In this document: positions 1-59,891 of the stretch, piece by piece
Numbering within the stretch: position 1 is the stretch's first letter
How the letters are laid out: every line of letters starts with the position of its first letter
DNA from: a virus
IMG/VR virus record: IMGVR_UViG_3300006111_000001
DNA length: 59,891 nt
Strand: one strand, 5' to 3'
The notes under the pieces: generated by a model
Told to the model about the DNA's origin: nothing
The model's database searches: none
Seen by the model: the letters and a program-made list of their open reading frames with translations, nothing else
Translations under genes and position numbers: made by a program

Positions 1-120
1 TCAGATTGATATAGGTTGACGTGGAAACGGTCGGAGTCGCCGTCAACGTATCGCCGCTTTTCAAAAACAAATATGGATTTCCATAATTGTCCAATGGCAA
101 ACCCTGCCAAGTTGCAGAAT
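1..120. repeat. Terminal direct repeat, left copy (identical to 59772..59891)
   Basis: The first 120 nt of the window (tcagattgatataggttgacgtgg...gttgcagaat) recur exactly at the last 120 nt. The repeat lies inside the 3' end of a minus-strand ORF, so it is more likely circular-assembly overlap or terminal redundancy than an att site. Confidence 0.9.
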
Positions 121-450
121 TGAACATATTGACATTAAGCGCAGTCGAAACCGCACCGGCACCAGCCGGGATAGCAACCGTTGTTTGATAATAATTGACC
201 GCTGATCGGGTCACAAAAACCTGCACATTGTAAGCCGTGGACGTACAAGTATTTGCCGCTGTCAACGAAAAACACGCCGACCCATTGGCCCCAGCCGTGT
301 AAATCGTCACATTGTTAGCCGCATTGGATTGCACAAGGCCCAACGTAGGCGTTTGAACGGTTACAACGCTATTGGGCGTCGTTGCTGCATTGACCCCGCT
401 TGCAATGCCCACAAGTGATAATACAAGGGCCGAACTACAATAAAATTGAC
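1..450 (-). CDS. Fibre-module protein with signal-like N-terminus, T/N/G-rich (149 aa)
   Basis: Hand translation from ATG at 450..448 (MNARQFYCSSALVLSLVGIASGVNAATTPNS...STYINL) to TGA at 3..1. Not in the ORF track. Hydrophobic N-terminus followed by low-complexity T/A/N-rich sequence like the neighbouring fibre-module proteins. Confidence 0.45.
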
Positions 451-456
451 GCGCGT

Positions 457-1947
457 TCATTTTATGCCTCCAAAAGACCCCATAAGCACGGACACAGACG
501 CAGCTTGAATGTAAGCCGCCGTTGTTCCGCTAGATGATGTTCCGCAAGAAAAACCGGTGCCATTTGTGTAATTTAAATGATTGCCACCCGTATCCGTACA
601 TGATGGTAAGGTTGCAGCAGTTGGGCTTGCGGTTGAAGCGGTGACGTTTGCCACCACCGTATTTGCTGATTGTGTAGCGTGCATCGGTAAAGTGACCGTT
701 GCGGTATCCCCAGAAGTGATTACCGTGCCATTCACAGCTGGAATTGTTGTTGTAAAATTGGACGCTCCGGCGTTTGCCATGGTCAATGTATTAGCGCCCG
801 TCGATGACCCCAAAATCTTTATTGTTGAATTGTTATACGTTTGAACCGCCGTCCAAGTTTGCGCCAAATTCAATTCGGCAATGGTTCCGGTATTAGCTGG
901 TAAGGTTGCCGTGGTTGATCCGGCCACCGCTGTGGGAACAATCGTTGTGGCGCCACTTGTGGCACCTTGCATTATCAACGATCCGCCAACCGGCCCCGTT
1001 GATTGACCCAAAGTCAAAGCACCATTGGAAATCGTTGCATTGGCATTACCAGACACGGCATTTGTGGTTGAGGCGTAATAACTCAATTGCCCGGACGTAC
1101 CGGAATTGACCGTACCCGATCCGCCCGAAATAGTATTGCAGCCAAACCCCGTACTTGTGGTCCAAGTCAGCGCACTGGTCGCAGCCGAGCAAGATGGAAT
1201 GGCAAAAGACGCAATGTTAGCCGTTGACCCGGTGTTATTCCCCAAAATCGTGTTAGCCGTAATTTGCGGCAAATTTGCCAAAGTCAGACTATTTGACGGG
1301 AATGTAATCGTGGACGTTGCTTGCAGAGTGGTAAATTTGCCCGTGCTGGCCGTTGTGACGCCCACCGCCATGCTATTCAAACCGGTTGACGTTATGCTGC
1401 CAACGCTTGTTGGCGAAACAGTCCCCCCACCGGAATAAAAATTGATAACGCCCCCGGTTCCAAGCGCACCAATGTCAAATTCACCATCTGTAGTATAAGT
1501 ATAAGCCGCATGAGCAGCTGTAAACGGAGCTGCGGCCCCAGCACTATTATTTATGCCAAAATCCGCATAATGCGTTGAATCATTGCCATCGTCCGCCGTT
1601 ACAACAAAGTCAGATGAGGCACTTGATCCGCTATTGGTATTTTGAAGGCTCAATTGATAGAAATTATTGGCGTTTCCGGTAAATTGAAACGCCGTTGCGC
1701 CAGAACTTGTATATCCCGGCACACCCACATTGGTTCCCAGCGCAATTGATCCGCTTGTGGTGATCGGATTGGCCGTACAGGTTAAGCCGCCATTGGTCGA
1801 ACACGTCACAGACGTAACCGTACCCGATCCGCTGCCACCACTTGACGCCCCCGACGAAATCACAATTCCACTATTTCCCAATTGCTGAGCAATTGCGGGA
1901 ACGCAAACAATCAAGCCAAATAAAACAATAGCAAGCCGCTTCATCAT
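457..1947 (-). CDS. Putative tail fibre / receptor-binding protein, G/S/T-rich
   Basis: 496 aa; hydrophobic signal-like N-terminus (MMKRLAIVLFGLIVCVPAIAQQ); extreme Gly/Ser/Thr/Asn richness; sits in the distal tail module. Confidence 0.5.
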   Translation of the reverse strand: MMKRLAIVLFGLIVCVPAIAQQLGNSGIVISSGASSGGSGSGTVTSVTCSTNGGLTCTANPITTSGSIALGTNVGVPGYTSSGATAFQFTGNANNFYQLSLQNTNSGSSASSDFVVTADDGNDSTHYADFGINNSAGAAAPFTAAHAAYTYTTDGEFDIGALGTGGVINFYSGGGTVSPTSVGSITSTGLNSMAVGVTTASTGKFTTLQATSTITFPSNSLTLANLPQITANTILGNNTGSTANIASFAIPSCSAATSALTWTTSTGFGCNTISGGSGTVNSGTSGQLSYYASTTNAVSGNANATISNGALTLGQSTGPVGGSLIMQGATSGATTIVPTAVAGSTTATLPANTGTIAELNLAQTWTAVQTYNNSTIKILGSSTGANTLTMANAGASNFTTTIPAVNGTVITSGDTATVTLPMHATQSANTVVANVTASTASPTAATLPSCTDTGGNHLNYTNGTGFSCGTSSSGTTAAYIQAASVSVLMGSFGGIK

Positions 1948-2339
1948 TTGTAATAGCTCACGTTGATAGTGGCGCTTGCAGTCGTTTGAATAAACTGCAA
2001 CGAAGCCAGATTGCCCGTGTAAGACAAAGCAGAACCCGCCGCGACCAGCATGCCAACAGATGCAGTTGGTGCCACACCATCATCGCGCCACCGAACAGAT
2101 TGTGTTTCAACCACGATAACAGCCAATGTCGCCCCGGTCGGCACGGTCAAAAACGTTGCCCCAGACAATGAGGTGATTTGCTGATACCCCAATGGCGTTA
2201 CAAATGCCGTGGACACCGTGCAGCTTGGTTGACTGCCAGGGCATCCAACCGTTGAAATCTTACTTGGAACAACGCTTGCCGCAGTTTGGGCAAAAGCCGG
2301 TGATACCAAAAGCCAAAAAACGACAATTAACCATTTCAT
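1944..2339 (-). CDS. Small secreted/structural protein (signal-peptide-like N-terminus)
   Basis: 131 aa; MKWLIVVFWLLVSPAFAQ leader; start overlaps upstream stop (translational coupling). Confidence 0.45.
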   Translation of the reverse strand: MKWLIVVFWLLVSPAFAQTAASVVPSKISTVGCPGSQPSCTVSTAFVTPLGYQQITSLSGATFLTVPTGATLAVIVVETQSVRWRDDGVAPTASVGMLVAAGSALSYTGNLASLQFIQTTASATINVSYYK

Positions 2340-4747
2340 TTTTTGGCCTCCAATTCTTCAAGCCGGGCAGTGAGTTCACGCACCGCTTGCCACAACACCG
2401 GAATTAATTGATCCGGCCTCAAATGATGTGTGCCATCTTCGTCTTGCACATATCCGGCAAAATCTTTGCCCGTGGCGGCAAACGCATCGCGCACTTCGGT
2501 AGCCAAGAAACCCCAATGGGTCCGCTTGCCAGGACGATCCACAAATTTTTTAACTTTGACCTTTTTTGCGATCATGCGCGGGACAGGGTGCATTTTTTGC
2601 TGCAATTGTCCCGGCTCGCCTTTTTTGCCCGGCACAAATTCCATGACCGGATTGCCATCGGCATCAACCACCGGCATCAAGTCATAAACGCCAGTTTCCG
2701 TTTTAACGATCCGGTCAAACGCAACCGGCTTGCCGTCCACAATTTGAATATCGTGAACAACGCCCTCAGACACTTCGCTTTCGTGAACAAGTTGATCTTC
2801 TTCAACTTCAATTTCATCCCGTCCACCGGCAATCCACTTAAACGTCTTTGGTTCAAGGGATTTAATGATGGGCAACACATCCGAAACCGGCTCAATATCG
2901 GTTTTTAAACTTGGATCAGATGTTTGAATGGTGCCATTGACAGCCCACACCGCAGACCACCGGCCCGCCGCCGTGCCGCATGTGTAAGCATTGTCAGATA
3001 ACCCAGCCAAATGACCGCCAAACACAGCCGCATAACCACCGCCCCCGGTAAATGTGGCGCGTCCATTTAACGTCAAACCAGCCAGAACGCCCGTGCCGTC
3101 AATGTTAATATAAGCACTGGACGTTCCGCCGCTCAAAATGCCCACTTGACCAGACACGCATTGAATATAAGCCGTCCCCGGATTCATTGTGGAATCTGGA
3201 AACGCTTTACCCGCCCCATATGATCCGTTTAAATAAATGCGAGCGGAATCGGCCAAAACAATCGATGCACTGGTGCCAGGATTATATCGGTGCGCTTGGG
3301 TCAAGTCGATTGCCGCGCGATACCCGGACAGACCTTTAAACGAAATGCCCGCGTCCACCGGAAATTTTACAGTAGACCCGCCAATAACATTGGTTCCGCT
3401 GGAATCCATCAGCCAGCCAATCCACGTATTGCCGTAACCAACAGTCGTCGTGGTTCCGCTGTAGAAAGTGGATTGCGACGTGCTGGACCCGGCTCGCAGC
3501 ATGCTATGAAACCAACCGATACATGCCACGTCATAAGATGTGGTGCCAGAAAGATTGGTGTAATCAAATTCAAACGGGTTTAGATACGTGCCATCTTTGT
3601 AAGACGTGGCCCCGCCGTTCATGATTGAAACGGCAGGACACGTTGCAAACCCATAAGTCGCATCGCCGGACGTAATTGTGGGCTTGGCCAATGCCGAAAT
3701 GCCAACATTGACATTCAACGCGGCGCAATCGCCCTTATTGTCCTGATAGACATTTAATTGCATGCCAACGGCGCTTGTCCGTTGCGTCAACGGATTGCCA
3801 AAAACGGTATAATCCGTGCTGCTATTCCAGCCCGAATAGTTCCGCATAAACAAAGCAAAGGGAAAGGTTTGCGGCATGTAATAAATACCGGTTGAATACC
3901 CCCCCAGCGTGTTTAGGCCGGTGACATAATGTTCAATGGAAAAATTCTGGCGCGACCAATCCCCGTTAAAATATTTGGTATTATCGGCCAAAGCAAAATT
4001 AGTCAGGTCCGGTTGCATTGTGACCATTGAATAAAATTTGCCGCGCTTGGATTGCGAGCCATCCAACGCCAAAGACGCAACTTGCCCTTGACCATAGAAA
4101 TTTGCCGTTAATTTCGGCCAAGTCTGATATGTCGCACCACCCGTCGAGCTTCCGCCATCCGATGACGCGGTTATGGTTGTGGTATAAAGCCCAACGGGAA
4201 CATAAATGCTGCCATTTGTATTGGCGCCAATCGCCGTTGTGACCGCAACCGTATTGTCATACCCATAAGTCGAAATACCGCCATAATACGCAAGATTGCG
4301 CGGCAAATCCTGATCTTGAATGTTCCGAAATGTCGGAGACGCGGTGACACCCGTGGACGCATTCCCCGGCCCCGCCAAAAATGTTTGGCTGGACACCGAA
4401 ATAAACGACGCGCTTAAAGTGCCAAACGTGGTGACGGGCGATCCGGTAATACCAAATAAAGCCGTGGGCAAAAATAGGCCAACCGAATTGACCCCAGCCC
4501 CAGATACCGCGACCCAGCCCGCGCTTGTCGTGGTTCCCGTGGTGACACATGCATAATAAGCCCGATTGGTCACGTCATAGCAGAAATCGGGCGGTACACC
4601 CCCGGCAACACCTTGCTGCCCGGCAACATGCCCGTTTGGATTCCCGGCATAGACAAAGACATTAGGCGATTGAATATTTGAACTCATAAACCACCTATTG
4701 AACAAACCAATTGCCCGCGCCATCGCATTGCAGCGTTGCACTGGCAA
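2336..4747 (-). CDS. Tail fibre/tailspike with C-terminal intramolecular-chaperone (peptidase S74-like) domain
   Basis: 803 aa. C-terminal ~195 aa carry the hallmark pattern of the endosialidase/T5 L-shaped-fibre chaperone domain: ...TSDPSLKTDIEPV... and terminal ...HLRPDQLIPVLWQAVRELTARLEELE. N-terminal body is G/S/T-rich. Confidence 0.6.
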   Translation of the reverse strand: MPVQRCNAMARAIGLFNRWFMSSNIQSPNVFVYAGNPNGHVAGQQGVAGGVPPDFCYDVTNRAYYACVTTGTTTSAGWVAVSGAGVNSVGLFLPTALFGITGSPVTTFGTLSASFISVSSQTFLAGPGNASTGVTASPTFRNIQDQDLPRNLAYYGGISTYGYDNTVAVTTAIGANTNGSIYVPVGLYTTTITASSDGGSSTGGATYQTWPKLTANFYGQGQVASLALDGSQSKRGKFYSMVTMQPDLTNFALADNTKYFNGDWSRQNFSIEHYVTGLNTLGGYSTGIYYMPQTFPFALFMRNYSGWNSSTDYTVFGNPLTQRTSAVGMQLNVYQDNKGDCAALNVNVGISALAKPTITSGDATYGFATCPAVSIMNGGATSYKDGTYLNPFEFDYTNLSGTTSYDVACIGWFHSMLRAGSSTSQSTFYSGTTTTVGYGNTWIGWLMDSSGTNVIGGSTVKFPVDAGISFKGLSGYRAAIDLTQAHRYNPGTSASIVLADSARIYLNGSYGAGKAFPDSTMNPGTAYIQCVSGQVGILSGGTSSAYINIDGTGVLAGLTLNGRATFTGGGGYAAVFGGHLAGLSDNAYTCGTAAGRWSAVWAVNGTIQTSDPSLKTDIEPVSDVLPIIKSLEPKTFKWIAGGRDEIEVEEDQLVHESEVSEGVVHDIQIVDGKPVAFDRIVKTETGVYDLMPVVDADGNPVMEFVPGKKGEPGQLQQKMHPVPRMIAKKVKVKKFVDRPGKRTHWGFLATEVRDAFAATGKDFAGYVQDEDGTHHLRPDQLIPVLWQAVRELTARLEELEAKK

Positions 4748-5492
4748 AATTGGATCGAAGGTTAAAAGCGGACGTGGACCCTAAAATGGTGTCCCCGGAA
4801 TAAGGCGTCACAGCGATATTGTAGGTTTGAGCCGTGCCAATTTCGTCAGTAACGGTAATTTTGTTCCAGATATAAGTGGACGTGCATTGGTAAAGATTTT
4901 CGGTCTTGTTTGAAGCCGTGGCACTTTTCCAAGCAATCGTGCTTAGAGACGGAATTGCGGTATCCGTTGACCCAGATGTGATTTGGCGCCCCACATTGGC
5001 CGTTGACGTTGTGGTGGACACGGATAGTGAATTAATCTGGCTTTGAAGCTGTTGAGTGATATAGGTTAGGTAATCTAACCCGCCCTCAATCGCCTTAAAT
5101 GTCGGCCCCTGGTTGGAAATCGACACCGTTTGAACCAAAGGAACCACACGCGAAATCGTGATGTAATATCCCGCCGATAATGGCGATCCGGTTAAGGGAT
5201 AAGTGACCGTCCCGCCAATGCTTCCAACCCCTGTCAGGGTGTATTGGCTTGGCGTTAATGTGGTCAAAGTGTTGGGAGTGACATTGGTATTTAATACTGT
5301 GATGACCGCATCCCCAGCCGACACCATGGGGAAATTATAGGTGAACGAGGTTGTAACCCCATTTCCTTGCGCCGTGGTCGAACTTGACGTGGTTGAAACG
5401 GTCGAAAATACCGGGTCCGCAATCAGTCCCAGTACAACAAAGACCAGAATTTTAAACACGGCGGACAAGCGCATTTGCACCTTTTCCGCCAA
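4695..5492 (-). CDS. S/T-rich structural protein (fibre module)
   Basis: 265 aa; hydrophobic N-terminal segment then Ser/Thr-rich sequence; start may be the TTG at 5492 or the internal ATG (MRLSAVFK). Confidence 0.4.
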   Translation of the reverse strand: MAEKVQMRLSAVFKILVFVVLGLIADPVFSTVSTTSSSTTAQGNGVTTSFTYNFPMVSAGDAVITVLNTNVTPNTLTTLTPSQYTLTGVGSIGGTVTYPLTGSPLSAGYYITISRVVPLVQTVSISNQGPTFKAIEGGLDYLTYITQQLQSQINSLSVSTTTSTANVGRQITSGSTDTAIPSLSTIAWKSATASNKTENLYQCTSTYIWNKITVTDEIGTAQTYNIAVTPYSGDTILGSTSAFNLRSNFASATLQCDGAGNWFVQ

Positions 5493-5566
5493 GGGATGTT
5501 ATGGCCGACGCATCTTTGCGCTCTTGCCTAAGACTTCTTTAACCCGACGCAGCGGTTAAGGTCTAG

Positions 5567-8500
5567 CTATTCGCCATTCCTAGCCCGCATTTTATCTTCC
5601 ATTGCACCTTTGATAATGTCGTTTGGCCCCCCGACACTTTGAGCCGCAATCATATTTGCCGCAGCCGTCCGGCTGGATGAAATCGTTTTGGTGATGGTTT
5701 CCGCCCGGATATTCTTGGGGATTTGCTGCCAGCCCGGATTTTGAACCAAAGCGTTTAATCGCATTTTGGCTAACCGGCCCGCCGTCTGGGCATATTGGTC
5801 ATATTGCTCATCGGTCAAATCCTGCCCTCGGATTGACCGGCGCAATTTCCCAACCCCCAGACCCAAGGCGTTCATTTCCTTAACCACCGAATCATTGGCA
5901 TAACGATCCGCCGTGCCACTTTGCGGGATTGGTTCGCCAAACATATCTCGTTTGGGCAATAGGCCAATTGAGACAAACGGCACCTTGGCCTTGGCGGCAT
6001 CCAATAAGGTCCGCGCTTCGCGTTGATACGGATCGACCGCGTGAGCCACTTGACTCATGCCAACGCTAAACGGCATCCAATTGATGACCATCCCTCGAAT
6101 ATAGCTTTCGCCATATTCTTCCGGATGAAACACCGCATTCAGCATGTCAGACAATCCTTTCATAAAGGTTTCATCCAACACCGCTTTATTAAACCCTTCA
6201 AACGCCGCTTTGGCTAAAACCGTGCCATCTTCACCATCCCAGCCATGCGCGGCTTCGGTCATATTGGCCCCAAACCGCATAAGCATGGCAAACGGCCCCA
6301 GACGGTCATAGGCCACCGACACATCGCCAATGGTAATGTGATTGGGTTTATTGGCCATCAGCCACACACGGCGCTCATTGGGATCAGCAGGGCCATCCCC
6401 GGTCATCAACCCATTTAAGGTCATCATGACGGATGTACCGATTAAAGCCGTGCCGGTGGCGATTTTGCCAAATTGCATGTCTTGAGCAGACCCGCCGTTT
6501 TGCCCGGACAAATTGCCGCGCACGTCCCTATCCAATAAGCCAATGGGCGAGCGTTCAATAAATGCTTCGCGGGTTATTTGGGTGCCAATTTTCATAAACG
6601 GCACAATGATTTTTGCCGCTAGGTTTGAATTGGCCGCAGCTGTTAATTTCCCTGAAAACGAATTGTAATCCGCAGGCGCCATGAATAATTCTTTCATGGC
6701 ATCCGCACTTGCAGCAATCATCATTTCCGGTGTCGGCTTTTGAGTTAATTCCGCAACCCGTCCTTTGAACGCATCCCCGGTCAAACCATCATTCATGGCT
6801 TCCCGATAGGCCAAAGATTGAATGTTTTGCTCATATCGCAGGGATTTAAAAAACGAGTGAATGGCCGCAACCGATTTGGACGGCACATTGATAATTTCGC
6901 CAACCTTGCCCGGAATGGCCCGCGTGTTCATATCGGTAAAATGACCAGATACCTTTTCCCCAGGCAATGCAGGGGAAATGCCGGTTTTAAACGCTTGCGT
7001 TGCCGCCATTAAGCCATCGGATGATCCCTTCATCATGCCGTATAATTGCGCGCCCGCCTCACCTAAATAAACTCGATTTTTGACCTCATAGCCCAAAGCC
7101 TCGCGCGCCGCGCCGACCGCAGACGCCACCGGAATTTCGATCAAAGGACGCGCCAAGGCATTTAACGCATTGCCCACCGAATACCGGGCATGGGTTATCG
7201 GCCCCGAAATCAAAGCATTAACGTAATATTCCAATATGGCGTTTTTGATCGACCCACGGGCGGAATCATTAACAAACTTGGCCACTTGTCCCGGCGTTTG
7301 CAGGTTCATCCCAAATTGCGCTTCTTGCCTTAGTTGTTCCGGTGTCCGGCCAATGGTGCTTTGGAAGAATTGCGCCAACGCTTCGGCATCCGCCGACCCT
7401 TCCAGCTTACGGAATGCTCCCAACGCCCGGCCAGCTTCCGCCGTAATCCCCGCCACTTGCTCTTGAATCATCAAGTGACGTTGCCGCGCTTTGGCATAGG
7501 CCATCACATCGGCATCCGATCCATTGGCCGCTTTTGCCATCAAATCACGCACTTCCGTCGCAGATTGAATTAACAGCTTTCGAGCCGCAAGGATTTGTTC
7601 GGCGTTGAACGCTTCCCCGATCCGGCGCCAATTGAGTTTTGCCGCATTCATGCCCAAAGCATCGGCCAGGTCCAATTGTTCCCCGGCAGAAATCACGCCC
7701 CGCCGTGCGGCCATGAAATCTTCATTATCCGCCGCCGTTTGACGCAAAACTTCTTTTACATCTTCCGGTGTATTGAGATTATCTAACCGGATATTCCCGG
7801 CCTTATCTACAAGGTCTGATTCATCGGTTGCGAACCGCTCATTGGGTCCGGCTGGGTATTCTGTCTTGCTCCCATTAGACCTAGTGCTGCGTCCGCGTGA
7901 TCCGCTGCTTTCTTGAACATCGACCGCACCTCCTCCGGCAGGTCCTGATTGCCCGCCATCATCCGCGCTCTTGATCGGCCCTCTAGCAGATTCTTCCGCC
8001 CGGTATTCATTTTCCAAATCCTCCTCGGTGCGCGGATTGTCGTAATCCGGCACGTTATCACCTTCCCAAGCATCGCCTTTGGCTTCTAAATGAGACTTGG
8101 CCCATTCTTCCGCGTGGCGCAATTCGCGCTCAAAATCCGCTTCCTGAGAATGAATTTCCTTTAATTGTTCTTCGGTTGACATGCGGCTGGCAACTTCATT
8201 CCAGAACTCGCTATGCGACATGCCGTCCGCTTTAATGCCCAATTCCCCGGCAATTCGATCCACTTCGGAATTGTGGTTTAAAGCATCCTGATAGGCTTTA
8301 ACCTTGTCATAATCAAAATCGGAGAATTGATGGTCCCCGTTTACGTCACGGGTTAGCTTTTCCAAAAATTGATTAATCGTGGGACGTTCACCGCCCAATT
8401 CAGGGAAAAACCCGGCTTCTTCCGCCGCTTGCGCCACCCGGTCAATATCTTTGCCCGTTTTGCGCAGCACCCCGCCATTACGCTTGCCACCAAACAATGC

Positions 8501-11047
8501 CGCAATATCGCCCCGATCATTGCCAATTCCGCCATAAGATCGAACAAAATCGGTTAGCGTCGAAGGGCGCGCAGGAACCTTGGAATAAAGCTTTTGCTTT
8601 GAACTAGGGCCAAATTTTAGGTTTGACTCTTGTGGTGGTCCAATGCCTTCAACCTTAGCTTGACCTCCGCCCGCGCCGACCGTTCCAGATTTTTGTATAG
8701 CGCCATTTGTTCCGGTGTCAGGTCCGGACGCATTGACGCCACTGTCAGCACCTTCACTTCGTGCCGGGCTTTCGCCAGGTCCGTTTCCAATTCTTCCAGG
8801 CTGTAATTCATCCGAAATCTCCGAAGCATGTTCATCAGCTACCGCGTGACGCTCATCACGCACCCTATCGCCAACGACCTTTGCTTGGTTCCCCGGCGTG
8901 TGTTCCGCATCGCCTTCATGCAGCGTTGCAAAATCAGCCCCCAAAGCACGATCCGGCGCTATTGTAACCTTTTCCGGGTTGGTTGACAAAAGCCTATCGA
9001 ACACGTCCCGAATATCGTCATTGATAGGCGATTTCAGCCGGGTCACGGTTTCATAAATCTTGGTCAGCCATTGTTTAAATTGATCAAACACCCGCGCTAG
9101 GGTTTGGCTTGGCGCGCGGCCTTCCATCAAATAACGTTCAAACCCGCGCGCAAACTTTTCATGCGCCCGCGTCGGTATGGCCTCATCCTCGCTAACCCCA
9201 AGCCATTTACGCACCGTTGCAGCATCCGCCTTAATTTGATCCGGTGCAGCCTCATGAACGGCATCGGCCATCATTTCTTCTAGAAACTTATGGCCGGTTT
9301 CATGGATAAAAGTTGACGCATCGGCGCCCTTGAACAGTTTGATAATTGTCTTATTTTCCCGGAATTGAACAGAACCCCGCTTGGCTTGCTCATATTCCTT
9401 GGCCGTGATTTCCGGCGCTTGATCCTTTTTTTGCGCCATTTCCCGCACACGTTCGCGCGCGGCTTGGATGACGGCCCCATCCCGGTTAAACAATTCCAAC
9501 GGCGATCCCAGCTTGCCGCCCATGCGCGCCGCCCGTGTTTCATACCTTGCCGCGATTAATTGAGCAGCGGCTTCCGCTTCATCCCTTGGCCGTCCGGCAT
9601 CTTCCAATTGACGCGCGACCCTAGAGGCAATTTGCGCCTTTTGTTGTTCAATCGGCAATTCTGTTTTGGCCGGTGTCTCGTCAGGCTTTACACCCTCCGC
9701 CGCAGGTTCACCCGGTTTAGTCTCGACCGGCTTGGCCGTTTCAGTGACCGTTTCATTTTTCGGTTGCGCAGTTTCCGTTTCACCTTGCTCCCGGCCCTGA
9801 ACGCGCGCCTCATCAACGGCTTGCTCGACTTCCGGTGCGGCTTCTTGCGGCATACGCTCTTGCGCTTCCCGATATGCTTTTGTCACATCCGGCGCTAAAT
9901 CGCGCATTTTATAATCATTTTCTTGCAGCACGCGGCGGATGCGCGCCATGTCCGGCGAATCCAGCTTGGCCGTGCTTTCAATTTCGTCCAATTGATCCCG
10001 CAAATCAGATAACCGGCCCGCTTGACGTTTGGTCAAACGATCTTCGACACCATTAACCTTGGCTAAAATATCGTCAATTTCGCTATTGATTGATTTTACA
10101 TCTTCCCGGTTAGCGTGTGCTTCATCGCGCGTTTCCGACAGCTCATTGAGCCATTTGCGATAGGTATCGCGCCGCGCCACCAAAGCATCGTATTTTTCAA
10201 ACGTATCGGGATCAATTTGACGCGCAATAGAATGAATATCCGGCTGTGCTTCTTGCGTTGTGGCTTGAACCGGCGTTGCCTCCGGTGTCGCTTGAGCCTC
10301 CGCCCCAGCCGCCCCTTGTTCGGCAAGCTGATCTTCTAACGGTTTGACACTGGATTTTAAATCATCCGCCAATGCACCATCGGCCAATGGTTCAGGTTCT
10401 TTCAGTCCAAAATAAACCGCGTCATCCCCGCCAATGACTTTGTTCTTAATGGCATCATTCCAAAACTTTGCCGGTGCCGGATGAAACTTTGACCCAAATG
10501 GAAAGCCCATGGCTTCCATGTCCATAATGCCCGTTACGTCCCGTCCCAGCTTATTCAAGCCAAACACGCCACCCGTTGCATTATTGGCTTCTTCACCCGC
10601 CTGAACGATACCCGCTTGGACGCCGCTATACCCCGCCGCACCTACTCTTAAAGCTGCATTTGCCGCCATGACCGCAGGGCGCATGAACGTATCATTAAAC
10701 CCACCCATGAAACTGGGTTTTTTGGGATCGTTAAACCAACCCAGTTTTTTAAAGAAATCTTCGCTTTCCGGAGACAACGCCATTCCTTCCCAGCCGGTTT
10801 TTACGCCGCCCACAAAAGCATCAGTAATCCTGCCTTCCGGTGTCCCCTTGAACCATTGATTAAATTGGTCAGACGTATTGGCTAAAGGCTGAATAGGCGG
10901 CACTTTTGGCAGACGCGCATCAACACCCGGATAAAATGGCCCAGGTTGAGCAGGCGCATGCTGATCCAGCAATGAATCAACGTCCATTGACTGATTCGGC
11001 GCATGCGCATCCAATAAATCATCGACAGATGACGGCTGATCGGTCAT
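5567..11047 (-). CDS. Giant internal virion/ejection protein (T7 gp16-like position), polyvalent, with HExxH zincin-like motif
   Basis: 1826 aa; last gene of a gp11-gp16-like series. Contains a long acidic, probably coiled region (aa ~220-500) and the motif ...ASTFIHETGHKFLEEMM... (HExxH, codons ~9290..9304). Confidence 0.5.
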   Translation of the reverse strand: MTDQPSSVDDLLDAHAPNQSMDVDSLLDQHAPAQPGPFYPGVDARLPKVPPIQPLANTSDQFNQWFKGTPEGRITDAFVGGVKTGWEGMALSPESEDFFKKLGWFNDPKKPSFMGGFNDTFMRPAVMAANAALRVGAAGYSGVQAGIVQAGEEANNATGGVFGLNKLGRDVTGIMDMEAMGFPFGSKFHPAPAKFWNDAIKNKVIGGDDAVYFGLKEPEPLADGALADDLKSSVKPLEDQLAEQGAAGAEAQATPEATPVQATTQEAQPDIHSIARQIDPDTFEKYDALVARRDTYRKWLNELSETRDEAHANREDVKSINSEIDDILAKVNGVEDRLTKRQAGRLSDLRDQLDEIESTAKLDSPDMARIRRVLQENDYKMRDLAPDVTKAYREAQERMPQEAAPEVEQAVDEARVQGREQGETETAQPKNETVTETAKPVETKPGEPAAEGVKPDETPAKTELPIEQQKAQIASRVARQLEDAGRPRDEAEAAAQLIAARYETRAARMGGKLGSPLELFNRDGAVIQAARERVREMAQKKDQAPEITAKEYEQAKRGSVQFRENKTIIKLFKGADASTFIHETGHKFLEEMMADAVHEAAPDQIKADAATVRKWLGVSEDEAIPTRAHEKFARGFERYLMEGRAPSQTLARVFDQFKQWLTKIYETVTRLKSPINDDIRDVFDRLLSTNPEKVTIAPDRALGADFATLHEGDAEHTPGNQAKVVGDRVRDERHAVADEHASEISDELQPGRIGNGPGESPARSEGADSGVNASGPDTGTNGAIQKSGTVGAGGGQAKVEGIGPPQESNLKFGPSSKQKLYSKVPARPSTLTDFVRSYGGIGNDRGDIAALFGGKRNGGVLRKTGKDIDRVAQAAEEAGFFPELGGERPTINQFLEKLTRDVNGDHQFSDFDYDKVKAYQDALNHNSEVDRIAGELGIKADGMSHSEFWNEVASRMSTEEQLKEIHSQEADFERELRHAEEWAKSHLEAKGDAWEGDNVPDYDNPRTEEDLENEYRAEESARGPIKSADDGGQSGPAGGGAVDVQESSGSRGRSTRSNGSKTEYPAGPNERFATDESDLVDKAGNIRLDNLNTPEDVKEVLRQTAADNEDFMAARRGVISAGEQLDLADALGMNAAKLNWRRIGEAFNAEQILAARKLLIQSATEVRDLMAKAANGSDADVMAYAKARQRHLMIQEQVAGITAEAGRALGAFRKLEGSADAEALAQFFQSTIGRTPEQLRQEAQFGMNLQTPGQVAKFVNDSARGSIKNAILEYYVNALISGPITHARYSVGNALNALARPLIEIPVASAVGAAREALGYEVKNRVYLGEAGAQLYGMMKGSSDGLMAATQAFKTGISPALPGEKVSGHFTDMNTRAIPGKVGEIINVPSKSVAAIHSFFKSLRYEQNIQSLAYREAMNDGLTGDAFKGRVAELTQKPTPEMMIAASADAMKELFMAPADYNSFSGKLTAAANSNLAAKIIVPFMKIGTQITREAFIERSPIGLLDRDVRGNLSGQNGGSAQDMQFGKIATGTALIGTSVMMTLNGLMTGDGPADPNERRVWLMANKPNHITIGDVSVAYDRLGPFAMLMRFGANMTEAAHGWDGEDGTVLAKAAFEGFNKAVLDETFMKGLSDMLNAVFHPEEYGESYIRGMVINWMPFSVGMSQVAHAVDPYQREARTLLDAAKAKVPFVSIGLLPKRDMFGEPIPQSGTADRYANDSVVKEMNALGLGVGKLRRSIRGQDLTDEQYDQYAQTAGRLAKMRLNALVQNPGWQQIPKNIRAETITKTISSSRTAAANMIAAQSVGGPNDIIKGAMEDKMRARNGE

Positions 11048-13389
11048 TGCATTGGCACCGTGGGCTTATAGGCTTCGGTTGCCCATTTGTTATCTAGCAA
11101 AGCTTTTCGCGCTTGGTCGCGCGTGATTTTGCCTTGATTGAAAGCCGTTAGCACATTTTCCTTTGTGGACAAATCCACCGCAGCGGCTTTAACGGGCGCC
11201 GTCTGAGTTGGGACAACCGATTGCGGATTGCCCACCAATACGTCAGCTTGCCATTGATTAAACGGGCGCGCATACCCTTTAGTTAATTCGCCCAAAGATT
11301 CCGGGTTTCCAAAACTCAATAATTTGGCCGGTGGAATGCCTTTTGCCCGACCCTCTTTGTAAGCATCGACAAATGACCCCAAGAAATTTTGATAAAGTTG
11401 ATCCCCCTTGGGATCAACAAACCCCATGTGCTCATTCGAGCCTGTAATTTGACCCTTGGCGGCTTTTAAAAACTCTGTTTGCAATTGCTTTTCGGAATCA
11501 TTTTGCGCCATCAGGGTTTGAAGGTGCTTAAGCCCCTCAAAATTCAACCCGCCATCTTTGAAATGCTGCATTAATTGTGATGGATCGGTAATTTGTGGCC
11601 CATTAGGTGACGGCGCCAAAACTTGCGCGACCAAATCGGGAAAATCCTTGCCATACAACGCCGCGTCTTTGTTCACTCCATGCGCCGCTGCCGTCAAAAC
11701 ATGTGTTTGAATGCTCGTGGCAAATTGCGGAGAATGCGCCATTGACCGTTCCCACGCGGCTTTCACGTCAGGACTAATCGAGGTCAGTTGTTCAATAGAC
11801 GTGGGTTTTTGACCCGTCCGGTTTAATTCCCCGCTGACAGCCTGAACGACCAAATCATTGTCCGCCTTATAAGACATTTCCTGTTGGCGGATTTGGTCAC
11901 CCAATCTCTGCTCAACCCGCGACCGGGCCAAATCCCTGAATTGTTGATCCCCAGGCCGTTGCGCTTCCGCTTGATCTTCCGCTTGCTTGACAATCGCCGC
12001 ATAATTCTGCCGCAAATAATCCGTCGAGGTCAGCATGGGCCGGTTATCGTTCCCAGCCGCATTTGCAACTTTGGTCGGTTTTTGACCCGCGAAAGCTTGT
12101 TCGATTCCTTGCGTTACGGACGTATCGTCAAACGCCGCTCGATCCGCTTGACCCTTTTCAGCGGGAACAATTGCCTTGATTAAGGACGATACCGCCGTTT
12201 TGTCATCCATATTTGGCACCGCATTGGGCGCAAGCCCGGATGCCCTGGACACATTATTGACCCAATTATCCACTTCACTTTGTGGCTGATCCTTGCCCAC
12301 CCATTTGCGCCCGATTTCCGCAAGTGTCATTCCCCGGTAATTATTACGAAGATTGGATGCCGTCGCGTTCACCCCATCGGCAGGTGTCGCATAGTTTTCA
12401 AAATCCGGCACATTATTGGCAATGCCATAAGCAGATTTGATATTTCCAGGGTTATTAGACCCTTTATTCAGCCCATTGGTAAATGTCTGGGTCGCTGTTC
12501 CAATGACATTATCGGCAATGGACCGGGTTTGCGCGTCTTTAATCTTGGGCTGCAAAAACGCTTCAATCTGAACTTGAGCCGTGCCGGGAATGCGCGACCG
12601 ATTGTCTTGAAACAATTTTGCCGCCATATCGACATTGGAATTGGACAGCGTGCGCAGTCTTTCTTCCCATGCCTTACCCACGGCGGTATCTCGAACGGAT
12701 TGATAAACGGACGACGCCCGCTTGCCATTTTCGCTGTCGTCAAATGATAACAACCCATCATCTTGTTGGGTCATGCCCGTACCAGCATCCCATCCTTGGG
12801 TTTGCATTTGACGCGCCACGCCAAAATTCACGTCATGCAAAATATCTTCAAACCGCATGTCATTGGCGGCAATGGATGAATCCCCAGCCCTTGAGACAGC
12901 CGTTAAAACCGACGCATGGGCGGAATCCGCGTCCGCCTTTTTAACTTGGGTCGCGGAATAATTATTGGCATCCGAAAGCGCATAACCCTCATGCCTTAAT
13001 GCCAATGTGGTAAACGCTTTTTGAACCGCAGGATTGGGCAGCGTTTCTAACAATTGTTGACGTAAATCTTGAACGTCTTGACTATATTGAGGAAGGGCCG
13101 CAACCGCCGCCAAGCCCTCTTTTGACTTATACGCCGCGCTCAATTTGGACAATTGGTCCATATAAGTTGTTTCGGCATTTGTGGCCATTGTCTCGTTCAG
13201 CATGCCTTGTTGTTTCAGGGCAATATCACCAGCTTCTTGACCGGCATGCTGAACCGATTGACCCAATCCCGAAATAGCAGACGCAACCCCGGCGCCAAAC
13301 GCATCCGGAGACGCATTGACATTCAAAAACCCACCGGATGGTCCGTTAGGTTGAACGCTCGGTATGGCGTCGGGCGTTGCAATGGGCAT
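11044..13389 (-). CDS. Internal core protein (T7 gp15-like by position and size)
   Basis: 781 aa, helix-rich, between the gp14-like and gp16-like ORFs; start/stop overlaps (ATGA) with neighbours. Confidence 0.45.
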   Translation of the reverse strand: MPIATPDAIPSVQPNGPSGGFLNVNASPDAFGAGVASAISGLGQSVQHAGQEAGDIALKQQGMLNETMATNAETTYMDQLSKLSAAYKSKEGLAAVAALPQYSQDVQDLRQQLLETLPNPAVQKAFTTLALRHEGYALSDANNYSATQVKKADADSAHASVLTAVSRAGDSSIAANDMRFEDILHDVNFGVARQMQTQGWDAGTGMTQQDDGLLSFDDSENGKRASSVYQSVRDTAVGKAWEERLRTLSNSNVDMAAKLFQDNRSRIPGTAQVQIEAFLQPKIKDAQTRSIADNVIGTATQTFTNGLNKGSNNPGNIKSAYGIANNVPDFENYATPADGVNATASNLRNNYRGMTLAEIGRKWVGKDQPQSEVDNWVNNVSRASGLAPNAVPNMDDKTAVSSLIKAIVPAEKGQADRAAFDDTSVTQGIEQAFAGQKPTKVANAAGNDNRPMLTSTDYLRQNYAAIVKQAEDQAEAQRPGDQQFRDLARSRVEQRLGDQIRQQEMSYKADNDLVVQAVSGELNRTGQKPTSIEQLTSISPDVKAAWERSMAHSPQFATSIQTHVLTAAAHGVNKDAALYGKDFPDLVAQVLAPSPNGPQITDPSQLMQHFKDGGLNFEGLKHLQTLMAQNDSEKQLQTEFLKAAKGQITGSNEHMGFVDPKGDQLYQNFLGSFVDAYKEGRAKGIPPAKLLSFGNPESLGELTKGYARPFNQWQADVLVGNPQSVVPTQTAPVKAAAVDLSTKENVLTAFNQGKITRDQARKALLDNKWATEAYKPTVPMQ

Positions 13390-13925
13390 TAGATCACACC
13401 GGCCATTTTATACCCAGCCGCTTGACCGGATAGTGAAGATGCCCCGCTTAACAATGAACTAAACGCGCCAATCTGTCCCGCAGCCGCCGCATTCTCGCCT
13501 TTGAGCGTATCCAATTGAGAATCCGCCTGAAACCCAGCACCCTCAAGGTCATAGCCATAGGCTTGCTTGGCGGCATTGGATCGAACGGTTAAAGCGTTTA
13601 ATTGTCCGGTTTCCGCCGCCGATGACCGCACGTCCACAGATGACCCGGAATTAACATCGACTCCAGACGCAGCTTGAGCGGCCTTAATAGCCCCCAATTC
13701 TTGCCGATTTTTTTGCCCTTCATTGGCGGTTTGCTGTTCGCCCGCAACAGACGCCACCCGCGACTTTTCCCCGGCGATAATGGCGTTATTTTGCGCGACT
13801 TGAGCTTGATAATTTGCCGCCGCTCGCTGCGCTTCGCCTTGACGAATATTGCCAAGGATCGAAACGCCAGTCCCCACACCCGCCGTTGCCAATGCTGCAA
13901 TTGCTAATGTAGTTGGTTCACACAT
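13389..13925 (-). CDS. Internal virion protein (T7 gp14-like by position)
   Basis: 178 aa, Ala/Gln-rich with hydrophobic N-terminus; synteny only. Confidence 0.4.
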   Translation of the reverse strand: MCEPTTLAIAALATAGVGTGVSILGNIRQGEAQRAAANYQAQVAQNNAIIAGEKSRVASVAGEQQTANEGQKNRQELGAIKAAQAASGVDVNSGSSVDVRSSAAETGQLNALTVRSNAAKQAYGYDLEGAGFQADSQLDTLKGENAAAAGQIGAFSSLLSGASSLSGQAAGYKMAGVI

Positions 13926-14378
13926 TTACCGCCTCAATTCAAATCGCCGAAACAAGGCCCGCTTTGGTCCAAATTCAACGGGCGGACCAAGATCAAACCC
14001 CAGAATCAAAAGAAACCCACAGGCTTGCACGTAGGATGCCAGCACATAATTTTCCAATAAAGGAAACATTGCTTGCATCTTGGCCACTTCGCGCCGCCCT
14101 TCCCTTACAAAAGAAAATGGCACGCGCTCAATAGCCTCAGACGTTAAAAGCCATGGATAACCCACACCCGATAAGACCGATCCGCCAACCCCAAACATGC
14201 ACGCAATGTCGCCATCAACAAATGCCGTGCGTCGAATAATGCTACCACGAAACGCCTTAAACAGCGCCCGATTGGGCGACATGCCCACGGACGTTAATTC
14301 TAATTTATCACCCCGACGCAGCTTATCTGCCAACATCGAAACGTGATTTAATTGCGCGGGAACAATTTGATACCTCAC
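13926..14378 (-). CDS. Small virion protein (T7 gp13-like by position)
   Basis: 150 aa; directly downstream of the tail-tubular-B-like gene; synteny only. Confidence 0.35.
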   Translation of the reverse strand: MRYQIVPAQLNHVSMLADKLRRGDKLELTSVGMSPNRALFKAFRGSIIRRTAFVDGDIACMFGVGGSVLSGVGYPWLLTSEAIERVPFSFVREGRREVAKMQAMFPLLENYVLASYVQACGFLLILGFDLGPPVEFGPKRALFRRFELRR

Positions 14379-17300
14379 CCGGCACTATCCCCAACATCAA
14401 ACCATGGCACCATTGCCAAAACCGTCAAAGGTAAAGGTTGCGTTTGCTGGACCGCAATTTGCCCCTTAGTCCCACCCAGCCCATCATTGATATTGTTATA
14501 AATATCCCCGGTGAAAAGGGCATAGGGCTGCAAAGGATTATTTGTCCCGACCGGTGCTGCAAATTGCGTCATATTCAACCATGTAACCGTTGCATTCCCA
14601 GGCTGAACGGATTGATCCGGCTGATTGGTTCCCACTTCAAAAACAGACCCGGAATTTTCAACCCGAACCGTTGCATTATACGCGACTTTTCTGCGTCCCT
14701 GAACAGTCACTTGCGCTGGAAAATCCAAATACATGGTTTGCAATTGCGCCGTGAACCCAAGGCCCACCACAATATTTGATGCAGCGACCGATAATGTAAC
14801 CGTACCGCCAGACACCACTTGAGGCGCTTGAACCACGCCATCCGCCAAAATTGAAACGGTCATGCCTTCCAAATGGTTCAGCCCATAAACCGTTGTGATC
14901 GGAGTGGCGATTGACCACGTACCCGGCGATTGCGGAATGGGCAGATTATTGGGGTCATTTGGAAAAGTCTGCGTAATTGGCCGCACGACCTGAACAGATA
15001 AATGACTTGAATCAATATAGGATAAAACCGTCAGCAGACCCCCGCCGATCCGGATAACATCGCCCGCTTGGCCATAGCCCGCCGTATTCGACAGCACCGC
15101 CGCACTTGTGGAAAATGTGGTGACGTTGAGCGAAAAAATATTAACAACCGCGCCGCCGCCCTGATTGGTCGGATCGACTACAACAAATTTAGGGTTTGTG
15201 TATCCCGTCAAGGTCCCGATAACCCCCACGGCGGTAATAGCCCCAGCCGTCACTGTTACCGTGCCGATAGCCCCTGATCCGGTTGGATCGTCAATCCGAG
15301 CATAAGTCGTATCGGAATAATTCTGACCTCCATAAGCCAAAACAGGTTGTTGAAGTGTCGGTGTTCCCGTCGCGCTTAAAACGCTGGCATAGGTTTCCGG
15401 TTGATTTTGGGTATAAGACAGCCCGGCATCAACGCACCACGCATCATCTATGGTTTCCCATAGCCGGTCATTCATGCGTTCCAGATAATACGCATTAACC
15501 CCCGCCCCAGGAATATACCGTTGAACCACAAAATAAGCCGCGTCCACCGGAGGCTCAGAAATCGAACAGACCGATTTAAACAAGCCATTGGTGTCATGCC
15601 GTGACCACGCATAAACGTCTTGCTCTTTCAAATAAGTCAGATTGAGCAAAATGCCGTCATCGCGCACGGCCCATAAGAGCTTATTCGGCTCCTCGCACCA
15701 ATCCCACCGCACGATCGTATGGCCATCAAACAGATGGTTTGAAAGCACCGTCAAATCCGTGCCGGTATAGATATTCGTAAAAAAATTATAGCTCAGATCA
15801 CGGACAATAGAGCCTTTTTCCTGAACATAGAGAATGTCAAAATTGACCGGAATGGGCCGGATTGTCGGAGAGCATCCGGTATAGGCTTGCGGCGCGGCAA
15901 ATTGATTTGACGGCGTGATGGCCGTTCCCGATTGCCCCGATCCGGATAATTGCCACGCTCCGCGCCCGGTCAAAACCACCAAGCCCCCAGGCATGTTAAT
16001 CATCCATTGAATGCCATTGACTTGTTGCGACCATGGAGTCCCAACAATCGCATCATCGGCTTTGGTCGGAATAGACCGATCCATATTAGTGAACGCGCCA
16101 GGTTGAGACGCAAAATAAGTGTCCGGATTGTTATACGTGGACGCATAAAACCGGCGTTGCTGGAAATACGCACAAACTCCCGGATAAGTCCCAGTGGACG
16201 GGCCGACTTGAATTGTACCTTGTGCGCCCGATCCGGTTGAATCAATAAATGACAATGTGTCAGAGGTCGAATACCCATGACCCCCATTGTCAATCGTGAC
16301 CCATTGGATTTGACCATCAATAACAACCACTGTACCGGCAAAGCTAGACCCATTGGTCGATGAAATTGATACCGTCACCCCAGCCGTGGAATAACCAGAC
16401 CCCGGATTTGTCACATTAATAGACGTGACCGAGGACGTAGCAAACGGATTGGTATGGATGGGCGGCGATACGGTATAATCAGGCGTGATATTGGCATCCG
16501 TAAAACAGACACCCCGGCTGGTTCCGATATACCCGTAAATCTGGCCCCCCACGGGAGGGGACGCATAAGACACGGGCGCCCGATAAAAATTATAGGATTC
16601 CGCCGTGGTCACTGGATTGCAGTTAATCCGAATGGTCCCGGCTTGCGCGGAAATATTAACCGATGCCACCGTATAAGGTGGAGACGCTATGCTTTCCTGC
16701 CCCGTGACCGCATCAACCGCCGTGGCCACATATTGATAGTAGAAAGACGTTGTGGACGTGGTGACGCTGGATGCAGACGCAAATAAAGCCGTGGGCGCAG
16801 CAATCGCCACATCAAAGCTGGTTTGCGTCAATGTCCAATTGTTATAATTGATCCGGGTTAAATCATAGGGCGGATAGGACGGATGAGTAAGCGTCATCAC
16901 GTCCGCGCTTTGGGTCCATTTTAACAAAGGAAGATCAGACGCGGCGTAAGGCGTTGACACCTCGTAAATGCGCGCCAGCGTTCCCCCGCCGGTCCATAAC
17001 GGCCAATTGGTCGCATCGACATTTCCACCGGTTAAAGGATCAAGCAAAGTGACCCCAATTGGGGACCGCGTGCCAATCACAAATAACCGGCCATTAACTT
17101 CCGGAATACCCCCAATACCAGACGCATAAACCCAATCGCCCGGCGCCCAAAGGTTATTGACCGAAATTAACGCGGGCGAAACATTGTTAAACCCATAAAT
17201 GGGTATTGGTGTTTCGGTGACATAAGCCCCATCAATGGCAAATCTCAAATAATTATCGCCAAATTCAAGTGCTATGCCTTGAGTGACCGAGTATTGAAAC

Positions 17301-17524
17301 GGGATCAAAACAGGCGGCAATGCAGCATTATTGCCCAGCGACCCTTGTTTGCATTGACCCACAAAAGCCGTTCCCGCGCGCGATGCAGCGCCGCCGCGAT
17401 AGGACGCAAAGAAATTGCGCAGCGTCGAACAACCTTTGCGGTATTTATCAAGGTCTGTCCGGCCAAATAATGACGGCGATAATTCACCAGCATTTAGGGC
17501 ATTTTGTAAAATGGGCGCTGTCAT
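14375..17524 (-). CDS. Tail tubular protein B-like (nozzle)
   Basis: 1049 aa; follows the gp11-like ORF with 1-nt spacing. N-terminus (MTAPILQNALNAGELSPSLFGRTDLDKYRKG...) resembles podovirus tail tubular/nozzle N-termini; beta-rich. Confidence 0.5.
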   Translation of the reverse strand: MTAPILQNALNAGELSPSLFGRTDLDKYRKGCSTLRNFFASYRGGAASRAGTAFVGQCKQGSLGNNAALPPVLIPFQYSVTQGIALEFGDNYLRFAIDGAYVTETPIPIYGFNNVSPALISVNNLWAPGDWVYASGIGGIPEVNGRLFVIGTRSPIGVTLLDPLTGGNVDATNWPLWTGGGTLARIYEVSTPYAASDLPLLKWTQSADVMTLTHPSYPPYDLTRINYNNWTLTQTSFDVAIAAPTALFASASSVTTSTTSFYYQYVATAVDAVTGQESIASPPYTVASVNISAQAGTIRINCNPVTTAESYNFYRAPVSYASPPVGGQIYGYIGTSRGVCFTDANITPDYTVSPPIHTNPFATSSVTSINVTNPGSGYSTAGVTVSISSTNGSSFAGTVVVIDGQIQWVTIDNGGHGYSTSDTLSFIDSTGSGAQGTIQVGPSTGTYPGVCAYFQQRRFYASTYNNPDTYFASQPGAFTNMDRSIPTKADDAIVGTPWSQQVNGIQWMINMPGGLVVLTGRGAWQLSGSGQSGTAITPSNQFAAPQAYTGCSPTIRPIPVNFDILYVQEKGSIVRDLSYNFFTNIYTGTDLTVLSNHLFDGHTIVRWDWCEEPNKLLWAVRDDGILLNLTYLKEQDVYAWSRHDTNGLFKSVCSISEPPVDAAYFVVQRYIPGAGVNAYYLERMNDRLWETIDDAWCVDAGLSYTQNQPETYASVLSATGTPTLQQPVLAYGGQNYSDTTYARIDDPTGSGAIGTVTVTAGAITAVGVIGTLTGYTNPKFVVVDPTNQGGGAVVNIFSLNVTTFSTSAAVLSNTAGYGQAGDVIRIGGGLLTVLSYIDSSHLSVQVVRPITQTFPNDPNNLPIPQSPGTWSIATPITTVYGLNHLEGMTVSILADGVVQAPQVVSGGTVTLSVAASNIVVGLGFTAQLQTMYLDFPAQVTVQGRRKVAYNATVRVENSGSVFEVGTNQPDQSVQPGNATVTWLNMTQFAAPVGTNNPLQPYALFTGDIYNNINDGLGGTKGQIAVQQTQPLPLTVLAMVPWFDVGDSAG

Positions 17525-18292
17525 TTAATAACTCAGCCCATCAGCAAACACCACATTATCCCAATTCATTGGGAAGCCGCCCGCAGACCCAAAAGCCCAA
17601 GGCACAGATGACACCATACGAGCCTTGAACCAATCCGGTATGTGGTCTGTATCGTTAATGCCTTCATTGCCCGATCCAGATCGAGCATCCATAATCGCGT
17701 TCTTGGCAATGGCAATCTGATCTTTTAATTGCTGTTCATTCCGGGCCAGCGCATTAATAAAGTAAGACGCAAGATAAGCCGTTGCCGCCGTCAAAAACAA
17801 TGAATCCCACAAATCGGGCACTTGGGTTAAATCCCGCGTGTAAATCAATTGGGCTTGTTCCAAATTGGTCAGAATGACCTTAATCGGACTGCCATTGGTG
17901 TCGTAATCCGTACCCACCACAAAAGGCGTTGTGGTATCCACCGCTTGCGCGGGTTGCCATACCGTTTGACCCGTGGTCAAAGGCACCGTGCTGCCCGTGG
18001 TATTTGTTTGAGTTGGAATGATAAACCGGGCCTCCAAACAATCGGAGGGCCAAGCATATTCATATAAAAAAGGTTGCGGCGGCGGGTTTGAATCCGTGTA
18101 GGATTTCAATTGCGTTAAAGCAATTTGACCGCGCCAGCCGTTCCAAGGCGCCCCCCGCGCCAATGCTTGCATTTTGGGCGTATAAAACAGCTTGGCAATA
18201 TTGGCTTGCGGCGATCCATCATCAAACGATGAAATAGACGTGCGGTTGCCAATTTCAGCCAAGGCAAGATTGCACACATCAACCGCGTTCAT
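17525..18292 (-). CDS. Tail tubular protein A-like (T7 gp11-like)
   Basis: 255 aa. N-terminus MNAVDVCNLALAEIGNRTSISSF...GAPWNGW and C-terminal ...AATAYLASYFINAL follow the pattern of T7 gp11 (…[21 protein letters not shown]…SRGWTF…). Confidence 0.5.
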   Translation of the reverse strand: MNAVDVCNLALAEIGNRTSISSFDDGSPQANIAKLFYTPKMQALARGAPWNGWRGQIALTQLKSYTDSNPPPQPFLYEYAWPSDCLEARFIIPTQTNTTGSTVPLTTGQTVWQPAQAVDTTTPFVVGTDYDTNGSPIKVILTNLEQAQLIYTRDLTQVPDLWDSLFLTAATAYLASYFINALARNEQQLKDQIAIAKNAIMDARSGSGNEGINDTDHIPDWFKARMVSSVPWAFGSAGGFPMNWDNVVFADGLSY

Positions 18293-18325
18293 GCGACAAC
18301 CTCACCTTAACTTTGAACGTGGGGA

Positions 18326-18625
18326 CTATTCGTCCTCCTCGTCCCCTTCGTCATCTTCATCTTCGACAGTGCCATGAATTGCAGCCAATTCGATCCGGCA
18401 TCCGTTTTCAGTCTTGTGAACCGCCGTCACTTCGCACATCAAACGAAGATGCAGCAAATCACCCATATCAACGTCATCGGAAAGCCCCAGCTTTTCCAAT
18501 TCCGTTTCGGTCAAGCACAAACACAGACCCGGCGGCGTATCAGACGGCTCGTAAGCCATCGGCATCATATCTTCAACCTTTTCGCGCGGCGTGCGCTTAA
18601 GGTTCACCATGCCATAGGCGCTCAT
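18326..18625 (-). CDS. Hypothetical acidic protein
   Basis: 99 aa with poly-acidic C-terminus (EDEDDEGDEEDE). Confidence 0.4.
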   Translation of the reverse strand: MSAYGMVNLKRTPREKVEDMMPMAYEPSDTPPGLCLCLTETELEKLGLSDDVDMGDLLHLRLMCEVTAVHKTENGCRIELAAIHGTVEDEDDEGDEEDE

Positions 18626-19122
18626 TATTCGCGCCCTAATTCAGTGCCGCCCTTACCAATGTCGGTGCGGTCATAACGCTCCATGTGCTTCTTATCCATG
18701 GCCTTTTGTTCTTCTTCGTGGCGCGTATGCATGTCGCGGCGCTCTTTTTCATGCCGCGTGTGCATTTCCTTGCGTTCGGTCGCGTGCAATTCGGAAACAT
18801 GCACCATGTCGTCATTGCCACCCATGGTGCCTTCTTTGCCCACCATTTTCTTATCGCCAGCATGCGGCGTGGCTTCACGATCCGCCGTCTTTTCAGCAGC
18901 CGCAGCGGCCTTTTTCGGCGCCACGGCGCGATCCGTGTCACCCTCAGATTTCACGGTTTCAATATGCGGCGGTGTGCCATAACGCTTCTCGCCTTTGGAT
19001 TTTGCTTTGGGATATTCGCTCATCGTATCAGCCCTTCTTAACAGTGACCCGGCCATAACGACGCGCGGCCTTTGAATTATGCTGCAATCCAATGACCTTT
19101 TCGGCTTTGTTGGCCCGGTCAA
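18625..19122 (-). CDS. Hypothetical charged His/Lys/Glu-rich protein
   Basis: 165 aa track ORF (real start may be the internal MSEYPKAKSKGEK); repeated ERKEMHTRHEKERRDMHTRHEEE segments. Confidence 0.35.
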   Translation of the reverse strand: MTGPTKPKRSLDCSIIQRPRVVMAGSLLRRADTMSEYPKAKSKGEKRYGTPPHIETVKSEGDTDRAVAPKKAAAAAEKTADREATPHAGDKKMVGKEGTMGGNDDMVHVSELHATERKEMHTRHEKERRDMHTRHEEEQKAMDKKHMERYDRTDIGKGGTELGRE

Positions 19123-19231
19123 TGGAACTTACAGTTTCCACAGAATCATCGTCATCGGCAAAAACAGGTTCATCTTTGTAAGACGATCCGTCTTTTTCGA
19201 CTTTCTTGCCCTTTTTGATCCATTTGGCCAT
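19028..19231 (-). CDS. Small basic protein
   Basis: 67 aa, Lys-rich (MAKWIKKGKKVEKDG...). Confidence 0.35.
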   Translation of the reverse strand: MAKWIKKGKKVEKDGSSYKDEPVFADDDDSVETVSSIDRANKAEKVIGLQHNSKAARRYGRVTVKKG

Positions 19232-19521
19232 CAGCGCACCACTCCTTTCGGGGCATACCGTTTTGATACCTTATGGCTCATTCCCATTAAGGTTTCAGCC
19301 AATCGCGCTTCGCGGCCCAGCTTGCCCGGCGCATCGGCTTTTTCGGCGGCATATTCGCGCGTGGTTTTACCAGCCCGTTCCGCCTTTTTGCGAAACGTGC
19401 CTTTGTTGTTCCCAACCGCACCTTTGATCCAATTAGCCACCGTCAGACCCCTTAGACTTATACCGGCGATACGCCTTTGATTTGTGCTCAGGTAACTTTC
19501 CAGGCTTGTCAGCCGCCACAA
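19231..19521 (-). CDS. Small basic protein
   Basis: 96 aa, K/R-rich; partly overlaps the 61-aa ORF 19433..19618, so boundaries are uncertain. Confidence 0.35.
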   Translation of the reverse strand: MWRLTSLESYLSTNQRRIAGISLRGLTVANWIKGAVGNNKGTFRKKAERAGKTTREYAAEKADAPGKLGREARLAETLMGMSHKVSKRYAPKGVVR

Positions 19522-19842
19522 ACTCTTTAGCCACCTTTTGCGACACGCCCGCTAAACCGCCCTTTTTTGATGCAGCGGCATACATAAGAGCGCGTTGACT
19601 TTGCGAGACAGGCGGCATGGATCACCTATTTAAACGACGAAGCCAGCGTGTATTTGTGCCAATCAACATCTTGCCTTGCATCCACATGCGTGACCACCGG
19701 AGCGCCGCCCGCTTTGTTCGGCTGTTTCGGCGCACTCATGCGTAACTCGCAAAATACGTGTAATTCCACCACGTTGAAGCGGTATCCGCATCAATGCGCG
19801 TTTTGGTCAAAGCCGCAGCGCCAACATCACATGGATTAGCCA

Positions 19843-20457
19843 TTAGATTGCCTCACGTCCGATTTGAGCATAAGTTTTCGGCGTAGGCCGTTCATTGGCC
19901 GAGCTTTGCGGCGTGGTCGAAATAACCGGGCTTGCCTTGCGCGGACGCCCGCCACGATTACGTATCGCAGCAGCATCTTCCGTGTGCGGCATGGTCGGCA
20001 CTTCCGAGCGATCCACCGGCATGGCTACAACCACTTCATTGGCCGTCCGGCGCGCATGCTGCAAATTCTGCGCAATCAGCACGCCATTATCGGTCACAAG
20101 ACCTTCGAACGGGCGCCCGTGCAATTGAGCGGTTTGACGCGCCGCATCGGTCAGCATGCCGATAAATTCTTGCATCCGCTTTTCAGCGGCTTTGTTGAGC
20201 GGCACCATTTCCAGATTGGGCGTGCCGATATATTCAACAATGTCCCCTTCCATGCGAAGCGTATCATCTTCGAAATAGCACGGAGAGTTTAGCTTGTATT
20301 TCGGCACCTCACCGTTGAACACGGGACGCGAAATGGTATTGCCTTGCAATTCGGCAAGACGGGCGCGCAGCGCCTCATTCTCAGCCTTAATGCTGGCTAA
20401 ATCTGATCCGCCAAGAGCTTCGGTCGCGGTATTGCCGCCTTCATCATCGTAACGCAT
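19843..20457 (-). CDS. Hypothetical protein
   Basis: 204 aa ORF downstream of the capsid-region terminator-like hairpin. Confidence 0.45.
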   Translation of the reverse strand: MRYDDEGGNTATEALGGSDLASIKAENEALRARLAELQGNTISRPVFNGEVPKYKLNSPCYFEDDTLRMEGDIVEYIGTPNLEMVPLNKAAEKRMQEFIGMLTDAARQTAQLHGRPFEGLVTDNGVLIAQNLQHARRTANEVVVAMPVDRSEVPTMPHTEDAAAIRNRGGRPRKASPVISTTPQSSANERPTPKTYAQIGREAI

Positions 20458-20490
20458 TATAGCGCTCCAAAATTAGTTATAGGGTCAAAA

Positions 20491-20520
20491 CCCTCCCGGT
20501 TTTTAGGCCGGGAGGGCCAG
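20491..20520 (-). terminator. Putative intrinsic terminator after the capsid gene block
   Basis: Perfect 9-bp GC-rich inverted repeat CCCTCCCGG / CCGGGAGGG with an 8-nt loop, followed on the transcribed (minus) strand by UUUU; sits between the 169-aa ORF and the next gene. Confidence 0.4.
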
Positions 20521-20529
20521 AACTAAATG

Positions 20530-21039
20530 CTACGATACAGAATAGCCAGCAGCGTAGAGAGCTTGCGTGTCGTAGCTATCTTCGCGCTGAATAACGATGC
20601 CACCGATGACATTGCCAGACGAAATGGATTCCGTGTTGGCATTGCCAGCCACAACCATGTTAATCCGGTAATAGCGCGGCAAAGCGGCGCCAGCCGGACG
20701 ACGCGGCACGTCAATGGGCAGCACGAAATAACCGGCCTTGTAAGACGCGGTTGAAGCCGTGCCGCTTTCGGCATAGGTGGTCCAGGTGGTGGAATTGGTC
20801 GAACCTTGGAATTGGAAATTCAGGGTCAGCGACGTACAAGCGCAAGTGATGCCGGTGCTTAATTGCAAGGCAACCTTGGGAATGTACAGGCCATCGCCGA
20901 TGCCCAAATCTTCAAACACGCCCATGTCGATGACGGATGATGCCGTGGTTGCAGTCGTGACCAGCGAAACATATTCGCCACCCGTAAATGCAAACGCGGA
21001 ACCGGAGTGATAGAAAAGTGTATTAACGTCGAACAACAT
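20530..21039 (-). CDS. Hypothetical beta-rich protein immediately downstream of capsid gene
   Basis: 169 aa, T/S/G-rich; position suggests a capsid accessory/decoration role. Confidence 0.4.
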   Translation of the reverse strand: MLFDVNTLFYHSGSAFAFTGGEYVSLVTTATTASSVIDMGVFEDLGIGDGLYIPKVALQLSTGITCACTSLTLNFQFQGSTNSTTWTTYAESGTASTASYKAGYFVLPIDVPRRPAGAALPRYYRINMVVAGNANTESISSGNVIGGIVIQREDSYDTQALYAAGYSVS

Positions 21040-21051
21040 TGTTCCGGCTCC

Positions 21052-22092
21052 TCAGACTAGGGTGGCTTCGGTGTTTACGAGCGTGTCGCAAACACGAATG
21101 GGGATGCCACGGAACTCGACAACCGGCTCACCGGCATACTCCGTGGGTTTCAACAACACGTTCTTGTCGCGGATAGCCTGAATGTCCAGGTACTCGCGGA
21201 CGGTACGGTTGACATAGAATGCCGGGCTGATACCGGGCGCCGGTTCATCCGGAGCATCCGTTTCCGTAATGCCAGATGCGCGCTTGGTCAGCGTCGGTAA
21301 ACGCACAACCGCCTTGCTCATGTAATAGAACAGGTCAGGCGGCGTTGAACCTTGCAGACCGACCGTTGTGGTGTCAATATTGGCAATGCGGCAAATATAA
21401 CGCCAATCCTTGGTGACCAAACCCGCATTCCATTGGAAATACGAGGTATAGGCCGGGAAGGGATTGTTGGCGGCGTCATAACCCGGAACCACATCCCCAC
21501 GATCTTCAAACACCAGACCAGCCTTCGACCCTTGCGGGAAAATGCCAAAGCAAGTGTTGTCACCCCAGCCAACAAGCCAGATTGAAGCGTTTGACGACCC
21601 GGTGCCACCGGCGTCAATCACGTTCTGAGCATTGGCGGCAGTGGTGGCCGTCTTGGTATTAAAGCGCGGCGAGAAACCCGTGAACTGGGTCGGAGCCGTG
21701 GACACGTTGCCATAGAACAGCGTGGTTGCCATTTGCTGGCTCAAACCTTCCAAATGGGCGTTATCTTCCGACATGCGAACTTGTGCGACCTTGCCGCCCA
21801 ATTCCGCCACCATCTTGTCAACTTGGCTATAAGCAGCCAATTGGCCAATGGCATCGGTCACTTGCGCCGTGCGCGACTTGGTGTAAGGAACGCCACCATA
21901 AGCCGCGCGCCAGGTGCCTTGCGGCAGACCGGTGCGGATCGTGCTTTTGTGACCAGTCGGCAGGTTGGATTCAACCCACAGCATGTCCTTAAACACTTCG
22001 TTGCACTGAGACAACAATTCAGCAATTTCCGCCACCGACCCATCCGGGTCCATGCGACGGGTCACGTCCAGAAGGGAAAGGTAAGCCATCAA
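21052..22092 (-). CDS. Putative major capsid protein
   Basis: 346 aa (T7 gp10A is 345 aa), directly after a scaffold-like acidic protein and before a terminator-like hairpin; position and size only. Confidence 0.5.
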   Translation of the reverse strand: MMAYLSLLDVTRRMDPDGSVAEIAELLSQCNEVFKDMLWVESNLPTGHKSTIRTGLPQGTWRAAYGGVPYTKSRTAQVTDAIGQLAAYSQVDKMVAELGGKVAQVRMSEDNAHLEGLSQQMATTLFYGNVSTAPTQFTGFSPRFNTKTATTAANAQNVIDAGGTGSSNASIWLVGWGDNTCFGIFPQGSKAGLVFEDRGDVVPGYDAANNPFPAYTSYFQWNAGLVTKDWRYICRIANIDTTTVGLQGSTPPDLFYYMSKAVVRLPTLTKRASGITETDAPDEPAPGISPAFYVNRTVREYLDIQAIRDKNVLLKPTEYAGEPVVEFRGIPIRVCDTLVNTEATLV

Positions 22093-22946
22093 TTTGCTCC
22101 ACTAGAGGCGGAATAACGTCTATCCGCGCGAGATTTAAGAACTGGTGCTTTCGGAGTGTTGGCAGCGACGGGACGTGCAGTCTCGACGGTTTTGCCAGCG
22201 ACCCAATTGACAAAACGGATGACTTCGGGATGATCCCCGGCCCCCGTTACGCGAAGCGCATTGCGTAATGCCGCTTCCTTTTCCGGCCCAACGATGGAGC
22301 CGTAGCGTTCAATAACCGCCCCCGCCTTGCGGATCGTCGTTTCTTGACGATTGCCACCAATGTCAGGGTCTTTGCGGAATTCATCTTTCCAGCTATCGCG
22401 CACTTTGTTCCATGTCTCTAATTGGACATTTTGAACCCGCTCCGCGCTTGCCTTTTGCTCGCTAATGAAGAAATCGACCAACTGTTGACCAAGGGCTTGC
22501 GCCGCATCATGCGGCACATTGGCCTTTACTTCGAACTCACCAAGCAACTTATTAAAATCACCAACTAACTTTTCATCCAGCTTGATGCCTTCCGGCACCG
22601 CGAATGTTTCATAAGACGGCAGAACCACGGCATCGGTCGATTCGGGCGCCTTTGCCTCATCAGACTTTGCCTCAATTTCTTTGGCTTCCGGCTCTTTGGT
22701 CCGAGCCTCGCTTAACAGCGTTTCGCCGGTATCAGCGACCTTTGGGGTTTCAGCAGCCGCGATATCCGGCGTTTGTGCAACGTCTGGCGTTGTTGTGGGT
22801 GTCGCGTTATCGGGTGCTGAAAAAGTCGCCGGTGTCGCGCTCGCATCCGGCACAGACACCGGCGCAGTTACCGCGCCCGCCCCTTGGCTTGCAGGTGCGG
22901 GGATGGTTGCCGCAATGTCTTGAATTGGATCAGGCACGCTGGTCAT
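22089..22946 (-). CDS. Putative scaffolding protein
   Basis: 285 aa; Pro/Thr/Ala-rich acidic N-terminal half and helical C-terminal half; stop overlaps the capsid-candidate start. Confidence 0.45.
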   Translation of the reverse strand: MTSVPDPIQDIAATIPAPASQGAGAVTAPVSVPDASATPATFSAPDNATPTTTPDVAQTPDIAAAETPKVADTGETLLSEARTKEPEAKEIEAKSDEAKAPESTDAVVLPSYETFAVPEGIKLDEKLVGDFNKLLGEFEVKANVPHDAAQALGQQLVDFFISEQKASAERVQNVQLETWNKVRDSWKDEFRKDPDIGGNRQETTIRKAGAVIERYGSIVGPEKEAALRNALRVTGAGDHPEVIRFVNWVAGKTVETARPVAANTPKAPVLKSRADRRYSASSGAN

Positions 22947-23298
22947 TCTCCGAAATCATTAAGGCGGCATTGGCAGGATCGACAGCGCACAAGAAACGCA
23001 ACAGGTTTAGACCAACTTCACGTTGACCCTCGTAAAACCCGTTTTCGTGTTCCCCCGTCATACTTATGCGCTTTTCCCAAATGCCCGTATCTGAAAGGAT
23101 TTGCCACAGCCATTCACGGCCATAAAGCGACCCCAAAATAGTCGCAGCGACCTCCCGCCGTTTAACTTCCCTTACTTGCGACTCTTGCTCCGCCAGCTTT
23201 ATTGCTTTTGGATCAGAGGCATCAAAGGCCGGTTTTTTGGTACGTGGACGACGCGGCAAGTTCATAGCCTTAACCACTAACCCGACGCATAAGCGCAA
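22930..23298 (-). CDS. Hypothetical protein
   Basis: 122 aa; real start may be the internal ATG near 23264 because the recurrent TGCGTCGGGTT motif lies within the annotated N-terminus. Confidence 0.35.
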   Translation of the reverse strand: MRLCVGLVVKAMNLPRRPRTKKPAFDASDPKAIKLAEQESQVREVKRREVAATILGSLYGREWLWQILSDTGIWEKRISMTGEHENGFYEGQREVGLNLLRFLCAVDPANAALMISENDQRA

Positions 23299-23428
23299 AT
23301 GTTCAAATGGGTCACAGATGGGTGCTAAATGATGTAATGATGGGTGCTGATATGGGTAAAAAGCAGTCTTGAAAATTGCTGCGTCGGGTTATCATTAATT
23401 CATAAATCAACCATCATGAGGCCAAGGC

Positions 23429-23614
23429 ATGATGTCCACTAGCGCAGAGACAAACGCCCCCGTTGCGTACCCATTGGTGCGCGTCAATTTATATATGGCT
23501 GAACACGTCATTAGGCTGATCGACAATGAAGCAATCCGCCGTGGTGTCAGCCGGTCAGAAATGATCCGGCGCGGGCTTGATCCGATGTTGGAAAAATTAC
23601 GGGGTGCCAGGTGA
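23429..23614 (+). CDS. Ribbon-helix-helix (CopG/Arc-like) DNA-binding protein
   Basis: 61 aa; ...EHVIRLIDNEAIRRGVSRSEMIRRGLDPMLEK is a typical RHH pattern; the only plus-strand gene inside the minus-strand late operon. Confidence 0.55.
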   Translation: MMSTSAETNAPVAYPLVRVNLYMAEHVIRLIDNEAIRRGVSRSEMIRRGLDPMLEKLRGAR

Positions 23615-23742
23615 CAGACATTCAATTTGCAACACTTGTTGCTCTTATCGTGGCCATTGGTCCATTGTGGCTTTTGGGTATAATCCAATGGTCAATGTCT
23701 ATTTATGACGAATATCATCGCCGCAGGGGATATTGGAAATAA
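23611..23742 (+). CDS. Small hydrophobic peptide translationally coupled to the RHH gene
   Basis: 43 codons from GTG overlapping the RHH stop (GTGA): VTDIQFATLVALIVAIGPLWLLGIIQWSMSIYDEYHRRRGYWK; one predicted transmembrane helix. Not in the ORF track (<60 aa). Confidence 0.3.
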   Translation: MTDIQFATLVALIVAIGPLWLLGIIQWSMSIYDEYHRRRGYWK

Positions 23743-24147
23743 TACCAATTGTGACACGCGCAATCAGCGATGATAATTTAATTTGACCGCTTGAGCATAA
23801 AGCAGATTAAACGCGCGATCAGACAATTCAATGCGCACCGGCTGACCATTTGATCCAACGCCGGTAATCAAATATTGCTGGCCGTCATAACTTAAATTGG
23901 CTGTTTGAGCGGGCTTATAATCATCCATGGGGCGCTTCCAACCATGAATCGGGGAAACCTTCTCTGATTTCCATTGGCACAGGCCCGCTTGACGGTATCC
24001 GCCGCACATAACCGCTTGACGTGCATTTGTATGCCTCAAAGGCACAAGACGCCAACATTTGTTCGCGGCCCGTTGAATTTAGCTTTTTGCCGTTAATCCG
24101 GATAGATCGCACATAGTCAATTAATTCATTGGGCGTCTTAACCTGAA

Positions 24148-24474
24148 TCACTTTAGCGCCTTTCTCATATCCGCAATGACCTCCGGATGGTCATTGATAA
24201 ACTGCAATAGAAACGGGGATATTGCCCGAATAACCCGTTCCTCCTCTTTCATTGGCAATCCAACCATAGACGTGCGGAATATCGTGTGAAGTAATTCATG
24301 CAAGAATGTTTCAGCTCGCACTTGCTGTTCTAAATCTTGGTCAATCCTGATTGTGGATTTGTGATCCAGAAACACGCCTTGGGTGTCATCGTAAAAATCA
24401 TATAGCTCTACTTTGATTTTTCGATACCCAACGCGGATTTCTGTTGGAAGTTTCATGCCGCCCACCGTACCCAA
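24148..24474 (-). CDS. Small protein with HExxH motif (possible mini-zincin)
   Basis: 108 aa; ...ETFLHELLHTIF... motif. Confidence 0.4.
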   Translation of the reverse strand: MGTVGGMKLPTEIRVGYRKIKVELYDFYDDTQGVFLDHKSTIRIDQDLEQQVRAETFLHELLHTIFRTSMVGLPMKEEERVIRAISPFLLQFINDHPEVIADMRKALK

Positions 24475-25820
24475 TCAGATTGATTAACCGTCACTTGATC
24501 TTCGAGATAGACCGGCACTTGGAATGTCACCCCGCGCTTAGGATGGGTCCACCAAAGAGCTTGAATAGGCGACTGATACCGCGCGCGCAGGAATAGCCGC
24601 GCATATTCGTCATAACCTTTCAACGTTCCGTTTACGATCACGCCGGGCAGCGGCAAGTATTGATGCCAATGCCCCATAATGACGGTATCGAAATCCCGGC
24701 CAATTTGAGATTCGGAACCGTGCAGCTTCACGGTCCCGCGCAGGATCGGCCCTAATGCGCCAATGATTCCATCGCCGCCCTTAACCCCCAGCGCATCACC
24801 ATGGGTTAAAAGATACCGATGCCCCGCCACGCAATAATGGGCATCCGTTTCCCCAGGAATATAAAACCGTACCCGGTCATCGCCCGCAAACCGCTGTTCA
24901 AGCCACGTATAAAGCAGCCATTCATAAGACGTGTGAACCCGTTGCTTTGACCTTGGCTTTTTGCCCATACGCCCATGATTGCCCACGACGCAAGGCACAA
25001 ACACTTTGCCAAACCGCTCTGCCATGGTTTCAATGGCGCGAATCAATTGACCCATTAGCCAAACTAAAGTTGGCGCCGTCCGCATTTCATTGGTCTGGGT
25101 CAATTCATCGTGCAGGTCATCCCCGGAAATCATATCCCCGCCCAAATTGACTACAATACCGGGATATTCAGGGGATGATAAGTGATGGATGCACAAATCA
25201 ACAATGCGCTCGACCAGCGATTTTATGCGCCGTTCGGCAATTTCAAGATTGAATTCATTGACCCCCGCCACTTCAATCCGGTCAACCCGCTCGCCCACAT
25301 GCCAATCTGACCACATCGTACTAGGTACGCCAGGCGCCCCCGCCACACTGGTTGAATTAACAACCCAATCAGGAATAATGATCGGCAACCGGGACAGGTT
25401 GAATATTTCTTCCCTGATCCGTTCAGCGGATAGGCTTTCCCGGTGCGCCTCGGTCAATTGCTTTGTTAAAACATCAATCCGGTCTTTGAACTTGATCCGC
25501 TCGCGTTCGGCAAGTGGCGTTTGATCAAGCGCAATGCTAACCGGCTCTCCCGATATTTGTTCAAATGTGCCATCCGATTTTAACCGGAATCGCGGCTTTT
25601 CATTGGCAGCTTTCGGTATCTCTGACGCAACCAGACCTCGTTTAAACCCGGCATTACACCGCGTTTCGAATGTCCCGCGCGGGATTCCCTTGTCTCCCGT
25701 GGGCTGCATTTGCTTATCAAGAACCGACGCAAATTGCGACGCCATCAAATGCGTTTTATGCCGGGCATATAAATCCACAGCTTCTTGCAATGCCCATTGT
25801 GGAATTTTATGCCCGGCCAT
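24453..25820 (-). CDS. Calcineurin-like metallophosphoesterase
   Basis: 455 aa; ordered motifs GGDMISGDD, GNHG, THGD, GHWH typical of the metallophosphatase fold; N-terminal ~200 aa extension. Confidence 0.7.
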   Translation of the reverse strand: MAGHKIPQWALQEAVDLYARHKTHLMASQFASVLDKQMQPTGDKGIPRGTFETRCNAGFKRGLVASEIPKAANEKPRFRLKSDGTFEQISGEPVSIALDQTPLAERERIKFKDRIDVLTKQLTEAHRESLSAERIREEIFNLSRLPIIIPDWVVNSTSVAGAPGVPSTMWSDWHVGERVDRIEVAGVNEFNLEIAERRIKSLVERIVDLCIHHLSSPEYPGIVVNLGGDMISGDDLHDELTQTNEMRTAPTLVWLMGQLIRAIETMAERFGKVFVPCVVGNHGRMGKKPRSKQRVHTSYEWLLYTWLEQRFAGDDRVRFYIPGETDAHYCVAGHRYLLTHGDALGVKGGDGIIGALGPILRGTVKLHGSESQIGRDFDTVIMGHWHQYLPLPGVIVNGTLKGYDEYARLFLRARYQSPIQALWWTHPKRGVTFQVPVYLEDQVTVNQSDWVRWAA

Positions 25821-25827
25821 GGTTCAC

Positions 25828-27513
25828 CTATGCCGCAACTTGAACTTTAACCGTCTCAGGCGGCAAATACCTTGCTCGCTCCTCATCGGTTAAGGTTGCA
25901 GGGTTTTTGCACGTGACTTCCAACGTCCCCAAATGAACCACTTGGAATGTCAAATCAACATCGCACCAGATTTGATACCCAGCTTTGCGAACCTTGCGAC
26001 AGAAATTCAAATCTTCCGAAAAATACAAAAATTCTTTGCCGTCATGGCCCAAAGTGTAATTCTCGTTGATCCACTCCGCTAATGGCGTGCCATCCAAACT
26101 GTCCAAAACCTCTTGCGGCGGCACGTCCGTAAAATAATCTTTCAGCAAAGATTTGAACCCATCCAGCCGGGTTTCACCTTGCCAATGATAGGTTTCAAAA
26201 TATGACGGCCATTGCGTCTTGCGGTACACATCACATTTGACCAGCAACAACCCGCCAGGCAGCAACAAAGCTTCCTGTAACCCGCCTTCCATAACCGATT
26301 GCGGGTTTTTAAAGGTCCCCAATGTTTCATAGGGCGGCACGCGCTTATTATAAGTCGCGCCCACAATGTCTTTCTTGTGGTTCAACAACCGAATAAGCGT
26401 ATCCGGTGGAAACTTCATATCTGAATCCACCCACAGGATAAAATCGCATCCTGTATCCAAAGCTTTTTGAACCGTGGAGTTGCGGGAATGCGTAATCATC
26501 GAAGATTGAACATTGATAATGGCGGTATCAATCCCGGCCCGTGCCGAATAAGTCAGCAGCCCCGCCACATCAACCGCCGTTCCCGCTTCCCATGTCCGGC
26601 CAGATGGAATAGCAATACCCACCCGCAACGGACGCGGGATGGATTTTTTAATCTCAGCAATGTGCTTTTCAGCCGCCGCTTTGATTTGCAAATACTTGTC
26701 AGATGGCGCGTGATCCATCTTGGCCGACACTTGCTTGATCAATTCCGGATTGCGCAGGTGCTTAATCTTTTCATAGCAAAAGGCTTGGGCTTGCGGCAAA
26801 CGTTCAAGCATGGCCCGGAACGCAGCCGTTTCTTTGCCGCCAAACGCCACTTCACCCAGAATAAACGCGTCTCGGCACCGAACAGGATGCGTTGCCTCAA
26901 AATAGCCAAGCCAAAATTCAAACTCAACCAAACCGTGAGTAAGCCCCTTGCCTTCGGGCATTAACACATCAAGATCAACCTCGATCAATTGGCCAAACAC
27001 CGTGGCGATTTCATCCCACCACGTATCGCCAAACCAATTTGGAAACCCATTGGGCATGAAATACCCAAGTGTCTCATAGACCTTGCGAGGAATGACCGGC
27101 AGAGACGGAAACCCCTGATGCCCCGCATCCCGCAGGTGCATGACCCCAATCCCATTGACCAGTCCCTTGGCCGCATTAAAAATGCGATTGGGCCATTTGG
27201 CATCATCATCCAAAGTATAGTCATCGGCAAAAGCCATCAGATACTTACCTTGAGATTTTTCAGCCAAAGCATTGTAAACCGCTGCCAATGTCCCATGTCG
27301 CTCACCCAGCACGACGGACAATTGCCGACCGGGGATTTCAAGCGTGCCAAGCAATTCAACCGCTTCGGTATAAGTTGAATCGTCGTCGTCTAGTGCAATA
27401 AGCACTTCGACATTTGGCGGGATTTTGCGGTTAATCATCAAAGATGATACGGCGCGCAAAAGATTGCCGGGACGACCCCGCGACGGGATCAGGACAGAAA
27501 TTTCAATGGTCAT
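25828..27513 (-). CDS. Two-domain glycosyltransferase (GT-A fold, GT2-like N-domain plus second DxD domain)
   Basis: 561 aa; N-terminus ISVLIPSRGRP...ALDDDDS (GT2-like); second domain with WVDSDMKF (DxD) and C-terminal FSEDLNFCRKVRKAGYQIWCD. Confidence 0.65.
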   Translation of the reverse strand: MTIEISVLIPSRGRPGNLLRAVSSLMINRKIPPNVEVLIALDDDDSTYTEAVELLGTLEIPGRQLSVVLGERHGTLAAVYNALAEKSQGKYLMAFADDYTLDDDAKWPNRIFNAAKGLVNGIGVMHLRDAGHQGFPSLPVIPRKVYETLGYFMPNGFPNWFGDTWWDEIATVFGQLIEVDLDVLMPEGKGLTHGLVEFEFWLGYFEATHPVRCRDAFILGEVAFGGKETAAFRAMLERLPQAQAFCYEKIKHLRNPELIKQVSAKMDHAPSDKYLQIKAAAEKHIAEIKKSIPRPLRVGIAIPSGRTWEAGTAVDVAGLLTYSARAGIDTAIINVQSSMITHSRNSTVQKALDTGCDFILWVDSDMKFPPDTLIRLLNHKKDIVGATYNKRVPPYETLGTFKNPQSVMEGGLQEALLLPGGLLLVKCDVYRKTQWPSYFETYHWQGETRLDGFKSLLKDYFTDVPPQEVLDSLDGTPLAEWINENYTLGHDGKEFLYFSEDLNFCRKVRKAGYQIWCDVDLTFQVVHLGTLEVTCKNPATLTDEERARYLPPETVKVQVAA

Positions 27514-27526
27514 GCCAAAGCCCTTT

Positions 27527-27766
27527 TTAATTGCGATACGGAATAATCAAACCCGTCCCTTTGCGCATTAAGCGTTCTGTTTTTTCGCTCATTTCTTCAT
27601 AGATGCCCGCCATAGCAAGCCAGTGCATTGACTTGCGCGAATGAGCCATGCCGCGCGCCAATGTGTGCAATTGCGCCAAATGATCCTTCATGCGCAGGAA
27701 CAATTCGCGCTCGTTAATTTCAGAACCAATATGGTTCTGATATGCTTTCATCGTTGTTTCAGCCAT
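27527..27766 (-). CDS. Hypothetical protein
   Basis: 79 aa ORF. Confidence 0.35.
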   Translation of the reverse strand: MAETTMKAYQNHIGSEINERELFLRMKDHLAQLHTLARGMAHSRKSMHWLAMAGIYEEMSEKTERLMRKGTGLIIPYRN

Positions 27767-27904
27767 GATTCAATTCCCCTGTTAAATGTCGGCTTGCCAT
27801 CCTTATCCGTTTCAAAGCCCCTAAAGCCGGGCGCCCGGACACGCAGGACAGCTTGGTATGCTCGGACAGCCGACTTACCCGCCGGAAATGGCGCCCCACG
27901 AAAC

Positions 27905-28462
27905 TCAAGCAGACAACTCACGCAGCTTGGCCAGCCGCGCATTCAAATCACTCAGCTTGGCCGCAGCTTCGGCCTCGCGCGCCTCAATTTCAGCCTCGCG
28001 CTCATCCAATGCTTTATGCGCCGCCAATATCTGATCCCTGGCGGTTTCAATGTTTTCTTCGTGGTCCTCGACCGCCATTTGATGATCCGCCGCGACCTTG
28101 GCTGCTTGCGCATTGAAGGCTTCTTGCGCTGCATTCAAATCAGCCTCGCGCTGATTCAAATCATTCTCGCGCGCGTCTAGCGCCGTTTTGCGCTGATCCA
28201 AATGCGCCCGGATGCCTTCTTGAACATCCGACAATTGGTCAATTTCCACCTTGCGCTGATCCAAGGCTTTTTCCTTGGCCACCACGTCCGTTTGAGCCTC
28301 ATTGACTTCGGCCAGTAAAGCCGTGTTTTGCTCAATGGCATCTTTCAACGTGGCAATGACCTGCCCCGTGGTCGCGGAATCAGACAAAAGCACAATCAGA
28401 CCTTCAAGTGTGCCAAGCCCCTTTAAGGTGCTTTCCATTGGCATGTTTAATCCACCAAACAT
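27905..28462 (-). CDS. Coiled-coil protein
   Basis: 185 aa, strongly helical/charged (…AEIEAREAEAAAKLSDLNARLAKLRELSA). Confidence 0.4.
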   Translation of the reverse strand: MFGGLNMPMESTLKGLGTLEGLIVLLSDSATTGQVIATLKDAIEQNTALLAEVNEAQTDVVAKEKALDQRKVEIDQLSDVQEGIRAHLDQRKTALDARENDLNQREADLNAAQEAFNAQAAKVAADHQMAVEDHEENIETARDQILAAHKALDEREAEIEAREAEAAAKLSDLNARLAKLRELSA

Positions 28463-28473
28463 TGTCCCGATCC

Positions 28474-28773
28474 TTATGTGTTAGAAATCACAGATACGGA
28501 CGTTCCGCCGCCCGCTGGCACCGCAAAATATTCCGTTGAGTTTTGATACATCCGTGGAGACGTTGCCGCCGCAGCCACGTTGAAATCTACCGAGCAAGTG
28601 GCATCCGGATGCAGCCGCACCATGACCGTTTTGGGATTAAAGAACGCCGCGTAGGTCACGCCCGCCGTGATGGCCACCTTCTGCGTTGCCAAATACGGTT
28701 GATGACCAATCTGGCCAATCTGGTTTCCCACCATGCCCAATGACGAAAATTCAGTTACATAAAGATTGGCCAT
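28474..28773 (-). CDS. Hypothetical protein
   Basis: 99 aa ORF downstream of portal. Confidence 0.4.
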   Translation of the reverse strand: MANLYVTEFSSLGMVGNQIGQIGHQPYLATQKVAITAGVTYAAFFNPKTVMVRLHPDATCSVDFNVAAAATSPRMYQNSTEYFAVPAGGGTSVSVISNT

Positions 28774-28776
28774 GGC

Positions 28777-28938
28777 CTAACCCCCGCTCAATTTGGCAAA
28801 AATAACGCGCCAATGATTGGGCATCGGATCAGAACCAACCACCGCCCATCCGGCAGCACCATGCGCGTTTAATCGTTGAGCCAATTCTTCCGGTGTCATC
28901 CGTGGGAAATCGACCACGTTATACTCGTATGTGTTCAT
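28777..28938 (-). CDS. Small protein translationally coupled to portal
   Basis: 53 aa (MNTYEYNVVDFPRMTPEELAQRLNAHGAAGWAVVGSDPMPNHWRVIFAKLSGG); its ATG overlaps the portal TGA (ATGA). Not in ORF track. Confidence 0.3.
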   Translation of the reverse strand: MNTYEYNVVDFPRMTPEELAQRLNAHGAAGWAVVGSDPMPNHWRVIFAKLSGG

Positions 28939-30800
28939 TGACTGCCCCCGTTCCCAATGCCGTGCAGCATGGCTTGAACCGCGTTTTGCCCCCCGCCCAC
29001 GTCAATATCCGATAGTGTTTTGGCCCCTTGAACCGCCGCCAGGCTGGCTTGCCCTTGTTGCTGCGCTTGCATCTGCGCCGCGCGTTGCTGACGCAATGCC
29101 GCAACCTTCTCAGGCGAATTAAGGATATGTTTGGGAATAAATAAATCATCCGCGTATTCGCGCATCCAGGCATCCCGATCCCAAATATCAGCGATGGACG
29201 GATCACCCGCTTGCATGTTCCCAGCCGTACCAGCAAACCGCTCAAGCGCGGACGTGGACGAGGCTTTTTGCGCCAAGGCCAACATGCCCACAAACTCAAT
29301 TCCGATATTCACGCCCTGTAACGATTTGGGCAGCGGCGGCAGCAAACCCTTGCGTTGCATAATCGCAAACACCCGCTTAACCGCAGGTGCTAGGGCTTCA
29401 TTCTGTAACCGCTCAATCACCGGACCCAGCACTTGCAGCTTTTCTTGTTGCCGTTGTGCAACTTCATAAGCGGTCATGTTCTTGTTCGATGCCGTTTCCA
29501 GCATCATGAACAGGTCATTAAAGAACCCCTCTTTGATCCGCTGTTGAATTGCGGCCAAGTCTTGCATCATGTGATCAATGTTGGGCTGAACCGTATAAAT
29601 CGGTCGCATGCCCTTGCCATTGTCCAATTGATTCACATAAGTCACTTTGCCGGGCAGGATCGAGGAAGGCTCATTCTTCAAATCCATCGAAGCAAGCATT
29701 GGCGGACGCACCATTTTTTCAATGGCTTCCGCTTTGCGCATTGTCTCGACTTGCAACTGCATAATGTCCGGGAGCACGTCCATGCCCACCGAACGCCCAT
29801 AAGCATCATTGGACGTTGTGGCCCAGCGTGGAGCGTAATGCGGTTGGTCTAAGAAGCCCCGCATGGATAGGGGATAAGCCCCACCGGCACCCCAGACCCA
29901 ATAGACCTCGCGCCAGACAAAATCCCCATCCACGACGCCGACATTGCCGGAGCCATTAGGCGTCTTAATGGGAAAATTTGGCTCAATCGCATGCGCCACG
30001 GTCCGTTCGACTTCAAGCGAACCGCCCTTTTCCATCCACAGCTTTTGAATGTCAGACGGGCAATTCTCAATCCCAAACATTTCCACAATCGCGGAAACGG
30101 TCATAACAAATTGGCGATAAAGAGATTCAACCCGATTGGCCGATGACGAAGCCAAGAAATACTCACCGCAGCATGGCGTATAAGCACGGATCACATCTTC
30201 ATCATCCTCGTAAAGAATGACCGGACCCGTCCCAAAGGTCACCAAATCTTCAAACATTTGGGCGCCAGCGTCATAGAAGTTCGACCGGCCCATGACCTCG
30301 TAAACGCGGTTCTCGCATTCTTCAAACCAATCAACTGCGTCATCATCCATATCTGAACGATCAAGCAGCCCAGGCTTTAATTTGAACCACGGGCGAGATG
30401 GAGACATTAAACCGCTCATCATACCAGCCGCACACTTACGCATGGCCAGCGTGCCCGTAGGATCGACAATCGCGTCATTAATAGGCGAGCCGCGCACCAT
30501 GCTATTGGGTGTCGGCATTGCATTGTTAATAAAAATGCCCCGGCGCGGCAGGATATAGGTTTCAAGGATCGACCAATGCGACGCCCAGCTTTGCCGCCAG
30601 GATCGAAGCATGGCCAGCCGTGTCTCTAAATGCCCGCGCAGGATCAGCCAGTCATTGCCTTGCGTTACTTCGCGCACCGAAGCTTTGGCCGGTGTCATGG
30701 CTAATGCTTTTGGCCCGGCGCTTTCATACGCGACCTCGCGCGCCTTACGGCCCGGCTTGGAGCGTGTATCCGGACGGTCTGTAACCGCAGCGTCACTCAT
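28935..30800 (-). CDS. Portal protein
   Basis: 621 aa; position immediately after terminase; size and composition consistent with podovirus portal/connector proteins. Confidence 0.55.
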   Translation of the reverse strand: MSDAAVTDRPDTRSKPGRKAREVAYESAGPKALAMTPAKASVREVTQGNDWLILRGHLETRLAMLRSWRQSWASHWSILETYILPRRGIFINNAMPTPNSMVRGSPINDAIVDPTGTLAMRKCAAGMMSGLMSPSRPWFKLKPGLLDRSDMDDDAVDWFEECENRVYEVMGRSNFYDAGAQMFEDLVTFGTGPVILYEDDEDVIRAYTPCCGEYFLASSSANRVESLYRQFVMTVSAIVEMFGIENCPSDIQKLWMEKGGSLEVERTVAHAIEPNFPIKTPNGSGNVGVVDGDFVWREVYWVWGAGGAYPLSMRGFLDQPHYAPRWATTSNDAYGRSVGMDVLPDIMQLQVETMRKAEAIEKMVRPPMLASMDLKNEPSSILPGKVTYVNQLDNGKGMRPIYTVQPNIDHMMQDLAAIQQRIKEGFFNDLFMMLETASNKNMTAYEVAQRQQEKLQVLGPVIERLQNEALAPAVKRVFAIMQRKGLLPPLPKSLQGVNIGIEFVGMLALAQKASSTSALERFAGTAGNMQAGDPSIADIWDRDAWMREYADDLFIPKHILNSPEKVAALRQQRAAQMQAQQQGQASLAAVQGAKTLSDIDVGGGQNAVQAMLHGIGNGGSQ

Positions 30801-31157
30801 CCGAGCAGCGATGCCTTGGCCGTTGTCGCCGGTGTCGTTAAGCCACCAGCCCCGCCATCATTCTTGACAGTCCCGCTAAATCCCGCACCCGCCGCAGCAG
30901 CAGCTTTGCCCTTTTGTGAATTGCCAGCCTGATCGACATTTGCATTGGCCATAATTGGCGGCGCCGCAGCCGGTGGCACAGCAGGAATAACAGGAGCTTG
31001 AGGTGTCGGAGGTGACGAAAATAACGCGCCCAAAGGTCAATCCTCACGGTTAAGTGAGGCAAAATCTAAACCCGACGCATGGTCATTTGTGTTCTATGGG
31101 TGCGAATTGCACCCTATATGCCCCACGATTGGGGGCGGCAAAGCGGATATTTGGGTG

Positions 31158-31952
31158 CTATCGCTTGCCCCATGCAGAGGCGAGAGGATTGTAATCAACT
31201 TCATGTTTGTTTGGTCGCAACCCAGCGCGCACGCGGTAATCGTCAACCGGACGAAATGCGGCAATGTCAATCCCGCTCATAATCCCATACCGCATGCAGT
31301 CCATTAAATGGTCATTTTCTTTGACCACTTGCCCCTTATCGTCCCGGCGATAAATGCGATACTCGCTTAACGTATTTTGCAGCGTTTTAAATATTTTAAG
31401 CCGCCCCGTCGATAATCGCATCCAGGTCCGATATATGCCCGCTTCCCTCGCATTATTGGCCGTAATCAGCGTTAATCCTAATTGTTGATATTCCCATAAC
31501 AATTGCTCGCCATCCTTTTGTGCTCGACCGCGTGACGCCGGATCAATAACCCCCGGTATCCACTCTCCGCGCGCCTTAATGGCTTGAGCGTGAGTCGATG
31601 GTTCAGCCTGCCCGCGATAATGTTCAGAATAAGCGTAAACCACGTCCGATTCGGTATCATGCGCAAACCACAATCCCGCCGTTCTATTCCATCCCACGTC
31701 CATGGCGTAAAAATGTTTCCAATGAGCGGGTATTTCGAACGGATCACAGGTCACGTCATCTTCCGGCACCGGATAAATGGCGCCCGATCCAAGGGCCGGA
31801 ATGCCTTTGGTGCGCGCGTCCCGTTCATGCGGAGCATAAGACTTAATCATTTCCGCTTGCGCTTCCGCTGATATGTGCGGAACGTCTGCCCAGGAAACGA
31901 ATGTAATGTATTTCGCCATTTCCGTTAGCCGTTTTGCAAAGCAACGGCCCAA
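31158..31952 (-). CDS. terL: Terminase large subunit, C-terminal nuclease portion
   Basis: 264 aa; RNase-H-like terminase nuclease pattern (…HFYAMDVGWNRTAG…, …ENDHLMDCMRYG…). Probable true start is MAKYITF at ~31919, 5 nt after the HNH stop. Confidence 0.7.
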   Translation of the reverse strand: MGRCFAKRLTEMAKYITFVSWADVPHISAEAQAEMIKSYAPHERDARTKGIPALGSGAIYPVPEDDVTCDPFEIPAHWKHFYAMDVGWNRTAGLWFAHDTESDVVYAYSEHYRGQAEPSTHAQAIKARGEWIPGVIDPASRGRAQKDGEQLLWEYQQLGLTLITANNAREAGIYRTWMRLSTGRLKIFKTLQNTLSEYRIYRRDDKGQVVKENDHLMDCMRYGIMSGIDIAAFRPVDDYRVRAGLRPNKHEVDYNPLASAWGKR

Positions 31953-32449
31953 CGCTTGCCGCGAACAATGCGCCCAATTTGCGTTTGTTTTACCCCAAAC
32001 ATTTCACCTAATTGTCGTTGATAAAATTTGCCGCTTTTCCAAAGGCTTAATATCTTACGCACATCATCGACAGACAAGACGGCGTTATGATGCCGCTCAC
32101 CCATCAAACTTGTCCCATGCTTTCGCTTGTCCAAATGATTTGACGACCGAGTATCCCATCTTAGATTTGAATAATGGTTATTCGATGGATCGCCGTCGAT
32201 ATGGCAAATTTCCGCCCCGTCAAACGGCTTTAACCCTATAAAAGCATACGCAACCAATTGATGAGCTTTTTTGTGGATCGACTTACCATCCTTACGCAAA
32301 ATCACCATTGGATAGCCGTCAGATCGAATCCACATCTTCAATATTTTGCCAATGCGCGCGCCGGGAGCAGCCGTAACGCGACGAACAGCGCCCCATTCAC
32401 TAACTTCATAATCCTCAAAACCAGGCACAATCCGCCATTCAGCAATCAT
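31925..32449 (-). CDS. HNH homing endonuclease inserted within terL
   Basis: 174 aa; N-terminal NUMOD4-like (YEVSEWGAVRR) and HNH core (HQLVAYAFIG…ICHIDGDPSNNHYSNLRWDTRSSNH). Start overlaps the TerL-ATPase stop (ATGA). Confidence 0.8.
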   Translation of the reverse strand: MIAEWRIVPGFEDYEVSEWGAVRRVTAAPGARIGKILKMWIRSDGYPMVILRKDGKSIHKKAHQLVAYAFIGLKPFDGAEICHIDGDPSNNHYSNLRWDTRSSNHLDKRKHGTSLMGERHHNAVLSVDDVRKILSLWKSGKFYQRQLGEMFGVKQTQIGRIVRGKRWAVALQNG

Positions 32450-33219
32450 GACTTAACCTCCCCTTCCAAACGCGCACCACCCGGCATGAATGAAAGAACC
32501 ACAGCCGAAAGGCCGCGCAGCGGCGTGAACCCGCATATCACCAACCCGGACGGTTGACCGGGCACGGTCGAAAGCGTTCGAGTTAAGCCTTCCGAGTAAA
32601 TGTCCAATGGCGGTTCTTCATCAAATTGCATAATGTCGATTTTGGCCGCTTGGAACGATTCACGCCCCTGATCATAGGATTTAAACAGCATCCGCGACAC
32701 GCCGCCCGATAAATGCTTGACCGTCACGCTATCCACAGCATCCGGCACGCCCGGCCTTGGTGTCGCCTTGATGATATTGTCAGCCGGTATTAAACCCGTG
32801 CCATGGTCCCCGGTTGGCCCCAAATACGTCACTTGCAAGGATTCGCGGACGGCCTTGGTATCTTCGCCCGCCGCCCACATGGTCACAGGGCGATCAAACT
32901 TGCGCCCAACCCACCAATGGGGATACCAACCAGTTAAATGAAGGGCGCACTCATACGAACACCCAAACGTCTTTCCCGATCGGTTGCCGCCGACCAAAGC
33001 CCGCTCTTGATACGTGGCCCCAGCCGCAAAATGGGCCAAATGCTTAGGGTATAATTCGCGCCGCAATGGCCCGGTATCAGGATAAGCCCGGTAAAGCAGC
33101 GTCTTGCGGTAAATGTCATGCTCTAATTCGATAATGGCCTTAAGGCGCGCATAATCATCCACCGGCAGCGCTGCCAATTGTTCTGGCGTCAGCGCCGCAA
33201 CTTCATCGAACAAAGCCAC
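32446..33219 (-). CDS. terL: Terminase large subunit, N-terminal ATPase portion
   Basis: 257 aa; Walker A (GGNRSGKT), Walker B-like (IDIMQFDEEPP); ends where the HNH ORF begins. Confidence 0.75.
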   Translation of the reverse strand: MALFDEVAALTPEQLAALPVDDYARLKAIIELEHDIYRKTLLYRAYPDTGPLRRELYPKHLAHFAAGATYQERALVGGNRSGKTFGCSYECALHLTGWYPHWWVGRKFDRPVTMWAAGEDTKAVRESLQVTYLGPTGDHGTGLIPADNIIKATPRPGVPDAVDSVTVKHLSGGVSRMLFKSYDQGRESFQAAKIDIMQFDEEPPLDIYSEGLTRTLSTVPGQPSGLVICGFTPLRGLSAVVLSFMPGGARLEGEVKS

Positions 33220-33421
33220 ATTCGCCGCCTAACCGATGGTACAATGCTTTTACAGCCAGAAACGCCATAACCGGGCAATAGCCCGTTTCCCAATTCTGAA
33301 CCGTGCGCGCGGTCACGTCTAATACCAAAGCCAATTCAGCACGCGATAGGCCCAATAATTCCCGATATTCAGCCAATCGAGCGGCAAAATTGACCTGTTT
33401 GGAAATATTTTCAGTAACCAC
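33203..33421 (-). CDS. Small HTH (XRE-like) protein
   Basis: 72 aa; …LGLSRAELALVLDVTARTVQNWETG… helix-turn-helix pattern. Confidence 0.45.
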   Translation of the reverse strand: MVTENISKQVNFAARLAEYRELLGLSRAELALVLDVTARTVQNWETGYCPVMAFLAVKALYHRLGGECGFVR

Positions 33422-33456
33422 CGCGCAAACTCCTCATTTTTAAGAAATAATTTCCA

Positions 33457-33903
33457 TCAATGAACTTTTGACGGGGCAATCTCGCGCGCTTTCTTCATAA
33501 TCATCATAGCATCGGCAACGCGCTCGTTTGGCGCCATTTCCTTAACGGTATGCTCAATCGACCCTTTGTGCTCATGCTCGTGCTTTTGAACGAACAATTT
33601 GAGATACTCGCCCAGCTTTGCCCAAGCGGTCACACGCGCCCCGTGTGACGAACCTTCACCTGTACGCCGAGCCTCGGTCAAAAGCCCGTCCAGCACCAAA
33701 TCTGCCGTGATTTCAGCCGTTTTTATTTGCTTTGACACCAATTGAGCCACAGCCGCCTTCACCTGAGCATTCCCTAGCAAGCGCGGACCATTAACCTCTG
33801 CGCTTTTAGCCGAGTACCCAGCCCGGATAGCCGCTTGTGTCGCGTTTAAATCCTTAACGTATTCAAGAACAAAGCGTTGTTGCTTGGGGTTCAGGTCGCT
33901 CAT
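33457..33903 (-). CDS. terS: Terminase small subunit (Terminase_2/P27 family)
   Basis: 148 aa; N-terminal signature LNPKQQRFVLEYVKDLNATQAAIRAGYSAKSAEVNGPRLLGNAQVKAAV. Confidence 0.75.
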   Translation of the reverse strand: MSDLNPKQQRFVLEYVKDLNATQAAIRAGYSAKSAEVNGPRLLGNAQVKAAVAQLVSKQIKTAEITADLVLDGLLTEARRTGEGSSHGARVTAWAKLGEYLKLFVQKHEHEHKGSIEHTVKEMAPNERVADAMMIMKKAREIAPSKVH

Positions 33904-34027
33904 GCGTTTATCTTGCCAAACAATGACTTAGCCAAACACTCGACAAAGATTGCAATGCTGATCCTATTAAAAAAATCCAACATGACAGGCGGCATGAAAA
34001 CTTGGCCTTGGTGTTCAAAAGCGCGAT

Positions 34028-34261
34028 TCATGGCGTTTGGCCTTTCAACAATGATTTGGCCAGTCTCTCCACCATTTCCGCCGCAGCCACGCCGTGGAAA
34101 TACGCTTTGTTCCGACTATAGCCCGGCATAAACCGCGAATTGTAACGCCGGGATTCGTATTCAAATTGAGCGCGCAGGGCTTTTGAATACATTTCAACAA
34201 TGTGCGGAGGCAATAAAACGCCCGATTGGTCGGTTATGTCGCCAATTGCAATCATCGCCAC
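34028..34261 (-). CDS. Hypothetical protein
   Basis: 77 aa ORF. Confidence 0.3.
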   Translation of the reverse strand: MAMIAIGDITDQSGVLLPPHIVEMYSKALRAQFEYESRRYNSRFMPGYSRNKAYFHGVAAAEMVERLAKSLLKGQTP

Positions 34262-34488
34262 ATTCCAAAAAACTCGCGGGATACAAACGCATCCATACCG
34301 TTTGGCCCCAGAATGTCGCTGCCCGTAACGGGTTCAACAGGCTTTGACGCCAATCCCGCCATTTCCAATATCGCATCCACAAATTCTTCCGCCAGTATAT
34401 CAGACGGAGCAGCGGGTAATTCAACCACTCGTCCGTTATACGAGATGGTCACCGGCCCAATTTGCGGCATGTATTCCGGTTTGCTCAT
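34252..34488 (-). CDS. Hypothetical protein
   Basis: 78 aa ORF. Confidence 0.3.
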   Translation of the reverse strand: MSKPEYMPQIGPVTISYNGRVVELPAAPSDILAEEFVDAILEMAGLASKPVEPVTGSDILGPNGMDAFVSREFFGMWR

Positions 34489-34802
34489 TGGCCATCCATC
34501 AAATTAATGGCGGAAATAATCGTGCCAGTTAAAAAGCACAACCATCCAACGGCATAGAACATCAACGCTATCATGGTCCGCCTCGCGCTTTTAATTTCCA
34601 TCAATGACCGCAATTTCCAAGCCCAAACGCTCTCTTGAAAATTGATTTCAAAAAACAATCCAAGCATGCCCCCAAAAACAAATGGCACCCAAATCCGCCA
34701 GCCAGGCACATAACCGTTGACCACAGCCAGTATCGCGGGCGCAAAAAGCAAAAATTGCGCAAATCCAAATACTTTTAAAGCCGTTTGCCGTTTCATGGTC
34801 AT
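34485..34802 (-). CDS. Small membrane protein
   Basis: 105 aa with 3 hydrophobic helices. Confidence 0.4.
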   Translation of the reverse strand: MTMKRQTALKVFGFAQFLLFAPAILAVVNGYVPGWRIWVPFVFGGMLGLFFEINFQESVWAWKLRSLMEIKSARRTMIALMFYAVGWLCFLTGTIISAINLMDGQ

Positions 34803-34845
34803 GTATTTTCACCCGACGCAGCCAGCACCGACAAGCAAAAAACCA

Positions 34846-35406
34846 TTACCCAAACCTCCGCCCGACAAATTCCGCATGCCGCTTAAATGACCGCTCCCGC
34901 TTCTTATCCAAAGGAAAATAAGCAATGGCAGCGTGATCCGCGCAATATGGCTTATTCGATAACTTTGCGTCTTGGCAGTAACGCCAAACATTATCTTGCG
35001 GCCCCGGATTGCCATAGACCCAGCAGCACCCGCACGGTTCTTTAACACCCTCACCGGCCACAACATCACCCCACGCCGGATCAATCGGCAGTGATTTAGA
35101 TACCAAGCGCGGCTTCATTGGTTCAGTGACCAGCCTGGGCATCCGCAGCCCTTTAAACCCCATCACGCGCTTTGCATGTGCCTTGGCCTTTGGCTTTTGT
35201 TCGACCGGCTCCTGATCCGCCCCCTTGGCATTTGACAGCTTAAGCCCCAACCGCCGCAATTGCCCCATAACTGCATTGCGCGTGATATGCCATCCAGCCG
35301 CCTCCGAAGCAATTAAAGCAATCTGGCTGGACGATGCCCCAGGAGTTTTTTCCCAAGCCTCTCGAATGTATTTGCGCGAGTCCGAAATCTGAATGGCGTT
35401 TCTCAT
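34846..35406 (-). CDS. GcrA-like cell-cycle regulator homolog
   Basis: 186 aa; N-terminal …SSSQIALIASEAAGWHITRNAVMGQLRRLGLKL matches the GcrA N-terminal DNA-binding pattern; C-terminal …CGCCWVYGNPGPQDNVWRYCQDAKLSNKPYCADHAAIAY matches the GcrA C-terminal Cys/His pattern. Confidence 0.7.
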   Translation of the reverse strand: MRNAIQISDSRKYIREAWEKTPGASSSQIALIASEAAGWHITRNAVMGQLRRLGLKLSNAKGADQEPVEQKPKAKAHAKRVMGFKGLRMPRLVTEPMKPRLVSKSLPIDPAWGDVVAGEGVKEPCGCCWVYGNPGPQDNVWRYCQDAKLSNKPYCADHAAIAYFPLDKKRERSFKRHAEFVGRRFG

Positions 35407-35575
35407 TTTGTTTCCCCAAAAAATCCCGGTCGCGCCGGTTTTTCACCGCGATAATCCCGCAGAATGTCCAACCAATCCAAAACCGTAATCCATGCCGACG
35501 CGCCGATGATAAGCACCCCCATCAGCCAAAGCGGGCTTGTGACAAACACCCACCACCAAAATGATAGGGTTTCCA

Positions 35576-36130
35576 TCACGCCTCCGCCCTAAACATGGTC
35601 GCAACCTTGGCCCTGATGCGCTCGACCGATACCATGCGCTCGTCCCTACTCATTTCAACCGGCGCTGGATCACGCGGTGCCAAAAGCTTTTGAACCGCGC
35701 GCAATTCCGCTTGCTTGTCCTTCATTAGCTTCTCGCACCGGCTCCAAATGACCCCAACAACCGGAATAAACGTATCCGCCGACCGTATTTGCTCCCCGAT
35801 CACTTGACGCAAAATCCGCTCAGGAACAGGCGCCAAAATCTTGACGTACAATTCCCCGTCAAAATTGGTCAGTGCCTTTGATCGAACCAGCCAAGTCATC
35901 ATTTCGCCCGCAAAAGCCTTTCCGCAAGGTTGCAACGCATCAAACAAATCCCGGCTGTACCGGCTCAAGATCAAGTGTTGGTCCGCTGAAATGCCCACCG
36001 CTTGCCCCCGGCGCTCCACCATCCCCACCAACGGCGCTAGCGATGCTGGCAAGCGCGGCATCAAGGCTGGATTGCCGTTTTCCCTTTGATCCGCGCGCTC
36101 TAAAGCACCCTTCGATGAATGAGATTGCAT
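35576..36130 (-). CDS. Hypothetical protein
   Basis: 184 aa track ORF overlapping the upstream gene by ~190 nt; real start is probably an internal Met. Confidence 0.3.
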   Translation of the reverse strand: MQSHSSKGALERADQRENGNPALMPRLPASLAPLVGMVERRGQAVGISADQHLILSRYSRDLFDALQPCGKAFAGEMMTWLVRSKALTNFDGELYVKILAPVPERILRQVIGEQIRSADTFIPVVGVIWSRCEKLMKDKQAELRAVQKLLAPRDPAPVEMSRDERMVSVERIRAKVATMFRAEA

Positions 36131-36770
36131 CTATCGCCCCTTCCCGTTTTGCCGAACCCAAAACCTCAATCAAAGCCGCATCCCCATGAATGCCTCGCCA
36201 TCGGCCAAGCACTGACCGGGCTTGAGGCTCTTTGACGCCCTTGGAAATTAAAAATTTTAGACCATCAGTAAAAACCAAAGTGGCCAAATCGGGCGGCTTG
36301 CCGCCAGTTACGCTAGTAACTGAATCCTCTATATTGGATATAGGATTAGGATAGCTTTCGTGGGGGTTAGCCACTTGGTTATCTTTGGGTTTGCTTTGGG
36401 TTTCATCTAGCAAACCCACTGGGTTATTTTTGGGTTTAGCTTTAGGCCTGCCACCGCCCGCCCCATTGGTTCGCGCCCGCTCTTGCCGTAGGATAGCAGC
36501 GGCCCATTCTTTCTCTAATCTCTTTTGACGCCACTTGCCGTCAGTCAAATCAAAAAACCTGACCAACACAGGACGTAGCTTTGTAAATCGCGCCAATGGC
36601 ATCCGGCATATCCGCGCCATGGTTTCCGCGTCATCATCTAACGGCTCGCCATTGTTGCGCCATGTCGCATAAAGAATAAAATGATACGCTCCAAACAACT
36701 CAGCATCGCAATGCAGAGTATCGCCCAAAAGCGCATCCACAAACATTGGCATAACCGGCGCCTGGCTCAT
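35940..36770 (-). CDS. DUF1376 (YdaU-like) replication-associated protein
   Basis: 276 aa; N-terminus MPMFVDALLGDTLHCDAELFGAYHFILYATWRNNGEPLDDD… follows the DUF1376 pattern; Gly/Lys-rich linker and C-terminal domain. Confidence 0.55.
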   Translation of the reverse strand: MSQAPVMPMFVDALLGDTLHCDAELFGAYHFILYATWRNNGEPLDDDAETMARICRMPLARFTKLRPVLVRFFDLTDGKWRQKRLEKEWAAAILRQERARTNGAGGGRPKAKPKNNPVGLLDETQSKPKDNQVANPHESYPNPISNIEDSVTSVTGGKPPDLATLVFTDGLKFLISKGVKEPQARSVLGRWRGIHGDAALIEVLGSAKREGAIDAISFIEGCFRARGSKGKRQSSLDAALASIASAVGGDGGAPGASGGHFSGPTLDLEPVQPGFV

Positions 36771-36771
36771 A

Positions 36772-37032
36772 TCAACCCGCCTTCCGGTTACGCTTGCGCG
36801 TGCCGCGCAGGTGCATAATTGACGTGTGATCCCGATTTAATAATCGCCCCATTTGTGCGCACGACAACCCCAGCGGGGCCATCGCCATTACAGCAGCCCG
36901 ACGAGCCGCAACCAATTCACGAAACCGAGCCTCGCCTTTAATTTCATCAATGGTAAACCCATGGGATTTAGCCACTTCTGCAATGACATACCGGCCACGC
37001 TCAAAACTGTTAATGTGCTCAGGAATAATCAT
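36772..37032 (-). CDS. DnaA domain IV-like HTH protein
   Basis: 86 aa; …AARRAAVMAMAPLGLSCAQMGRLLNRDHTSIMHLRG… resembles the DnaA C-terminal DNA-binding signature (…RDHTTV…). Confidence 0.55.
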   Translation of the reverse strand: MIIPEHINSFERGRYVIAEVAKSHGFTIDEIKGEARFRELVAARRAAVMAMAPLGLSCAQMGRLLNRDHTSIMHLRGTRKRNRKAG

Positions 37033-37907
37033 GCGGCATCCCCAAATAAATTTGATTGCCGATCAACGGAATCCAAATACCGGCACGCCTGGCGCCAATA
37101 AGCCTCTTTCAGTTCCGTGCCAATAAACTTTCGGCCTAGCTTGAGAGACATATACCCCTCAGATCCAATCCCCATAAATGGGCTCAAAACCACATCCCCG
37201 GCATTGCTCCACATAATCAAGGCCCGCTCAATCACATCAAGCTGCAATGGACACAAATGGCGCTCATCATTATGTTCCCGCGCCATGTGGACGTTCAAAA
37301 CATTGGATTGGTTGACAGTCATCCATACCGGGCTGGCCCATTCCTGCCATTGTTCAACGGGGAAATCTTCCGGCGTATGAGTGATAGGATCAGCATTCTC
37401 GCCCGGTTTCACAAACGTCAAAAGGTAATCGGGCATCCCGCCGCGACTTTTGGCGCTGTCTTTTTTTAGCTGCTTATAAAGCAAGCCGACATGCTTTGTA
37501 CGGGTCATTTCCGTGACAGGGCATTTCCAGATCGTGCGCCGTGAATGCAAAATCCATCCTTCCGCCTCATGAGCACGAATAATTTGCCCGCTGAAATCCT
37601 TGATCCCAACCGCGCCATCTTTCCATTTAGTCATCGGGAGATCGGAGCAATGAACGGCAGTCAGCCGCCCAGGTTTGGTTACACGGAATTTTTCGCGCAC
37701 CAAAAATTGATAATGGGCTGCAAATTCTTCATCAGTAGAATTGCCCATATCGGCGGCACTGGTCGAATAAACAAACAGCGATCCGAAAGGCGGCGAATAG
37801 ACCGAAAAATCAATGCTTTCGCTCGGTAACTGGCTTATGACGCTAACGCAGTCTCCGTTGAACGCCGCAAACCGCTCGCCGTGGTATTCGTTGTCGCAGT
37901 CAACCAT
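37029..37907 (-). CDS. DNA methyltransferase, N4/N6 class (beta permutation; SPPF motif)
   Basis: 292 aa; catalytic motif IV as …DFSVYSPPFG… precedes an AdoMet motif I-like …DVVLSPFMGIGSEG…; SPPF/SPPY is commonest in N4-cytosine enzymes but does not fix specificity. Confidence 0.7.
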   Translation of the reverse strand: MVDCDNEYHGERFAAFNGDCVSVISQLPSESIDFSVYSPPFGSLFVYSTSAADMGNSTDEEFAAHYQFLVREKFRVTKPGRLTAVHCSDLPMTKWKDGAVGIKDFSGQIIRAHEAEGWILHSRRTIWKCPVTEMTRTKHVGLLYKQLKKDSAKSRGGMPDYLLTFVKPGENADPITHTPEDFPVEQWQEWASPVWMTVNQSNVLNVHMAREHNDERHLCPLQLDVIERALIMWSNAGDVVLSPFMGIGSEGYMSLKLGRKFIGTELKEAYWRQACRYLDSVDRQSNLFGDAA

Positions 37908-39313
37908 GATGGTAGTCTCCCTTTGTGTTTAGGTTCGTAAGCAATCTTTGTTTGTTGAGTAGTGGTAGCAGACCGAAGCATGGCGGCGCGCATGGCGGAT
38001 TTCATCTTGCTGTGATCCATCGCCTTGCGGTCAATCACGCGTCCGATCTCGGATTCACCCTCTGCAACGATCAAGTGAACATTGACAGGTTTAGTCTGTC
38101 CAAACCGCCAGCAACGGCGGACGGCCTGATACCATGTCTCATAGGAATAGCCGCGACCGACAAACGCCATATCAGCGCAATGCGACCAATCTAAGCCATA
38201 TCCAAGCATCGACGGCTTGCCGATCAGCACCTTGATATCGCCCGAAGCAAAAGCCTCTAGTCGGCTTTCCTTTTCATCAATGGATTGTGCCCCCCGAACC
38301 TCAACCGCAAAAGGCAAAGCCTTTTTAACGCTGTCGGCTTCATAATCGGTATCAACCCAAATGATCCACGGTTTATCTTGAGTGACGAAGCCGCCCAAAA
38401 CATCCGTTCTAGCGGCAGCGGTTTGACGTTTCACGTCATGCAGATTGGTCGCTGATAGGGCCAGATGGGCAAATAGATCATTGCCATCGGTTTTAATTTC
38501 GGTTTGGGCCGCCTGATGCCGGATAATTTCCATCGGCGGCAGATCAAACCGCGAGTCAGTTTCCATGTCCCCCAGATCAGCCGGACGTTCAGCCATCCGG
38601 CACCAAGATGCCATCCAATCCCAAAATGAAATCTCAGCATGACCCTTAAGCCGCCACTCTTGGGAAGCGGTTGAAGTGTCATTGATAAAGAACCGGGATA
38701 GCATTTCATTTGCGGCCATGATTTCAAGAAATTCAGCATAATTGCCAATTTCCATGTGATCATTCGGGGCCGGTGTCGCGGTCGCTGTCAGCTTAAACCG
38801 ATGACCCTTGAACGCATCAATCAACGCCCGCGTGGTTTTATTTGTAAATGATTTAAGAATTGACGCCTCATCAAGTGACACGGCACCAAAAGCATCAGGA
38901 TCAATCTTATCCAAGCGGTCATAATTGCAAATGTTAATTCCTGGTCCAACATCTGACATTTCGCGGATTACGCGGGCCTCATAACCATACTTATCCGCCC
39001 GGCGCTTGGTTTGTTGCGCGACAGCTAACGGCGTCAGCAATAAACCGCGCCCGTTAGTCGCCTTCATGGCGTGGTACAAATACTCAAGCTGGATCTCGGT
39101 TTTGCCCATGCCAGTGTCTAAAAACAACCCAGCCGCGCCGACGCGCAAATTATGGTCAACGCATTCGCGCTGAAACGGAAACAAATGATCCGCTAACAAC
39201 GCATCGCCCTTTAAGCCGCGCATAACCGCACGAGGCTGCTTGGACGCAAGAAAAGATTGATAATCACCGTTCATTTGGTGTCCCAGCATAAAATTTTGTG
39301 TCAACCGGCTCAC
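37835..39313 (-). CDS. SNF2-like superfamily-2 helicase/ATPase
   Basis: 492 aa; Walker A (LDTGMGKT), DEAH-like motif II (VSLDEAS), motif III (LTATATP), and C-terminal …QAVRRCWRFGQTKPVNVHLIVAEGESE typical of SNF2 motif VI. Confidence 0.7.
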   Translation of the reverse strand: MSRLTQNFMLGHQMNGDYQSFLASKQPRAVMRGLKGDALLADHLFPFQRECVDHNLRVGAAGLFLDTGMGKTEIQLEYLYHAMKATNGRGLLLTPLAVAQQTKRRADKYGYEARVIREMSDVGPGINICNYDRLDKIDPDAFGAVSLDEASILKSFTNKTTRALIDAFKGHRFKLTATATPAPNDHMEIGNYAEFLEIMAANEMLSRFFINDTSTASQEWRLKGHAEISFWDWMASWCRMAERPADLGDMETDSRFDLPPMEIIRHQAAQTEIKTDGNDLFAHLALSATNLHDVKRQTAAARTDVLGGFVTQDKPWIIWVDTDYEADSVKKALPFAVEVRGAQSIDEKESRLEAFASGDIKVLIGKPSMLGYGLDWSHCADMAFVGRGYSYETWYQAVRRCWRFGQTKPVNVHLIVAEGESEIGRVIDRKAMDHSKMKSAMRAAMLRSATTTQQTKIAYEPKHKGRLPSWLTATTNTTASGLRRSTETALAS

Positions 39314-39466
39314 CCTCGCCTATCCATTCCAGGCACTCGCTCCAATATTCATGGTGCGAAAGCCCATTGTTTCGACCCGTGCGCGCCCATTTGCCGGTGC
39401 CTATGGCCCAATCCACTTGAGACTTGGGAAAGTGGCGAAAATACCGGATTGCGGGCGCCGCACTCA

Positions 39467-40654
39467 TCATGCCGCCGCCCTCACATCCATATATGCACCT
39501 ATGAACTCTGCCGCTGCTTGCGGGACAATCGCGTTACCGAAGCCGCGCAACATACCCACTCGGTTGGGTAGCCCATCAACCAAGAGACAAATTCCGGGTT
39601 TAACTGGCCTGGCTTTTCCGTCGATCCCGACAATCCGTTCTGCATCGGCCCAATAATTGCCGCTTGAACGTTCAACGCTTGGCTGTTGCGTTCGAATTGT
39701 GACGGCCCCGCGTTGTTTTTGGCGTCGTTCGTTGTCGGCGTCGACCAATAAACCATAGACGGAAGCGTCATGCTCCCCGATCCGTATTTCTGGTTCGGTC
39801 CGCCCTTGTCGCCGTCTGTCGCTTTGGGCGTCGACCAAAGCGCCGGCACATGATCCTGCAAATTGACCTGGTGCCCCGATTGTATCCGGGCTGCCGCTTT
39901 GTCCGGGTCCGTATAGTCCCCGCCGCCCTTCTCGCGCACTTGCGGCGTCGCCCAAAGCGCCGTCGTCTGGCGCAACAACAAGCCCCCTTGTAAATTCGGT
40001 TGAAGCTGCGCGCCCGTCCCGTCGTTCGCCCGAGGCGTCGGCCAAAGTGCTTGGATCGTATTCTGTAGCGTCACTGTTGCTTTTGAGCCGTCCGGCCGGA
40101 CCCCTGTCGGCGTCGTACCGGGAGGATTGCTTTGCCCGCCGCTCGGAGTTGTGGGCGTGGGCCACAAAGAACAATCGGTCGCGGCGGTGCGGCGCGCCGA
40201 CGGCACAAGCCGGAATAATCGCCGCCCCAACGGCGTAATCAAGTCCTTCAAGATCATTGGCGACATTGTCGAGCCATGATTGACCAACCGCTGCCGCAAC
40301 CTGTTCGCCAAACAGGTTTGAAGGTCGACACTCGCCGACGAGCCGAAACAATTCCGGCCAGAGGTGACGCTTGTCGTCGACCCCTTGCCGCTTTCCCGCG
40401 ACACTGAAGGGCTGGCATGGTGGCGAGCCGGTCCAGACGGGACGGTCGACCGGCCATCCGGCAAGTCTAAGAGCCTCGGCCCATCCCCCGATTCCGGCGA
40501 AGAAATGGACTTGGTCGAATCCGACAAGGTCGGCGCCGGTGACGTCGCAAATAGATCGAATGTCGACGAATCCATCTGGAATCAATCCTTGTTTGATTAG
40601 CTCGCGCAACCAAGCAGCGGCAAACGGATCGTTTTCGTTGTAATAAGCCGTCAT
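39467..40654 (-). CDS. DNA (cytosine-5) methyltransferase; conserved motifs split between two reading frames
   Basis: 395-aa frame carries motif I (FFAGIGG), motif IV (GSPPCQPFSVAG), motif VI (FGEQV), motif VIII-like (RRDRLFFV) and C-terminal motif X-like (GNAIVPQAAAEFI). The overlapping frame 39499..40575 carries five LW(P/A/S)TP repeats and a motif IX-like LMGYPTEW. Confidence 0.65.
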   Translation of the reverse strand: MTAYYNENDPFAAAWLRELIKQGLIPDGFVDIRSICDVTGADLVGFDQVHFFAGIGGWAEALRLAGWPVDRPVWTGSPPCQPFSVAGKRQGVDDKRHLWPELFRLVGECRPSNLFGEQVAAAVGQSWLDNVANDLEGLDYAVGAAIIPACAVGAPHRRDRLFFVAHAHNSERRAKQSSRYDADRGPAGRLKSNSDATEYDPSTLADASGERRDGRAASTEFTRGLVVAPDDGALGDAASAREGRRGLYGPGQSGSPDTIGAPGQFAGSCAGALVDAQSDRRRQGRTEPEIRIGEHDASVYGLLVDADNERRQKQRGAVTIRTQQPSVERSSGNYWADAERIVGIDGKARPVKPGICLLVDGLPNRVGMLRGFGNAIVPQAAAEFIGAYMDVRAAA

Positions 40655-41082
40655 GCCGCCACCGCATCCAATTCAAATGCTTCGATGGTTACTTTGACCT
40701 TGGGCTTATCCGCCCAATGCCGCCGCACGGTCAGCCAAATGATTTGCTTGTCATCTTGGTACACAACGCCGTTAAGAGCATCGCAAACCGCCTTGGCGAC
40801 ATTATCCAGATCGACCCGATGAATCGGTGCAAACGTCCCTTTTAAAGCCGCATTGCGTTGACGTGCTGGCCAAGATTTAGGAGGCACGACAAACACATTG
40901 ATGGTCGCCGCTATGGCATTGCCAACCGGATCATCTTTGAACACGGCGCGCGCCGCCCATTGAACGGCTTGCTCATATTCAACCGTCTTGGCGGGAGTAT
41001 AAACATGACCCTGTTTGGTCATGCGCGGACGCTGTTTGCCGACCGGCTCCCCGCCAATTTCAAATGTCGCCAAGTGACGCAT
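40651..41082 (-). CDS. rusA: RusA-family Holliday junction resolvase
   Basis: 143 aa; …EIGGEPVGKQRPRMTKQGHVYTP… and overall RusA pattern. Confidence 0.8.
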   Translation of the reverse strand: MRHLATFEIGGEPVGKQRPRMTKQGHVYTPAKTVEYEQAVQWAARAVFKDDPVGNAIAATINVFVVPPKSWPARQRNAALKGTFAPIHRVDLDNVAKAVCDALNGVVYQDDKQIIWLTVRRHWADKPKVKVTIEAFELDAVAA

Positions 41083-41450
41083 CAGGCCGCAACACGCTTT
41101 AATGCGGCTTCACCCAACGGAGTGGTGGCAAGCATGCCCAAAGCGTTCAAATACAATTCCAGCTTTGCTTCTTCTTCATCGCGCTGCGCTTTGTCTTTTT
41201 TGCGAAGCGCAATGACCTTGCGGATGATTTTGGTTTCAAACCCGTGAGCAGCCGCCTCCGCGTACACATCCTTAATGTCCCCAGCCAGCTCTGCCTTCTC
41301 GGTTTCAAGGCGCTCAATCCGCTCCACTATTGACTGCAATTGTCCGTTTGAAATTGTCATTCTCAATCTCCAAAAAGGCCAGGGCCAAAGCCCCGGCAAG
41401 TTGAGGGAGGTACGCCCGTGTGGGCCTGTTGAGCAGGTAAAAACCCGCAA
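41082..41450 (-). CDS. gapR: GapR-like (DUF2312) nucleoid-associated protein
   Basis: 122 aa; …QLQSIVERIERLETEKAELAGDIKDVYAEAAAHGFETKIIRKVIALRKKDKAQRDEEEAKLELYLNALGM closely follows the Caulobacter GapR/DUF2312 sequence. Confidence 0.8.
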   Translation of the reverse strand: MRVFTCSTGPHGRTSLNLPGLWPWPFWRLRMTISNGQLQSIVERIERLETEKAELAGDIKDVYAEAAAHGFETKIIRKVIALRKKDKAQRDEEEAKLELYLNALGMLATTPLGEAALKRVAA

Positions 41451-41460
41451 TTCTTAAAAC

Positions 41461-42063
41461 TCAATCGCCAGTTAAATCGGAAAATACAGGTCCATCACTT
41501 TGTGACCCGTTCGAATGCACCAATGGCCGATCCGATTCAGCGCGGATGCCGTCAAAATCAGCCCGCGCTTGTAAAATGCGATCCGCCAATTGCGCATGTT
41601 CTTTCTGTAAATCATCCAATTCCCCTCGGATTCGTAGCATTGCCGTGTCGCCACAAGCTGGTTCAAACACAAACGCCACAAACCGATACCCAAATAAGCC
41701 GCTTAACCGCGAAATATGCTTTCCGCTTGGGTACTTGCCCTCAAGCCATTCCCGAACGGTGCGCTCATCACTATCAACCGCTCTCGCCACCTCTTTCACG
41801 GTATTGCGCGGATAGGCTTGGCGCAGCCAGAACGCCACGCGCGATCCCATTTCAGGAACGGCATCAACGCACGGCATTTTTTTGGTAACTTTCACTGTGT
41901 ATTTGCTCATCGTTCCCTCGCATTTTAATGATGCAAGGACGGGAGCCAGATTGATGATTGAACGGGAATTGGAGCGTGACGACCTTGGCCGGAATGACAC
42001 GCTCGACAATTGGGTAAAACTTGATATGGCGACAGGACTGGCCTTGATCGTCATTGGCTGCAA
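41461..42063 (-). CDS. Hypothetical early protein (possible regulator)
   Basis: 200-aa track ORF; likely starts at the internal MSKYTVKVTKKMPCVD…; contains a …DERTVREWLEG… HTH-like stretch. Confidence 0.35.
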   Translation of the reverse strand: MQPMTIKASPVAISSFTQLSSVSFRPRSSRSNSRSIINLAPVLASLKCEGTMSKYTVKVTKKMPCVDAVPEMGSRVAFWLRQAYPRNTVKEVARAVDSDERTVREWLEGKYPSGKHISRLSGLFGYRFVAFVFEPACGDTAMLRIRGELDDLQKEHAQLADRILQARADFDGIRAESDRPLVHSNGSQSDGPVFSDLTGD

Positions 42064-42125
42064 ACTTATTAACCGGTCGGATCATCCCCAACCGATTGGC
42101 GAACAAGTTGCGGCCAATGACTGAT

Positions 42126-42374
42126 CTAGCCAGCATTACGCACCTCATCATTTTGAGATTGCGGCAATGGCACCAAAAAAATGTCTGGCCTTAATTCGCA
42201 CCGGGAAATACCGGTTGCCCTTTCAATGGCCAACGCATTTTCGGCTGAAATCTTGGTTGAACGATTAACCCATGCCCAAATGGACGGCTGTTTGACCCCA
42301 ATGGCGCGGGCCAAGGCGTTTTGTCCACCGGCAATCTCTAATGCGCGTTGCAGCGCGGTTATAGGCGTGTTCAT
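42126..42374 (-). CDS. Cro-like HTH regulator
   Basis: Divergent from the CI-like gene. Track ORF begins at TTG 42410; the ATG at 42374 (MNTPITALQRALEIAGGQNALARAIGVKQPSIWAWVNRS…) is the more likely start. Confidence 0.55.
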   Translation of the reverse strand: MNTPITALQRALEIAGGQNALARAIGVKQPSIWAWVNRSTKISAENALAIERATGISRCELRPDIFLVPLPQSQNDEVRNAG

Positions 42375-42457
42375 AGGTTTGTCTATATAGGCAAACCAAA
42401 GCCGCGTCAATAGTGGATGCTATTGGAAAAATGAGTTTTTTTAATTAATGTGCGGAC
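42375..42457. promoter_or_regulatory. Divergent cI/cro-like switch region with operator-like palindromes
   Basis: Near-perfect palindrome GGTTTGtcTATATAggCAAACC (42375..42398) abutting the cro-like ATG; inverted repeat CAATAG-N6-CTATTG (42408..42425); candidate -35/-10 hexamers on both strands. Confidence 0.45.
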
Positions 42458-43120
42458 ATGGAAACTTTAGGTAAACGAGTGCGCGCCCGTCGCGCTGATT
42501 TAAAATTGTCTCAAGCGGAACTTGCCAGCCGCGTGGGCATATCTCAGCCGTCTTTATCAGCCATTGAAAATGACGAGACTCAAGGCACCACCAAAATATT
42601 AAAGCTGGCAGAAGTATTGGAATGTGACCCCAATTGGCTTTTGATGGGCAATAAACTAAAGTTTAGCGTCCCCAACAAACTTACAACTTATAAAAATAAT
42701 CCTGTTGCAAACGAATCAGTTTTTACTACCATCAATATGGGCAAAAGAGACTTACCTATTAGAGGTCTGGCTCAAGGGGGTGATGGGGTGCTAACATTTG
42801 ACCAAGACGCAATAGATTATACTTTTCGTCCATCTAATTTAGTCGGCATAGATGAAGCGTTTGCGCTTTATGTTACCGGCGACTCCATGGGCGAAGTCTT
42901 GATCCCAGGCACTTTGTTATTGGTTCACCCCAAACAAGAACCAAAAATTATGGATTTTGTCGTTATTGAAAAAATTGACCGATCCGTAATCGTTAAACGA
43001 TTGGTTCGCAGATCGGCCAATAGCGTCACCTTGCGCGAATACGACCCGCCCAATGATTTTGTGCTTTCTCGCAGCGAAATTCGAATGATGTTGCGGGTTT
43101 GCGGGACGGCCATGGAATGA
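42458..43120 (+). CDS. CI-like repressor (HTH_XRE plus S24 LexA-like peptidase domain)
   Basis: 220 aa; N-terminal …LKLSQAELASRVGISQPSLSAIENDET… HTH; C-terminal …FALYVTGDSMGEVLIPGTLLLVHP…VIVKRL… with Ser and Lys catalytic-dyad context. Confidence 0.8.
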   Translation: METLGKRVRARRADLKLSQAELASRVGISQPSLSAIENDETQGTTKILKLAEVLECDPNWLLMGNKLKFSVPNKLTTYKNNPVANESVFTTINMGKRDLPIRGLAQGGDGVLTFDQDAIDYTFRPSNLVGIDEAFALYVTGDSMGEVLIPGTLLLVHPKQEPKIMDFVVIEKIDRSVIVKRLVRRSANSVTLREYDPPNDFVLSRSEIRMMLRVCGTAME

Positions 43121-43443
43121 AACGGCTTGCCGCACTCTTTATACTAGGAGCATGCGCCAGCCCTCAGCTGGCCACACCCCAACAAAAAAACGAGGCAATC
43201 AAAACCTGGTTTGATTGCATGACTATAAAAGCCGTGCAATTCGACGACCACCAATCCGATGCCGGATCAATCGCTTTGGGCATTATGGGGCTTTGCCACA
43301 CGGATTTTATGGAAAGCGTGCGTTTACAATTAACCGGCACATCCCCAGCCCTTCAAACCAATCTTAAGGCCAAGCTTTTAAACGATGAACTGCCAATGGC
43401 AACCAGCGTCGTTTTAACGGTGCGATCCCCTCAAAAACGCTAA
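43117..43443 (+). CDS. Lipoprotein (possible superinfection-exclusion protein)
   Basis: MKRLAALFILGACASPQ lipobox-like signal (…LGAC); immediately downstream of the CI-like gene with ATGA overlap. The track ORF starts 18 nt upstream at 43099. Confidence 0.5.
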   Translation: MKRLAALFILGACASPQLATPQQKNEAIKTWFDCMTIKAVQFDDHQSDAGSIALGIMGLCHTDFMESVRLQLTGTSPALQTNLKAKLLNDELPMATSVVLTVRSPQKR

Positions 43444-43522
43444 TTTGACGCCGGGCAAATTTTTGCAAATTTTCTCCATGCCCAAAATTATCGGTATTTC
43501 TATATTGCAATAAATTTGCCTA

Positions 43523-43551
43523 TTGACCGTAAATATAGTTTGTCCTATAAA
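43523..43551 (+). promoter_or_regulatory. Candidate sigma70-type promoter of the rightward early operon
   Basis: TTGACC (43523..43528), 17-nt spacer, TATAAA (43546..43551); preceded by palindromic GCAAA..TTTGC sites and followed by paired GC-rich hairpins. Confidence 0.4.
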
Positions 43552-43650
43552 TATTTCCGTCACCGGATGCACCCCCGGTGAAGCAGCGGCCCCGGTACAA
43601 ACCCTCCTGCATCGAGCCGGGGCCGCTGACCACCACAAGGGAGATTTGAT

Positions 43651-43848
43651 ATGGCCCGCCTAACGTCAGAAATTGAGGTTAAATCTTGGGAAGTGTTCCA
43701 AACTAACTCCACCATTATGCTTACTGGTTACGACAACGCGGGCAGCGATGTTGTTACCGTCTACGCCACTGACAAAGAATTGGTTGCCTTGCGCGATGTG
43801 TTAATCGCTCGCTATCCGGTAATCACCGAAATTCGGGTTGCCGCATAA
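43651..43848 (+). CDS. Hypothetical protein
   Basis: 65 aa; strong RBS (AAGGGAG) upstream. Confidence 0.4.
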   Translation: MARLTSEIEVKSWEVFQTNSTIMLTGYDNAGSDVVTVYATDKELVALRDVLIARYPVITEIRVAA

Positions 43849-44174
43849 TGCGCTACGAAACCCTATTCACGCTTAAAAGCGATGACATTGAAATCGAATA
43901 CGAAATCAATGTTGATTACGAGCATAATGAAGCATACGGCGGCGGTTGGTCAGAACCCCGCGTGCCGGAGCATTGCGACATTATCAGAGTTACCGGCAGA
44001 GCATATCTGCAAGGCGGCAGAAACCCGATCATGGGCCAACCGTTTGATTTTATGCCCCTACTGTCAGCAAGCGCACTTCAAAGCCTAGCGGACGCTTGTT
44101 TAAACGATCACAACGGCATGATTGCGGACGCCATGGAAATGCGCGCTCTGGAACGCCGTGATGCAGCGGAGTAA
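43848..44174 (+). CDS. Hypothetical protein
   Basis: 108 aa; ATG overlaps upstream stop. Confidence 0.4.
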
Positions 44175-44179
44175 TTACT

Positions 44180-44740
44180 ATGCTATTCACAATCCCTTTC
44201 CGTTCATGGACTGGCAAAGCCGCATTTGAGGTCGAGATCGCCGACGATGTTGAACCGCGCTTTCAAATGCGCGCTGCCTTGTCGGTTGTGATCGGCAAAG
44301 CCAAAGAAAAGGGCGAACGTGCCAATCTCAGCCGTGCCGATCTCAGCGGTGCCGATCTCAGCGGTGCCTATCTCAGCGGTGCCGATCTCAGCGGTGCCTA
44401 TCTCAGCGGTGCCAATCTCAGCGGTGCCGATCTCAGCGGTGCCGATCTCAGCGGTGCCTATCTCAGCGGTGCCGATCTCAGCGGTGCCTATCTCAGCCGT
44501 GCTAAAGGTGCATTTTCGCTTGGAACGCCGGATGGTTGGTCGGCTGTTGCTTGGCTGCGCGACGGTTTCTTATCGATCCGCGTCGGTTGCCGAGATAAGC
44601 GGTTAGATGAAGCCCGCGCATATTGGGCCAATAAAAATGACCGGTGCGAAGTTATGGCGGCGCTGGATTACGCTGAAATAATTGCGCGCCTTCGTGGTTG
44701 GGCCATTGAAGCACCGGCTGAACAAGTGGCAGCGGAGTAA
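44180..44740 (+). CDS. Pentapeptide-repeat protein
   Basis: 186 aa; central run of ~12 consecutive pentapeptides A(D/N/Y)LSG ([25 protein letters not shown]…) flanked by unique N- and C-terminal segments. Confidence 0.75.
44327..44503 (+). repeat. Tandem 15-bp repeat (~11.8 copies) encoding the pentapeptide repeats
   Basis: Near-identical units ctcagcggtgccgat / ctcagcggtgcctat / ctcagcggtgccaat in head-to-tail array. Confidence 0.9.
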
Positions 44741-44746
44741 TTTACC

Positions 44747-44896
44747 ATGGAAATCGAACACCTTTGCGAAATATGCGACGAGCGGATTGGAAAACAAGAC
44801 ACCGAGTCAGGCTTTTGGCTTGGCGACCGCGCGCCGTTTATTTGCGACGTGTGCAATATTGATTTGGCCGAACGCCAAATGGCAGGTGAACAATGA
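44747..44896 (+). CDS. Small CxxC…CxxC zinc-ribbon-like protein
   Basis: 49 aa (MEIEHLCEICDERIGKQDTESGFWLGDRAPFICDVCNIDLAERQMAGEQ); stop overlaps next start (ATGA). Not in ORF track. Confidence 0.35.
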   Translation: MEIEHLCEICDERIGKQDTESGFWLGDRAPFICDVCNIDLAERQMAGEQ

Positions 44897-45174
44897 TTGC
44901 CACACCCGATCAGCCGCGCGTTATTGTGCGCCCACATACACGCCGCAAATCAATAAATTTTATAAACGCCGAACTCGAACGCCGCGCGCAACGGGATTTA
45001 ACCGTTCAATTGTTGCGCGAATATGTCGATGAAAAAAAGACGTTCGATATTCCCTTTAAAAGCCGTGTGGTTGTCAAAGACGTGACCAACGATTTTTTAC
45101 TGGCATTTTCGGTTTTAACTTTTTTTGTTGGTTTTATCGCATGCGCCGCAACCATCGTCTTGGTGACGCTATGA
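44893..45174 (+). CDS. Hypothetical membrane-anchored protein
   Basis: 93 aa with C-terminal hydrophobic helix. Confidence 0.4.
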   Translation: MIATPDQPRVIVRPHTRRKSINFINAELERRAQRDLTVQLLREYVDEKKTFDIPFKSRVVVKDVTNDFLLAFSVLTFFVGFIACAATIVLVTL

Positions 45175-45238
45175 AACTGATTTTTAATTGGTTCAAGCGT
45201 CCAACGCTTGCTGACTTACCCCTAGAAACCCGGCTGAT

Positions 45239-46375
45239 TTGCGCAGCCATTATGGGAGCAAAGAAATGAACGCGCCCACCAAACTTCACGCTTTGCCCAA
45301 AGCGGGATTCGCGCCAGGTATTTATTTTAACCTGCCCGAAAATGAATACCGTGCGGACCCCAGCCTATCCGCGTCAGGCATTAAAAGCTTGATCCGATCA
45401 CCTTTTGATTATTGGTGCGATTGTCTGGACCCCACGCGGGAAGATGACCAAACCGAAGCCAAAGACAAAGGCAAAGCATATCACAAAATGCTTTTGGAAG
45501 GCATTGCGGCTTTCGATGCGACCTACGTGGTAGCGCCAACCATTGAAAATTATCCGGACGCATTGCCGGATGGATCAGCGTTAAAAGCTTGGTTGAAAGA
45601 TCAGGGCGCAAAACAGACGGGCACTAATGCCGAACTGTATCAGCTCGCCCTTGAAATCAACCCTGCCCTAGAATTTTGGCCAGATATTCGCGCCAAATGG
45701 AAAGCCGATCACATGGATTGTGAAGCGGTATCCCGCGAGACTTGGACAGAGCTGCAACGCGCCCGCATGGTTTTATCCCGCATGGACAGCGCCAAACGTG
45801 CATTTACGGGCGGCATGTCGGAGGTTTCAATTTTTTGGGTGCATGAATCCGGCGTCCCGATGAAGGCCCGGATCGACTATTTAAAACCCAGCGCCATAGT
45901 GGACCTAAAGACCTTTGCCAACAAAATGGGCAAAGACTTGCGGTCAGCCGTGGTTAGCGAGATTTCAAACAACCGCTATGAAATCCAAGCCGCTGTCTAT
46001 CTGGACGGCATTAAAACCATCAAGGCTCTATTCAAAGCCGGGAAGCTGGCAATTGTTGGGGATCATGACCCCGAATGGCTTGAAAAGGTCATGGCGACCG
46101 ACCGGCATAGGTTCTTTTTTGCTTTTCTGCAAACTGGTCGCTGTCCCAATTTTATTATTCGTGAATTTGCCGAATTTGACACCTTTGCTGGATTGGGTGC
46201 CCAGGCTAACGAATATTTTTCAATCGGTCGCATGGCCTACAAGCACGGCATCGAGCAATGGGCGCGATATATGCGGACTTTTGGCCCCGATGAACCATGG
46301 GTGACTGACTACGAAATCCAACCTTTCCGCGATGACGAGTTTCCAGTGTGGGTGCTCCAAAGAGGTGTCCAATGA
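45239..46375 (+). CDS. PD-(D/E)XK-family nuclease (recombination exonuclease candidate)
   Basis: 378 aa; …MKARIDYLKPSAIVDLKTFANK… fits the D…(D/E)xK catalytic arrangement; sits upstream of the ATPase and SSB. Confidence 0.55.
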   Translation: MRSHYGSKEMNAPTKLHALPKAGFAPGIYFNLPENEYRADPSLSASGIKSLIRSPFDYWCDCLDPTREDDQTEAKDKGKAYHKMLLEGIAAFDATYVVAPTIENYPDALPDGSALKAWLKDQGAKQTGTNAELYQLALEINPALEFWPDIRAKWKADHMDCEAVSRETWTELQRARMVLSRMDSAKRAFTGGMSEVSIFWVHESGVPMKARIDYLKPSAIVDLKTFANKMGKDLRSAVVSEISNNRYEIQAAVYLDGIKTIKALFKAGKLAIVGDHDPEWLEKVMATDRHRFFFAFLQTGRCPNFIIREFAEFDTFAGLGAQANEYFSIGRMAYKHGIEQWARYMRTFGPDEPWVTDYEIQPFRDDEFPVWVLQRGVQ

Positions 46376-47316
46376 CCGTGATGAAATTTACCCAAGCGAT
46401 CCGCAAAGCCACCCGCCCGCTCATTGCCATTGGTGGACCATCAGGCAGCGGAAAAACTTATGGTGCTCTTTTAATGGCGCGAGGCATTGCCGGACCCAAA
46501 GGCAAGATTATTGTCTTGGACACCGAGAACGGTCGAAGCCAAATGTATGCCGATGATCCGACAATTGGCGGGTTTATCGTGGGAGATATGTATCCGCCGT
46601 TTACCAGTGCATCATTTATTGACGCCATCGACGCCGCTGAAAATGCCGGAGCTGACTGCATTGTGATCGACAGTATGACCATGGAGTGGTCCGGCACAGG
46701 CGGATGTATCGAGCAAGCCGAGGAAATGGCAAAGCCCGGCCCCCAAGCATGGATTAAACCAAAGCGCAACCACGCTCGAATGATGAATCGCATTCTCCGT
46801 TGTCAAGTGCCGGTCATTTTTACCCTTCGCGCAAAGCCAGAATTGCTAACGGTCAAAAACGCCCAAGGCAAAGACACGTTCATTAAGGGCGAAATGATTT
46901 GCGAACAGGAATCCCGTTTCATTTATGAAATGACCCTTGCTTGCCTTTGTGATTACCAGACCAACAAAGCATATTATTCCAAGCTGAAAAACCTACCAAA
47001 GCCCTTAACCGGCGTTTTAAAAGACGGCGATCTAATCACCGTTGATACAGGACGGATCATTAAAGAATGGGTATCCACTGGACAGGCAGTCGATACCGCC
47101 CTTGAACGGTCCAAGGCTTTAATGATTGAAGCCGCCCAGCAAGGTTTAATTGCCTTTGCGGATTGCTGGAAACATACCCCCAAAGAACACCAGCGGCTTT
47201 TGGCCGATGAAAAAGACCGGCTCAAAATTGTGGCGCAAACCGTTGACGCGCTACACGCTGAAAATGAACCAGAGCCAACCGAACCGAAAGATGACGGTTT
47301 AGGGGAGGCCGCATAA
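46348..47316 (+). CDS. RecA-like/AAA ATPase (AAA_24 / Sak4-like recombination ATPase candidate)
   Basis: 322 aa; Walker A (GGPSGSGKT), Walker B-like (DCIVIDSMT); real start may be the ATG near 46373. Confidence 0.6.
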   Translation: MGAPKRCPMTVMKFTQAIRKATRPLIAIGGPSGSGKTYGALLMARGIAGPKGKIIVLDTENGRSQMYADDPTIGGFIVGDMYPPFTSASFIDAIDAAENAGADCIVIDSMTMEWSGTGGCIEQAEEMAKPGPQAWIKPKRNHARMMNRILRCQVPVIFTLRAKPELLTVKNAQGKDTFIKGEMICEQESRFIYEMTLACLCDYQTNKAYYSKLKNLPKPLTGVLKDGDLITVDTGRIIKEWVSTGQAVDTALERSKALMIEAAQQGLIAFADCWKHTPKEHQRLLADEKDRLKIVAQTVDALHAENEPEPTEPKDDGLGEAA

Positions 47317-47777
47317 TGGCCGGATCAGTCAATAAATGCATCATCCTTGGTCATTTGGGCGCAGACCCCGAATGCCGCCACACGCAATCAGGTGACTTGA
47401 TTGTAAACTTGCGGGTTGCCACATCGGAATCATGGCGGGATAAAAATTCAGGTGAACGCCGCGAGAAAACCGAGTGGCATCGTGTTGTAATTTTTAACGA
47501 TGCCTTGGGCAAGGTCGCGCAGCAATACCTCAAGAAAGGCGCGAAAGTCTATCTTGAAGGCCAATTGCAGACCCGCAAATGGGTCGATCAAGGCGGCACT
47601 GAACGATATTCAACCGAGATCGTTTTGGCACGGTTTAAAGGCGAATTGACCATGCTGGATGGTGCTAGAGCATCAAATCGAGAACCAGGCGAGGATGATT
47701 ACAATCAGGACGAACGCCCAGCCTCATCATATCGTGCGCCACAAAACAGCGATATGGATGATGAAATCCCATTTTGA
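47316..47777 (+). CDS. ssb: Single-stranded DNA-binding protein
   Basis: 153 aa; OB-fold SSB pattern (…NKCIILGHLGADPECRHTQSGDLIVNLRVATSESWRDK…EWHRVVIF…) and acidic C-terminal tail …DMDDEIPF. Confidence 0.85.
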   Translation: MAGSVNKCIILGHLGADPECRHTQSGDLIVNLRVATSESWRDKNSGERREKTEWHRVVIFNDALGKVAQQYLKKGAKVYLEGQLQTRKWVDQGGTERYSTEIVLARFKGELTMLDGARASNREPGEDDYNQDERPASSYRAPQNSDMDDEIPF

Positions 47778-48145
47778 GGTCTGCCATGCTCCAACGCCGC
47801 AAACACACCCGCTCAGGTATTCGAGACAATGACGGGCCGATCCGTAACGCATCACACCGTCAATGGGTGCGCGGTCACGTCTGTGCTGCACCAGGATGCG
47901 TCAATACACCGATAGAATGTGCTCACGTTGACTATGACGTGCCATTGGCTGATCGGGGCGGTATGGGGCTTAAAAATGGCGACAACTGGACGTGGCCGCT
48001 ATGTGGTGGACCTAACGGGCATCACGCGGAAAGCCATCGGATCGGGGCAAAGACATTCGCGGCTAAGTATCGGTTAGACCCCCACACCATTGCCGCCGAT
48101 CTATGGCGCAGATCACCACATAAGATGAAACAGGAGAGACAGTGA
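47774..48145 (+). CDS. Cys/His-rich zinc-binding protein (possible HNH-like)
   Basis: 123 aa; …CAAPGCVNTPIECAHVDYD…WPLCGGPNGHHAESH… pattern. Confidence 0.35.
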   Translation: MRSAMLQRRKHTRSGIRDNDGPIRNASHRQWVRGHVCAAPGCVNTPIECAHVDYDVPLADRGGMGLKNGDNWTWPLCGGPNGHHAESHRIGAKTFAAKYRLDPHTIAADLWRRSPHKMKQERQ

Positions 48146-48510
48146 TAACCCTAGACACAACACAAATCCGCGCATTGCTGCATGGTATAAAGCCAAATGA
48201 TTGGTTTCCAGGTAATATATTTCTTGCTGCTGAAATTGCCTACGAGCACATACCCGCCCTCTGCGATGAAATAGATGCACTACGTAAGAAGGTGGCGGAG
48301 TTGGAAGCTGAGCGGAAATGGCGACCGATTGAAAATGCGCCAAAATATCAATCTGTAATTTTGGCAACAAAGAACAACAAAGTCGGAGAAGCAATTTTTG
48401 CAAGATCAAATGATGGTCAAATGGAATGGTGGTGGATCAATACTCACGACCCGGTTGAATTTATGCCCACCCACTGGATGCCCCTACCAACCCCACCAAT
48501 TGAGGACTGA
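48142..48510 (+). CDS. Hypothetical protein (DUF551-like C-terminus)
   Basis: 122 aa; C-terminal …EWWWINTHDPVEFMPTHWMPLPTPP… resembles DUF551 phage proteins. Confidence 0.4.
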   Translation: MITLDTTQIRALLHGIKPNDWFPGNIFLAAEIAYEHIPALCDEIDALRKKVAELEAERKWRPIENAPKYQSVILATKNNKVGEAIFARSNDGQMEWWWINTHDPVEFMPTHWMPLPTPPIED

Positions 48511-48513
48511 CCG

Positions 48514-48882
48514 ATGGATGACAAAAACCCAATGCGTCAAATATTGACTGACAACATAAGGCAATCTGCCCGCATTAGGGAGCTTGAGGCGGCTTTGCGT
48601 TTGATTATTGACGCCGCCAAAAGTGGTTCAGATACCAGTGTTCTTCAAAACTTTGCAGCCGACGCGCTGCACTCAAAAAAGGCCCGCCCAATGATCGCTG
48701 GACACCCGGAAGTCACCAAGAAAACCTATGCCCAAGAACGCGATAAGGTTGAGCGGGCCGTAAGGTTCGCCATTGGTGCAGTCCATAACGGCTTGGGGGC
48801 CGATCATCAGGTTCCCGCCGAAACGGTTGCAAAACTGACCGCGCAAATTGAGCGCGATTTCCTTGTCGAAATTATGGAATAG
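48514..48882 (+). CDS. Hypothetical protein
   Basis: 122 aa ORF. Confidence 0.4.
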   Translation: MDDKNPMRQILTDNIRQSARIRELEAALRLIIDAAKSGSDTSVLQNFAADALHSKKARPMIAGHPEVTKKTYAQERDKVERAVRFAIGAVHNGLGADHQVPAETVAKLTAQIERDFLVEIME

Positions 48883-49216
48883 AGGCCCCAACCATGAATG
48901 CCTTGGACACTCACACGATCACAATTAACGTGACGCCACTCGACCTAGCCGCGCTGCATCAATTGTTGGTCGTAAATCACGCTTTGGCCGGTAGCATGGG
49001 TCACGCGGCCCAAAAAGACCTTAAAGCGTTAATTGGCGTCCTTGATGGGCTGATTGTTCAAATCTCAATTGGAATTAATCGATAAGAAAGGCCACTCGCG
49101 TCGATGCCGCCCTTAACCCCGAAACCACCAACGCATAGGGCGGCGAACCGTCGGCGCTTCCAGCACCGAGCCGGGGCGGTGGCCCTATGCACCCCGGCGA
49201 TTAACAAAAGGAGACA

Positions 49217-49579
49217 ATGATGGACTTTCAAGATTTCAGTGTTTTCAACCGCCGCCGTTGCGAAGCGGCCAATGGTTTCAACCACGCCCTTTCGAGATGG
49301 ACCCTTTCGGACTGGTTTACTGCGGTTGTTGGTGAACTTGGCGAAGCTGCCAATGTCGCAAAAAAGCTGAATCGTGTGCGCGATGGAATTCCCGGCAACA
49401 GCGAAACGCCGGAACAATTGCAAGCAGCTTTGGCGGATGAAATTGCAGATACGTTTATTTATCTCGATTTGCTCGCTCAAAGCGCCGGGATCAATTTGGA
49501 AGTGGCTGTGATTGATAAATTCAATCGCACATCGGCCAAGATCGGCTACAACGACAAGCTATTTCGCAGAAGCTTATAG
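49217..49579 (+). CDS. MazG-like nucleotide pyrophosphohydrolase
   Basis: 120 aa; …VVGELGEAANVAKKL… and …ADEIADTFIYLDLLAQSAGINLEVAVIDKFNR… follow the MazG/NTP-PPase helix pattern. Confidence 0.7.
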   Translation: MMDFQDFSVFNRRRCEAANGFNHALSRWTLSDWFTAVVGELGEAANVAKKLNRVRDGIPGNSETPEQLQAALADEIADTFIYLDLLAQSAGINLEVAVIDKFNRTSAKIGYNDKLFRRSL

Positions 49580-49595
49580 GCATCCAGGCGATTGA

Positions 49596-49796
49596 ATGGA
49601 GGGAATGATGGAAAAAGCAGATGCAAAAACGGCAATTATTGTCGGATGTTTTTTAATTTGGTTTGGAATTTTCTTTTGCACAATGATGATATTTGGCGCT
49701 GAAAGTTTTGTGCCTAAAGCATTTTTTGTTTTATCGGTTATAGGCGGGGGTTGGCGACTGGTTCAATGGGGTTTGTCGCATGATGGGAGGGAATGA
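49596..49796 (+). CDS. Small membrane protein
   Basis: 66 aa, two hydrophobic helices. Confidence 0.35.
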   Translation: MEGMMEKADAKTAIIVGCFLIWFGIFFCTMMIFGAESFVPKAFFVLSVIGGGWRLVQWGLSHDGRE

Positions 49797-49981
49797 TGCC
49801 AATATCAACATGGATTTTTGTTTTGGCGATTTTTTATTGCACTGTCGAAACAGCTTACTTTGGATGGAATTTTACACCTGCATCTGAGGCCGAACTTATT
49901 GCAGACGGGATTTCAACAATTATTGCCTCAATTGGATTTTTGGCTCGCATCATCGAGCGCCAAACGCTGGCAATTAAATAA
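49793..49981 (+). CDS. Small membrane protein
   Basis: 62 aa, two hydrophobic helices; ATGA coupling to upstream ORF. Confidence 0.35.
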   Translation: MMPISTWIFVLAIFYCTVETAYFGWNFTPASEAELIADGISTIIASIGFLARIIERQTLAIK

Positions 49982-50023
49982 CCCATGACCCCCCGCTTCC
50001 TATCCCGTCAGGCCGGATAACCC

Positions 50024-50341
50024 ATGAACTTCCCGCGCCCAATCCCAGCCAACAGGCAAGATGAAATTGAAATTCATCGGCCTTGGGCACGGCTGCCAAA
50101 TTGGCCGCGATTGCTACCAGAACTTTTGGCGGCTGCCTATGTCGGCGGTGTCTCGATCGGTACTTTCCGAACGGAGGTCGAACAAGGCATTTGGCCCCCG
50201 CCAATCCGGCGCGGACGGCGCATATTTTGGGATTTGGGCGACCTTGATAGGGCAGTTGACCGGCTAAAGGGCATTGTATCTGATACTCTTCCTGATCAAC
50301 CTTCGGGCCTCGGGGACATAAATTGGGACAAATCCGCTTGA
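50024..50341 (+). CDS. Excisionase / AlpA-like HTH protein
   Basis: 105 aa; …LLAAAYVGGVSIGTFRTEVEQGIWPPPIRRGRRIFWDLGDLDRAVD… resembles Xis/AlpA DNA-binding domains; immediately upstream of integrase. Confidence 0.5.
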   Translation: MNFPRPIPANRQDEIEIHRPWARLPNWPRLLPELLAAAYVGGVSIGTFRTEVEQGIWPPPIRRGRRIFWDLGDLDRAVDRLKGIVSDTLPDQPSGLGDINWDKSA

Positions 50342-51375
50342 GCCTCAGCGTGCCACGGCTCCATATCGTCGGGGACCGCTTTTATTGGCGCCCCACGGCC
50401 CCTATCCGTGCTTTGGGGTTTTCTTACGAGGCTTTGGGCAAAGACCCCATGAAAGCCGCTGCAAGGGCCAGGGAGCTTAATGAACAGGTCGAGCGGGCCA
50501 AACTAGGGTTGGATGCCAGGACCAAGCGCGGCGACACGGTGGCAGCCCTGATCGACGCCTATCAGTCCTGCCCCCGGTATAAGAGCCGGGCGGAAACCAC
50601 CCGAAAGGGCTATGACCATTTCCTAAAACACATCCGCGCGCTTGCCGGGCATGTCATTGTGGCGACCATTGACCGGCCCGGCATGTTGCAGACCTATGAG
50701 AAGCTAATCGCCGCCAGGGGCCTTTATACCGCCAATGCGTATATGAAGGTCTGGCAGATATTGCTTAAGCACGCCTATGACCTCGGATGGCGCAAAGATA
50801 ACCCCGCCGCCGGGCTTGGGCTTCAAACGCCGCCGCCGCGAGAGCAAGTCTGGACGGTCGATCAAATCCTTGCATTTTGTGATGCCGCCGTGGAAATGGG
50901 CAGGCCGTCCATGCGTCTGGCGATGCTATTGGCCTATGACCTTGGGCAACGCCCTGGCGACTATATCAAGCTGACTTGGACCACTTACACCGGGTCCGGG
51001 TTTATGATTAAGCAGTCCAAGACCAAAACCCGCGTCAATGCGCCGTTCGAAAACCCGTTTCTTTGGGCTGAAATCGACGCCATGCCGCGCAAACACTCGC
51101 ATGTCTTGATTTGTGAGGGGACCAAAGCCCCCTATAAGGCTGATTATTTCCGGCACCTATGCACCAAGATCAGGCGCGCGGCCAAACTGCCGGAACAGCT
51201 TCAATTCCGCGATCTGCGCCGGACAGCCGCCACGGAAATTGGCAATGCCGGGGCAACAGATGATCAGTTACGGGCGCTCCAAGGCTGGAAAACCCGGAAT
51301 CAGGCGGCGACTTATGTGGTGGTATCGTCAGCCGGTGCCGAAGGCGCTCAAGCGAAACGGAGGGCGAACAGGTAA
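50323..51375 (+). CDS. int: Tyrosine integrase
   Basis: 350 aa; N-terminal SAM-like and C-terminal catalytic patterns (…GQRPGDYIKLTW…, …FRDLRRTAATEIGNAG…LQGWKTRNQAATYV…). Confidence 0.8.
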   Translation: MGQIRLSLSVPRLHIVGDRFYWRPTAPIRALGFSYEALGKDPMKAAARARELNEQVERAKLGLDARTKRGDTVAALIDAYQSCPRYKSRAETTRKGYDHFLKHIRALAGHVIVATIDRPGMLQTYEKLIAARGLYTANAYMKVWQILLKHAYDLGWRKDNPAAGLGLQTPPPREQVWTVDQILAFCDAAVEMGRPSMRLAMLLAYDLGQRPGDYIKLTWTTYTGSGFMIKQSKTKTRVNAPFENPFLWAEIDAMPRKHSHVLICEGTKAPYKADYFRHLCTKIRRAAKLPEQLQFRDLRRTAATEIGNAGATDDQLRALQGWKTRNQAATYVVVSSAGAEGAQAKRRANR

Positions 51376-51453
51376 AGGATCAGGTGTAATTTTCGTTACA
51401 CTTTGGGGGTTTTTCAGGGGCTAAGGATTTTCCCTAACCCCTTGAAAAATCTT

Positions 51454-51500
51454 GGTGAGCGCGATGGGATTCGAACCCATGACCCTTTGATTAAAAGTAT
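51454..51500 (-). other. tRNA 3'-end fragment (T-arm, acceptor 3' strand and CCA): probable attP core
   Basis: Minus-strand reading …ATGGG-TTCGAAT-CCCAT-CGCGCTC-A-CCA gives a canonical T stem-loop, a 7-nt acceptor 3' strand, discriminator and CCA; no matching 5' acceptor strand (GAGCGCG) upstream, so not a complete tRNA gene. Confidence 0.55.
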
Positions 51501-51614
51501 CATGCACCCCTAGCAAATCCGCCATTTTTTACACTTGTTCTGCGTCTGTTCATGTATGATATATCAATGACTTACGGGCTAAGTGTAACGGCAGTTTGAT
51601 GGAAAAGTGATAAA

Positions 51615-51983
51615 ATGGCAGGAGATGTTTCAGTCAATTTGGCGCCACAAACATCAAAACTGGAAAATTCAACCAAAACCAGTTTTGTTTATTTGGTCCG
51701 CAGCGGGCAACATTTAAAAATTGGCAGAACGAAAAATGTTCAAGCCAGATTTTTGGCTTTGCAAAATGCCACACCCGCCAAATTACGTTTAATCCGGTAT
51801 TTTGAAGTGCCCGCCGAAGAAGTGATCGGGATAGAATATGAAGCCATGGTAACTTTAAAATCCCAGGGCTATCACGTTCGAGGCGAGTGGTTTTCGGCGC
51901 CCACCGATTTAGCTTTAAGGGCTATCTATCAAGCAATTGAAGCCGCAAAGCCTAATGGCAAGCCAATTGTGACTCCGGCCTAG
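51615..51983 (+). CDS. T5orf172 (GIY-YIG-like) domain protein
   Basis: 122 aa; …SFVYLVRSGQHLKIGRTKNVQARFLALQNATPAKLRLI…GEWFSAP… follows the T5orf172 pattern. Confidence 0.6.
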   Translation: MAGDVSVNLAPQTSKLENSTKTSFVYLVRSGQHLKIGRTKNVQARFLALQNATPAKLRLIRYFEVPAEEVIGIEYEAMVTLKSQGYHVRGEWFSAPTDLALRAIYQAIEAAKPNGKPIVTPA

Positions 51984-52107
51984 CGCGAACAATATCGGTT
52001 TAGGCTGACACAGAATCGGACACATCATTTGTCAGGGGTGTTCTGGTTTTGCCCCATATATTATTCATTATTGGGTTTATTGAACATTATATGGGTCATC
52101 CCGGCTC

Positions 52108-52362
52108 CTATTTTGCTTCTCGCGCTAATTTGCGCGCTGGAATGGTTTTACAAAAATCAATTATTTGGATACAAGATTTACAAGTGACTTTGCCGCGCTC
52201 AGATTTGACAAAGAAATCATTACCTTCTTCGCCATCAAGCGAAAACCCACAAAGCGTATAATCTTCACCAGTCACAGAACCAGAATGAGCGATACCATTA
52301 TTTTCTATCCAAATCGCAATCATCGGTCGCTCCTTAATAATAAATGGACAAATCGCCTGCAC
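52108..52362 (-). CDS. Hypothetical small Cys-containing protein
   Basis: 84 aa; AT-richer accessory region. Confidence 0.3.
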   Translation of the reverse strand: MQAICPFIIKERPMIAIWIENNGIAHSGSVTGEDYTLCGFSLDGEEGNDFFVKSERGKVTCKSCIQIIDFCKTIPARKLAREAK

Positions 52363-52612
52363 ACGCTTGTCCCATGTCTTTCGTGGTGCAGTACGGATGG
52401 GTCATAGCAGCTCCTTATTTCATGTAACTGGTCACGCCGGATATTTTTTCCATATCGGCTTTAATAACTTCATTGACCACATGATAATGCCATCGCCAAA
52501 GCAATGAAATGACTTCATCTCTAGCGCGTCCGCGAGGCATAACCCACAAACCAAAATGGATTATATGTCGCGTCAAAGAATATCGAAAATTTTTCACGGC
52601 GACTCGCTCCTT

Positions 52613-52825
52613 TTATGCCGCTTTGATCATTGCCGTATAGCAAATGGCAGTTGTTTGTTTAGGCGGCGGGTAATCTTCGAACGGCGACAATGCGTCTATT
52701 TTGTTTTGATCCATGAGTTCTAACGCAGCTTGTAACCCAGCCGATATTTGTTTGTCAGTTGGTTCTTTGGGAACAATGACAAACCCTTGGGGGCATAGAT
52801 AAGTTAAAAGTTTAATCCACATCAT
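52613..52825 (-). CDS. Hypothetical small protein
   Basis: 70 aa. Confidence 0.3.
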   Translation of the reverse strand: MMWIKLLTYLCPQGFVIVPKEPTDKQISAGLQAALELMDQNKIDALSPFEDYPPPKQTTAICYTAMIKAA

Positions 52826-53010
52826 CGGCTCCTTAATAATTGGCGCGGGCTATCGCAGTCCACCATCCGGTAGCTGGATTATCTCTTACCGTACCCCCGC
52901 GCAGCACAGTCGTATTCTGTCGGAAATGTCCCCTATGGGCGTCATCAGCGGTCATCCGGCTCTGAATGACTTGAGATTGACCAAGACAGAAATCAGTCAA
53001 TTCGATGCTC

Positions 53011-53235
53011 CTATTGTGCAGTTTGTTTAAACCCAAAATATTCTGGATCGTCTGAAATTAAGTCAAATACTTTTCCATATTTCAAATCTAGCTTTTCATG
53101 GACAAGTGCCCAATGTGCTCCATCTGACAGGTCAAGCGTTTCGACCTCATCCATTATTTCTTTGATGCGCTTTTTAGACGGGTTCATGGTCGCTCCTTTA
53201 TTCCCAATTTTCATTATTAGCGCGGTCAACCGCAT
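53011..53235 (-). CDS. Hypothetical small protein
   Basis: 74 aa. Confidence 0.3.
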   Translation of the reverse strand: MRLTALIMKIGNKGATMNPSKKRIKEIMDEVETLDLSDGAHWALVHEKLDLKYGKVFDLISDDPEYFGFKQTAQ

Positions 53236-53395
53236 CTACGCCAATCGCCAATTTCTGCGCCTCGGTGAAAGTGTCCCATATTTCTCTTGTTTTGTAACCA
53301 ACGTGATTGCGCCAATTATGCACTCGACCGCCTTTCCCCCAAGATTGGGGAACTTCGAGGATTTCTTTGATAAGATATTCATCAAGCTCGTCCAT
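53198..53395 (-). CDS. Hypothetical small protein
   Basis: 65 aa. Confidence 0.3.
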   Translation of the reverse strand: MDELDEYLIKEILEVPQSWGKGGRVHNWRNHVGYKTREIWDTFTEAQKLAIGVDAVDRANNENWE

Positions 53396-53404
53396 TACCG
53401 GCTC

Positions 53405-54031
53405 CTAATTTGCTTTGCGCTTTTTGCAATCGCGCAATCGTGTGTAAATAATGCTTTCGCTGACTTTCAGCTTGGCCGCGATTTGCTTGATCGTCAGCCC
53501 TTCCTTGCGGAGGGCTTTAATCTGTTTCAGCTTTTCAGCGGTTAGTTTCTTGGGCGCACCTTGCCAGCCGCCCTCACGTTCTTTAAACGCCTGAATACCG
53601 GCTTTAGTCCGTTCAATGGTTAGCTGGCGTTCAAATTCCGCGACAATGGCGAATAGGCCAAGGATTAGCTTGCCGGTTGCTGTGCTGAAATCGAATTGCT
53701 CTGTCAGGGATTTAAAAGACGCGCCCGCATCGGAAATCTGGTCTAGCCGTGCGTATAGTTCACGCATATTGCGGGCCAGCCGATCTAGACGCCAGACCAC
53801 AAGGGTATCGCCCTCGCGCAAATCTTTCATGGCGTGTTCAAGTGCCGGTCTGGACTTAGACGCCGCCGATTTTTTTTCGATGTGGAGATTGTCGGGCAAC
53901 ACCCCGGCACGCTTAAGCGCGTCCACTTGAAGGTCAAGTTTCTGATCTTCTGTGAACACGCGGGCATACCCGATTAATCGGGTCGCGGGCAGGTCTGGCA
54001 ATTTTGTGCGTCGTTTCAAAACCATGACCAC
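53405..54031 (-). CDS. Serine recombinase (Hin/Gin invertase-resolvase family) with Phe in place of the catalytic Ser
   Basis: 208 aa; strong family match (…DTLVVWRLDRLARNMRELYARLDQISDAGASFKSLTEQFDFSTATGKLILGLFAIVAEFERQLTIERTKAG… plus C-terminal HTH), but the nucleophile motif reads GYARVFTEDQ (codon ttc) instead of GYARVSTxxQ. Confidence 0.75.
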   Translation of the reverse strand: MVMVLKRRTKLPDLPATRLIGYARVFTEDQKLDLQVDALKRAGVLPDNLHIEKKSAASKSRPALEHAMKDLREGDTLVVWRLDRLARNMRELYARLDQISDAGASFKSLTEQFDFSTATGKLILGLFAIVAEFERQLTIERTKAGIQAFKEREGGWQGAPKKLTAEKLKQIKALRKEGLTIKQIAAKLKVSESIIYTRLRDCKKRKAN

Positions 54032-54119
54032 ATTTTACATGAAACGGCCAGATAGTCAACAAATAGCGTATGATTTTTACACTGGAATTAGCGAATGGCT
54101 ATTGCAGTCTAATTTGATC

Positions 54120-54140
54120 CGTGTATAATGGGGACACCAA
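54120..54140 (+). promoter_or_regulatory. Candidate extended -10 promoter for the plus-strand accessory operon
   Basis: …tgTATAATggggaca… (TGnTATAAT) ~25 nt upstream of the 54156 ATG, followed by GGAG RBS. Confidence 0.35.
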
Positions 54141-54155
54141 CACGGAGACACGACA

Positions 54156-54374
54156 ATGACCATCGAAAAGAATATTTCAATTTTTGACGGAAACGACCAG
54201 GAACACGCCGAATTTATTCGCGGCTGCGTCAAAAGCCTTGGCGGTGAAATCCCCGCTCATTGGTCAGACGAAGCGGTAATCGAGTTTTTTAATACCCTGT
54301 CTAACGATGCCCCGCGCATTTATACGGACATGGAAAAAGCAGATATGAAATATCAAGCCCAAATGGCTGAATAA
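54156..54374 (+). CDS. Hypothetical protein
   Basis: 72 aa; first gene of the plus-strand accessory operon. Confidence 0.4.
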   Translation: MTIEKNISIFDGNDQEHAEFIRGCVKSLGGEIPAHWSDEAVIEFFNTLSNDAPRIYTDMEKADMKYQAQMAE

Positions 54375-54388
54375 GAAAGGCCCGACTA

Positions 54389-54652
54389 ATGCGTTATGTT
54401 CTTGAGGGTGAATGGAGCGGATACGTAAGCGCCCAACAAAAGGTGCATCATCGGGAAATTGTGCCCGCATCTTTGGTTAAGGATATGCGACTGCACACAA
54501 TCCAATTTACCGATGGAACTTATTTGAGGATTAAGTGTTGGGAAGCCAAGCCGCGTGAACGCATTGAAACCAAAGACCAGTATGGCCGGTTGATACGTGA
54601 CGCAATTCGGATTGGCAAACCTTTTGTCACCGTCAGCGAACTCAAGCAATAA
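54389..54652 (+). CDS. Hypothetical protein
   Basis: 87 aa; preceded by the conserved TAA-AAAGGCCC-N5-ATG junction. Confidence 0.4.
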   Translation: MRYVLEGEWSGYVSAQQKVHHREIVPASLVKDMRLHTIQFTDGTYLRIKCWEAKPRERIETKDQYGRLIRDAIRIGKPFVTVSELKQ

Positions 54653-54663
54653 AGGCCCGCTCC

Positions 54664-55182
54664 ATGCGCGACATTCACAAAGACATTGGCGAAAAGCTAA
54701 AAGCAACGCTTGATGCTGCAATAGGCGAGACTGCGCTTAAAGCCGTCAAAGAAAAGACAAAAGAAATTATCCAAGAAATTGAAGATGATCTTGAATACCG
54801 CGTCAAAGATGATCTGGCTTACAATTTGGTCGAATATGTGGCCGATATGGCAAACAAAACAATTGACGCTTTATTGCGCGGCAATGAAAACGAAATGCGC
54901 CGGTATCTTGGTTGCGAACGTGGCGCTTGGACAGGTCGAAGCGATGCCGATGTATGTGGTGCCAAGCGTCCAGACGATCAATGGCACCAAGTCATAAACG
55001 GCACCTTGTCCGAATATGGCGGCTTAGATTTACGGCGCAAAATCGCAGATGCTTACGCCGATCTTATCAAAAATGAGCGCATTCTTGATTTGGAAAATCA
55101 GGTGAAATGCCTTGTTGCCCAGGTTAATAAATTGGAAGCCCAAAAACGTGACATTTGGGAACGCCGTGGCGAATACGCTTAA
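54664..55182 (+). CDS. Hypothetical coiled-coil protein
   Basis: 172 aa; preceded by the conserved AAAGGCCC junction. Confidence 0.4.
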   Translation: MRDIHKDIGEKLKATLDAAIGETALKAVKEKTKEIIQEIEDDLEYRVKDDLAYNLVEYVADMANKTIDALLRGNENEMRRYLGCERGAWTGRSDADVCGAKRPDDQWHQVINGTLSEYGGLDLRRKIADAYADLIKNERILDLENQVKCLVAQVNKLEAQKRDIWERRGEYA

Positions 55183-55204
55183 CCCTAGAATAAAGGCCCC
55201 GACT

Positions 55205-55456
55205 ATGACCTTATCAGATTTAGTTGACCAAGCATCCGATCTTGCCGCAGACCTGCACAACAAGGCCGCATTGATTGAGCGCGGTAAAGCCAATCTTAAC
55301 CTAAGCGGCGATGCGGATCATTCCGTGATCCAAGCGTTTACATCACTGGCAACGGCGGCGGCTGCAATGGCAAACGCTTTGATAATGCAAAGCGCATTGA
55401 CCAAGCAAAAAGCCGACAATGACGCAATCCGCGCCACCCTCAAAGCTAAACAATAA
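55205..55456 (+). CDS. Hypothetical protein
   Basis: 84 aa from ATG at 55205 (in frame within track ORF 55112..55456); preceded by AAAGGCCCCGACT. Confidence 0.35.
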   Translation: MTLSDLVDQASDLAADLHNKAALIERGKANLNLSGDADHSVIQAFTSLATAAAAMANALIMQSALTKQKADNDAIRATLKAKQ

Positions 55457-55467
55457 AGGCCCAGACC

Positions 55468-55650
55468 ATGATCCGCAGACGCGCCAAAATCACCATTACG
55501 GTATCCGTTGATTTGGATGATGTGCCGGGTGCTTACTACCAGCCCGAAGATTGGGTGCAAATGATGACAGGTGAAATTTTGTCTCGCGCCAATCACTATA
55601 ACCCAAAACTTGAAGCCACTGACATTGAAGTCAGTCGCATCACTCAATAA
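55468..55650 (+). CDS. Hypothetical protein
   Basis: 60 aa; preceded by AAAGGCCCAGACC. Confidence 0.35.
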   Translation: MIRRRAKITITVSVDLDDVPGAYYQPEDWVQMMTGEILSRANHYNPKLEATDIEVSRITQ

Positions 55651-55661
55651 GGCCCCGCGCT

Positions 55662-56834
55662 TTGATTCGCTCATTCAACTACATCCCAGCGCGTGCAGCC
55701 GGTCAAATTTTGTTTGACGGATTCCCATATCAATCCGCGATTGAGTGGCCCAATTTCATTCATGGCCAATGTCAAAACATTCAAGCCAATGGTCAGCCCG
55801 ATCAATTTGGATGGCGATACAAAACCATTGACGGCACCCCTTACCTTTTGGCCGATGACCCATTTGTGGTCAAATTAAAAAACGCAATGGTTCAGCGCGT
55901 CAATTTTGGTCAAGACCGCTGGCACGTTGCCGTCAGCCCAGGGGTTTGTATTGAAGAAACCTATTATTCGGGCGAATGGTTTAACCGTTTTTGCGGTCAA
56001 ACCATGAGAATCCCCACCAATGCCGGATCGTTTGACGTGCATGTCATGGAAGATATTGCGCCAGAGTCGGTGTCATCCGTCCCCAGCGTATTATTGGCTC
56101 ATCAATGGGACACGAATTATGCGCATTGCCTAATGGAAACCGTGGGAAAATTGTTTTTAGCAGAACATTGGGACGATCATTTGCCGCAGCTAATCTGGAA
56201 CCCGACAACCCCATATCAGCGCGAGATTGCGGATTTGCTATCAATCAAATACGTTCCGCAAACCCAAAAAGCCGTTCAATACGATGAATTATATGTCATT
56301 TCCCAATTTGCCCATAACGGGATTTGCGCGGAACAGTTCAAACAAATCCGCGCGCTGTTTCAACAAAGGCTTTGCGACAAAATCCCTTATTTCTCAAATC
56401 CCCCAGTTACATCAGGCAACAAGCGCATTCTGATTTCCAGAAACGACGCCACCAGCCGCCGTATTGCTAATGAATCAAACATAATGACCGCCCTGGCTCC
56501 CATGGGCTTTGAGCGTGTCACGTTGAGCAATTTAAGCGTGCTCGACCAGGCCAAGCTATTTCATTCAGCATCAATCATTGTGGCGCCACACGGCGCCGGA
56601 TTAATGAATATGCTGTTTGCCAGCCCCAGCACCGCCTTGATTGAAATTGCCCCCGAATCCTACCAGCACCCTTTGTTCTGGTACGTCGCCAAGTGGTTGG
56701 GCCATTGGTACGGGCGAATCATCACCCCGGATCACGGTTCCGAAAAAGACATGATTGTTGACATTGCGGCGGTTAAAAACGCCATTGACGCCGCCATATC
56801 GTCTAAAAGTGTACGGTCATCACTTGTTGCATAG
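55662..56834 (+). CDS. Glycosyltransferase, GT61/DUF563-like
   Basis: 390 aa; C-terminal …RILISRNDATSRRIANESNIMTALAPMGFERVTL…LFHSASIIVAPHGAGLMNMLFASP… resembles the DUF563/GT61 core. Confidence 0.55.
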   Translation: MIRSFNYIPARAAGQILFDGFPYQSAIEWPNFIHGQCQNIQANGQPDQFGWRYKTIDGTPYLLADDPFVVKLKNAMVQRVNFGQDRWHVAVSPGVCIEETYYSGEWFNRFCGQTMRIPTNAGSFDVHVMEDIAPESVSSVPSVLLAHQWDTNYAHCLMETVGKLFLAEHWDDHLPQLIWNPTTPYQREIADLLSIKYVPQTQKAVQYDELYVISQFAHNGICAEQFKQIRALFQQRLCDKIPYFSNPPVTSGNKRILISRNDATSRRIANESNIMTALAPMGFERVTLSNLSVLDQAKLFHSASIIVAPHGAGLMNMLFASPSTALIEIAPESYQHPLFWYVAKWLGHWYGRIITPDHGSEKDMIVDIAAVKNAIDAAISSKSVRSSLVA

Positions 56835-56889
56835 CTAAAAAGGCATCAAGGTAAATAAAAACGCCTTTTAACCCCTTGGAGTAACGACA

Positions 56890-57378
56890 ATGAAAAACGC
56901 CCTATTAGCTTTATTGGCCCTAATGTTTATTGCACCCCCAGCCATGGCCGGAGGAACGCCGTGTCAAATGTTCGCCGGGTATTTTCGCTGTAACGGCGGC
57001 AATCAGGCTTTATGGGTGCCAAATTCCGGCCTGTATTGGAACCCCAGCGAAGGCGGTACAAGCTGGACCATCCAACAATCCACCAATGGCCACACAATCC
57101 TGATTTCTGGCCTTGGATGGAGCGATACCGGCAACGGCAATGCAGATTGGTATTTGGCCAGACTAGAGCCGGTTGACACCGAAACGGCGCCTAACGTTTA
57201 TACGTCAACGTCAACAATTCAGTGCATCGGCGGTCAAGGTCTGTCATCGCCCAATTATCTTGCGCCCAATTGCGTTTTGACCGGCAAATCCATTTCGCTA
57301 ACGCTGGAAAGCACAACGGCTGGCACTTTGGTTTACGGCACCAGAACCAGCCACGTTGAAAATTACGTCAATTTTTAG
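56890..57378 (+). CDS. Secreted protein (signal peptide)
   Basis: 162 aa; MKNALLALLALMFIAPPAMAGG leader; last gene of the plus-strand accessory operon. Confidence 0.45.
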   Translation: MKNALLALLALMFIAPPAMAGGTPCQMFAGYFRCNGGNQALWVPNSGLYWNPSEGGTSWTIQQSTNGHTILISGLGWSDTGNGNADWYLARLEPVDTETAPNVYTSTSTIQCIGGQGLSSPNYLAPNCVLTGKSISLTLESTTAGTLVYGTRTSHVENYVNF

Positions 57379-57640
57379 TCCGGCAATTGGCTTCGACATT
57401 ACGATTGTGAATAACCGCCCATTGCTTTTCCGAACGCGTCCATCTTGATTCAAAATCTGAATCAGGATGGACTTCGGAAAGCCACCCGCACGCAGTTGGA
57501 TTAGGCGCCGGATTTTCCGCGCAACTCGCTGTCAAGATCAGCGTCAGACATGCGCCGCACATCATCATGAATGATTTGAGCATTTCGATCCTCCGCAACA
57601 GCGGATTGCAAATCAACCGCTTGTTGTTCAATTCGGCCAT
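57368..57640 (-). CDS. Lipoprotein, o-spanin-like (overlapping the i-spanin-like gene)
   Basis: Lipobox-like …LILTASC…, Pro-rich; overlaps 57501..57734 in another frame as in Rz/Rz1 pairs; likely starts at an internal Met. Confidence 0.4.
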   Translation of the reverse strand: MAELNNKRLICNPLLRRIEMLKSFMMMCGACLTLILTASCAENPAPNPTACGWLSEVHPDSDFESRWTRSEKQWAVIHNRNVEANCRTKN

Positions 57641-57734
57641 GATCCCTTAATCCCTTGTCTCGAACCATATCAACAATCTTCGCCCCTATGGACGACACGA
57701 TGGTCGAGACAAGGGATAAAAGGGCTTCAATCAT
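57501..57734 (-). CDS. i-spanin-like protein (N-terminal TM plus charged helical segment)
   Basis: 77 aa; MIEALLSLVSTIVSSIGAKIV hydrophobic N-terminus then charged helix. Confidence 0.4.
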   Translation of the reverse strand: MIEALLSLVSTIVSSIGAKIVDMVRDKGLRDHGRIEQQAVDLQSAVAEDRNAQIIHDDVRRMSDADLDSELRGKSGA

Positions 57735-58084
57735 TGACCAGCCGTTTGTTGCGCGCCATGGGCTTGAGCAATGGCCGTTGACAGAGCAACCGCCAGTGAC
57801 GCCGCCCCAGCCTTTACACCCGCCGCAACCGCCGCTTTAGCCGTGCTGGACGCCGCATCGCCAATGGCTTGAGCCGCAGCATGCAAATCAGTCGGATTGC
57901 TGGCAACCGCTTGAATGGCCGAAGTGGCAAATTGTTCCGCAAACGGAATCAATGTGGCCACTTCGGCGTGTTCAATTTGAGAAACAGCATCGGTCACAAA
58001 CGGCTCGACAGCCTTGTGAAACCATTGTGAAAACCAAGACATATTAAACCCCGTTTGTTTGAAGGGATTGAGGATCAATTTCAC
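57731..58084 (-). CDS. Hypothetical Ala-rich protein in lysis cassette
   Basis: 117 aa. Confidence 0.35.
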   Translation of the reverse strand: MKLILNPFKQTGFNMSWFSQWFHKAVEPFVTDAVSQIEHAEVATLIPFAEQFATSAIQAVASNPTDLHAAAQAIGDAASSTAKAAVAAGVKAGAASLAVALSTAIAQAHGAQQTAGQ

Positions 58085-58355
58085 GGATTAACTTGCGCCG
58101 GATGGCATCCACCAACGGCACCAAAGACGCCCCCACAATCAGCGCCACTTCATCGCCAGGCACAACCAATTGACCGGCGCTCAGGCAATGAATGACCCAT
58201 TGCAACACAAGCCCAGCGCCAGCCGTGGACATGGCAACAGCGGACGTGGAAGTATTTTGACTGGTGTTCATAACATTACCCTGATAAAGCCGACGCAGCC
58301 GCTTGAGCAAGCTGATTATCGGTATATGGATCAGACCCGTTTTCGTGATGGACAA
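58044..58355 (-). CDS. Hypothetical membrane protein
   Basis: 103-aa track ORF with hydrophobic helices; overlaps neighbours, start uncertain. Confidence 0.3.
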   Translation of the reverse strand: MSITKTGLIHIPIISLLKRLRRLYQGNVMNTSQNTSTSAVAMSTAGAGLVLQWVIHCLSAGQLVVPGDEVALIVGASLVPLVDAIRRKLIREIDPQSLQTNGV

Positions 58356-58710
58356 TGGCGCGCGTCAACGGGATCAAAACCAATTGAGACGACAAATTCA
58401 CATATTCATCCGGTCCGCATCCGGTCAAATTGCACACATCGCTTTTATATGCCTCAGTGTCATTTTCCGATGGGGGCGCCCATCGATCAATTGCGCCAGA
58501 AATCGTATTAATGCCGTGCAGCACTTGATAATTTTTCAACGTAATCATCAGCGCCCGCAAACCATCTTCCGGCGTATCAAATTCGCAAAATTGATCGTCG
58601 GAACCCGGCACCACTTGCCCTTTCCAAATGGTTTTGGAAAGTTTGATATTGCCAGGATTGTTTAATCGAATGCCGCGCGCGGTCATTTTTTGATCCATCG
58701 TTTTTCGCAA
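58276..58710 (-). CDS. Lysis-cassette protein, candidate endolysin/cell-wall hydrolase
   Basis: 144 aa; conserved-looking N-terminal …RGIRLNNPGNIK… motif; flanked by holin-like and spanin-like genes. Enzymatic class not recognised with confidence. Confidence 0.35.
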   Translation of the reverse strand: MRKTMDQKMTARGIRLNNPGNIKLSKTIWKGQVVPGSDDQFCEFDTPEDGLRALMITLKNYQVLHGINTISGAIDRWAPPSENDTEAYKSDVCNLTGCGPDEYVNLSSQLVLIPLTRAIVHHENGSDPYTDNQLAQAAASALSG

Positions 58711-58901
58711 ATACGATAAACCCCGTGAACCGCAATAATCGCGCCACCAATGGCGCCAATTCCGTGCGCAACCCCCAACGTGCTTTCGACAAAATCATGC
58801 CATGTCGGCAACGTCATTAGAATGAATCCTAACGCGGCCTCAAGCGCACCGTGCAGCTCAGTCTTATGGTCCATTTCCCCATTACTCCAATACCGTGACA
58901 T
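58683..58901 (-). CDS. Holin-like small membrane protein
   Basis: 72 aa with two hydrophobic helices (…ALGFILMTLPTW… and …GIGAIGGAIIAVHGV…) and basic C-terminus. Confidence 0.4.
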   Translation of the reverse strand: MSRYWSNGEMDHKTELHGALEAALGFILMTLPTWHDFVESTLGVAHGIGAIGGAIIAVHGVYRICEKRWIKK

Positions 58902-58907
58902 GATTTT

Positions 58908-59759
58908 TTACCAAAAGATTGCCGCGTAACCCGCTGTTGCGTTACCACCTGATTGCGCGCTTGTACCAGCAGCGGCACCACCGCCACCACCACCATATCC
59001 AGAAGCATTACCGCCCGCTGCACCAGCGGCAGTAGCGTTGGCTCCATCGCCACCTTTGCCTAAGTACCCACCACCACCACCACCACCAGCCGTGCCGGAA
59101 GCTGCGCCCGATCCCCCCAAAGATGAACTTGAAAATAATGAGGCTGCACCATAGCCGCCTTGATAGACTGTACCTGAGTTGCGTTGACCAGCACCACCAC
59201 CACCTGGATAACCGCCGTCAGTAGAAGTGGTTGATCCAGAATAAATACCGCCCGGACCGCCACCACCAGACATGCCCCCTGGATAAACAAGCGCTTTATT
59301 AAGGCCACCACCGGCTGAGTAAGTAACACCACCAACAACTAACGTGGTAGCTGTGCCATTACCGCCAATTGCACCACTTGCAGCAGCGCCAGCAGCGCCA
59401 ATTGTTATGGTTGCACTAGACCCAATGTAGACGGGGAAAAATTCAACGCCACCAGCACCACCGCCGCCGCCGCCCTCTGTTCCACTTGCAGGGGTGCCAT
59501 TGCCAGCAGCACCCCCGCCAACAAGTAAAACGTAATAAACGCCATACCCTTTGCCTTGCGTGACCGGATTAAATGTCCCGCTTGCCGTGTAGGCAACTTG
59601 ATAATTAAGACCGCTTAGGCCAATAAATGCTTTGCCAGCAGCGGGACCCGCCCCAGGCGCAACATTCAACGGCGTTGCAACCGCAAAGCCTAACTGACCA
59701 ATTGCGAATAAAAGCGCAATTAATCCAAAGCGAAGATTCTTAAGCATTTTAGAAATCAC
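58908..59759 (-). CDS. Glycine-rich fibre-module protein with signal-peptide-like N-terminus
   Basis: 283 aa; MISKMLKNLRFGLIALLFAIGQLGFAVA leader; long poly-Gly/Ala/Ser tracts; precedes the lysis cassette. Confidence 0.5.
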   Translation of the reverse strand: MISKMLKNLRFGLIALLFAIGQLGFAVATPLNVAPGAGPAAGKAFIGLSGLNYQVAYTASGTFNPVTQGKGYGVYYVLLVGGGAAGNGTPASGTEGGGGGGAGGVEFFPVYIGSSATITIGAAGAAASGAIGGNGTATTLVVGGVTYSAGGGLNKALVYPGGMSGGGGPGGIYSGSTTSTDGGYPGGGGAGQRNSGTVYQGGYGAASLFSSSSLGGSGAASGTAGGGGGGGYLGKGGDGANATAAGAAGGNASGYGGGGGGAAAGTSAQSGGNATAGYAAIFW

Positions 59760-59771
59760 CGCAAACAGAGG

Positions 59772-59891
59772 TCAGATTGATATAGGTTGACGTGGAAACG
59801 GTCGGAGTCGCCGTCAACGTATCGCCGCTTTTCAAAAACAAATATGGATTTCCATAATTGTCCAATGGCAAACCCTGCCAAGTTGCAGAAT
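59772..59891. repeat. Terminal direct repeat, right copy (identical to 1..120)
   Basis: Exact 120-nt match to window start; implies a unit genome of ~59771 bp. Confidence 0.9.

Follow-up and report, generated by a model that had tools for sequence, protein, structure and literature searches.

A candidate early promoter in the genome of an uncultured temperate phage is separated from the first gene of the operon that it appears to serve by two GC-rich hairpins, which raises the question of what such a structured leader is for. The locus lies in a stretch of 59.9 kb that was analysed as a whole and is referred to here as the window. An earlier note on this DNA had likened the paired hairpins to the cis-acting antitermination RNAs of the HK022 put type. 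The description of a promoter-proximal, structured leader of an early operon holds, but the likeness to put in sequence and structure fails. The leader is most likely an ordinary mRNA-protecting or mRNA-processing structure, and nothing in our analysis shows an antiterminator of the HK022 type.

The window represents a temperate phage of about 60 kb that is found only in freshwater metagenomes. It encodes GcrA and GapR, both of which are alphaproteobacterial hallmarks, and its host is probably alphaproteobacterial. The closest match of its AAA_24 recombination protein is in Brucella phage BiPBO1 (40% identity), a phage with the same layout as the window. A gene for a CI-like repressor, recognized by Pfam and PHROG matches (HTH_3 and Peptidase_S24), lies upstream of the leader at 42458..43120 on the + strand, and a cro-like HTH gene diverges from it on the − strand (42374-42126) and heads a leftward run of replication, methylase, GcrA and structural genes. 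On the + strand the repressor gene is followed by a 108-aa ORF and then by the 207-nt gap that holds the leader. Beyond the leader come a 65-aa ORF, a further 108-aa ORF, genes for a pentapeptide protein, a RecE-like exonuclease, the AAA_24 protein and an SSB, and additional ORFs, the operon of about 8 kb ending with the integrase gene at 50323-51375 (+ strand). This lambda-like gene order identifies the leader promoter as an analogue of lambda PL. The first two genes of the operon (43651..44174, + strand), of 65 and 108 aa, fall into no known family and are co-conserved with the leader; the 65-aa product is acidic, with four arginines in 65 residues, and has no Pfam or PHROG match. Neither blastn with the region nor tblastn with the 108-aa protein returned a match in a cultured phage. 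The one strong terminator of the rightward operon is canonical and of the U-tract type, consisting of GCCGGGGCTTTGGCCCTGGC and then CTTTTTGG on the − strand at 41397-41378, between a 149-aa ORF and the GapR gene, while no strong canonical terminator was found in the + operon (+ strand, 43.6-51.4 kb).

The promoter described earlier, TTGACC-N17-TATAAA, is present as read at 43523-43551 (TTGACC at 43523-43528, TATAAA at 43546-43551), and the same stretch offers an alternative register, TTGACC-N16-CTATAA, which matches the TTGAC-N16-CTAT.. motif of the relatives described below. Direct reading and the relatives together give a sigma-70-type promoter candidate on the + strand, TTGACC-N16/17-(C)TATAAA (43523..43551), as the PL analogue. 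Two direct half-sites of the form TTTGYC(N)TAT, which are candidate repressor sites and the putative counterpart of OL, accompany it on the + strand, one at 43515-43523 abutting the −35 element and the other at 43539-43548 overlapping the −10 element. The pattern occurs seven times in the window against 2.4 expected, and four of the seven occurrences fall in two regulatory gaps. In the gap between cro and cI a 22-bp near-palindrome, GGTTTGTCTATATAGGCAAACC (42378..42399), presents two inverted TTTGYCTAT half-sites and is a candidate operator. The occurrence of the half-sites both in the cro/cI gap and at the leader promoter supports a shared control by the repressor, as judged from sequence. 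The earlier note had drawn attention instead to palindromic GCAAA..TTTGC sites just upstream of the promoter. One of these, GCAAATTTTTGC, does exist, at 43455-43466 and thus one base away from the position first given, but the second (43505-43519) is imperfect and the pattern overall is not enriched in the window; the motif that joins the promoter region to the cI/cro gap is TTTGYC(N)TAT rather than GCAAA..TTTGC.

Hairpin 1 (43560..43581, + strand) has the sequence TCACCGG-N8-CCGGTGA and contains the CACCGG/CCGGTG stem that had been noticed before, although its stem is of 7 bp, not 6 bp, and closes an 8-nt loop, AUGCACCC. It starts 8-9 nt past the −10 element, which corresponds to about +1 to +3 of the predicted transcript; its 5'-terminal position is a prediction made from the −10 element alone. 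Hairpin 2 (43584..43628, + strand), CAGCGGCCCCGG-N21-CCGGGGCCGCTG, has the 12-bp stem originally read there, which RNAfold renders as 12 G-C-rich pairs with an inner U.G pair around a C-rich loop of 19-21 nt. Its lack of a U-tract likewise holds, a T-tract being missing on both strands. No other perfect 12-bp stem occurs in the entire window. The two hairpins together span 69 nt (43560-43628) and are followed on the + strand, at 43629..43650, by an A/C-rich unstructured linker, ACCACCACAA, the Shine-Dalgarno (SD) sequence GGGAG (43639-43643) and a 7-nt spacer, with the ATG of the first gene at 43651.

The foldability of this leader is beyond chance. Leader segments of 98-101 nt fold with −42 to −44 kcal/mol (z = −3.1 to −3.75 against dinucleotide shuffles), and in a scan of both strands from 41.0 to 50.4 kb the 90-nt segment that holds the leader ranks third of about 630 by z-score. 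Whole-leader folding energy expresses no strand preference, the + strand not being favoured over the − strand. Some minimum free energy folds pair the extreme 5' end with GGGAG in a long-range helix that would sequester the SD sequence; this fold was set aside, since it relies on nucleotides that the transcript, with its start site probably farther downstream, would not include.

Thirteen contigs of the window's phage are 100% identical across the leader, so that microdiversity within this phage is uninformative. Retrieval through the 108-aa and 65-aa proteins yielded three lineages of relatives (L005, L006/L007 and L261-L263), whose 65-aa first-gene proteins share 51-55% identity with that of the window. 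Their promoter and operator sequences are wholly unlike those of the window, with TTGACA-N17-TTATAT set among TACGA-type repeats in L007 and GTACAG..CTGTAC repeats in the promoter/operator region of L005. The relatives possess their own TTGAC-N16/17-CTAT/TTATAT promoter at an unchanged distance from hairpin 1, which starts 8-9 nt past the −10 element in all three lineages and is followed after 2-3 nt by hairpin 2, and, beyond a linker of 8-10 nt rich in A or in A and C, by GGGAG and ATG. The earlier note had made its proposal depend on conservation of the structures in related genomes, and conserved they are, since these three diverged relatives retain both hairpins in the same place. The stability of each of the relatives' leaders is significant (z = −2.9 to −3.6). 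The gene upstream of the leader is divergent, on the opposite strand, in both L007 and L261, which argues that the hairpins do not serve an upstream operon; termination of the cI operon was rejected as the conserved function on the same ground.

Hairpin 1 keeps its position in these lineages while its stems are unrelated (UCACCGG, GUCAGU and (U)CGCUG), and shuffle tests of hairpin 1 alone gave p values of 0.011, 0.004 and 0.12 in the three lineages (combined p = 5e-4). In hairpin 2 of the relatives the stem is nearly invariant and the loop measures 19-21 nt. Nine of its pairs are invariant across the window's family and three vary on one side only, from C-G to U-G, with no double compensatory change among the three independent lineages. 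The stem is conserved in L005, L007 and L261, as well as in L020, which is discussed below, with changes from C to U (G.U) only; it is in the + sense RNA alone that such substitutions leave the pairs intact. The + strand is favoured as the functional one by this G.U pattern and by the context. For the window's family the sequences show conservation with wobble-compatible change, which falls short of classical covariation. The loops of this family consist of about 40% C, with CCUCC-like runs, and the 65-aa and 108-aa genes accompany the leader in every member.

When viral, metagenome and genome collections were scanned for the DNA pattern of the hairpin 2 stem, most matches were unrelated GC-rich hairpins of high-GC genomes, and the stem sequence alone is therefore not diagnostic; in L019, for example, the same 12-bp stem serves as a minus-strand terminator. 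The sole useful match was L020, which encodes GapR and carries the same 12-bp stem in the same kind of setting. Its promoter, TTGACA-N16-CTATAG, is separated by about 30 nt, in which a weak hairpin can form, from a hairpin 2 whose 19-nt loop is C/U-rich, and ACCAACCGAGAGG and ATG come next. Following the DUF3310 protein encoded downstream in L020 recovered a second, unrelated group of GapR-encoding phages with a syntenic module, ThyX-DHFR-x-(gap)-DUF3310-x-GapR-..-MTase, present in nine lineages that include the cultured Casjensviridae phage S-ESS1. Seven of these lineages have a complete cassette upstream of the DUF3310 gene, made up of a promoter (TTGAC-N16-CTAT), a hairpin 1 that starts 9-15 nt past the −10 element and has a short stem and a loop with a conserved CACUCACGGA, a GC-rich hairpin 2 with a stem of 8-15 bp and a loop of 8-23 nt, and then an A/C-rich linker and SD sequence. 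The loops of this second group are not C-rich. In L427 and in L430/L431 the promoter and SD sequence are intact and the hairpins are missing altogether; with two second-group lineages having lost the hairpins naturally, the leader would appear to be dispensable. The element is single-copy in S-ESS1 and in the window, and in the 11 leaders of the two phage groups it always lies between promoter and SD sequence.

The covariation analysis that had been suggested as a check gave a divided answer, with compensatory changes in the second group but none in the window's own family. Sequence comparison shows that hairpin 2 covaries in the second group: L424, S-ESS1 and L432 display double compensatory changes in 5 of 18 hairpin 2 pairs, and seven second-group sequences, in an alignment that is imperfect, display them in 9 of 14 consensus pairs. 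When 84 kb were searched unfiltered with a covariance model of the second group alone, the three top-scoring matches coincided exactly with the L005 leader (17.5 bits, E = 0.011), the L007 leader (10.9 bits) and that of the window (9.0 bits, E = 1.9). Background matches in S-ESS1 reach 9.5 bits, so that the window's score lies within the noise range and a common origin of the two phage groups is not shown; homology of their leaders is only suggestive.

Comparison with known regulatory RNAs narrows the range of roles open to this element. An intrinsic terminator or attenuator was rejected, the U-tract being absent after hairpin 2 in all 11 leaders (the tails include ACCACCACAA, GUAACAAAU, GUUACAAAAU and ACCAACCGAG); canonical terminators of the U-tract type are in use in this host, as at 41397-41378, and hairpin 2 is thus not a canonical intrinsic terminator. 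At gathering level no Rfam family matched anywhere in the window. The best local + strand match by E-value was to CcsR1 (RF02791; 24.2 bits, E = 4e-4), and membership of this family was rejected, the gathering score being 65.3 and L005 and L007 giving no CcsR1 match. The CcsR1/cuckoo RNAs are alphaproteobacterial sRNAs with a CCUCCUCCC (anti-SD) motif in each of their hairpin loops (PMC4615179). The window's leader resembles them in its two adjacent GC-rich hairpins, in the CCCUCCU of one loop and in the probably alphaproteobacterial host class. It differs in that the CCUCCUCCC-like motif is present, as CCCUCCU, in the hairpin 2 loop only, while the loops of the relatives vary, and in that the element is part of an mRNA leader rather than a terminated sRNA. 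An anti-SD element was likewise rejected, as the duplex energy between loop and ribosome-binding site is no better than that of shuffled loops (fraction at least as good, 0.13-0.63).

The 5' UTR of E. coli ompA exemplifies the 5'-terminal stabiliser stem-loop, which lies some 0-4 nt or less from the 5' end of its transcript and whose loss shortens the half-life of the mRNA. As in stabilisers of this type, the leader would place a stem-loop, hairpin 1, within a few nucleotides of the predicted 5' end, and it conserves this stem-loop in structure only and leaves the ribosome-binding site unpaired; unlike them, it has a second, much longer hairpin with a conserved stem sequence. The stem of a T7-type RNase III site is coaxial and some two helical turns long, in most cases with an internal loop where the cut is made; such a site was rejected as a model for the leader, whose stems of 8-15 bp are uninterrupted and carry terminal loops of 8-23 nt and are thus too short and too regular for classical RNase III sites. 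The single leader copy in S-ESS1 also differs from the multi-copy RNase III sites of T7. In position, a structured element directly 3' of an internal phage promoter recalls the promoter/RNase III-site pairs of T7, and a structured RNA in the leader of an early-left operon recalls nutL of lambda and the N-leader RNase III site. A lambda-type nut site combines a boxA motif with a small boxB hairpin that has a purine-rich pentaloop, and has the gene for an Arg-rich, N-like protein just downstream; it was rejected for the leader, whose loops are of 8 and 19-21 nt, which lacks any small hairpin of the boxA/boxB kind and whose first ORF is not rich in Arg.

HK022 putL is an RNA of about 70 nt with two adjacent stem-loops and pairing from about nt 3 of the PL transcript, and the stems of put are irregular, with bulges, non-canonical pairs and a triplex that form the interface with RNA polymerase (PMC9378689). 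The leader is similar to putL in its length of 69 nt, in having a pair of neighbouring stem-loops open a predicted early-left transcript and in lacking a U-tract, and a put-type label describes a likeness in anatomy and position only. No similarity was found to the HK022 putL sequence taken from NC_002166, local alignment of four leaders scoring below the shuffle mean. Moreover, putL is thermodynamically unremarkable (z = −0.46), and its bulged stems differ from the helices of the window, which are perfect, of 7 bp and 12-13 bp, very stable and closed by large terminal loops. A covariance-model search of the window found no second, putR-like copy past the rightward promoter. Further differences from HK022 are its enterobacterial host, set against the probably alphaproteobacterial host of the window's phage, and the absence from the window's + operon of any strong canonical terminator that we could find; downstream terminators that are read through are, together with binding to the beta' zinc-binding domain, among the criteria for a put RNA. 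A put-like role for the leader is possible but unsupported.

A related hairpin pair had also been reported at 49.1 kb. Both hairpins are present there, as GC-rich intergenic structures on the + strand before a MazG-like gene (49106-49144 with an 8-bp stem and 49170-49198 with a 7-bp stem), followed by GATTAACAAAAGGAGA and then ATG, but their status as a second copy of the leader is unsupported. The 140-nt region is no more stable than its shuffles (z = −0.58), the shared core GCCGGGGC that had been taken to link the two loci is not enriched in the window (5 found versus 4.8 expected), and this core forms the 3' arm at the leader but the 5' arm at 49.1 kb. No equivalent of these hairpins was found in L006, none of this type was found upstream of more than 20 MazG-like homologues, and there is no variation at 49.1 kb among the contigs of the same phage, all of which are identical. 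The two loci do have a 15-mer in common, GCAYCGAGCCGGGGC, with one mismatch, where 0.23 matches would be expected at two mismatches or fewer. A shared 15-mer of this kind is unusual and lies beyond easy chance expectation. Also on the side of a relationship is a match to the covariance model, although at noise level (7.1 bits, E = 5.9). The site belongs to the same operon as the leader, and the 49.1 kb locus is possibly a degenerate partial duplicate of the leader.

These comparisons establish a + strand element that is fixed between early promoter and SD sequence and whose two helices are maintained in diverged phages. We read it, with a confidence not quite even, as a structured cis-acting 5' UTR of a lambda-PL-like early-left operon that stabilises or processes the mRNA. 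A repressor-controlled sigma-70-type promoter (43523-43551) would start the early-left transcript at about 43557-43560, and the first 70 nt or so of this transcript would fold co-transcriptionally, with hairpin 1 at the extreme 5' end and then hairpin 2, while the A/C-rich linker would keep the SD sequence and start codon of the first gene free. The leader would in this way define and protect the 5' end of the early mRNA. Stem-loops at the 5' terminus of a transcript block the entry of RppH/RNase E and of RNase J, and hairpin 1 may accordingly guard against 5'-end-dependent attack by RppH/RNase E or RNase J; hairpin 2 might be a second barrier, or a point of processing or protein recognition, with ribosome access unaffected. 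The start site, the control of the promoter by the repressor and the stabilising or processing mechanism are what we infer from this arrangement. Protection of the 5' end fits the structure-only conservation of hairpin 1, the variable hairpin 2 of the second group and the natural losses of the hairpins. However, a pure stabiliser leaves unexplained both the near-invariant hairpin 2 stem of the window's family, which persists despite a flanking protein identity of about 52%, and the conserved CACUCACGGA in the hairpin 1 loop of the second group. Both features suggest that a protein, an RNase or RNA polymerase may recognize specific sequences here, which keeps alive three other readings of the element, as a processing site, an operator or riboregulator, or a put-like RNA, none of which we consider probable.

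If RNase III or RNase E cut at hairpin 2 or took it as a boundary, with or without a contribution from hairpin 1, read-through and promoter-initiated transcripts would receive the same 5' end. Parallels exist in phage T7, where promoters are paired with RNase III sites, and in the lambda N leader with its RNase III site. Both the window and the second group have same-strand genes immediately upstream with no canonical terminator, so that read-through from upstream is to be expected, and the element is always found between an internal promoter and the next SD sequence. Where the upstream gene is divergent, as in L007 and L261, there is nothing to uncouple, however, and the presence of one element per genome, as well as short (8-15 bp), perfect stems with large terminal loops unlike those of T7-type sites, leaves a dedicated processing site an unlikely role. 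About equally unlikely, in our estimation, is an RNA operator or riboregulator, in which a protein, such as a host factor or the 65-aa product that is co-conserved with the leader, would bind either the C-rich loops or the stem of hairpin 2, or in which the leader would serve as an anti-SD element, whether on its first gene in cis or, in the manner of the CcsR/cuckoo sRNAs, in trans. A hairpin 2 stem that stays nearly invariant while its neighbours diverge would suit such recognition, as would, in the window's family, loops of some 40% C with CCUCC-like runs and the constant presence of the 65-aa and 108-aa genes alongside the leader, and the sub-threshold CcsR1 match (24.2 bits, local E = 4e-4) points the same way. 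But that match is far under the gathering score of 65.3 and is missing in L005 and L007, the complementarity of loop to SD sequence does not exceed that of shuffled loops (0.13-0.63), the second-group loops are not C-rich, and no terminator is present that would release an sRNA.

A put-like processive antiterminator, to which we assign a slightly smaller chance, would be a nascent two-hairpin RNA that binds RNA polymerase in cis, with no phage protein, and makes it resistant to pauses and terminators across the operon of about 8 kb. The gross anatomy is that of HK022 putL (about 70 nt, two adjacent stem-loops at the start of the PL transcript), a stem of conserved sequence, as in hairpin 2, is what contact with a conserved host machine would predict, no N-like Arg-rich protein is encoded downstream (the first ORF being acidic, with 4 Arg in 65 aa), and the operon is long, with the integrase gene last. 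Set against this are the lack of sequence similarity to putL and the perfect helices of the leader (z about −3.7), compared with the irregular putL (z = −0.46). There is also no second copy after the rightward promoter, even though the strong terminator at 41397-41378 sits in that operon, whereas the + operon has no strong canonical terminator to overcome; two second-group lineages do without the hairpins while keeping promoter and SD sequence intact, and hairpin 2 varies from 8 to 15 bp in its stem and from 8 to 23 nt in its loop. A bolder form of this idea, which we hold to be somewhat less probable again, envisages a factor-independent put-like RNA in phages of Alphaproteobacteria that modifies RNA polymerase by anti-pausing or antitermination, is built from regular helices with a sequence-conserved GC stem, and is shared by temperate and lytic phages that encode GapR, in the form of a portable cassette of promoter and leader. 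Least probable is a role at the level of DNA, as an inverted repeat (a protein-binding palindrome, a cruciform or a single-stranded DNA hairpin), or a chance GC-rich palindrome with no RNA function. The stem is, to be sure, identical on both strands, which have similar folding energies, and many high-GC genomes contain the same 12-bp stem by chance, while L019 has it as a terminator on the − strand. Yet every stem substitution in the window's family is from C to U, giving G.U on the + strand, with none of the A.C type; hairpin 1 retains structure and not sequence; the stems show compensatory changes; and the position between promoter and SD sequence is fixed in 11 leaders from two phage groups.

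If the leader does stabilise or process the early mRNA, it would be a routine phage 5'-UTR motif, one that was previously uncatalogued and has no Rfam family, and its main use would lie in the annotation of early promoters in uncultured alphaproteobacterial phages. Should it prove put-like instead, protein-independent antitermination RNAs would have a wider distribution and a greater range of structures than HK022, as the single paradigm, implies, and this leader would be the first of them from beyond the enterobacterial lambdoids of the HK022 kind. The leader provides a clean test case, as a well-delimited element of about 70 nt that is kept across different immunity regions, and the second-group genomes that naturally lack the hairpins offer built-in controls for the lookalike cassette.

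The 12-bp GC-rich stem of the second leader hairpin (43584-43628) recurs outside leaders of this kind. In one viral contig (L019, 145-188) an identical stem adjoins the 3' end of a tRNA gene at a prophage border, and because TTTTT follows it on the minus strand, this copy is a standard terminator that points the other way, so that the stem sequence by itself is not diagnostic. Separately, a second leader-like hairpin is conserved in ten other viral contigs (L311, L343, L358, L371, L372, L386, L404, L405, L410 and L412), with a CAGCGGCAAGG arm, a loop of 21 to 24 nt and a CCTTGCCGCTG arm, although its outer 7 bp were imposed by the search pattern and are thus no sign of a relation to the leader of the window. 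It is preceded by a terminator-like hairpin and followed by (T/C)TCAACCAAGGAGG.

Brucella phage BiPBO1 (NC_031264) shares the cro/repressor/early-left/integrase layout of the window, but there the immunity genes are separated from the early-left genes not by a two-hairpin leader but by a canonical terminator (3613-3650; GGCCCCGG-13 nt-CCGGGGCT, then TTTTCTTTT). The window has a canonical intrinsic terminator of its own on the minus strand at 41378-41397 (GCCGGGGC-TTTG-GCCCTGGC, then CTTTTTGG), in the 100-nt gap between a 149-aa ORF and the GapR gene. Its position resembles that of tR1, and its location within the rightward early operon implies partial read-through or some antitermination at that point. 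In the same region an imperfect inverted repeat of about 80 nt and some 33 pairs (42046-42128; GTCATTGGC.GCAA.TT...AA.TTGC.GCCAATGAC) lies where the cro-like gene ends and the following ORF begins, with the presumed rightward promoter approximately 300 nt upstream of it. It was the highest-ranked structure in our scan of 41-50 kb (minus strand, z = -5.9, MFE -48.7 kcal/mol), with the plus strand just as strong.

The half-site TTTGYC(N)TAT occurs seven times in the window against an expected 2.4, with four of the seven copies lying within two regulatory gaps (42378-42399, 43515-43523 and 43539-43548). These copies are candidate CI operator half-sites; however, they overlap the -10-like boxes CTATA(T/A), and their recurrence could for that reason instead reflect promoter similarity.

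Further into the early-left genes, 15-nt tandem repeats (44289-44528) make up the pentapeptide-repeat ORF at 44180-44740, whose product is 186 aa long in the window and in contig L008 and 156 aa in L010 and L011, indicating that repeat number differs among otherwise identical phage contigs.

Two lineages of the GapR-encoding, S-ESS1-like phage group lack both hairpins (L427, 1431-1506; L430, 1110-1206), while a TTGACC-N16-CTAT promoter and the SD are retained ahead of the DUF3310 gene. These are natural deletion or non-insertion variants, and such hairpin-less lineages can serve as controls.

What the first reader, a model, noticed from the sequence alone, without database searches (positions are those of the whole stretch)
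51376..51614. tRNA 3'-end fragment beside the integrase: likely attP core defining the host integration site
Immediately downstream of the integrase, on the opposite strand, is a sequence encoding a tRNA T-arm, acceptor 3' strand and CCA, without the 5' half. This is the usual configuration for phages that integrate into a tRNA or tmRNA gene and reconstitute its 3' end. A GC-rich imperfect hairpin (51405..51445) lies between the integrase and the fragment.
Basis: partly seen in the sequence, partly recalled or inferred. Interest (0 to 1): 0.5.

Follow-up and report, generated by a model that had tools for sequence, protein, structure and literature searches.

The report
Phage attP targeting a tRNA-Lys gene
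This is the attachment site of a complete temperate phage: it carries an exact copy of the last 46 bases of a lysine tRNA gene so that integrating into that gene in an uncultured freshwater alphaproteobacterium leaves the tRNA intact, which is a well-known, ordinary arrangement.

Summary
On the minus strand, 51498..51453 is positions 31-76 of a tRNA-Lys(UUU) gene: anticodon loop, variable region, T arm, acceptor 3' strand and CCA. The 5' half is absent. It lies 78 nt after the stop codon of a lambda-type tyrosine integrase (50323/50350..51375).

The window is a circularly closed phage genome with a 120-nt terminal overlap, so this is attP, not a prophage end.

- **Empty site:** a metagenome contig (L008) has a complete tRNA-Lys(UUU) and no integrase. 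It matches the phage over 65/65 bp: the 46 tRNA bases plus 19 bases past CCA.
- **Occupied sites:** two contigs of the same host lineage (L012, L015) carry a 53-54% identical integrase directly downstream of that tRNA.
- **Family pattern:** more distant relatives show the same layout at tRNA-Lys(CUU).

attP spans about 51376..51592. It holds four copies of AAGTGTAA-like candidate arm sites and an IHF-consensus site.

The host is an uncultured alphaproteobacterium; its GyrA is at most 70% identical to named taxa. No lysogen of this phage itself was found. Crossover in the anticodon loop is inferred, not shown.

This is a new member of a known kind, of low interest.

The parts
50024..50341 (+). 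Candidate excisionase or directionality factor: a 105-aa ORF directly upstream of the integrase and overlapping its start.
   Evidence: A homologous small ORF sits in the same position in L006, L012, L015, L020 and L013. It hits PHROG 25900 'transcriptional regulator' at E 8e-7. There is no Pfam hit even at E 10. The single-sequence structure model is unusable (pLDDT 47). The role is inferred from position only.
50323..51375 (+). Lambda-type, three-domain tyrosine integrase. The longest ORF starts at TTG 50323; the public gene call of 341 aa starts at GTG 50350.
   Evidence: Pfam PF00589, E 1.4e-13, and PHROG 1 integrase, E 3.5e-29. A profile of 38 homologs hits full-length lambda Int (5j0n, 1z1b) at E 1e-23. 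The AlphaFold model (pLDDT 93.7) has an N-terminal three-strand-plus-helix domain. Its best PDB matches are full-length lambda Int over 342-345 columns. The catalytic residues R, K, R and Y are invariant or nearly so across homologs.
51376..51592 (.). Whole attP region: from the integrase stop codon to the point where homology with the sister phage ends.
   Evidence: In the window/L006 alignment the intergenic region stays alignable up to about 51592 and is then lost, where the downstream genes differ. The integrase gene itself is 78% identical at the nucleotide level.
51382..51403 (.). Integrase-proximal arm: an inverted pair of the 8-mer, GGTGTAAT (51383-51390, +, 7/8 match) and AAGTGTAA (51396-51403, -). 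These are candidate arm-type Int sites and also form a small hairpin.
   Evidence: The pair is conserved in L006 (10706 +, 10720 -). Analogous inverted repeats with a different motif (GTGGCAAA) lie at the same place after the integrase stop in L015, L012 and L021.
51406..51453 (.). GC-rich imperfect hairpin. Its right arm lies inside the host-identical block and its left arm is phage-specific.
   Evidence: Folding. It is not conserved as a structure in L006. The scan does not call it a terminator, and A-runs rather than T-runs follow the stem on both strands.
51434..51498 (-). Common core: a 65-bp block identical to the host attB.
   Evidence: BLAST gives 100% over 65 nt between L008 1382-1446 and window 51498-51434. 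See also the alignments.
51453..51498 (-). tRNA-Lys(UUU) positions 31-76, including CCA.
   Evidence: The block is identical in the sister phage L006 and in four further contigs of the same phage.
51491..51497 (-). Anticodon loop CTTTTAA: the proposed 7-bp overlap (strand-exchange) region. This is inferred.
   Evidence: The identity block starts at position 31 in window, L006 and L020. In L020 the copied anticodon is CTT, matching a Lys(CUU) target. The Islander paper states that crossover sites fall at the anticodon loop, the T loop or the T/acceptor junction (PMC4383910).
51434..51452 (-). Post-CCA block AGATTTTTCAAGGGGTTAG, shared with the host flank. It contains a near-consensus IHF-like site, TTTCAAGGGGTTA (51447..51435).
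   Evidence: Similar blocks follow CCA in L006, L020, L012/L015 and L021. L008/L015 host homology also ends at this point. The IHF reading rests on the E. coli consensus recalled from my own knowledge.
51529..51536 (-). Candidate arm-type site AAGTGTAA, on the integrase-distal arm near the core.
   Evidence: 4 matches in 59.9 kb against 0.79 expected, three of them within 51396-51588. Conserved in L006 at 10853 (-).
51562..51574 (+). Perfect IHF-consensus match TATCAATGACTTA. It overlaps the palindrome TGATATATCA (51557-51566).
   Evidence: 7 matches in the window against 3.2 expected, so the count is not significant on its own. The site is conserved in L006 as AATCAATGACTTA.
51581..51588 (+). 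Candidate arm-type site AAGTGTAA at the distal end of attP.
   Evidence: Conserved in L006 at 10905 (+). Phage-phage homology ends a few bases after it.

Best explanation
The region 51376..51592 is the attP site of a complete temperate phage. The unique genome is 59,771 bp and was assembled as a circle.

**The site.** The core is a 65-bp block identical to the host attB. It consists of positions 31-76 of a tRNA-Lys(UUU) gene plus the 19 bases that follow CCA.

**The enzyme.** The adjacent lambda-type tyrosine integrase has an arm-binding N domain, a core-binding domain and a catalytic domain.

**Proposed mechanism (inferred).**
1. The integrase is brought to the core by binding the AAGTGTAA-like repeats on both arms. 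DNA bending at the IHF-like sites probably assists.
2. It exchanges strands with the host tRNA-Lys gene, most likely across the 7-bp anticodon loop.
3. After integration the host keeps tRNA positions 1-30. The phage supplies positions 31-76 and a new 3' flank, so the gene stays functional.
4. The integrase gene then lies convergent, just downstream of the rebuilt tRNA (attL). The displaced host 3' half sits at the far end of the prophage (attR).

**The host** is an uncultured alphaproteobacterium with the gene order gyrA-coaD-ppi-queA-methyltransferase-tRNA-Lys.

**Shown versus inferred.** Shown: the fragment, its identity to an empty host site, the integrase type, the circular phage form, and relatives inserted at this gene. 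Inferred: the exact crossover position, the arm-site and IHF-site functions, and the excisionase role of the upstream ORF.
For: **Fragment and missing 5' half:**

**Exact tRNA-Lys(ttt) matches:** (L001; L008).

**The empty site.** L008 and the window are identical over 65/65 bp, including 19 non-tRNA bases. L008 has no integrase. The tRNA is followed by a His-rich transporter and a PPK2-like gene.

**Occupied sites in the same host lineage.**
- L015: tRNA-Lys at 7387-7462 (+) and integrase at 7529-8581 (-), 53% identical to the window integrase.
- L012: the same integrase, with the same queA and methyltransferase neighbours.
- L008/L015 homology (84%) stops 20 nt after CCA.

**Family-wide pattern.**
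- L006 (integrase 83% identical) keeps the 46-nt tRNA fragment and the first 11 post-CCA bases exactly (57 nt in all), then has one mismatch in the rest of the block, while its flanks drift.
- L020 (47% identical) carries the equivalent 46-nt fragment of tRNA-Lys(CUU).
- L021 and L022 (40% identical) sit beside a complete tRNA-Lys(ctt).

**Free circular phage.** The window has a 120-nt terminal repeat, virion genes and a CI-like repressor. All contigs carrying this integrase are at most 60,083 bp and are in the attP state.

**Integrase type:**

**Arm motifs:**

**Published principle.** The integrating element restores the split tRNA gene, and crossover subsites include the anticodon loop (PMC4383910).
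Against: **No lysogen of this phage was found.**
- The metagenome scan used a pattern that would match both attB and attL. It returned only the empty site L008.
- The viral-contig scan returned only attP forms.
- No attR was seen for any relative, because the contigs end first.

**The host link is not watertight.**
- The phage GC content (51%) is lower than that of the host contigs (56-57%).
- The tRNA part of the core also matches a Xanthobacteraceae MAG, so the tRNA part alone does not fix the host. Only the 19-nt flank does.

**Several functional assignments are untested.**
- The crossover position is untested. The T arm is also a perfect inverted repeat inside the block.
- The IHF consensus count in the whole window is not significantly above chance.
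- The hairpin is not conserved and is not a canonical terminator.
Confidence: 0.9

Rival explanations
1. The attP and the tRNA-Lys target are as described, but strand exchange happens in the T loop or in the post-CCA block rather than in the anticodon loop.
For: ATGGG-TTCGAAT-CCCAT is a perfect inverted repeat around 7 bases and is present in both attP and attB. The anticodon stem, by contrast, is not symmetric in attP, where positions 28-30 are mismatched. The right edge of the identity block (+19 or +20 after CCA) is the same for two different elements. The T-loop and junction subsites are common (1836 of 3919 islands, PMC4383910).
Against: The block starts at position 31 in three attP sites. 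The copied anticodon follows the target: TTT in window and L006, CTT in L020. That is only expected if the phage copy ends up in the tRNA or must match during exchange. A crossover past CCA would leave no reason to keep 46 tRNA bases exactly in phages whose integrase genes are only 78% identical.
Confidence: 0.22
2. The fragment is the decayed remnant of a phage-encoded tRNA gene and has nothing to do with integration.
For: Many phages carry tRNA genes. Fragments are often mis-annotated as tRNA genes (PMC9897764, title and abstract).
Against: - It is identical to a host gene over 65 bp, including 19 non-tRNA bases.
- It is kept exactly in a diverged sister phage while its flanks drift.
- It always abuts the integrase.
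- Relatives are inserted at that very gene.
Confidence: 0.02
3. The window is an integrated prophage and the fragment is the displaced tRNA piece at attR, not attP.
For: A 3' tRNA fragment without its 5' half is also what marks the far end of a prophage.
Against: - The first and last 120 nt of the window are identical.
- No host genes were seen.
- In a prophage the integrase would lie beside the complete tRNA, and no complete tRNA exists in the window.
- Phage genes continue on both sides of the site, including in four other contigs.
Confidence: 0.02
4. Integration is carried out by the serine recombinase at 53405..54031, at a different site.
For: A resolvase/invertase-family gene lies 2 kb away (Pfam PF00239, E 6e-38).
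Against: At 208 aa it is a small invertase/resolvase type (PHROG 125, DNA invertase). It lacks the large C-terminal domain of serine integrases. The tyrosine integrase, not this gene, is the one found next to tRNA-Lys in relatives.
Confidence: 0.02

Closest known systems
Phage lambda Int/attP system (heterobivalent tyrosine integrase with arm sites, IHF sites and Xis)
   Same: The three-domain integrase fold matches full-length lambda Int. attP is about 220 bp, with a repeated short motif on both sides of the core, an IHF-consensus site, and a small ORF just upstream of the integrase gene.
   Different: Sequence identity to lambda Int is only about 19-21%. The target is a tRNA gene rather than an intergenic site. 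The common core is 65 bp rather than lambda's 15 bp (lambda figure from my own knowledge). The first His of the HxxR motif is Arg (RDLRRT). Binding of Int, IHF and the small ORF product is untested.
Integrative elements at tRNA genes with anticodon-centred attP (Williams 2002 classes; Islander database subsite A)
   Same: The element carries the 3' part of the tRNA gene, starting at the anticodon stem-loop, and regenerates the gene. The integrase lies next to the regenerated tRNA. 2083 of 3919 Islander islands are of this type (PMC4383910).
   Different: The identity extends 19 nt beyond CCA into the non-tRNA flank. attP copies also keep tRNA positions 24-27 while positions 28-30 are free. The crossover has not been mapped. 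The Williams 2002 paper itself could not be read here.
Integrated relatives in metagenome contigs L012/L015 (tRNA-Lys UUU) and L021/L022 (tRNA-Lys CUU)
   Same: They belong to the same integrase family (53-54% and 40% identity) and target the same gene or its isoacceptor. Orientation is the same, and an inverted repeat follows the integrase stop codon.
   Different: The arm motif is different (GTGGCAAA instead of AAGTGTAA). The cargo also differs: L015 carries a LuxI/LuxR pair and a ParB-like gene, and L012 has two extra ORFs between the integrase and the tRNA.

Membership tests
Lambda-type heterobivalent tyrosine integrase system | Tyrosine recombinase catalytic domain with the R-K-H-R-H/W-Y residues | tested here: met
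   PF00589, E 1.4e-13. R, K, R and Y are invariant or nearly invariant in 38 homologs. The first His of HxxR is Arg in this protein, and Trp takes the second His/Trp position (sequence).
Lambda-type heterobivalent tyrosine integrase system | Separate N-terminal arm-binding domain | tested here: met
   The model (pLDDT 93.7) has strands 4-7, 10-13 and 27-30 plus helix 33-56. Foldseek aligns 342-345 columns to full-length lambda Int (1z1b, 1z1g, 5j0n). The sequence profile match starts at lambda Int residue 36. This shows the fold only; DNA binding was not tested.
Lambda-type heterobivalent tyrosine integrase system | Arm-type binding sites on both sides of the core, distinct from the core sequence | tested here: inconclusive
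   Three exact AAGTGTAA copies and one 7/8 copy lie within 51383-51588, against 0.79 expected in the whole window. All four are conserved in L006. A different motif takes the same layout in L020, L015 and L021. Protein binding cannot be tested here.
Lambda-type heterobivalent tyrosine integrase system | Accessory bending-protein sites and an excisionase | tested here: inconclusive
   One perfect IHF-consensus site lies in attP and is conserved in L006, but the window-wide count is not above chance. The upstream ORF is conserved, has no Pfam hit and gave an unusable model.
tRNA-gene-targeting integrative element, anticodon-loop subsite | attP contains the 3' part of the target tRNA gene, identical to the host copy | tested here: met
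   65/65 bp identity with L008. ARAGORN calls the L008 gene tRNA-Lys(ttt).
tRNA-gene-targeting integrative element, anticodon-loop subsite | Integration leaves an intact tRNA next to the integrase, with a displaced 3' fragment at the other end | tested here: inconclusive
   An intact tRNA beside the integrase is seen for relatives (L015, L012, L021, L022). It is not seen for this phage. No far end (attR) was captured, and a second core copy is absent from the loci held.
tRNA-gene-targeting integrative element, anticodon-loop subsite | The identity block begins at the anticodon stem-loop | tested here: met
   The block starts at position 31 in window, L006 and L020.
tRNA-gene-targeting integrative element, anticodon-loop subsite | Strand exchange occurs within the 7-base anticodon loop | not testable with these tools
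   This needs cleavage mapping or marked substrates.
Phage-encoded tRNA gene | Complete cloverleaf with acceptor 5' strand and D arm | tested here: not met
   ARAGORN finds 0 genes in the window. The sequence 5' of position 31 does not match the tRNA except for GCAT at positions 24-27.
tmRNA (ssrA) target site | Match to the tmRNA 3' end rather than to a tRNA | tested here: not met
   The Rfam tmRNA hit scores only 14.8 bits against a gathering score of 47, and covers just the T arm and acceptor. The fragment includes a Lys anticodon loop and variable region identical to tRNA-Lys.

The most novel reading that the evidence does not exclude
**Reading.** The 19-nt stretch past CCA is not a passive leftover but a working part of the recombination site, shared by phage and host.

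**Support.**
- It looks like an IHF-type bending site (TTTCAAGGGGTTA).
- A similar block follows CCA in every family member examined (window, L006, L020, L012/L015, L021).
- The empty host site L008 carries it too. Next to it are a GGTTAGC tandem duplication and a GCGGCAAAG motif that resembles the arm motif of the L015-type element.

**What would follow.** Either attB for this integrase family is unusually complex and carries an accessory-protein site. Or the host flank is a relic of an earlier element of the family, which now pre-adapts the site for its relatives.

**A related point.** attP copies keep tRNA positions 24-27 but not 28-30. This may define an unusual split core-type site.
Probability: 0.15. 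Interest if true: 0.35.

Novelty: new member of a known kind. Interest (0 to 1): 0.2.

Why it matters
- **Host link.** The site connects a complete, previously uncatalogued 59.8-kb temperate phage to a specific chromosomal locus of an uncultured freshwater alphaproteobacterium that has no named close relative. The phage has no DNA match among 50,697 deposited phage records.
- **A defined pair of sites.** It yields an attP (about 220 bp) and an attB (65 bp) for a small integrase family that targets tRNA-Lys genes. These could serve for host assignment in metagenomes or as a candidate integration tool.
- **Biology.** The arrangement itself is textbook.

Tried and rejected
- **DNA search of deposited phages.** A distant-mode search with the integrase/att region found no match.
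- **Exact look-up of the 350-aa integrase ORF.** Nothing found, because public gene calls start at GTG 50350. The 341-aa form then worked.
- **Genome-collection scan with the 42-nt core.** It gave one hit, a Xanthobacteraceae MAG. I rejected it as the host because identity stops right after CCA and its GC content is 61%.
- **Metagenome scan for core plus phage-type flank, hoping for attL.** It returned only the empty site.
- **Viral-contig scans.** They returned only copies of the same phage in the attP state.
- **Naming the host.** The GyrA search and cluster look-up gave no name closer than 70% identity.
- **Hairpin as terminator.** Not supported.
- **Structure of the upstream small ORF.**
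  - The single-sequence model was too poor to use.
  - Pfam gave nothing even at E 10.
- **Inverted repeats around the serine invertase.** Nothing convincing.
- **Williams 2002.** The paper is not held in the library.
- **Integrase relative P0014 in an NCBI assembly.** No DNA was available.

Full report
**1. What is in the sequence**

A 350-aa ORF ends at 51375 on the plus strand. Starting 78 nt downstream, on the minus strand, 51498..51453 reads ACTTTTAATCAAAGGGTCATGGGTTCGAATCCCATCGCGCTCACCA. Laid on a tRNA this gives:

- the last base of the anticodon stem 5' strand
- the loop CTTTTAA (anticodon UUU, lysine)
- the stem 3' strand TCAAA
- the variable region GGGTC
- the T arm ATGGG/TTCGAAT/CCCAT
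- the acceptor 3' strand CGCGCTC
- the discriminator A, then CCA

ARAGORN finds no complete tRNA or tmRNA in the 59,891 bases. The 25-nt 3' end occurs only once even with 3 mismatches allowed. Rfam gives only a sub-threshold tmRNA/tRNA-clan hit over the T arm and acceptor (14.8 bits).

Two hairpins lie between the integrase stop and the fragment: 51382-51403 and the GC-rich 51406-51453.

**2. The window is a free, complete temperate phage**

- The first and last 120 nt are identical. This is the usual mark of a circular assembly, and the unique length is 59,771 bp.
- It encodes a major head protein, a head-tail adaptor/portal-like protein, tail proteins, an internal virion protein, a CI-like repressor, a helicase, SSB and a methyltransferase.
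- No host genes were seen.
- All public contigs with this integrase are at most 60,083 bp, and those read show the same phage genes on both sides of the site.

The site is therefore attP, not a prophage end. The region has no DNA match among 50,697 deposited phage records.

**3. The target gene and the empty host site**

An exact scan of one genome per species with 42 nt of the fragment found a single hit: a complete tRNA-Lys(ttt) in a Xanthobacteraceae MAG. That identity stops right after CCA and the DNA is 61% GC. It shows what the fragment is, but not who the host is.

A metagenome scan used the anticodon stem 5' strand, the fragment and the 11 bases that follow CCA in the phage. It found one contig, L008. 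L008 carries:

- the end of queA
- a methyltransferase
- a complete tRNA-Lys(ttt) at 1352-1427
- a His-rich transporter and a PPK2-like gene
- no integrase

BLAST gives 65/65 identity between L008 1382-1446 and window 51498-51434. That is tRNA positions 31-76 plus 19 non-tRNA bases (AGATTTTTCAAGGGGTTAG). Identity in the non-tRNA flank cannot come from tRNA conservation. L008 is best read as the unoccupied attB of this phage or of a very close relative.

**4. Occupied sites**

The integrase has 51 detectable homologs. The contexts examined were as follows.

| Locus | Integrase identity to window | State | What is seen |
|---|---|---|---|
| L006/L007 | 83% | attP, sister phage | The 46-nt tRNA fragment and the first 11 post-CCA bases (57 nt) are identical to the window; one mismatch follows in the rest of the block; flanks drift (integrase gene 78% at nucleotide level) |
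| L012 | 54% | attL | Integrase downstream of a complete tRNA-Lys(ttt) in a host with gene order gyrA-coaD-ppi-queA-methyltransferase-tRNA, matching the queA-methyltransferase-tRNA part seen on L008 |
| L015 | 53% | attL | tRNA at 7387-7462 (+), integrase at 7529-8581 (-), convergent, 66 nt apart |
| L020 | 47% | attP | Carries the equivalent 46 nt of a tRNA-Lys(CUU), with no complete tRNA |
| L021/L022 | 40% | attL | Sits beside a complete tRNA-Lys(ctt) next to fumarase and sspB |

L008 is 84% identical to L012 and L015 over 1447 nt, and that homology ends 20 nt after CCA. From there the element begins in L012/L015 and the transporter region continues in L008.

The integrase parts of L012 and L015 are 98% identical, while their host parts are 87% identical. 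The same element therefore sits in two related hosts.

This integrase family thus targets tRNA-Lys genes in the orientation predicted for the window phage. What I did not find is a lysogen of the window phage itself, or any attR.

**5. Host**

GyrA from L012 has unnamed metagenomic relatives at 98% and 85% identity. The best named hits, at 69-70%, are Parvibaculum, Micropepsaceae and various Hyphomicrobiales. The host is an uncultured alphaproteobacterium without a close named relative.

A relative at 85% GyrA identity (L016) has a different tRNA-Lys 3' half and no element. Host contigs are 56-57% GC and the phage 51%. This modest gap is not unusual for phages (my own knowledge).

**6. The integrase**

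- Pfam PF00589 matches.
- A profile of 38 homologs matches full-length lambda Int at E 1e-23.
- The AlphaFold model (pLDDT 93.7) has an N-terminal three-stranded sheet plus a long helix.
- Its best PDB matches are full-length lambda Int chains over 342-345 columns.
- The catalytic Arg, Lys, Arg and Tyr are conserved. The first His of HxxR is Arg here.

This is the three-domain, arm-binding type of integrase.

**7. Anatomy of attP**

Homology between the window and L006 continues from the integrase stop to about 51592 and then ends. This sets the outer limit of attP at about 217 bp.

- **Arm-type repeats.** AAGTGTAA occurs 4 times in the window (0.79 expected). Three copies lie at 51396-51403 (-), 51529-51536 (-) and 51581-51588 (+). 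A 7/8 copy lies at 51383-51390 (+). In L006 all four copies in 20.7 kb are in the same places. In L020, L015, L012 and L021 a different motif (GTGGCA/GTGGCAAA) takes the same layout. This is what one expects of arm-type sites that co-vary with the integrase N domain.
- **IHF-like sites.** A perfect match to the E. coli IHF consensus WATCAANNNNTTR (recalled from my own knowledge) lies at 51562-51574 and is kept in L006. The window-wide count is not above chance, so this is a lead only. The post-CCA block contains a one-off match (TTTCAAGGGGTTA), and similar blocks follow CCA in all relatives.
- **GC-rich hairpin.** It is not conserved in L006. A-runs, not T-runs, follow the stem on both strands, and the scan does not call it a terminator. 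I assign it no function.
- **Upstream small ORF.** The ORF at 50024-50341 is conserved in position and sequence across the family. Its excisionase role is inferred only.

**8. Where the strands cross**

This is inference. The block begins at position 31 in three attP sites. The copied anticodon follows the target: TTT in two, CTT in L020. In the lysogens of relatives the anticodon stem is intact, so exchange must be 3' of position 30.

The published pattern is that crossover sites fall at the anticodon loop, the T loop or the T/acceptor junction, with the anticodon type the most common (PMC4383910). I therefore put the overlap at the 7-base anticodon loop (51497..51491), with roughly 65-75% confidence. 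The T loop or the post-CCA block is the alternative.

**9. Verdict**

This is a well-known arrangement, so the finding is a new member of a known kind and of low general interest.

Three small oddities were noted but not resolved:

- the 19-nt identity beyond CCA
- the retention of tRNA positions 24-27 but not 28-30 in attP copies
- motifs in the L008 flank that resemble the arm motif of another element

Noticed in passing
window 1-120 and 59772-59891: An exact 120-nt direct repeat at the two ends of the window. It indicates a circularly closed assembly or a terminal repeat; the unique genome is 59,771 bp.
   Followed up: yes
window 44180-44740 (repeat 44289-44528): Eleven or more tandem 15-nt units (GTGCCGATCTCAGCG-like) inside an ORF. 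This encodes a pentapeptide-repeat protein in the early region of the phage.
   Followed up: no
window 53405-54031 (-): A small serine recombinase of the DNA-invertase type (PF00239, E 6e-38; PHROG 125) lies 2 kb from attP. No convincing flanking inverted repeats that would mark an invertible segment were found.
   Followed up: partly
window 51615-51983 (+): A MUG113/T5orf172-domain ORF directly abuts the outer end of attP. The sister phage L006 has unrelated genes there, so the gene content next to attP is variable.
   Followed up: partly
window 51499-51505 (-); L006 about 10823-10829; L020 about 7159-7165: In three attP sites the bases matching tRNA positions 24-27 (GCAT, or GCAG for Lys-CUU) are kept. 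Positions 28-30 differ from the tRNA and from each other (GAT, CAC, GAC). This may outline a core-type integrase site, or may be chance.
   Followed up: partly
L008 1428-1475: The host flank after CCA has a tandem GGTTAGC-a-GGTTAGC duplication. It is followed by GCGGCAAAG, which resembles the GTGGCAAA/GCGGCAAAG arm-type motif of the L012/L015 element, in opposite orientation. This may be a relic of an earlier element at this site.
   Followed up: no
L012 1343-2839 versus L015 7463-7528: The same integrase (98% nucleotide identity) sits in two hosts that are 87% identical. In L012 a 1.5-kb insert lies between the integrase and the tRNA. It carries two clear ORFs (262 aa with a weak Proteasome-family hit, and 161 aa) plus a 42-aa call, and it splits the GTGGCAAA repeats.
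   Followed up: partly
L015 11214-12761: The integrated element beside tRNA-Lys carries an autoinducer synthase and a LuxR-type receptor pair, and also a ParB-like gene.
   Followed up: no
L013 7048-8223 and 17779-19089: A more distant relative (integrase 41% identical) is a phage contig that carries an IS605 OrfB/TnpB (Cas12f-like) gene and an ISL3 transposase. It has no tRNA-like T arm after its integrase.
   Followed up: no
L016 16534-16609: A host relative (GyrA 85% identical) has a tRNA-Lys(ttt) with a different anticodon stem, T arm and acceptor stem, and no element. The exact core occurs in only 1 of 185,579 species genomes, which suggests a narrow host range.
   Followed up: partly

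What the first reader, a model, noticed from the sequence alone, without database searches (positions are those of the whole stretch)
53405..54031. Hin/Gin-family serine recombinase with the nucleophilic serine replaced by phenylalanine
The protein otherwise matches invertase/resolvase family sequence throughout, but the catalytic motif reads GYARVFTEDQ (codon gtg ttc aca) where the family has GYARVSTxxQ. A single T-to-C change would restore Ser. Either the enzyme is inactivated, possibly freezing an invertible segment or retaining only DNA-binding function, or this is a base-call error.
Basis: partly seen in the sequence, partly recalled or inferred. Interest (0 to 1): 0.5.

Follow-up and report, generated by a model that had tools for sequence, protein, structure and literature searches.

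The report
Phage serine recombinase lacking its catalytic serine
A complete wild temperate-phage genome carries an otherwise intact Gin/Hin-like DNA recombinase gene in which one C-to-T change has replaced the DNA-cutting serine with phenylalanine; the change is real and fixed in the sampled population, it almost certainly kills the enzyme, and no invertible segment is left "frozen" by it.

Summary
The ORF on the minus strand (53405-54025, 206 aa from the conserved ATG) is a small serine recombinase (Pfam Resolvase E 6e-38 plus HTH_7; 41% identical to Mu Gin). Its motif reads GYARVFTEDQ, with TTC at 53954-53956.

It is not a base-call error. The identical protein sits on 18 contigs from at least nine assemblies or runs. 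These carry several SNP haplotypes, all with Phe. No TCC allele was found.

Phe is not normal for the family. All 119 other top protein hits, 74 viral loci and 82 bacterial loci have Ser. One relative at 86% identity has TCC ACA at this position, one transition away.

Nothing else is damaged. The other 14 catalytic-pocket residues are kept, 67 of 69 highly conserved columns agree, dN/dS is 0.035, and the lineage shows no acceleration.

No inverted-repeat pair, gix/hix-like site, alternative orientation or second recombinase exists in the 59.8-kb circular genome.

Most likely this is a recent loss-of-function allele in a near-clonal phage population. The protein can still bind DNA at most; a unique conserved dyad spans its own -10 box and start codon. 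Selected retention as a regulator cannot be excluded. Interest is modest.

The parts
53405..54025 (-). Small serine recombinase homologue, 206 aa plus stop, carrying S24F (nucleophile lost). The catalytic domain is about 53573-53974 and the C-terminal HTH about 53444-53554.
   Evidence: ORF, Pfam, PDB; phrog_125 'DNA invertase', E 3e-57; 41% identity to Gin, 31% to gamma-delta resolvase.
53954..53956 (-). TTC (Phe) codon at the position of the nucleophilic Ser (S10 of gamma-delta/Tn3 resolvase). It is one C-to-T transition from the TCC seen in relative P0003.
   Evidence: Ser in all relatives.
54032..54059 (-). Sigma-70-like promoter TTGACT-16-TAAAAT for the recombinase. The -10 hexamer ends 7 nt before the A of the ATG and there is no Shine-Dalgarno sequence, so a leaderless mRNA is inferred.
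   Evidence: 10 of 12 match. The same geometry is seen in relatives L014, L016 and L010.
54012..54046 (.). Perfect 7+7 inverted repeat CGTTTCA-N21-TGAAACG spanning the -10 box, predicted start site and start codon. It is a candidate operator (autoregulatory site) and occurs once in the genome.
   Evidence: 1 match, 0.01 expected, 1 of 100 shuffles reached it. Arms are kept at 6-7 of 7 with a 21-22 nt spacer in L014, L016 and L010. The protein that binds it is unknown.
54081..54108 (.). Weak dyad ACTGCAAT-N12-ATTCCAGT. Its left arm is invariant in four related phages and overlaps the TTGCAG -35-like hexamer of the divergent promoter. The P0004 phage has a perfect 26-bp version at the same distance from the start codon.
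   Evidence: It is not distinguishable from chance by arm matching, and the right arm is not conserved in L014 or L016.
54102..54129 (+). Candidate divergent promoter TTGCAG-16-TATAAT for the rightward cargo operon.
   Evidence: Read directly. The -35 matches only 3 of 6, so the scanner did not list it. It is conserved in L016, L014 and L010.
54156..57378 (+). Divergently transcribed accessory ('moron') operon. It holds small ORFs, a GT61-family glycosyltransferase (55662-56834) and a 162-aa ORF (56890-57378). GC content is lower than in the rest of the genome.
   Evidence: (PF04577).
53198..53395 (-). First of several small ORFs directly downstream of the recombinase on the same strand, probably in the same transcript.
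   Evidence: phrog_9546, E 7e-13.
50323..51375 (+). Tyrosine integrase. The phage has its own integration enzyme, so the serine recombinase is not needed for lysogeny.
   Evidence: PF00589; phrog_1, E 3.5e-29.
59772..59891 (+). 120-nt exact repeat of bases 1-120. The window is a closed-circle assembly of a 59,771-bp phage genome.
   Evidence: repeat D2. One search shows L001 mapping across the junction. The ENA contig length of 59,912 equals 59,771 + 141.

Best explanation
This is a genuine, population-fixed missense allele (S24F, TCC to TTC) of a phage-borne small serine recombinase. The hydroxyl that attacks the DNA backbone and forms the covalent phosphoserine link is gone, so the protein cannot cleave or exchange DNA strands. 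This is inferred from the established mechanism of the family.

The rest of the protein is intact: fold, dimer/tetramer helix, the other active-site residues and the C-terminal helix-turn-helix. The gene keeps a good promoter. The protein is therefore probably still made and can still bind DNA.

My preferred reading is a recent loss of function that rose to fixation in a near-clonal freshwater-type temperate podovirus-like phage. Recombinase activity appears dispensable for this phage. It has a tyrosine integrase and a CI-like repressor elsewhere, and no invertible segment.

Shown: the substitution, its reproducibility, its uniqueness among relatives, the intactness of the rest of the protein, and the absence of paired sites. 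Inferred: loss of catalysis, continued expression and DNA binding, and recency.
For: Sequence and family assignment.

The allele is real. The exact protein is on 18 contigs from ENA ERZ27271966/87/97, JGI 3300004685/3300006113/3300025449 and Logan SRR5260759/841/891. The contigs are 99.9-100% identical to the window. They carry different SNPs (56757, 56771, 59609, 50943, and a cluster at 59154-59193), none of them in the gene. Only the TTC allele is in IMG/VR, and the 90% protein cluster has a single member.

The change is unique. Ser is present in 119/119, 74/74 and 82/82 relatives, including those at 92%, 86% and 69% identity. P0003 has TCC ACA.

The consequence is known. All S10-equivalent mutants are inactive. 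S10A resolvase cleaves at <0.0001 of the parent rate but still binds site I, somewhat less well (PMC2794168).

The rest of the protein is intact. Y22, R24, Q30, Q35, E52, S55, R61, D75, D83, R84, R87, E134, R135 and R141 (208-aa numbering) are kept. 67 of 69 columns with at least 90% consensus agree.

Nothing is available to invert. There is no inverted-repeat pair or gix/hix-like site, all crossing contigs are colinear, and there is no second serine recombinase.

The genome is complete and circular and has its own integrase and repressor.
Against: There is no sign of relaxed selection. dN/dS against the 92% relative is 0.035 with synonymous sites saturated (dS about 1.6). The window lineage has 7 private amino-acid changes against 5 in its sister. 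This fits a very recent mutation, but it fits continued selection on a non-catalytic role equally well.

The population is nearly clonal, so polymorphism data have no power to separate the two.

A conserved dyad over the gene's own promoter and the intact HTH would be expected if binding still matters.

No reads were inspected, so minority TCC alleles cannot be excluded.

The natural substrate of the Ser-bearing relatives is unknown, so what exactly was lost is undefined.
Confidence: 0.6

Rival explanations
1. Pseudo-recombinase retained by selection. The catalytically dead protein is kept because its site-specific DNA binding is useful. It would act as an autorepressor and/or regulator of the divergent accessory (glycosyltransferase) operon, as Tn3/gamma-delta resolvase represses tnpA and tnpR from res. 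Alternatively it could act as a dominant-negative blocker of related recombinases.
For: The HTH is intact and all other conserved residues are kept. No excess of nonsynonymous change is seen on this lineage. The unique dyad CGTTTCA-N21-TGAAACG spans the -10 box, start site and ATG; it is unexpected by chance and conserved in four phages. The 130-bp control region lies back-to-back with a cargo promoter. S10 mutants keep site binding (PMC2794168). The allele is fixed across several haplotypes and samples.
Against: Only one near-clonal lineage has the change. The nearest relatives, with the same control region, all keep Ser, so any regulatory role would already exist in the active enzymes and does not require loss of catalysis. 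No evidence shows which protein binds the dyad. Every observation fits a recent neutral loss equally well.
Confidence: 0.25
2. Sequencing or assembly artefact: the true codon is TCC.
For: It is a single-base difference from a functional codon. No raw reads were examined.
Against: The exact Phe protein was recovered in 18 contigs built by different assemblers and pipelines from different runs. The contigs have distinct SNP haplotypes. No Ser version appears in a 15-billion-protein collection cluster or in IMG/VR.
Confidence: 0.02
3. The enzyme is still active. Phe would be tolerated because another residue (for example the adjacent Thr) serves as nucleophile, or because this clade uses a different chemistry.
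For: None directly. Thr follows the Phe (FT), and the rest of the pocket is intact.
Against: The same Thr is present in all Ser-bearing relatives, and in Gin and gamma-delta resolvase. Mutants of the S10 equivalent in several serine recombinases are all inactive (PMC2794168). The clade is otherwise 100% Ser.
Confidence: 0.03
4. A frozen phase-variation switch. The recombinase used to invert a segment (tail fibre or promoter), and the mutation locked it in one orientation.
For: The closest characterised relatives are DNA invertases. Two contigs from what may be one sample end 22 and 52 nt upstream of the gene.
Against: Only chance-level inverted repeats occur within 6.7 kb or genome-wide. No gix/hix-like site exists. 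Seven contigs cross the region colinearly. Ser-bearing close relatives also show one arrangement and no partner site within +/-10 kb. The neighbours are regulatory and accessory genes, not tail fibres. The other ends of the two truncated contigs lie in a tandem repeat, which is typical assembly fragmentation.
Confidence: 0.05

Closest known systems
Gin (phage Mu), Hin (Salmonella), and the Cin/Pin DNA invertases
   Same: The domain order is the same: an N-terminal resolvase-type catalytic domain and a C-terminal HTH. This is the best solved-structure match (Gin 4m6f/3uj3, E 4e-34, 41% identity). The PHROG family is 'DNA invertase'. The gene is phage-borne.
   Different: The nucleophilic Ser is replaced by Phe. 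There is no pair of inverted 26-bp crossover sites and no gix/hix consensus. The gene is not adjacent to tail-fibre or flagellin genes. It has an 18-residue N-terminal extension. The arm motif is GAPKK instead of GRP. Dependence on an enhancer and Fis is unknown.
Tn3 / gamma-delta resolvase, and their laboratory S10 mutants (S10A and others)
   Same: The active-site constellation is homologous: Y6, R8, Q14, Q19, S39, R45, D59, D67, R68, R71, E118, R119 and R125 are all matched. The gene is preceded by a short control region shared with a divergent transcription unit, as res lies between tnpA and tnpR. Loss of the S10 hydroxyl gives a protein that binds its site but cannot cut (PMC2794168).
   Different: Identity is only 31%. 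No three-subsite res could be recognised. The element is a phage, not a transposon. Here the S10 loss is natural and fixed in a wild population, not engineered.
Resolvase-like small serine recombinase of filamentous phage phiRSM (integration/excision)
   Same: It is a small serine recombinase used by a phage for something other than inversion. It acts on a single phage-borne site. It is cited in PMC8987985.
   Different: The present phage has a tyrosine integrase. No att-like partner was identified, and the enzyme here lacks the nucleophile.
Decayed invertase genes of cryptic prophages (for example the truncated pin-family genes of E. coli K-12; from memory, not checked here)
   Same: Both are phage-derived invertase homologues that have lost activity.
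   Different: Those genes sit in defective prophages and are truncated or otherwise decayed. This one is a single missense change in a complete, circularly assembled phage genome, with no other damage.

Membership tests
Small serine recombinases (resolvase/invertase group, PF00239 + HTH_7) | N-terminal resolvase-type catalytic domain by sequence | tested here: met
   PF00239 E 6.3e-38, covering profile positions 2-143 of 145. PDB hits are Gin, gamma-delta, Tn3 and Sin.
Small serine recombinases (resolvase/invertase group, PF00239 + HTH_7) | C-terminal helix-turn-helix DNA-binding domain | tested here: met
   HTH_7 scores 25.1 bits against a cut-off of 23.8, residues 160-196.
Small serine recombinases (resolvase/invertase group, PF00239 + HTH_7) | Nucleophilic serine (S10 of Tn3/gamma-delta resolvase) in the G-Y-x-R-V-S-T motif | tested here: not met
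   The motif is GYARVFTEDQ with TTC at 53954-53956. Ser is present in all ~275 relatives checked.
Small serine recombinases (resolvase/invertase group, PF00239 + HTH_7) | Remaining conserved active-site residues (Y6, R8, Q14, Q19, D36, S39, R45, D59, D67, R68, R71, E118, R119, R125) | tested here: met
   The gap-free alignment to gamma-delta resolvase and the invariant-column list show all present. D36 is Glu here, as in the whole Ser-bearing clade.
DNA invertase subclass (Hin/Gin/Cin/Pin) | Two ~26-bp crossover sites in inverted orientation flanking an invertible segment | tested here: not met
   Genome-wide and local repeat searches give only 71-85% chance-level pairs. The gix/hix consensus gives 0 matches with up to 3 mismatches. 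Each candidate dyad is single-copy.
DNA invertase subclass (Hin/Gin/Cin/Pin) | Both orientations of the segment present in a population | tested here: not met
   All seven contigs that cross the region are colinear with the window. Read-level data were not available.
DNA invertase subclass (Hin/Gin/Cin/Pin) | Fis-bound recombinational enhancer about 100 bp from one site (PMC3798978) | not testable with these tools
   The host and its Fis are unknown. No island of extra nucleotide conservation appears inside the gene.
DNA invertase subclass (Hin/Gin/Cin/Pin) | Closer in sequence to invertases than to resolvases | tested here: met
   41% identity to Gin against 31% to gamma-delta resolvase. phrog_125 'DNA invertase' E 3e-57.
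Tn3-type resolvase with res | Multi-subsite res (three dimer-binding sites, ~114-120 bp) next to the gene, overlapping its promoter | tested here: inconclusive
   The 130-bp divergent control region holds one significant dyad over the -10 box and ATG and one weak dyad. No repeated half-site consensus could be derived.

The most novel reading that the evidence does not exclude
A naturally occurring 'pseudo-recombinase'. On this reading, a wild temperate phage keeps a nucleophile-dead serine recombinase under selection purely as a sequence-specific DNA-binding regulator. Its target would be its own leaderless promoter and/or the divergent lysogenic-conversion (glycosyltransferase) operon. This would catch the exaptation of a recombinase into a transcription factor at its first step.
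Probability: 0.12. Interest if true: 0.55.

Novelty: new variant of a known kind. Interest (0 to 1): 0.3.

Why it matters
Annotation pipelines call this gene a 'DNA invertase', and phase-variation screens would count it as one, yet it cannot cut DNA. This is a concrete warning that family membership by profile does not imply activity.

Biologically it is a natural counterpart of the laboratory S10 mutants. A complete, circulating phage has lost recombinase chemistry while keeping the whole protein. This shows the activity is dispensable for that phage.

It also offers a clean pair for study: F24 against an F24S revertant, or against the 92%-identical Ser relative. The pair could show what this uncharacterised, widespread phage clade of small serine recombinases does, and whether DNA binding alone has a function.

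If the allele proved to be maintained by selection, it would be an early-stage example of a recombinase turning into a regulator.

Tried and rejected
1. Exact-pattern scans with N at the middle codon base found nothing in metagenome contigs or genome contigs. Those collections evidently lack these samples. No host was identified and no extra alleles were found.

2. A protein-profile scan of bacterial genomes gave only relatives at 58% identity or less, across many phyla. It gave no host clue.

3. The cultured-phage collection has nothing above about 46% identity. The structural module resembles SPN1S/Ab31-type temperate podoviruses only distantly.

4. The dyad ACTGCAAT-N12-ATTCCAGT (54081-54108) first looked like a crossover site, because the P0004 phage has a perfect 26-bp version. 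A control showed that 7-of-8 arm matches occur in about 40% of random 260-bp windows. The right arm is not conserved in the two nearest relatives. The invariant arm coincides with a -35-like hexamer. It is therefore kept only as a weak candidate.

5. I tested whether 135 relatives have an inverted partner for their upstream region. The rate was 26% against 18% in control windows with 13-mers. This is too weak to call the near clade invertases.

6. Contig ends at 54047 and 54077 (L003, L004) were considered as assembly breaks at a recombination site. This was rejected. The two contigs may derive from one sample, their other ends lie in a tandem repeat, and seven other contigs read through.

7. 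A sliding-window conservation scan for an intragenic enhancer-like island found nothing distinctive.

8. Literature searches for the sample accessions, and for natural serine recombinases lacking the serine, returned no precedent in the held library. One poorly chosen query was uninformative.

Full report
**Observation**

The minus strand of the window carries an ORF at 53405-54031. Its translation contains LIGYARVFTEDQ.

The ORF is a small serine recombinase throughout:
- Pfam Resolvase domain, E 6.3e-38, covering profile positions 2-143 of 145.
- A C-terminal HTH_7 above its curated cut-off.
- Best solved relatives are Gin of phage Mu (E 4e-34) and then gamma-delta/Tn3 resolvase.
- Identity is 41% to Gin and 31% to gamma-delta resolvase.
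- The PHROG family is 'DNA invertase', E 3e-57.

The gap-free alignment to gamma-delta resolvase puts the Phe exactly on S10, the nucleophile.

The true start is most likely the ATG at 54025, giving 206 aa. That ATG begins the identical database protein and the three nearest relatives. The upstream GTG sits 1 nt from the -10 hexamer of the promoter found.

**Is it an error?**

No. The exact 206-aa protein, Phe included, is on record on 18 contigs. Nine places were returned, from three ENA assemblies, three JGI metagenomes and three Logan assemblies of SRA runs. Some of these may share raw data.

The contigs are not copies of one another, though. They are 99.9-100% identical to the window but carry different SNPs: 56757, 56771 and 59609 in L001; 50943 in L006 and L007; 56757 in L008; and a cluster at 59154-59193 in L005. 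None lies in the recombinase gene. The Phe allele therefore predates this small amount of population diversity.

A pattern with N at the middle codon base finds only TTC copies in IMG/VR. The 90%-identity cluster of the protein has a single member, so no Ser version of this gene is known.

**Is Phe normal for the family?**

No. Ser occupies the column in all 119 other listed homologues, in 74 of 74 viral loci and in 82 of 82 bacterial-genome loci. This includes the nearest relatives at 92%, 86%, 71% and 69% identity. The 86% relative has TCC ACA where the window has TTC ACA. One C-to-T transition explains the change.

**State of the rest of the gene**

All other residues implicated in catalysis by mutagenesis of Tn3 resolvase have their counterparts here. 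These are Y6, R8, Q14, Q19, D36, S39, R45, D59, D67, R68, R71, E118, R119 and R125 (PMC2794168). D36 is Glu in this whole clade.

At the 69 alignment columns where at least 90% of 119 homologues agree, the window protein agrees at 67. The two exceptions are F24 and a Met shared with its closest relatives. A count of two disagreements is ordinary for the set, where the median is 1 and the range 0-6.

Against the 92% relative the gene shows dN/dS 0.035 with synonymous sites saturated (pS 0.66, dS about 1.6). With the 86% relative as outgroup, the window lineage has 7 private amino-acid changes against 5 on the sister lineage.

Suppose the gene had drifted neutrally for even a tenth of that branch. 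That is roughly 0.08 substitutions per site over roughly 470 nonsynonymous sites, so dozens of replacements would be expected. Either the mutation is very recent, at most a percent or two of the branch, or the protein is still under purifying selection. These data cannot separate the two, and the population is too clonal for polymorphism tests.

**Consequence of the substitution**

The serine hydroxyl attacks the scissile phosphodiester and becomes covalently linked to the 5' end. Mutants of this residue in several serine recombinases are all reported inactive. S10A Tn3 resolvase has a cleavage rate below 0.0001 of the parent but still binds site I, with some reduction (PMC2794168). Loss of recombination is therefore a strong inference, and retention of DNA binding a reasonable one. 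The Thr after the Phe is present in all active relatives and is not a credible substitute nucleophile.

**Genomic setting**

Bases 1-120 equal bases 59772-59891 exactly. An independent MEGAHIT contig of 59,912 nt equals 59,771 + 141 and maps across the junction. The window is thus a closed-circle assembly of a 59,771-bp genome.

PHROG searches identify the following:
- Structural and packaging genes: a tail protein (14375-17524), major head protein (21052-22092), a head-tail adaptor of portal size (28935-30800) and an internal virion protein.
- DNA metabolism: a helicase, methyltransferases and an exonuclease/annealing module.
- Lysogeny and lysis: a CI-like repressor (42458-43120), a tyrosine integrase (50323-51375) and an endolysin (58276-58710).

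Cultured relatives are distant. The tail protein is 34-37% identical to SPN1S/Ab31-type temperate podoviruses. There is no second serine recombinase. The phage has its own integration and immunity functions elsewhere.

The recombinase is the first gene of a leftward string of small ORFs that ends near the integrase. It is divergent from a rightward accessory operon (54156-57378). That operon includes a GT61 glycosyltransferase and lies in a region of lower GC.

**Search for substrates**

- Genome-wide and local repeat searches give no convincing inverted pair; the best are 71-85% matches of chance quality.
- A gix/hix consensus finds nothing even with three mismatches.
- Every contig that crosses the region has the same arrangement.
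- Ser-bearing relatives show one arrangement too, and no partner site within 10 kb.

The idea of a frozen invertible segment is therefore not supported.

The 130-bp control region does contain conserved elements:
- A promoter TTGACT-16-TAAAAT. Its -10 hexamer ends 7 nt before the ATG and there is no Shine-Dalgarno sequence. The same geometry in three related phages suggests a leaderless mRNA.
- A perfect 7+7 inverted repeat, CGTTTCA-N21-TGAAACG (54012-54046), spanning the -10 box, start site and start codon. It is unique in the genome, expected 0.01 times by chance, and kept at 6-7 of 7 with the same spacing in the relatives.
- An invariant ACTGCAAT block. It forms a weak dyad in the window (54081-54108), forms a perfect 26-bp palindrome in the P0004 phage and overlaps a -35-like hexamer of a TTGCAG-16-TATAAT rightward promoter. 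My own control showed this dyad is not statistically distinctive.

Which protein binds these elements is unknown. An autoregulatory site for the recombinase, in the manner of res and tnpR, is the obvious hypothesis.

Homology with the nearest relatives is confined to the gene plus about 140 bp upstream and stops at the stop codon. The recombinase and its control region thus travel as a discrete mosaic module next to variable cargo. The cargo is GT61 here, and DegT-type aminotransferase, epimerase and pentapeptide genes in the P0004 phage.

**Interpretation**

I judge the following most likely (0.6). This is a recent loss-of-function allele that became fixed in a near-clonal phage population. 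It leaves a full-length, probably expressed, DNA-binding but recombination-dead protein, and recombination is dispensable for this phage.

The main rival (0.25) is that the dead protein is retained by selection as a regulator. Everything seen is compatible with that reading, but nothing requires it. The Ser-bearing relatives share the same control region.

The remaining readings are unlikely for the reasons given above: sequencing error (0.02), residual activity (0.03) and a frozen switch (0.05).

**Comparison with known systems**

By descent the protein belongs to the resolvase/invertase group and is closest to the Gin/Hin invertases. It fails the defining chemical feature of serine recombinases, the nucleophile. 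It also fails the defining architectural feature of the invertase subclass, paired inverted sites (PMC3798978). I therefore do not file it as a functional member of either.

It works, at most, like the laboratory S10 mutants of resolvase, which bind but do not cut. I found no report of a natural, population-fixed nucleophile substitution in a small serine recombinase in the held literature. That library is incomplete, and single missense knock-outs are an ordinary kind of event.

**Verdict**

The finding is real and correctly read. It is modestly interesting as a natural active-site knock-out in a complete wild phage, and as an annotation caveat. Interest is 0.3. It would become notable only if selection for the dead protein were demonstrated.

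Noticed in passing
window 1-120 and 59772-59891: An exact 120-nt terminal overlap. The window is a circular assembly of a complete 59,771-bp temperate phage genome. An independent ENA contig of 59,912 nt closes the same circle with a 141-nt overlap.
   Followed up: yes
window 44289-44528 (inside ORF 44180-44740, + strand): About eleven tandem 15-bp units (GTGCCGATCTCAGCG) encode a pentapeptide-repeat protein. Contigs L003 and L004 break inside this array. The related P0004 phage has an 83%-identical pentapeptide gene directly upstream of its recombinase.
   Followed up: partly
window 54025-54059; L014, L016 and L010 upstream regions: The recombinase gene appears to be expressed as a leaderless mRNA. 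A -10-like hexamer ends 5-7 nt before the ATG in all four related phages, and none has a Shine-Dalgarno sequence.
   Followed up: partly
window 54012-54046: The perfect inverted repeat CGTTTCA-N21-TGAAACG spans the -10 box and start codon. It is unique in the genome (0.01 expected by chance) and conserved in relatives. It is an operator-like element whose binding protein is unknown. If transcribed from further upstream, it could instead form a hairpin enclosing the AUG.
   Followed up: partly
window about 53405-54165 compared with L014 and L016: Similarity to the nearest relatives (78-79% nucleotide identity) is confined to the recombinase gene plus about 140 bp upstream. It falls to background exactly at the stop codon, so this is a discrete mosaic module next to different cargo genes in each phage.
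   Followed up: partly
window 52000-56000 and 55662-57378: The accessory region has lower GC (46-47% against about 51%). It holds a GT61-family glycosyltransferase (55662-56834) followed by a 162-aa ORF (56890-57378). This may be a lysogenic-conversion cassette.
   Followed up: no
L006 (ENA ERZ27271966 contig k141_268476), last 19 nt: The contig ends in CTGTCTCTTATACACATCT, the Nextera transposase adapter (recognised from memory). Untrimmed adapter was therefore assembled onto a public contig.
   Followed up: no
window 58908-59759 (- strand): A 283-aa glycine-rich ORF with long GGGGG runs and no PHROG match. It lies between the lysis genes and the tail-fibre genes and is probably a fibre-like structural protein.
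   Followed up: no
L010 about 10945-11025 (P0004 phage): A tRNA-like sequence on the reverse strand lies just downstream of the Ser-bearing relative's recombinase gene. It was read by eye and not run through ARAGORN.
   Followed up: no
IMG/VR loci L020-L096: Many homologues of this recombinase lie within a few kb of a viral contig end, for example L023, L028, L031, L035 and L038. This could reflect a position near prophage ends or packaging termini. It was not analysed statistically.
   Followed up: no

Follow-up and report, generated by a model that had tools for sequence, protein, structure and literature searches.

Stop–AAGGCCC–start junctions repeated along an accessory phage operon are probably a special translation signal and may also aid gene shuffling

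A close described counterpart is the start-associated sequence (SAS) of cluster K mycobacteriophages, with the consensus GGGATAGGAGCCC (Pope et al. 2011, PMC3203893). It joins a Shine-Dalgarno (SD) core to conserved flanks that are unable to pair with rRNA, lies 3–7 bp before the starts of non-structural genes only, in one orientation, and often has the upstream stop codon inside it (PMC3203893, PMC11373665, PMC12699233). In T4-like phages, arrays of small non-essential genes in a variable region are punctuated by PeSL cassettes, which are promoter-plus-terminator stem-loops, and recombination between these repeats shuffles the genes (Arbiol et al. 2010, PMC2839356).

We analysed a repeated intercistronic junction in the complete circular genome of a temperate phage (59,891 nt; hereafter the window, to which all positions refer). 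As with SAS, the repeat is short and asymmetric, stands in one orientation a few nucleotides before starts, serves only non-structural genes that are unrelated across related phages, and couples an SD core to non-pairing conserved flanks including a 3′ CCC, the upstream stop often being included in both. Unlike SAS, it has a weaker SD core (AAGG versus AGGAG), fewer copies (7–8, grouped in one operon and at a single further site), no ESAS-like inverted repeats and a linked serine-recombinase module, and it sits in another phage lineage, probably with an alphaproteobacterial host (a GcrA-like gene is present), not in a cluster K actinobacteriophage. Nor is the SAS consensus enriched in the window: 9 sites match GGGATAGGAGCCC when 3 mismatches are allowed, where 11.6 would be expected, the 48876 junction (GGAATAGAGGCCC) being the only junction among them, and the many copies within 2 mismatches that characterise SAS are lacking.

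The repeat also resembles ordinary coupled junctions (UAAGGAG..AUG), in which a stop is fused to a purine-rich SD-like element at constant distance from the AUG; the neighbouring – strand array at 52108–53395 has textbook examples (TAAGGAGC). It departs from them in its shortened SD (AAGG or AAAGG) with an invariant CCC behind it, in the conservation of 11–12 nt, more than pairing would require, and in a style that is array-specific across phages. PeSL cassettes likewise are short repeated elements between small genes without assigned function in a variable region, but the present junctions have no promoter or hairpin, and here we infer the shuffling.

The operon and its setting

The sequence-only reading had taken the 51.4–57.4 kb region to be AT-richer than the late operon, as would fit acquired cargo. 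At 47.0% GC (51400–57400; whole genome 51.1%, z = –3.3) it does rank below every other 6-kb window, and codon usage also departs from that of the rest of the genome (region, p = 0.005; operon, p = 0.011; the five small genes by themselves, p = 0.059). Accessory cargo also fits the position, between a tRNA-type attP (about 51450–51505) and the tail genes, and the presence of a GT61 glycosyltransferase and a secreted-looking protein. The tyrosine integrase of the phage adjoins attP, 3 kb from the serine recombinase, and the phage further codes for exonuclease VIII, a Sak4-like annealase and SSB. Like the GcrA-like gene, relatives in Pseudorhodoplanes and other MAGs argue against membership of cluster K. 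GenBank phages gave no DNA match to the window; matches in IMG/VR and other metagenomes are near-identical copies of this phage only, more than 12 of them identical across the array. The features are as follows.

48675..48693, + strand: motif copy inside the ORF 48514–48882, with an in-frame ATG at 48691
48876..48896, + strand: array-type junction in the early-left operon, GGAATAGAGGCCCCAACCATG
49083..49096, + strand: orphan motif copy TAAGAAAGGCCAC after a 63-aa gene
52108..53395, – strand: second array, five or six small genes co-oriented with the recombinase
53405..54025, – strand: small serine recombinase (Gin/Hin-like, PF00239), transcribed away from the operon
54102..54129, + strand: putative sigma-70-type promoter of the operon (TTGCAG, 16 nt, TATAAT), as read from the sequence
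54144..54158, + strand: ordinary SD (GGAG) and ATG of cistron 1
54156..54374, + strand: cistron 1, 72 aa, no known family match
54369..54391, + strand: junction 1, AATAAGAAAGGCCCGACTAATG, stop TAA 54372–54374, start 54389
54389..54652, + strand: cistron 2, 87 aa
54646..54666, + strand: junction 2, GCAATAAAGGCCCGCTCCATG
54664..55182, + strand: cistron 3, 172 aa, conserved phage protein family without assigned function
55180..55207, + strand: junction 3, TAACCCTAGAATAAAGGCCCCGACTATG, in-frame stop 55180–55182
55205..55456, + strand: cistron 4, 83 aa, no known family match
55450..55470, + strand: junction 4, ACAATAAAGGCCCAGACCATG
55468..55650, + strand: cistron 5, 60 aa, no known family match
55644..55664, + strand: junction 5, TCAATAAGGCCCCGCGCTTTG, one A shorter and with a TTG start
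55662..56834, + strand: cistron 6, 390 aa, GT61-family glycosyltransferase (Pfam PF04577, E = 7e-25)
56890..57378, + strand: cistron 7, 162 aa, ordinary GGAG SD, 55-nt gap upstream

The putative promoter lies in the divergent region between the recombinase and cistron 1; a consensus scan did not list it because its –35 hexamer matches at only 3 of 6 positions. The cistron 1 leader ACACGGAGACACGACAATG is similar to those of two other loci (L017 and L171). Independent metagenome gene calls give the same seven operon genes, TTG start included. Cistron 6 has a distant match to EOGT and POMGNT2 structures, and cistron 7, with its signal-peptide-like N-terminus, looks secreted. The array proteins have no Pfam, NCBIfam or informative PHROG match to suggest a function. 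They are not paralogues in an all-against-all BLASTP comparison, on which basis tandem gene duplication was rejected as the source of the repeats. The second array, on the other strand, repeats a junction of its own, (T)AA(A)GGAGC(G/C), which contains a strong canonical SD.

Placement, geometry and pairing of the junction motif

Five consecutive + strand junctions, within 54372–55664, have [C/G]AATAAAGGCCC-N5-ATG in common. The string (A)AAGGCCC(G/C/A) that had been picked out earlier is therefore real, but the conserved unit is longer. AAGGCCC starts at 54377, 54652, 55193, 55456 and 55649, and the start codons behind it are ATG at 54389, 54664, 55205 and 55468 and TTG at 55662. The earlier claim that a stop codon and the string precede each start within about 12 nt stood in part: the motif is present at all five, but the stop-to-start gaps span 11–22 nt (14, 11, 22, 11 and 11 nt for junctions 1–5), and at junction 3 the cistron ends in frame at 55180–55182, the TAA abutting the motif lying in another frame. 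TAA serves as the stop at all five array junctions, compared with 36% of stops in the genome as a whole. Each junction unit packs stop codon, weak ribosome-binding site, CCC and start codon into 11–20 bases.

Three copies lie outside the operon, at 48675, 48876 and 49083. Two related junctions had been proposed there, at 48886..48896 and 49085..49096; the first is a true sixth junction (TAGAGGCCCCAACCATG), whereas the second is an orphan, because no start follows the 49083–49096 copy at the right distance. The gene behind the sixth junction (63 aa, 48894–49085), for which a homologue search found none, has motif copies on both flanks. The copy at 48675–48693 is additional to those proposed earlier, and the ATG at 48691 behind it is a possible internal start; a weight matrix that was not trained on this copy scores it at 21.6 bits, a level of at least 21 being reached in 3 of 200 shuffled genomes. 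At the six array-type sites the GG stands 8 nt (five sites) or 9 nt (one site) from the start, and the motif ends 5 nt (in one case 6 nt) ahead of the start at the six junctions and at the internal ATG. All start-associated copies are on the coding strand.

Could this be chance, or simply the ribosome-binding context of the genome at large? The AAGGCCC 7-mer is not above chance in the whole window (12 copies against 9.7 expected), and GAGGCC occurs upstream of 4 of the 78 other genes. Placement, however, is non-random, since 5 of the 11 + strand copies occupy five consecutive intercistronic junctions, and four sites reach leave-one-out scores of 19–25 bits where the 95th percentile of the best match in shuffled genomes is 18.9. 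A comparison of upstream sequences gave the same answer: AGGCC precedes 6/6 array-type starts but only 4/78 others, which use GGAG, GAGG or AGGAG (GGAG, GAGG or AGGA is found upstream of 37/78), and the array proteins, as noted, are not paralogues. Together, SD usage, this contrast and the leave-one-out scores refute the idea, to which we give almost no credence. Motif copies are confined to the accessory and early-left operons, none being found at the starts of structural or replication genes.

The motif has no dyad symmetry, and no inverted repeats were found at the junctions. No copy is present in the operon promoter region (54032–54155) or the cI/cro divergent region (42300–42500). A single reverse-complement copy occurs in the whole window (GGGCCTTTA, 50718–50726, in the integrase gene), no more than chance would give, and an antisense partner for the motif was accordingly rejected.

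Within the operon array, an ordinary GGAG SD is found only at the start of cistron 1 and not at cistrons 2–6. The predicted energy of pairing with the 16S 3′ tail has a mean of –3.8 kcal/mol in the array and –7.1 kcal/mol in the other 78 genes, or –5.3 and –7.4 kcal/mol with a UUUCU-type tail; these are two standard tails, from which that of the host may differ. On the same two tails the pairing of AAGG is weak (–3.2 to –5.8 kcal/mol), and CCC and AAUAA are conserved but do not pair. Neither are the junctions more structured as RNA than shuffled sequences (z = –0.4 to +1.5 at six sites), with the exception of junction 5 (z = –2.9), where the predicted stems flank AAUAAGGCCC and pair into its CGCGCU spacer. 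A hairpin that sequesters the SD and is melted by the upstream ribosome is therefore unsupported: folding is no stronger in the junctions than in shuffled sequences, and most of the motif stays unpaired. A sequence scan revealed no promoter-like or terminator-like sites at the junctions, and a half-terminator was rejected because GGGCCTT partner arms are absent from the window.

Recurrence beside related recombinases

The closest homologues of the adjacent serine recombinase, the anchor gene of a conserved module, were found in ten other phage or prophage loci, and the design recurs beside them in all ten (L011–L015, L017, L089, L170, L172 and L173). Each has a divergent promoter followed by small genes that are mostly unrelated between loci, and the array junctions read stop, (A/G)GGCC(C/G), 0–7 nt and ATG. 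In these relatives the GGCC-to-ATG distance varies over the same 0–7 nt, and a separate upstream AAGGA often acts as SD. A loose stop-GGCC-start pattern run over 168 loci was too noisy, so array and non-array genes were compared: GGCC or GCCC lies within 16 nt of the start in 14/30 array genes and 12/199 non-array genes (Fisher p = 7e-8), the latter having ordinary SDs. None of 53 array proteins matches a Pfam family.

We rejected the idea that the motif travels with its gene. Cistron 2 has one homologue, distant (51% identity), in an ordinary early operon of another phage, and those of cistron 3 (45–57% identity) lie in early or recombination regions of other phages; for both, the only array genes with detectable homologues elsewhere, the motif is missing outside the array and the junctions are ordinary overlapping ones. 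The recurrence of the junction style in equivalent arrays of other phages suggests that the junction is probably a special translation signal.

The recombinase of the window carries Phe at the catalytic Ser position, retains its helix-turn-helix domain, and is identical in all fetched copies that span the gene, which suggests that it is kept for a role other than recombination. One such role enters an alternative in which a trans-acting factor binds the motif and turns all genes of the array on or off together; it could act on the mRNA, as an RNA-binding protein or a small RNA, or bind DNA, as the catalytically dead recombinase might. Comparable cases are T4 RegA, which acts on early-gene initiation regions, and the stoperators of cluster A phages. 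The same idea has been proposed for SAS (PMC3203893), and it would account for conserved bases in excess of an SD, their restriction to the array and their recurrence with one recombinase clade, as well as for the intact helix-turn-helix of an invariant, inactive enzyme. We nevertheless consider it unlikely. The motif lacks dyad symmetry and has no copy at the operon promoter or in the cI/cro region, the obvious operator of the relatives is a different sequence (a palindrome, TTGACAA..TTGTCAA, at the array promoter), and no candidate factor was identified. No tRNA or Rfam match (Rfam gathering score) was found anywhere in the window, by which a known RNA family or tRNA was also rejected as the identity of the motif. 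The resemblance to stoperators extends to asymmetry, length (~13 bp), short intergenic gaps and orientation with transcription; stoperators, however, affect transcription and match in sequence the operator that the repressor binds at the early promoter, whereas the present motif is absent from the promoters examined and is held in register with start codons.

The arrays also recall integrons, in that the recombinase is transcribed away from a promoter reading into promoterless small genes, with a short conserved repeat behind every one, even the last. That the adjacent serine recombinase uses the junctions as its recombination sites, in an integron-like platform for cassette capture, is nonetheless very improbable. 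The enzyme is of the serine type and not a tyrosine recombinase like IntI, and its Phe in place of the catalytic Ser makes site-specific cassette exchange unlikely here. Sites of small serine recombinases are dyads of about 26–30 bp, but the conserved core at the junctions measures just 6–12 nt and has no inverted half-sites. Unlike attC, the repeat (6–25 nt) has no paired inverted core sites, and the junctions have neither inverted repeats nor hairpins. Moreover, direct repeats would lead to deletion, and motif spacing and flanks vary among the relatives.

Translation signal and gene shuffling

We favour, at a probability of about one half, a reading in which the junction acts as a signal, peculiar to the array, by which translation is initiated and coupled in a polycistronic accessory operon of the attP-proximal b-region. 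It is suggested by the fixed geometry, the ordinary SD at cistron 1 only, the weak pairing, the all-TAA stops and the recurrence in relatives. Transcription would start from the promoter at about 54102–54129, and cistron 1 would be initiated through its GGAG. For each of cistrons 2–6, a ribosome fresh from termination 11–22 nt upstream would then re-engage through a weak SD (AAAGG, with GG 8 nt before the AUG) with which the UAA stop is fused; the surroundings are unstructured, rich in A on the 5′ side and in C on the 3′ side. The non-SD bases, AAUAA and CCC, would make this a start-associated sequence built like the cluster K SAS, with purines, then TAG/TAA, an SD core and CCC. The promoter, the coupling and any role of the CCC we infer, whereas the motif with its geometry, its confinement to the array, its weak SD, the absence of RNA structure and its recurrence in comparable arrays of other phages are observed. 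The shared ribosome-binding or coupling element suggested by the sequence-only reading is in this sense the best-supported explanation, although its SD part is weak and 16S pairing does not explain CCC and AAUAA. Against a coupling signal stand its most conserved bases, GGCCC, which rRNA pairing leaves unexplained, the variable spacing of 0–7 nt in relatives, and the orphan copies without starts.

These orphans, with no start behind them, are found at 49083 in the window, twice in L017, and at the 3′ ends of the last genes in L011, L015 and L172. Junction repeats in the relatives are 24–63 nt long and reach into the flanking ORFs. In L173 a perfect 25-nt repeat gives two unrelated proteins an identical SQESK C-terminus; in L015 one copy of a 25-nt repeat is used in frame, whilst another follows a stop that comes earlier; and two repeats in L089, of 63 nt (97% identity) and 33 nt, indicate local duplications. 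Such repeats look like the product of DNA copying rather than of selection on ribosome sites, and, together with the orphans and the variable gene content, they point to copying or shuffling at the junctions.

It is possible, though doubtful, that the junctions are conserved mainly as DNA, as microhomology linkers for the duplication, loss and exchange of small genes through homologous or relaxed recombination, both inside the array and from phage to phage. Repeated copying (concerted evolution) would keep them alike, and any role in translation would be incidental. Arrays that share junction style, recombinase, promoter and leader do hold almost entirely unrelated genes, motif copies persist behind last genes and behind the 63-aa gene, and the TAA of the junction 3 motif is retained despite being out of frame. 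The phage has its own exonuclease VIII, annealase and SSB, and the PeSL cassettes provide a precedent for shuffling (PMC2839356). By contrast, strict start spacing and coding-strand polarity are expected of a translation signal and not of a recombination linker, and the window's own junction repeats are just 19–23 nt long at 75–90% identity. The recombination scar proposed earlier thus has circumstantial signs in its favour (variable gene content, orphan copies and the 24–63-nt repeats), set against a recombinase without its catalytic Ser. The proposed comparison of cassette presence and absence bore no fruit: among GenBank phages, IMG/VR and other metagenomes we found no pair of close relatives differing by a cassette or with breakpoints at the motif, and all public metagenome copies are identical across the array. 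With translation as the preferred function, the use of repeated junctions as microhomology for small-gene duplication and shuffling is likely a secondary consequence.

More speculatively, and in our view improbably, the stop–GGCC–start junction might be the cassette boundary of a conserved, phage-carried gene-shuffling platform with its own translational regime, made up of a serine-recombinase gene, a palindromic operator and promoter, a fixed leader and variable small genes in a common format. Genes would be gained, lost and swapped at the junctions by a logic analogous to that of integrons or PeSL, through a distinct mechanism.

SAS, described in one mycobacteriophage cluster, has been unexplained since 2011. 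The same architecture in unrelated temperate phages, probably of alphaproteobacteria, suggests a more general phage means of setting translation rules for accessory genes, and offers a second, independent system in which to test the role of the non-SD bases. The recombinase and promoter module with its near-fully variable small genes likely marks hot spots for accessory genes, whose cargo may include functions in host-surface modification and possibly anti-defence, and the junction string could serve as a handle to search for such arrays in metagenomes.

Gene map and composition of the accessory region

Both ends of the window carry the same 120-bp direct repeat (1-120 and 59772-59891), and the window is therefore a complete genome, circular or terminally redundant, with ~59.8 kb of unique sequence. 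No DNA relative was found among GenBank phages, and more than 20 metagenome contigs are near-identical copies. The gene map is lambda-like:

457–42410, minus strand: tail, head, portal and replication genes
34846–35406, minus strand: GcrA-like protein (NCBIfam sig70cofacGcrA, E = 5e-13, under the curated cut-off)
42479–43120: cI-like repressor
to 51375, plus strand: early-left operon (exonuclease VIII, Sak4-like annealase, SSB, small genes, tyrosine integrase)
50350–51375, plus strand: tyrosine integrase
~51450–51505, minus strand: 3' half of a tRNA directly past the integrase (anticodon loop CTTTTAA, T arm ATGGGTTCGAATCCCAT, acceptor end GCTCACCA, CCA at the end)
52108-53395, minus strand: second array of five or six small genes, co-directional with the recombinase, with the repeated junction (T)AA(A)GGAGC(G/C)
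53405–54025, minus strand: small serine recombinase, from which the array operon is transcribed away

The GcrA-like gene suggests an alphaproteobacterial host. The tRNA, for which ARAGORN gave no call because it is partial, is likely the attP core, and 51.6–59.8 kb would therefore have attP on one side and the tail genes on the other, where accessory genes classically lie. Computation bears out the impression, gained by eye in the sequence-only reading, that 51.4–57.4 kb is AT-richer, with a modest effect: GC of 51400–57400 is 47.0% vs 51.1% for the genome, the lowest of all 6-kb segments (z = –3.3), and codon usage departs from that of the rest of the genome across the region (p = 0.005) and within the operon (p = 0.011), the five small genes by themselves giving p = 0.059. 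The lowest-GC portion of the genome is the second array (38–45% in most of its genes), whose junction is a strong canonical Shine-Dalgarno (SD) sequence.

Two further features were observed. The early-left operon encodes a pentapeptide-repeat protein (44180-44740, plus strand; 12 copies of a 15-nt unit at 44319-44502), a possible DNA mimic. Among metagenome copies of the phage, elsewhere 99.9–100% identical, one (L253) has ~29 differences in ~240 nt (59085-59325), the first seven being common to two other copies, L001 and L250. This local hypervariable patch, which may be part of a tail fibre, lies in a minus-strand gene for a Gly-rich, collagen-like product (58908-59759), and its substitutions are not adenine-specific.

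Placement and translational context of the junctions

On the plus strand, AAGGCCC lies at 54377, 54652, 55193, 55456 and 55649, every copy in a short gap separating successive plus-strand genes. The junctions and related motif copies, all on the plus strand, are:

54369: junction 1, AATAAGAAAGGCCCGACTA ATG
54646: junction 2, GCAATAAAGGCCCGCTCC ATG
55187: junction 3, AGAATAAAGGCCCCGACT ATG
55450: junction 4, ACAATAAAGGCCCAGACC ATG
55644: junction 5, TCAATAAGGCCCCGCGCT TTG
48876: sixth junction, in the early-left operon, GGAATAGAGGCCCCAACC ATG, start of a 63-aa gene
49083: orphan copy after the 63-aa gene, TAAGAAAGGCCAC, without a start at motif distance
48675-48693: copy within ORF 48514–48882, AAAAAAGGCCCGCCCA ATG, with an in-frame ATG at 48691

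The GG-to-start distance is 8 nt at the four ATG junctions and 9 nt at the TTG junction. A stop within ~12 nt of each start had been proposed, which holds for the 11-nt gaps at junctions 2, 4 and 5 but not for junctions 1 (14 nt) and 3 (22 nt); at junction 3 the stop that is in frame precedes the start by 22 nt, the TAA belonging to the motif being out of frame. Of the related junctions suggested at 48886..48896 and 49085..49096, the first is the sixth junction, whilst the second is the startless orphan. All five in-array stops are TAA, vs 36% genome-wide. The ATG at 48691 could be an internal start yielding a 63-aa C-terminal isoform. The orphan copy is separated from the next gene, itself provided with an AAAGGAG SD, by a ~110-nt GC-rich stretch (49104-49216, plus strand) with two imperfect hairpins and stability not above shuffles (z = –0.4).

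The total of AAGGCCC in the window is not unusual (12 observed vs 9.7 expected); its placement, not its count, is non-random. Leave-one-out weight-matrix scores reached 19–25 bits at four sites, against a best-hit 95th percentile of 18.9 bits in 200 shuffled genomes, and the copy at 48675 (48680 site), outside the training set, scored 21.6 bits, a value reached in 3/200 shuffled genomes. GGCC is depleted genome-wide (observed/expected 0.72), yet present in every array junction. The 11-mer of junction 2, AAGGCCCGCTC, also occurs at 37219-37229 (plus strand), opposite the coding strand of a methyltransferase gene on the minus strand, probably by chance.

With re-picked starts, most of 84 genes have GGAG, GAGG or AGGAG upstream, whilst AGGCC within 20 nt of the start was present at 6/6 array-type junctions vs 4/78 other genes. 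Chance and a genome-wide ribosome-binding context are thus refuted by the placement of the motif and by the signals that other genes use. Mean pairing energy was –3.8 kcal/mol for array-type junctions vs –7.1 for other genes with an E. coli-type 16S tail, and –5.3 vs –7.4 with a UUUCU-type tail, so the SD in the junction element is only weak. The most conserved bases, CCC and AAUAA, are not explicable by rRNA pairing; that the junction binds a trans-acting factor is a rather unlikely alternative. Junction RNAs are unstructured and the motif largely unpaired (z = –0.4 to +1.5 vs shuffles, six sites); the exception, junction 5 (z = –2.9), has predicted stems to either side of AAUAAGGCCC that involve its CGCGCU spacer in pairing.

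The best-supported reading, to which we assign a probability of about one half, is that the junction is a signal for translation initiation and coupling particular to the array. Ribosomes would start on the first cistron independently and get to each later one by terminating and reinitiating across 11–22 nt, at a weak SD that is joined to the stop codon and lies in RNA without structure. With its additional conserved bases, the element would be a start-associated sequence built like the SAS of cluster K mycobacteriophages, GGGATAGGAGCCC. In both, an SD core is found together with a stop codon and a CCC that does not pair, although by sequence the window motif falls outside the cluster K family. 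Cluster K SAS lie 3–7 bp ahead of starts, of non-structural genes only, and their function is still unknown.

The same module in other phages

The closest homologues of the serine recombinase, taken as anchor for searches of IMG/VR, GTDB genomes and metagenomes, are 45–62% identical and lie in L011–L015, L017, L089 (from a MAG of Pseudorhodoplanes), L090 (the same as L015, in a Bryobacteraceae bin) and L170–L173. Ten loci (L011–L015, L017, L089, L170, L172, L173) have a common layout; L171 stops short of any junction and contributes promoter and leader only. A divergent promoter, in most of the loci overlapped by a palindrome TTGACAA..TTGTCAA, is followed by a GGGAGAC-type SD at the first gene (window ACACGGAGACACGACAATG vs L017 ACACGGGAGACGGACATG and L171 GACAGGGAGACGGATATG) and by a string of small genes linked by stop, (A/G)GGCC(C/G), 0–7 nt and ATG. 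Junctions read TTGAAGGAATAGGCCCNATGGCA in L012 (several copies), TAGAGAAAGGCCCGCAGATG in L017, TAGAGGCCGCNNNATG in L173 (4 copies), and GAAAGGAATAGGCCCCGATG and ACTCAATAAAGGCCCATG in L015, where CAATAAAGGCCC within the latter matches window junctions 2 and 4 exactly. Between recombinase and array, most of L011-L015, L089 and L170 have the promoter overlapped by TTGACAA(N3–6)TTGTCAA/GTCAAGG, probably an operator, with another half-site upstream in several; the window version is degenerate.

With a crude gene caller, GGCC/GCCC within 16 nt of the start was found in 14/30 array vs 12/199 non-array genes of the relatives (Fisher p = 7e-8) and in 5/7 vs 12/77 genes of the window (p = 0.003). Non-array genes of the relatives have ordinary SD contexts, and the pattern is absent from ~70 loci whose invertases, Gin/Cin-like, are more distantly related. 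Arrays differ almost wholly in gene content, with two weak cross-array similarities; of 53 array proteins, none has a Pfam match and five hit PHROGs entries of unknown function. For two array genes of the window, those of 172 and 87 aa, homologues were detectable elsewhere; in those other phages they sit in ordinary early operons with overlapping junctions that are free of the motif. An equivalent of the second array lies downstream of the recombinase in L017 and L090, with junctions TAGGAGGCC and TAGAGGAGC.

Signs of junction copying, recombinase and array products

Orphan copies and long repeats in relatives are evidence that junctions have also been copied as DNA. Orphans follow the last called gene, or a gene without successor, in the window (49083), L017 (twice), L015 (with a terminator next), L011 and L172. 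The window's own junction repeats span 19–23 nt (75–90% identity), whilst those of relatives reach far past ribosome needs: a perfect 25-nt repeat in L173 gives two unrelated proteins an identical SQESK C-terminus, a 25-nt repeat in L015 is read in frame at one of its sites but preceded by a stop at another, and L089 has two repeats, of 63 nt (97% identity) and 33 nt. The main rival, that conservation stems chiefly from DNA-level copying and shuffling at junctions, has a parallel in the PeSL cassettes of T4-like phages; we regard it as possible but clearly less probable than the translation element, with which it is compatible. No cassette-differing close relative was found. All copies of the window phage are identical across the array.

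Alignment to Gin structures revealed Phe in the window recombinase at the catalytic Ser9 position (LIGYARVFTEDQ vs LIGYVRVSTNDQ), giving GYARVFT vs GYARVST in 15/15 relatives examined; the sequence is the same in every other fetched copy of the phage spanning the gene. Judged by this substitution, the enzyme is probably inactive for recombination, yet retained, and site-specific recombination by it is therefore unlikely in this phage. That the junction is an integron-like recombination site appears very improbable.

The array genes are real: independent metagenome annotations confirm all seven products (72, 87, 172, 83, 60, 390 and 162 aa), TTG start included. No paralogy was found among them, and no function could be assigned to the five small proteins. 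The 172-aa protein is a member of a conserved phage family and the 390-aa protein is a GT61 glycosyltransferase. Lying near attP, the distal genes, for this glycosyltransferase and a secreted-looking protein, would fit a role in lysogenic conversion or surface modification.
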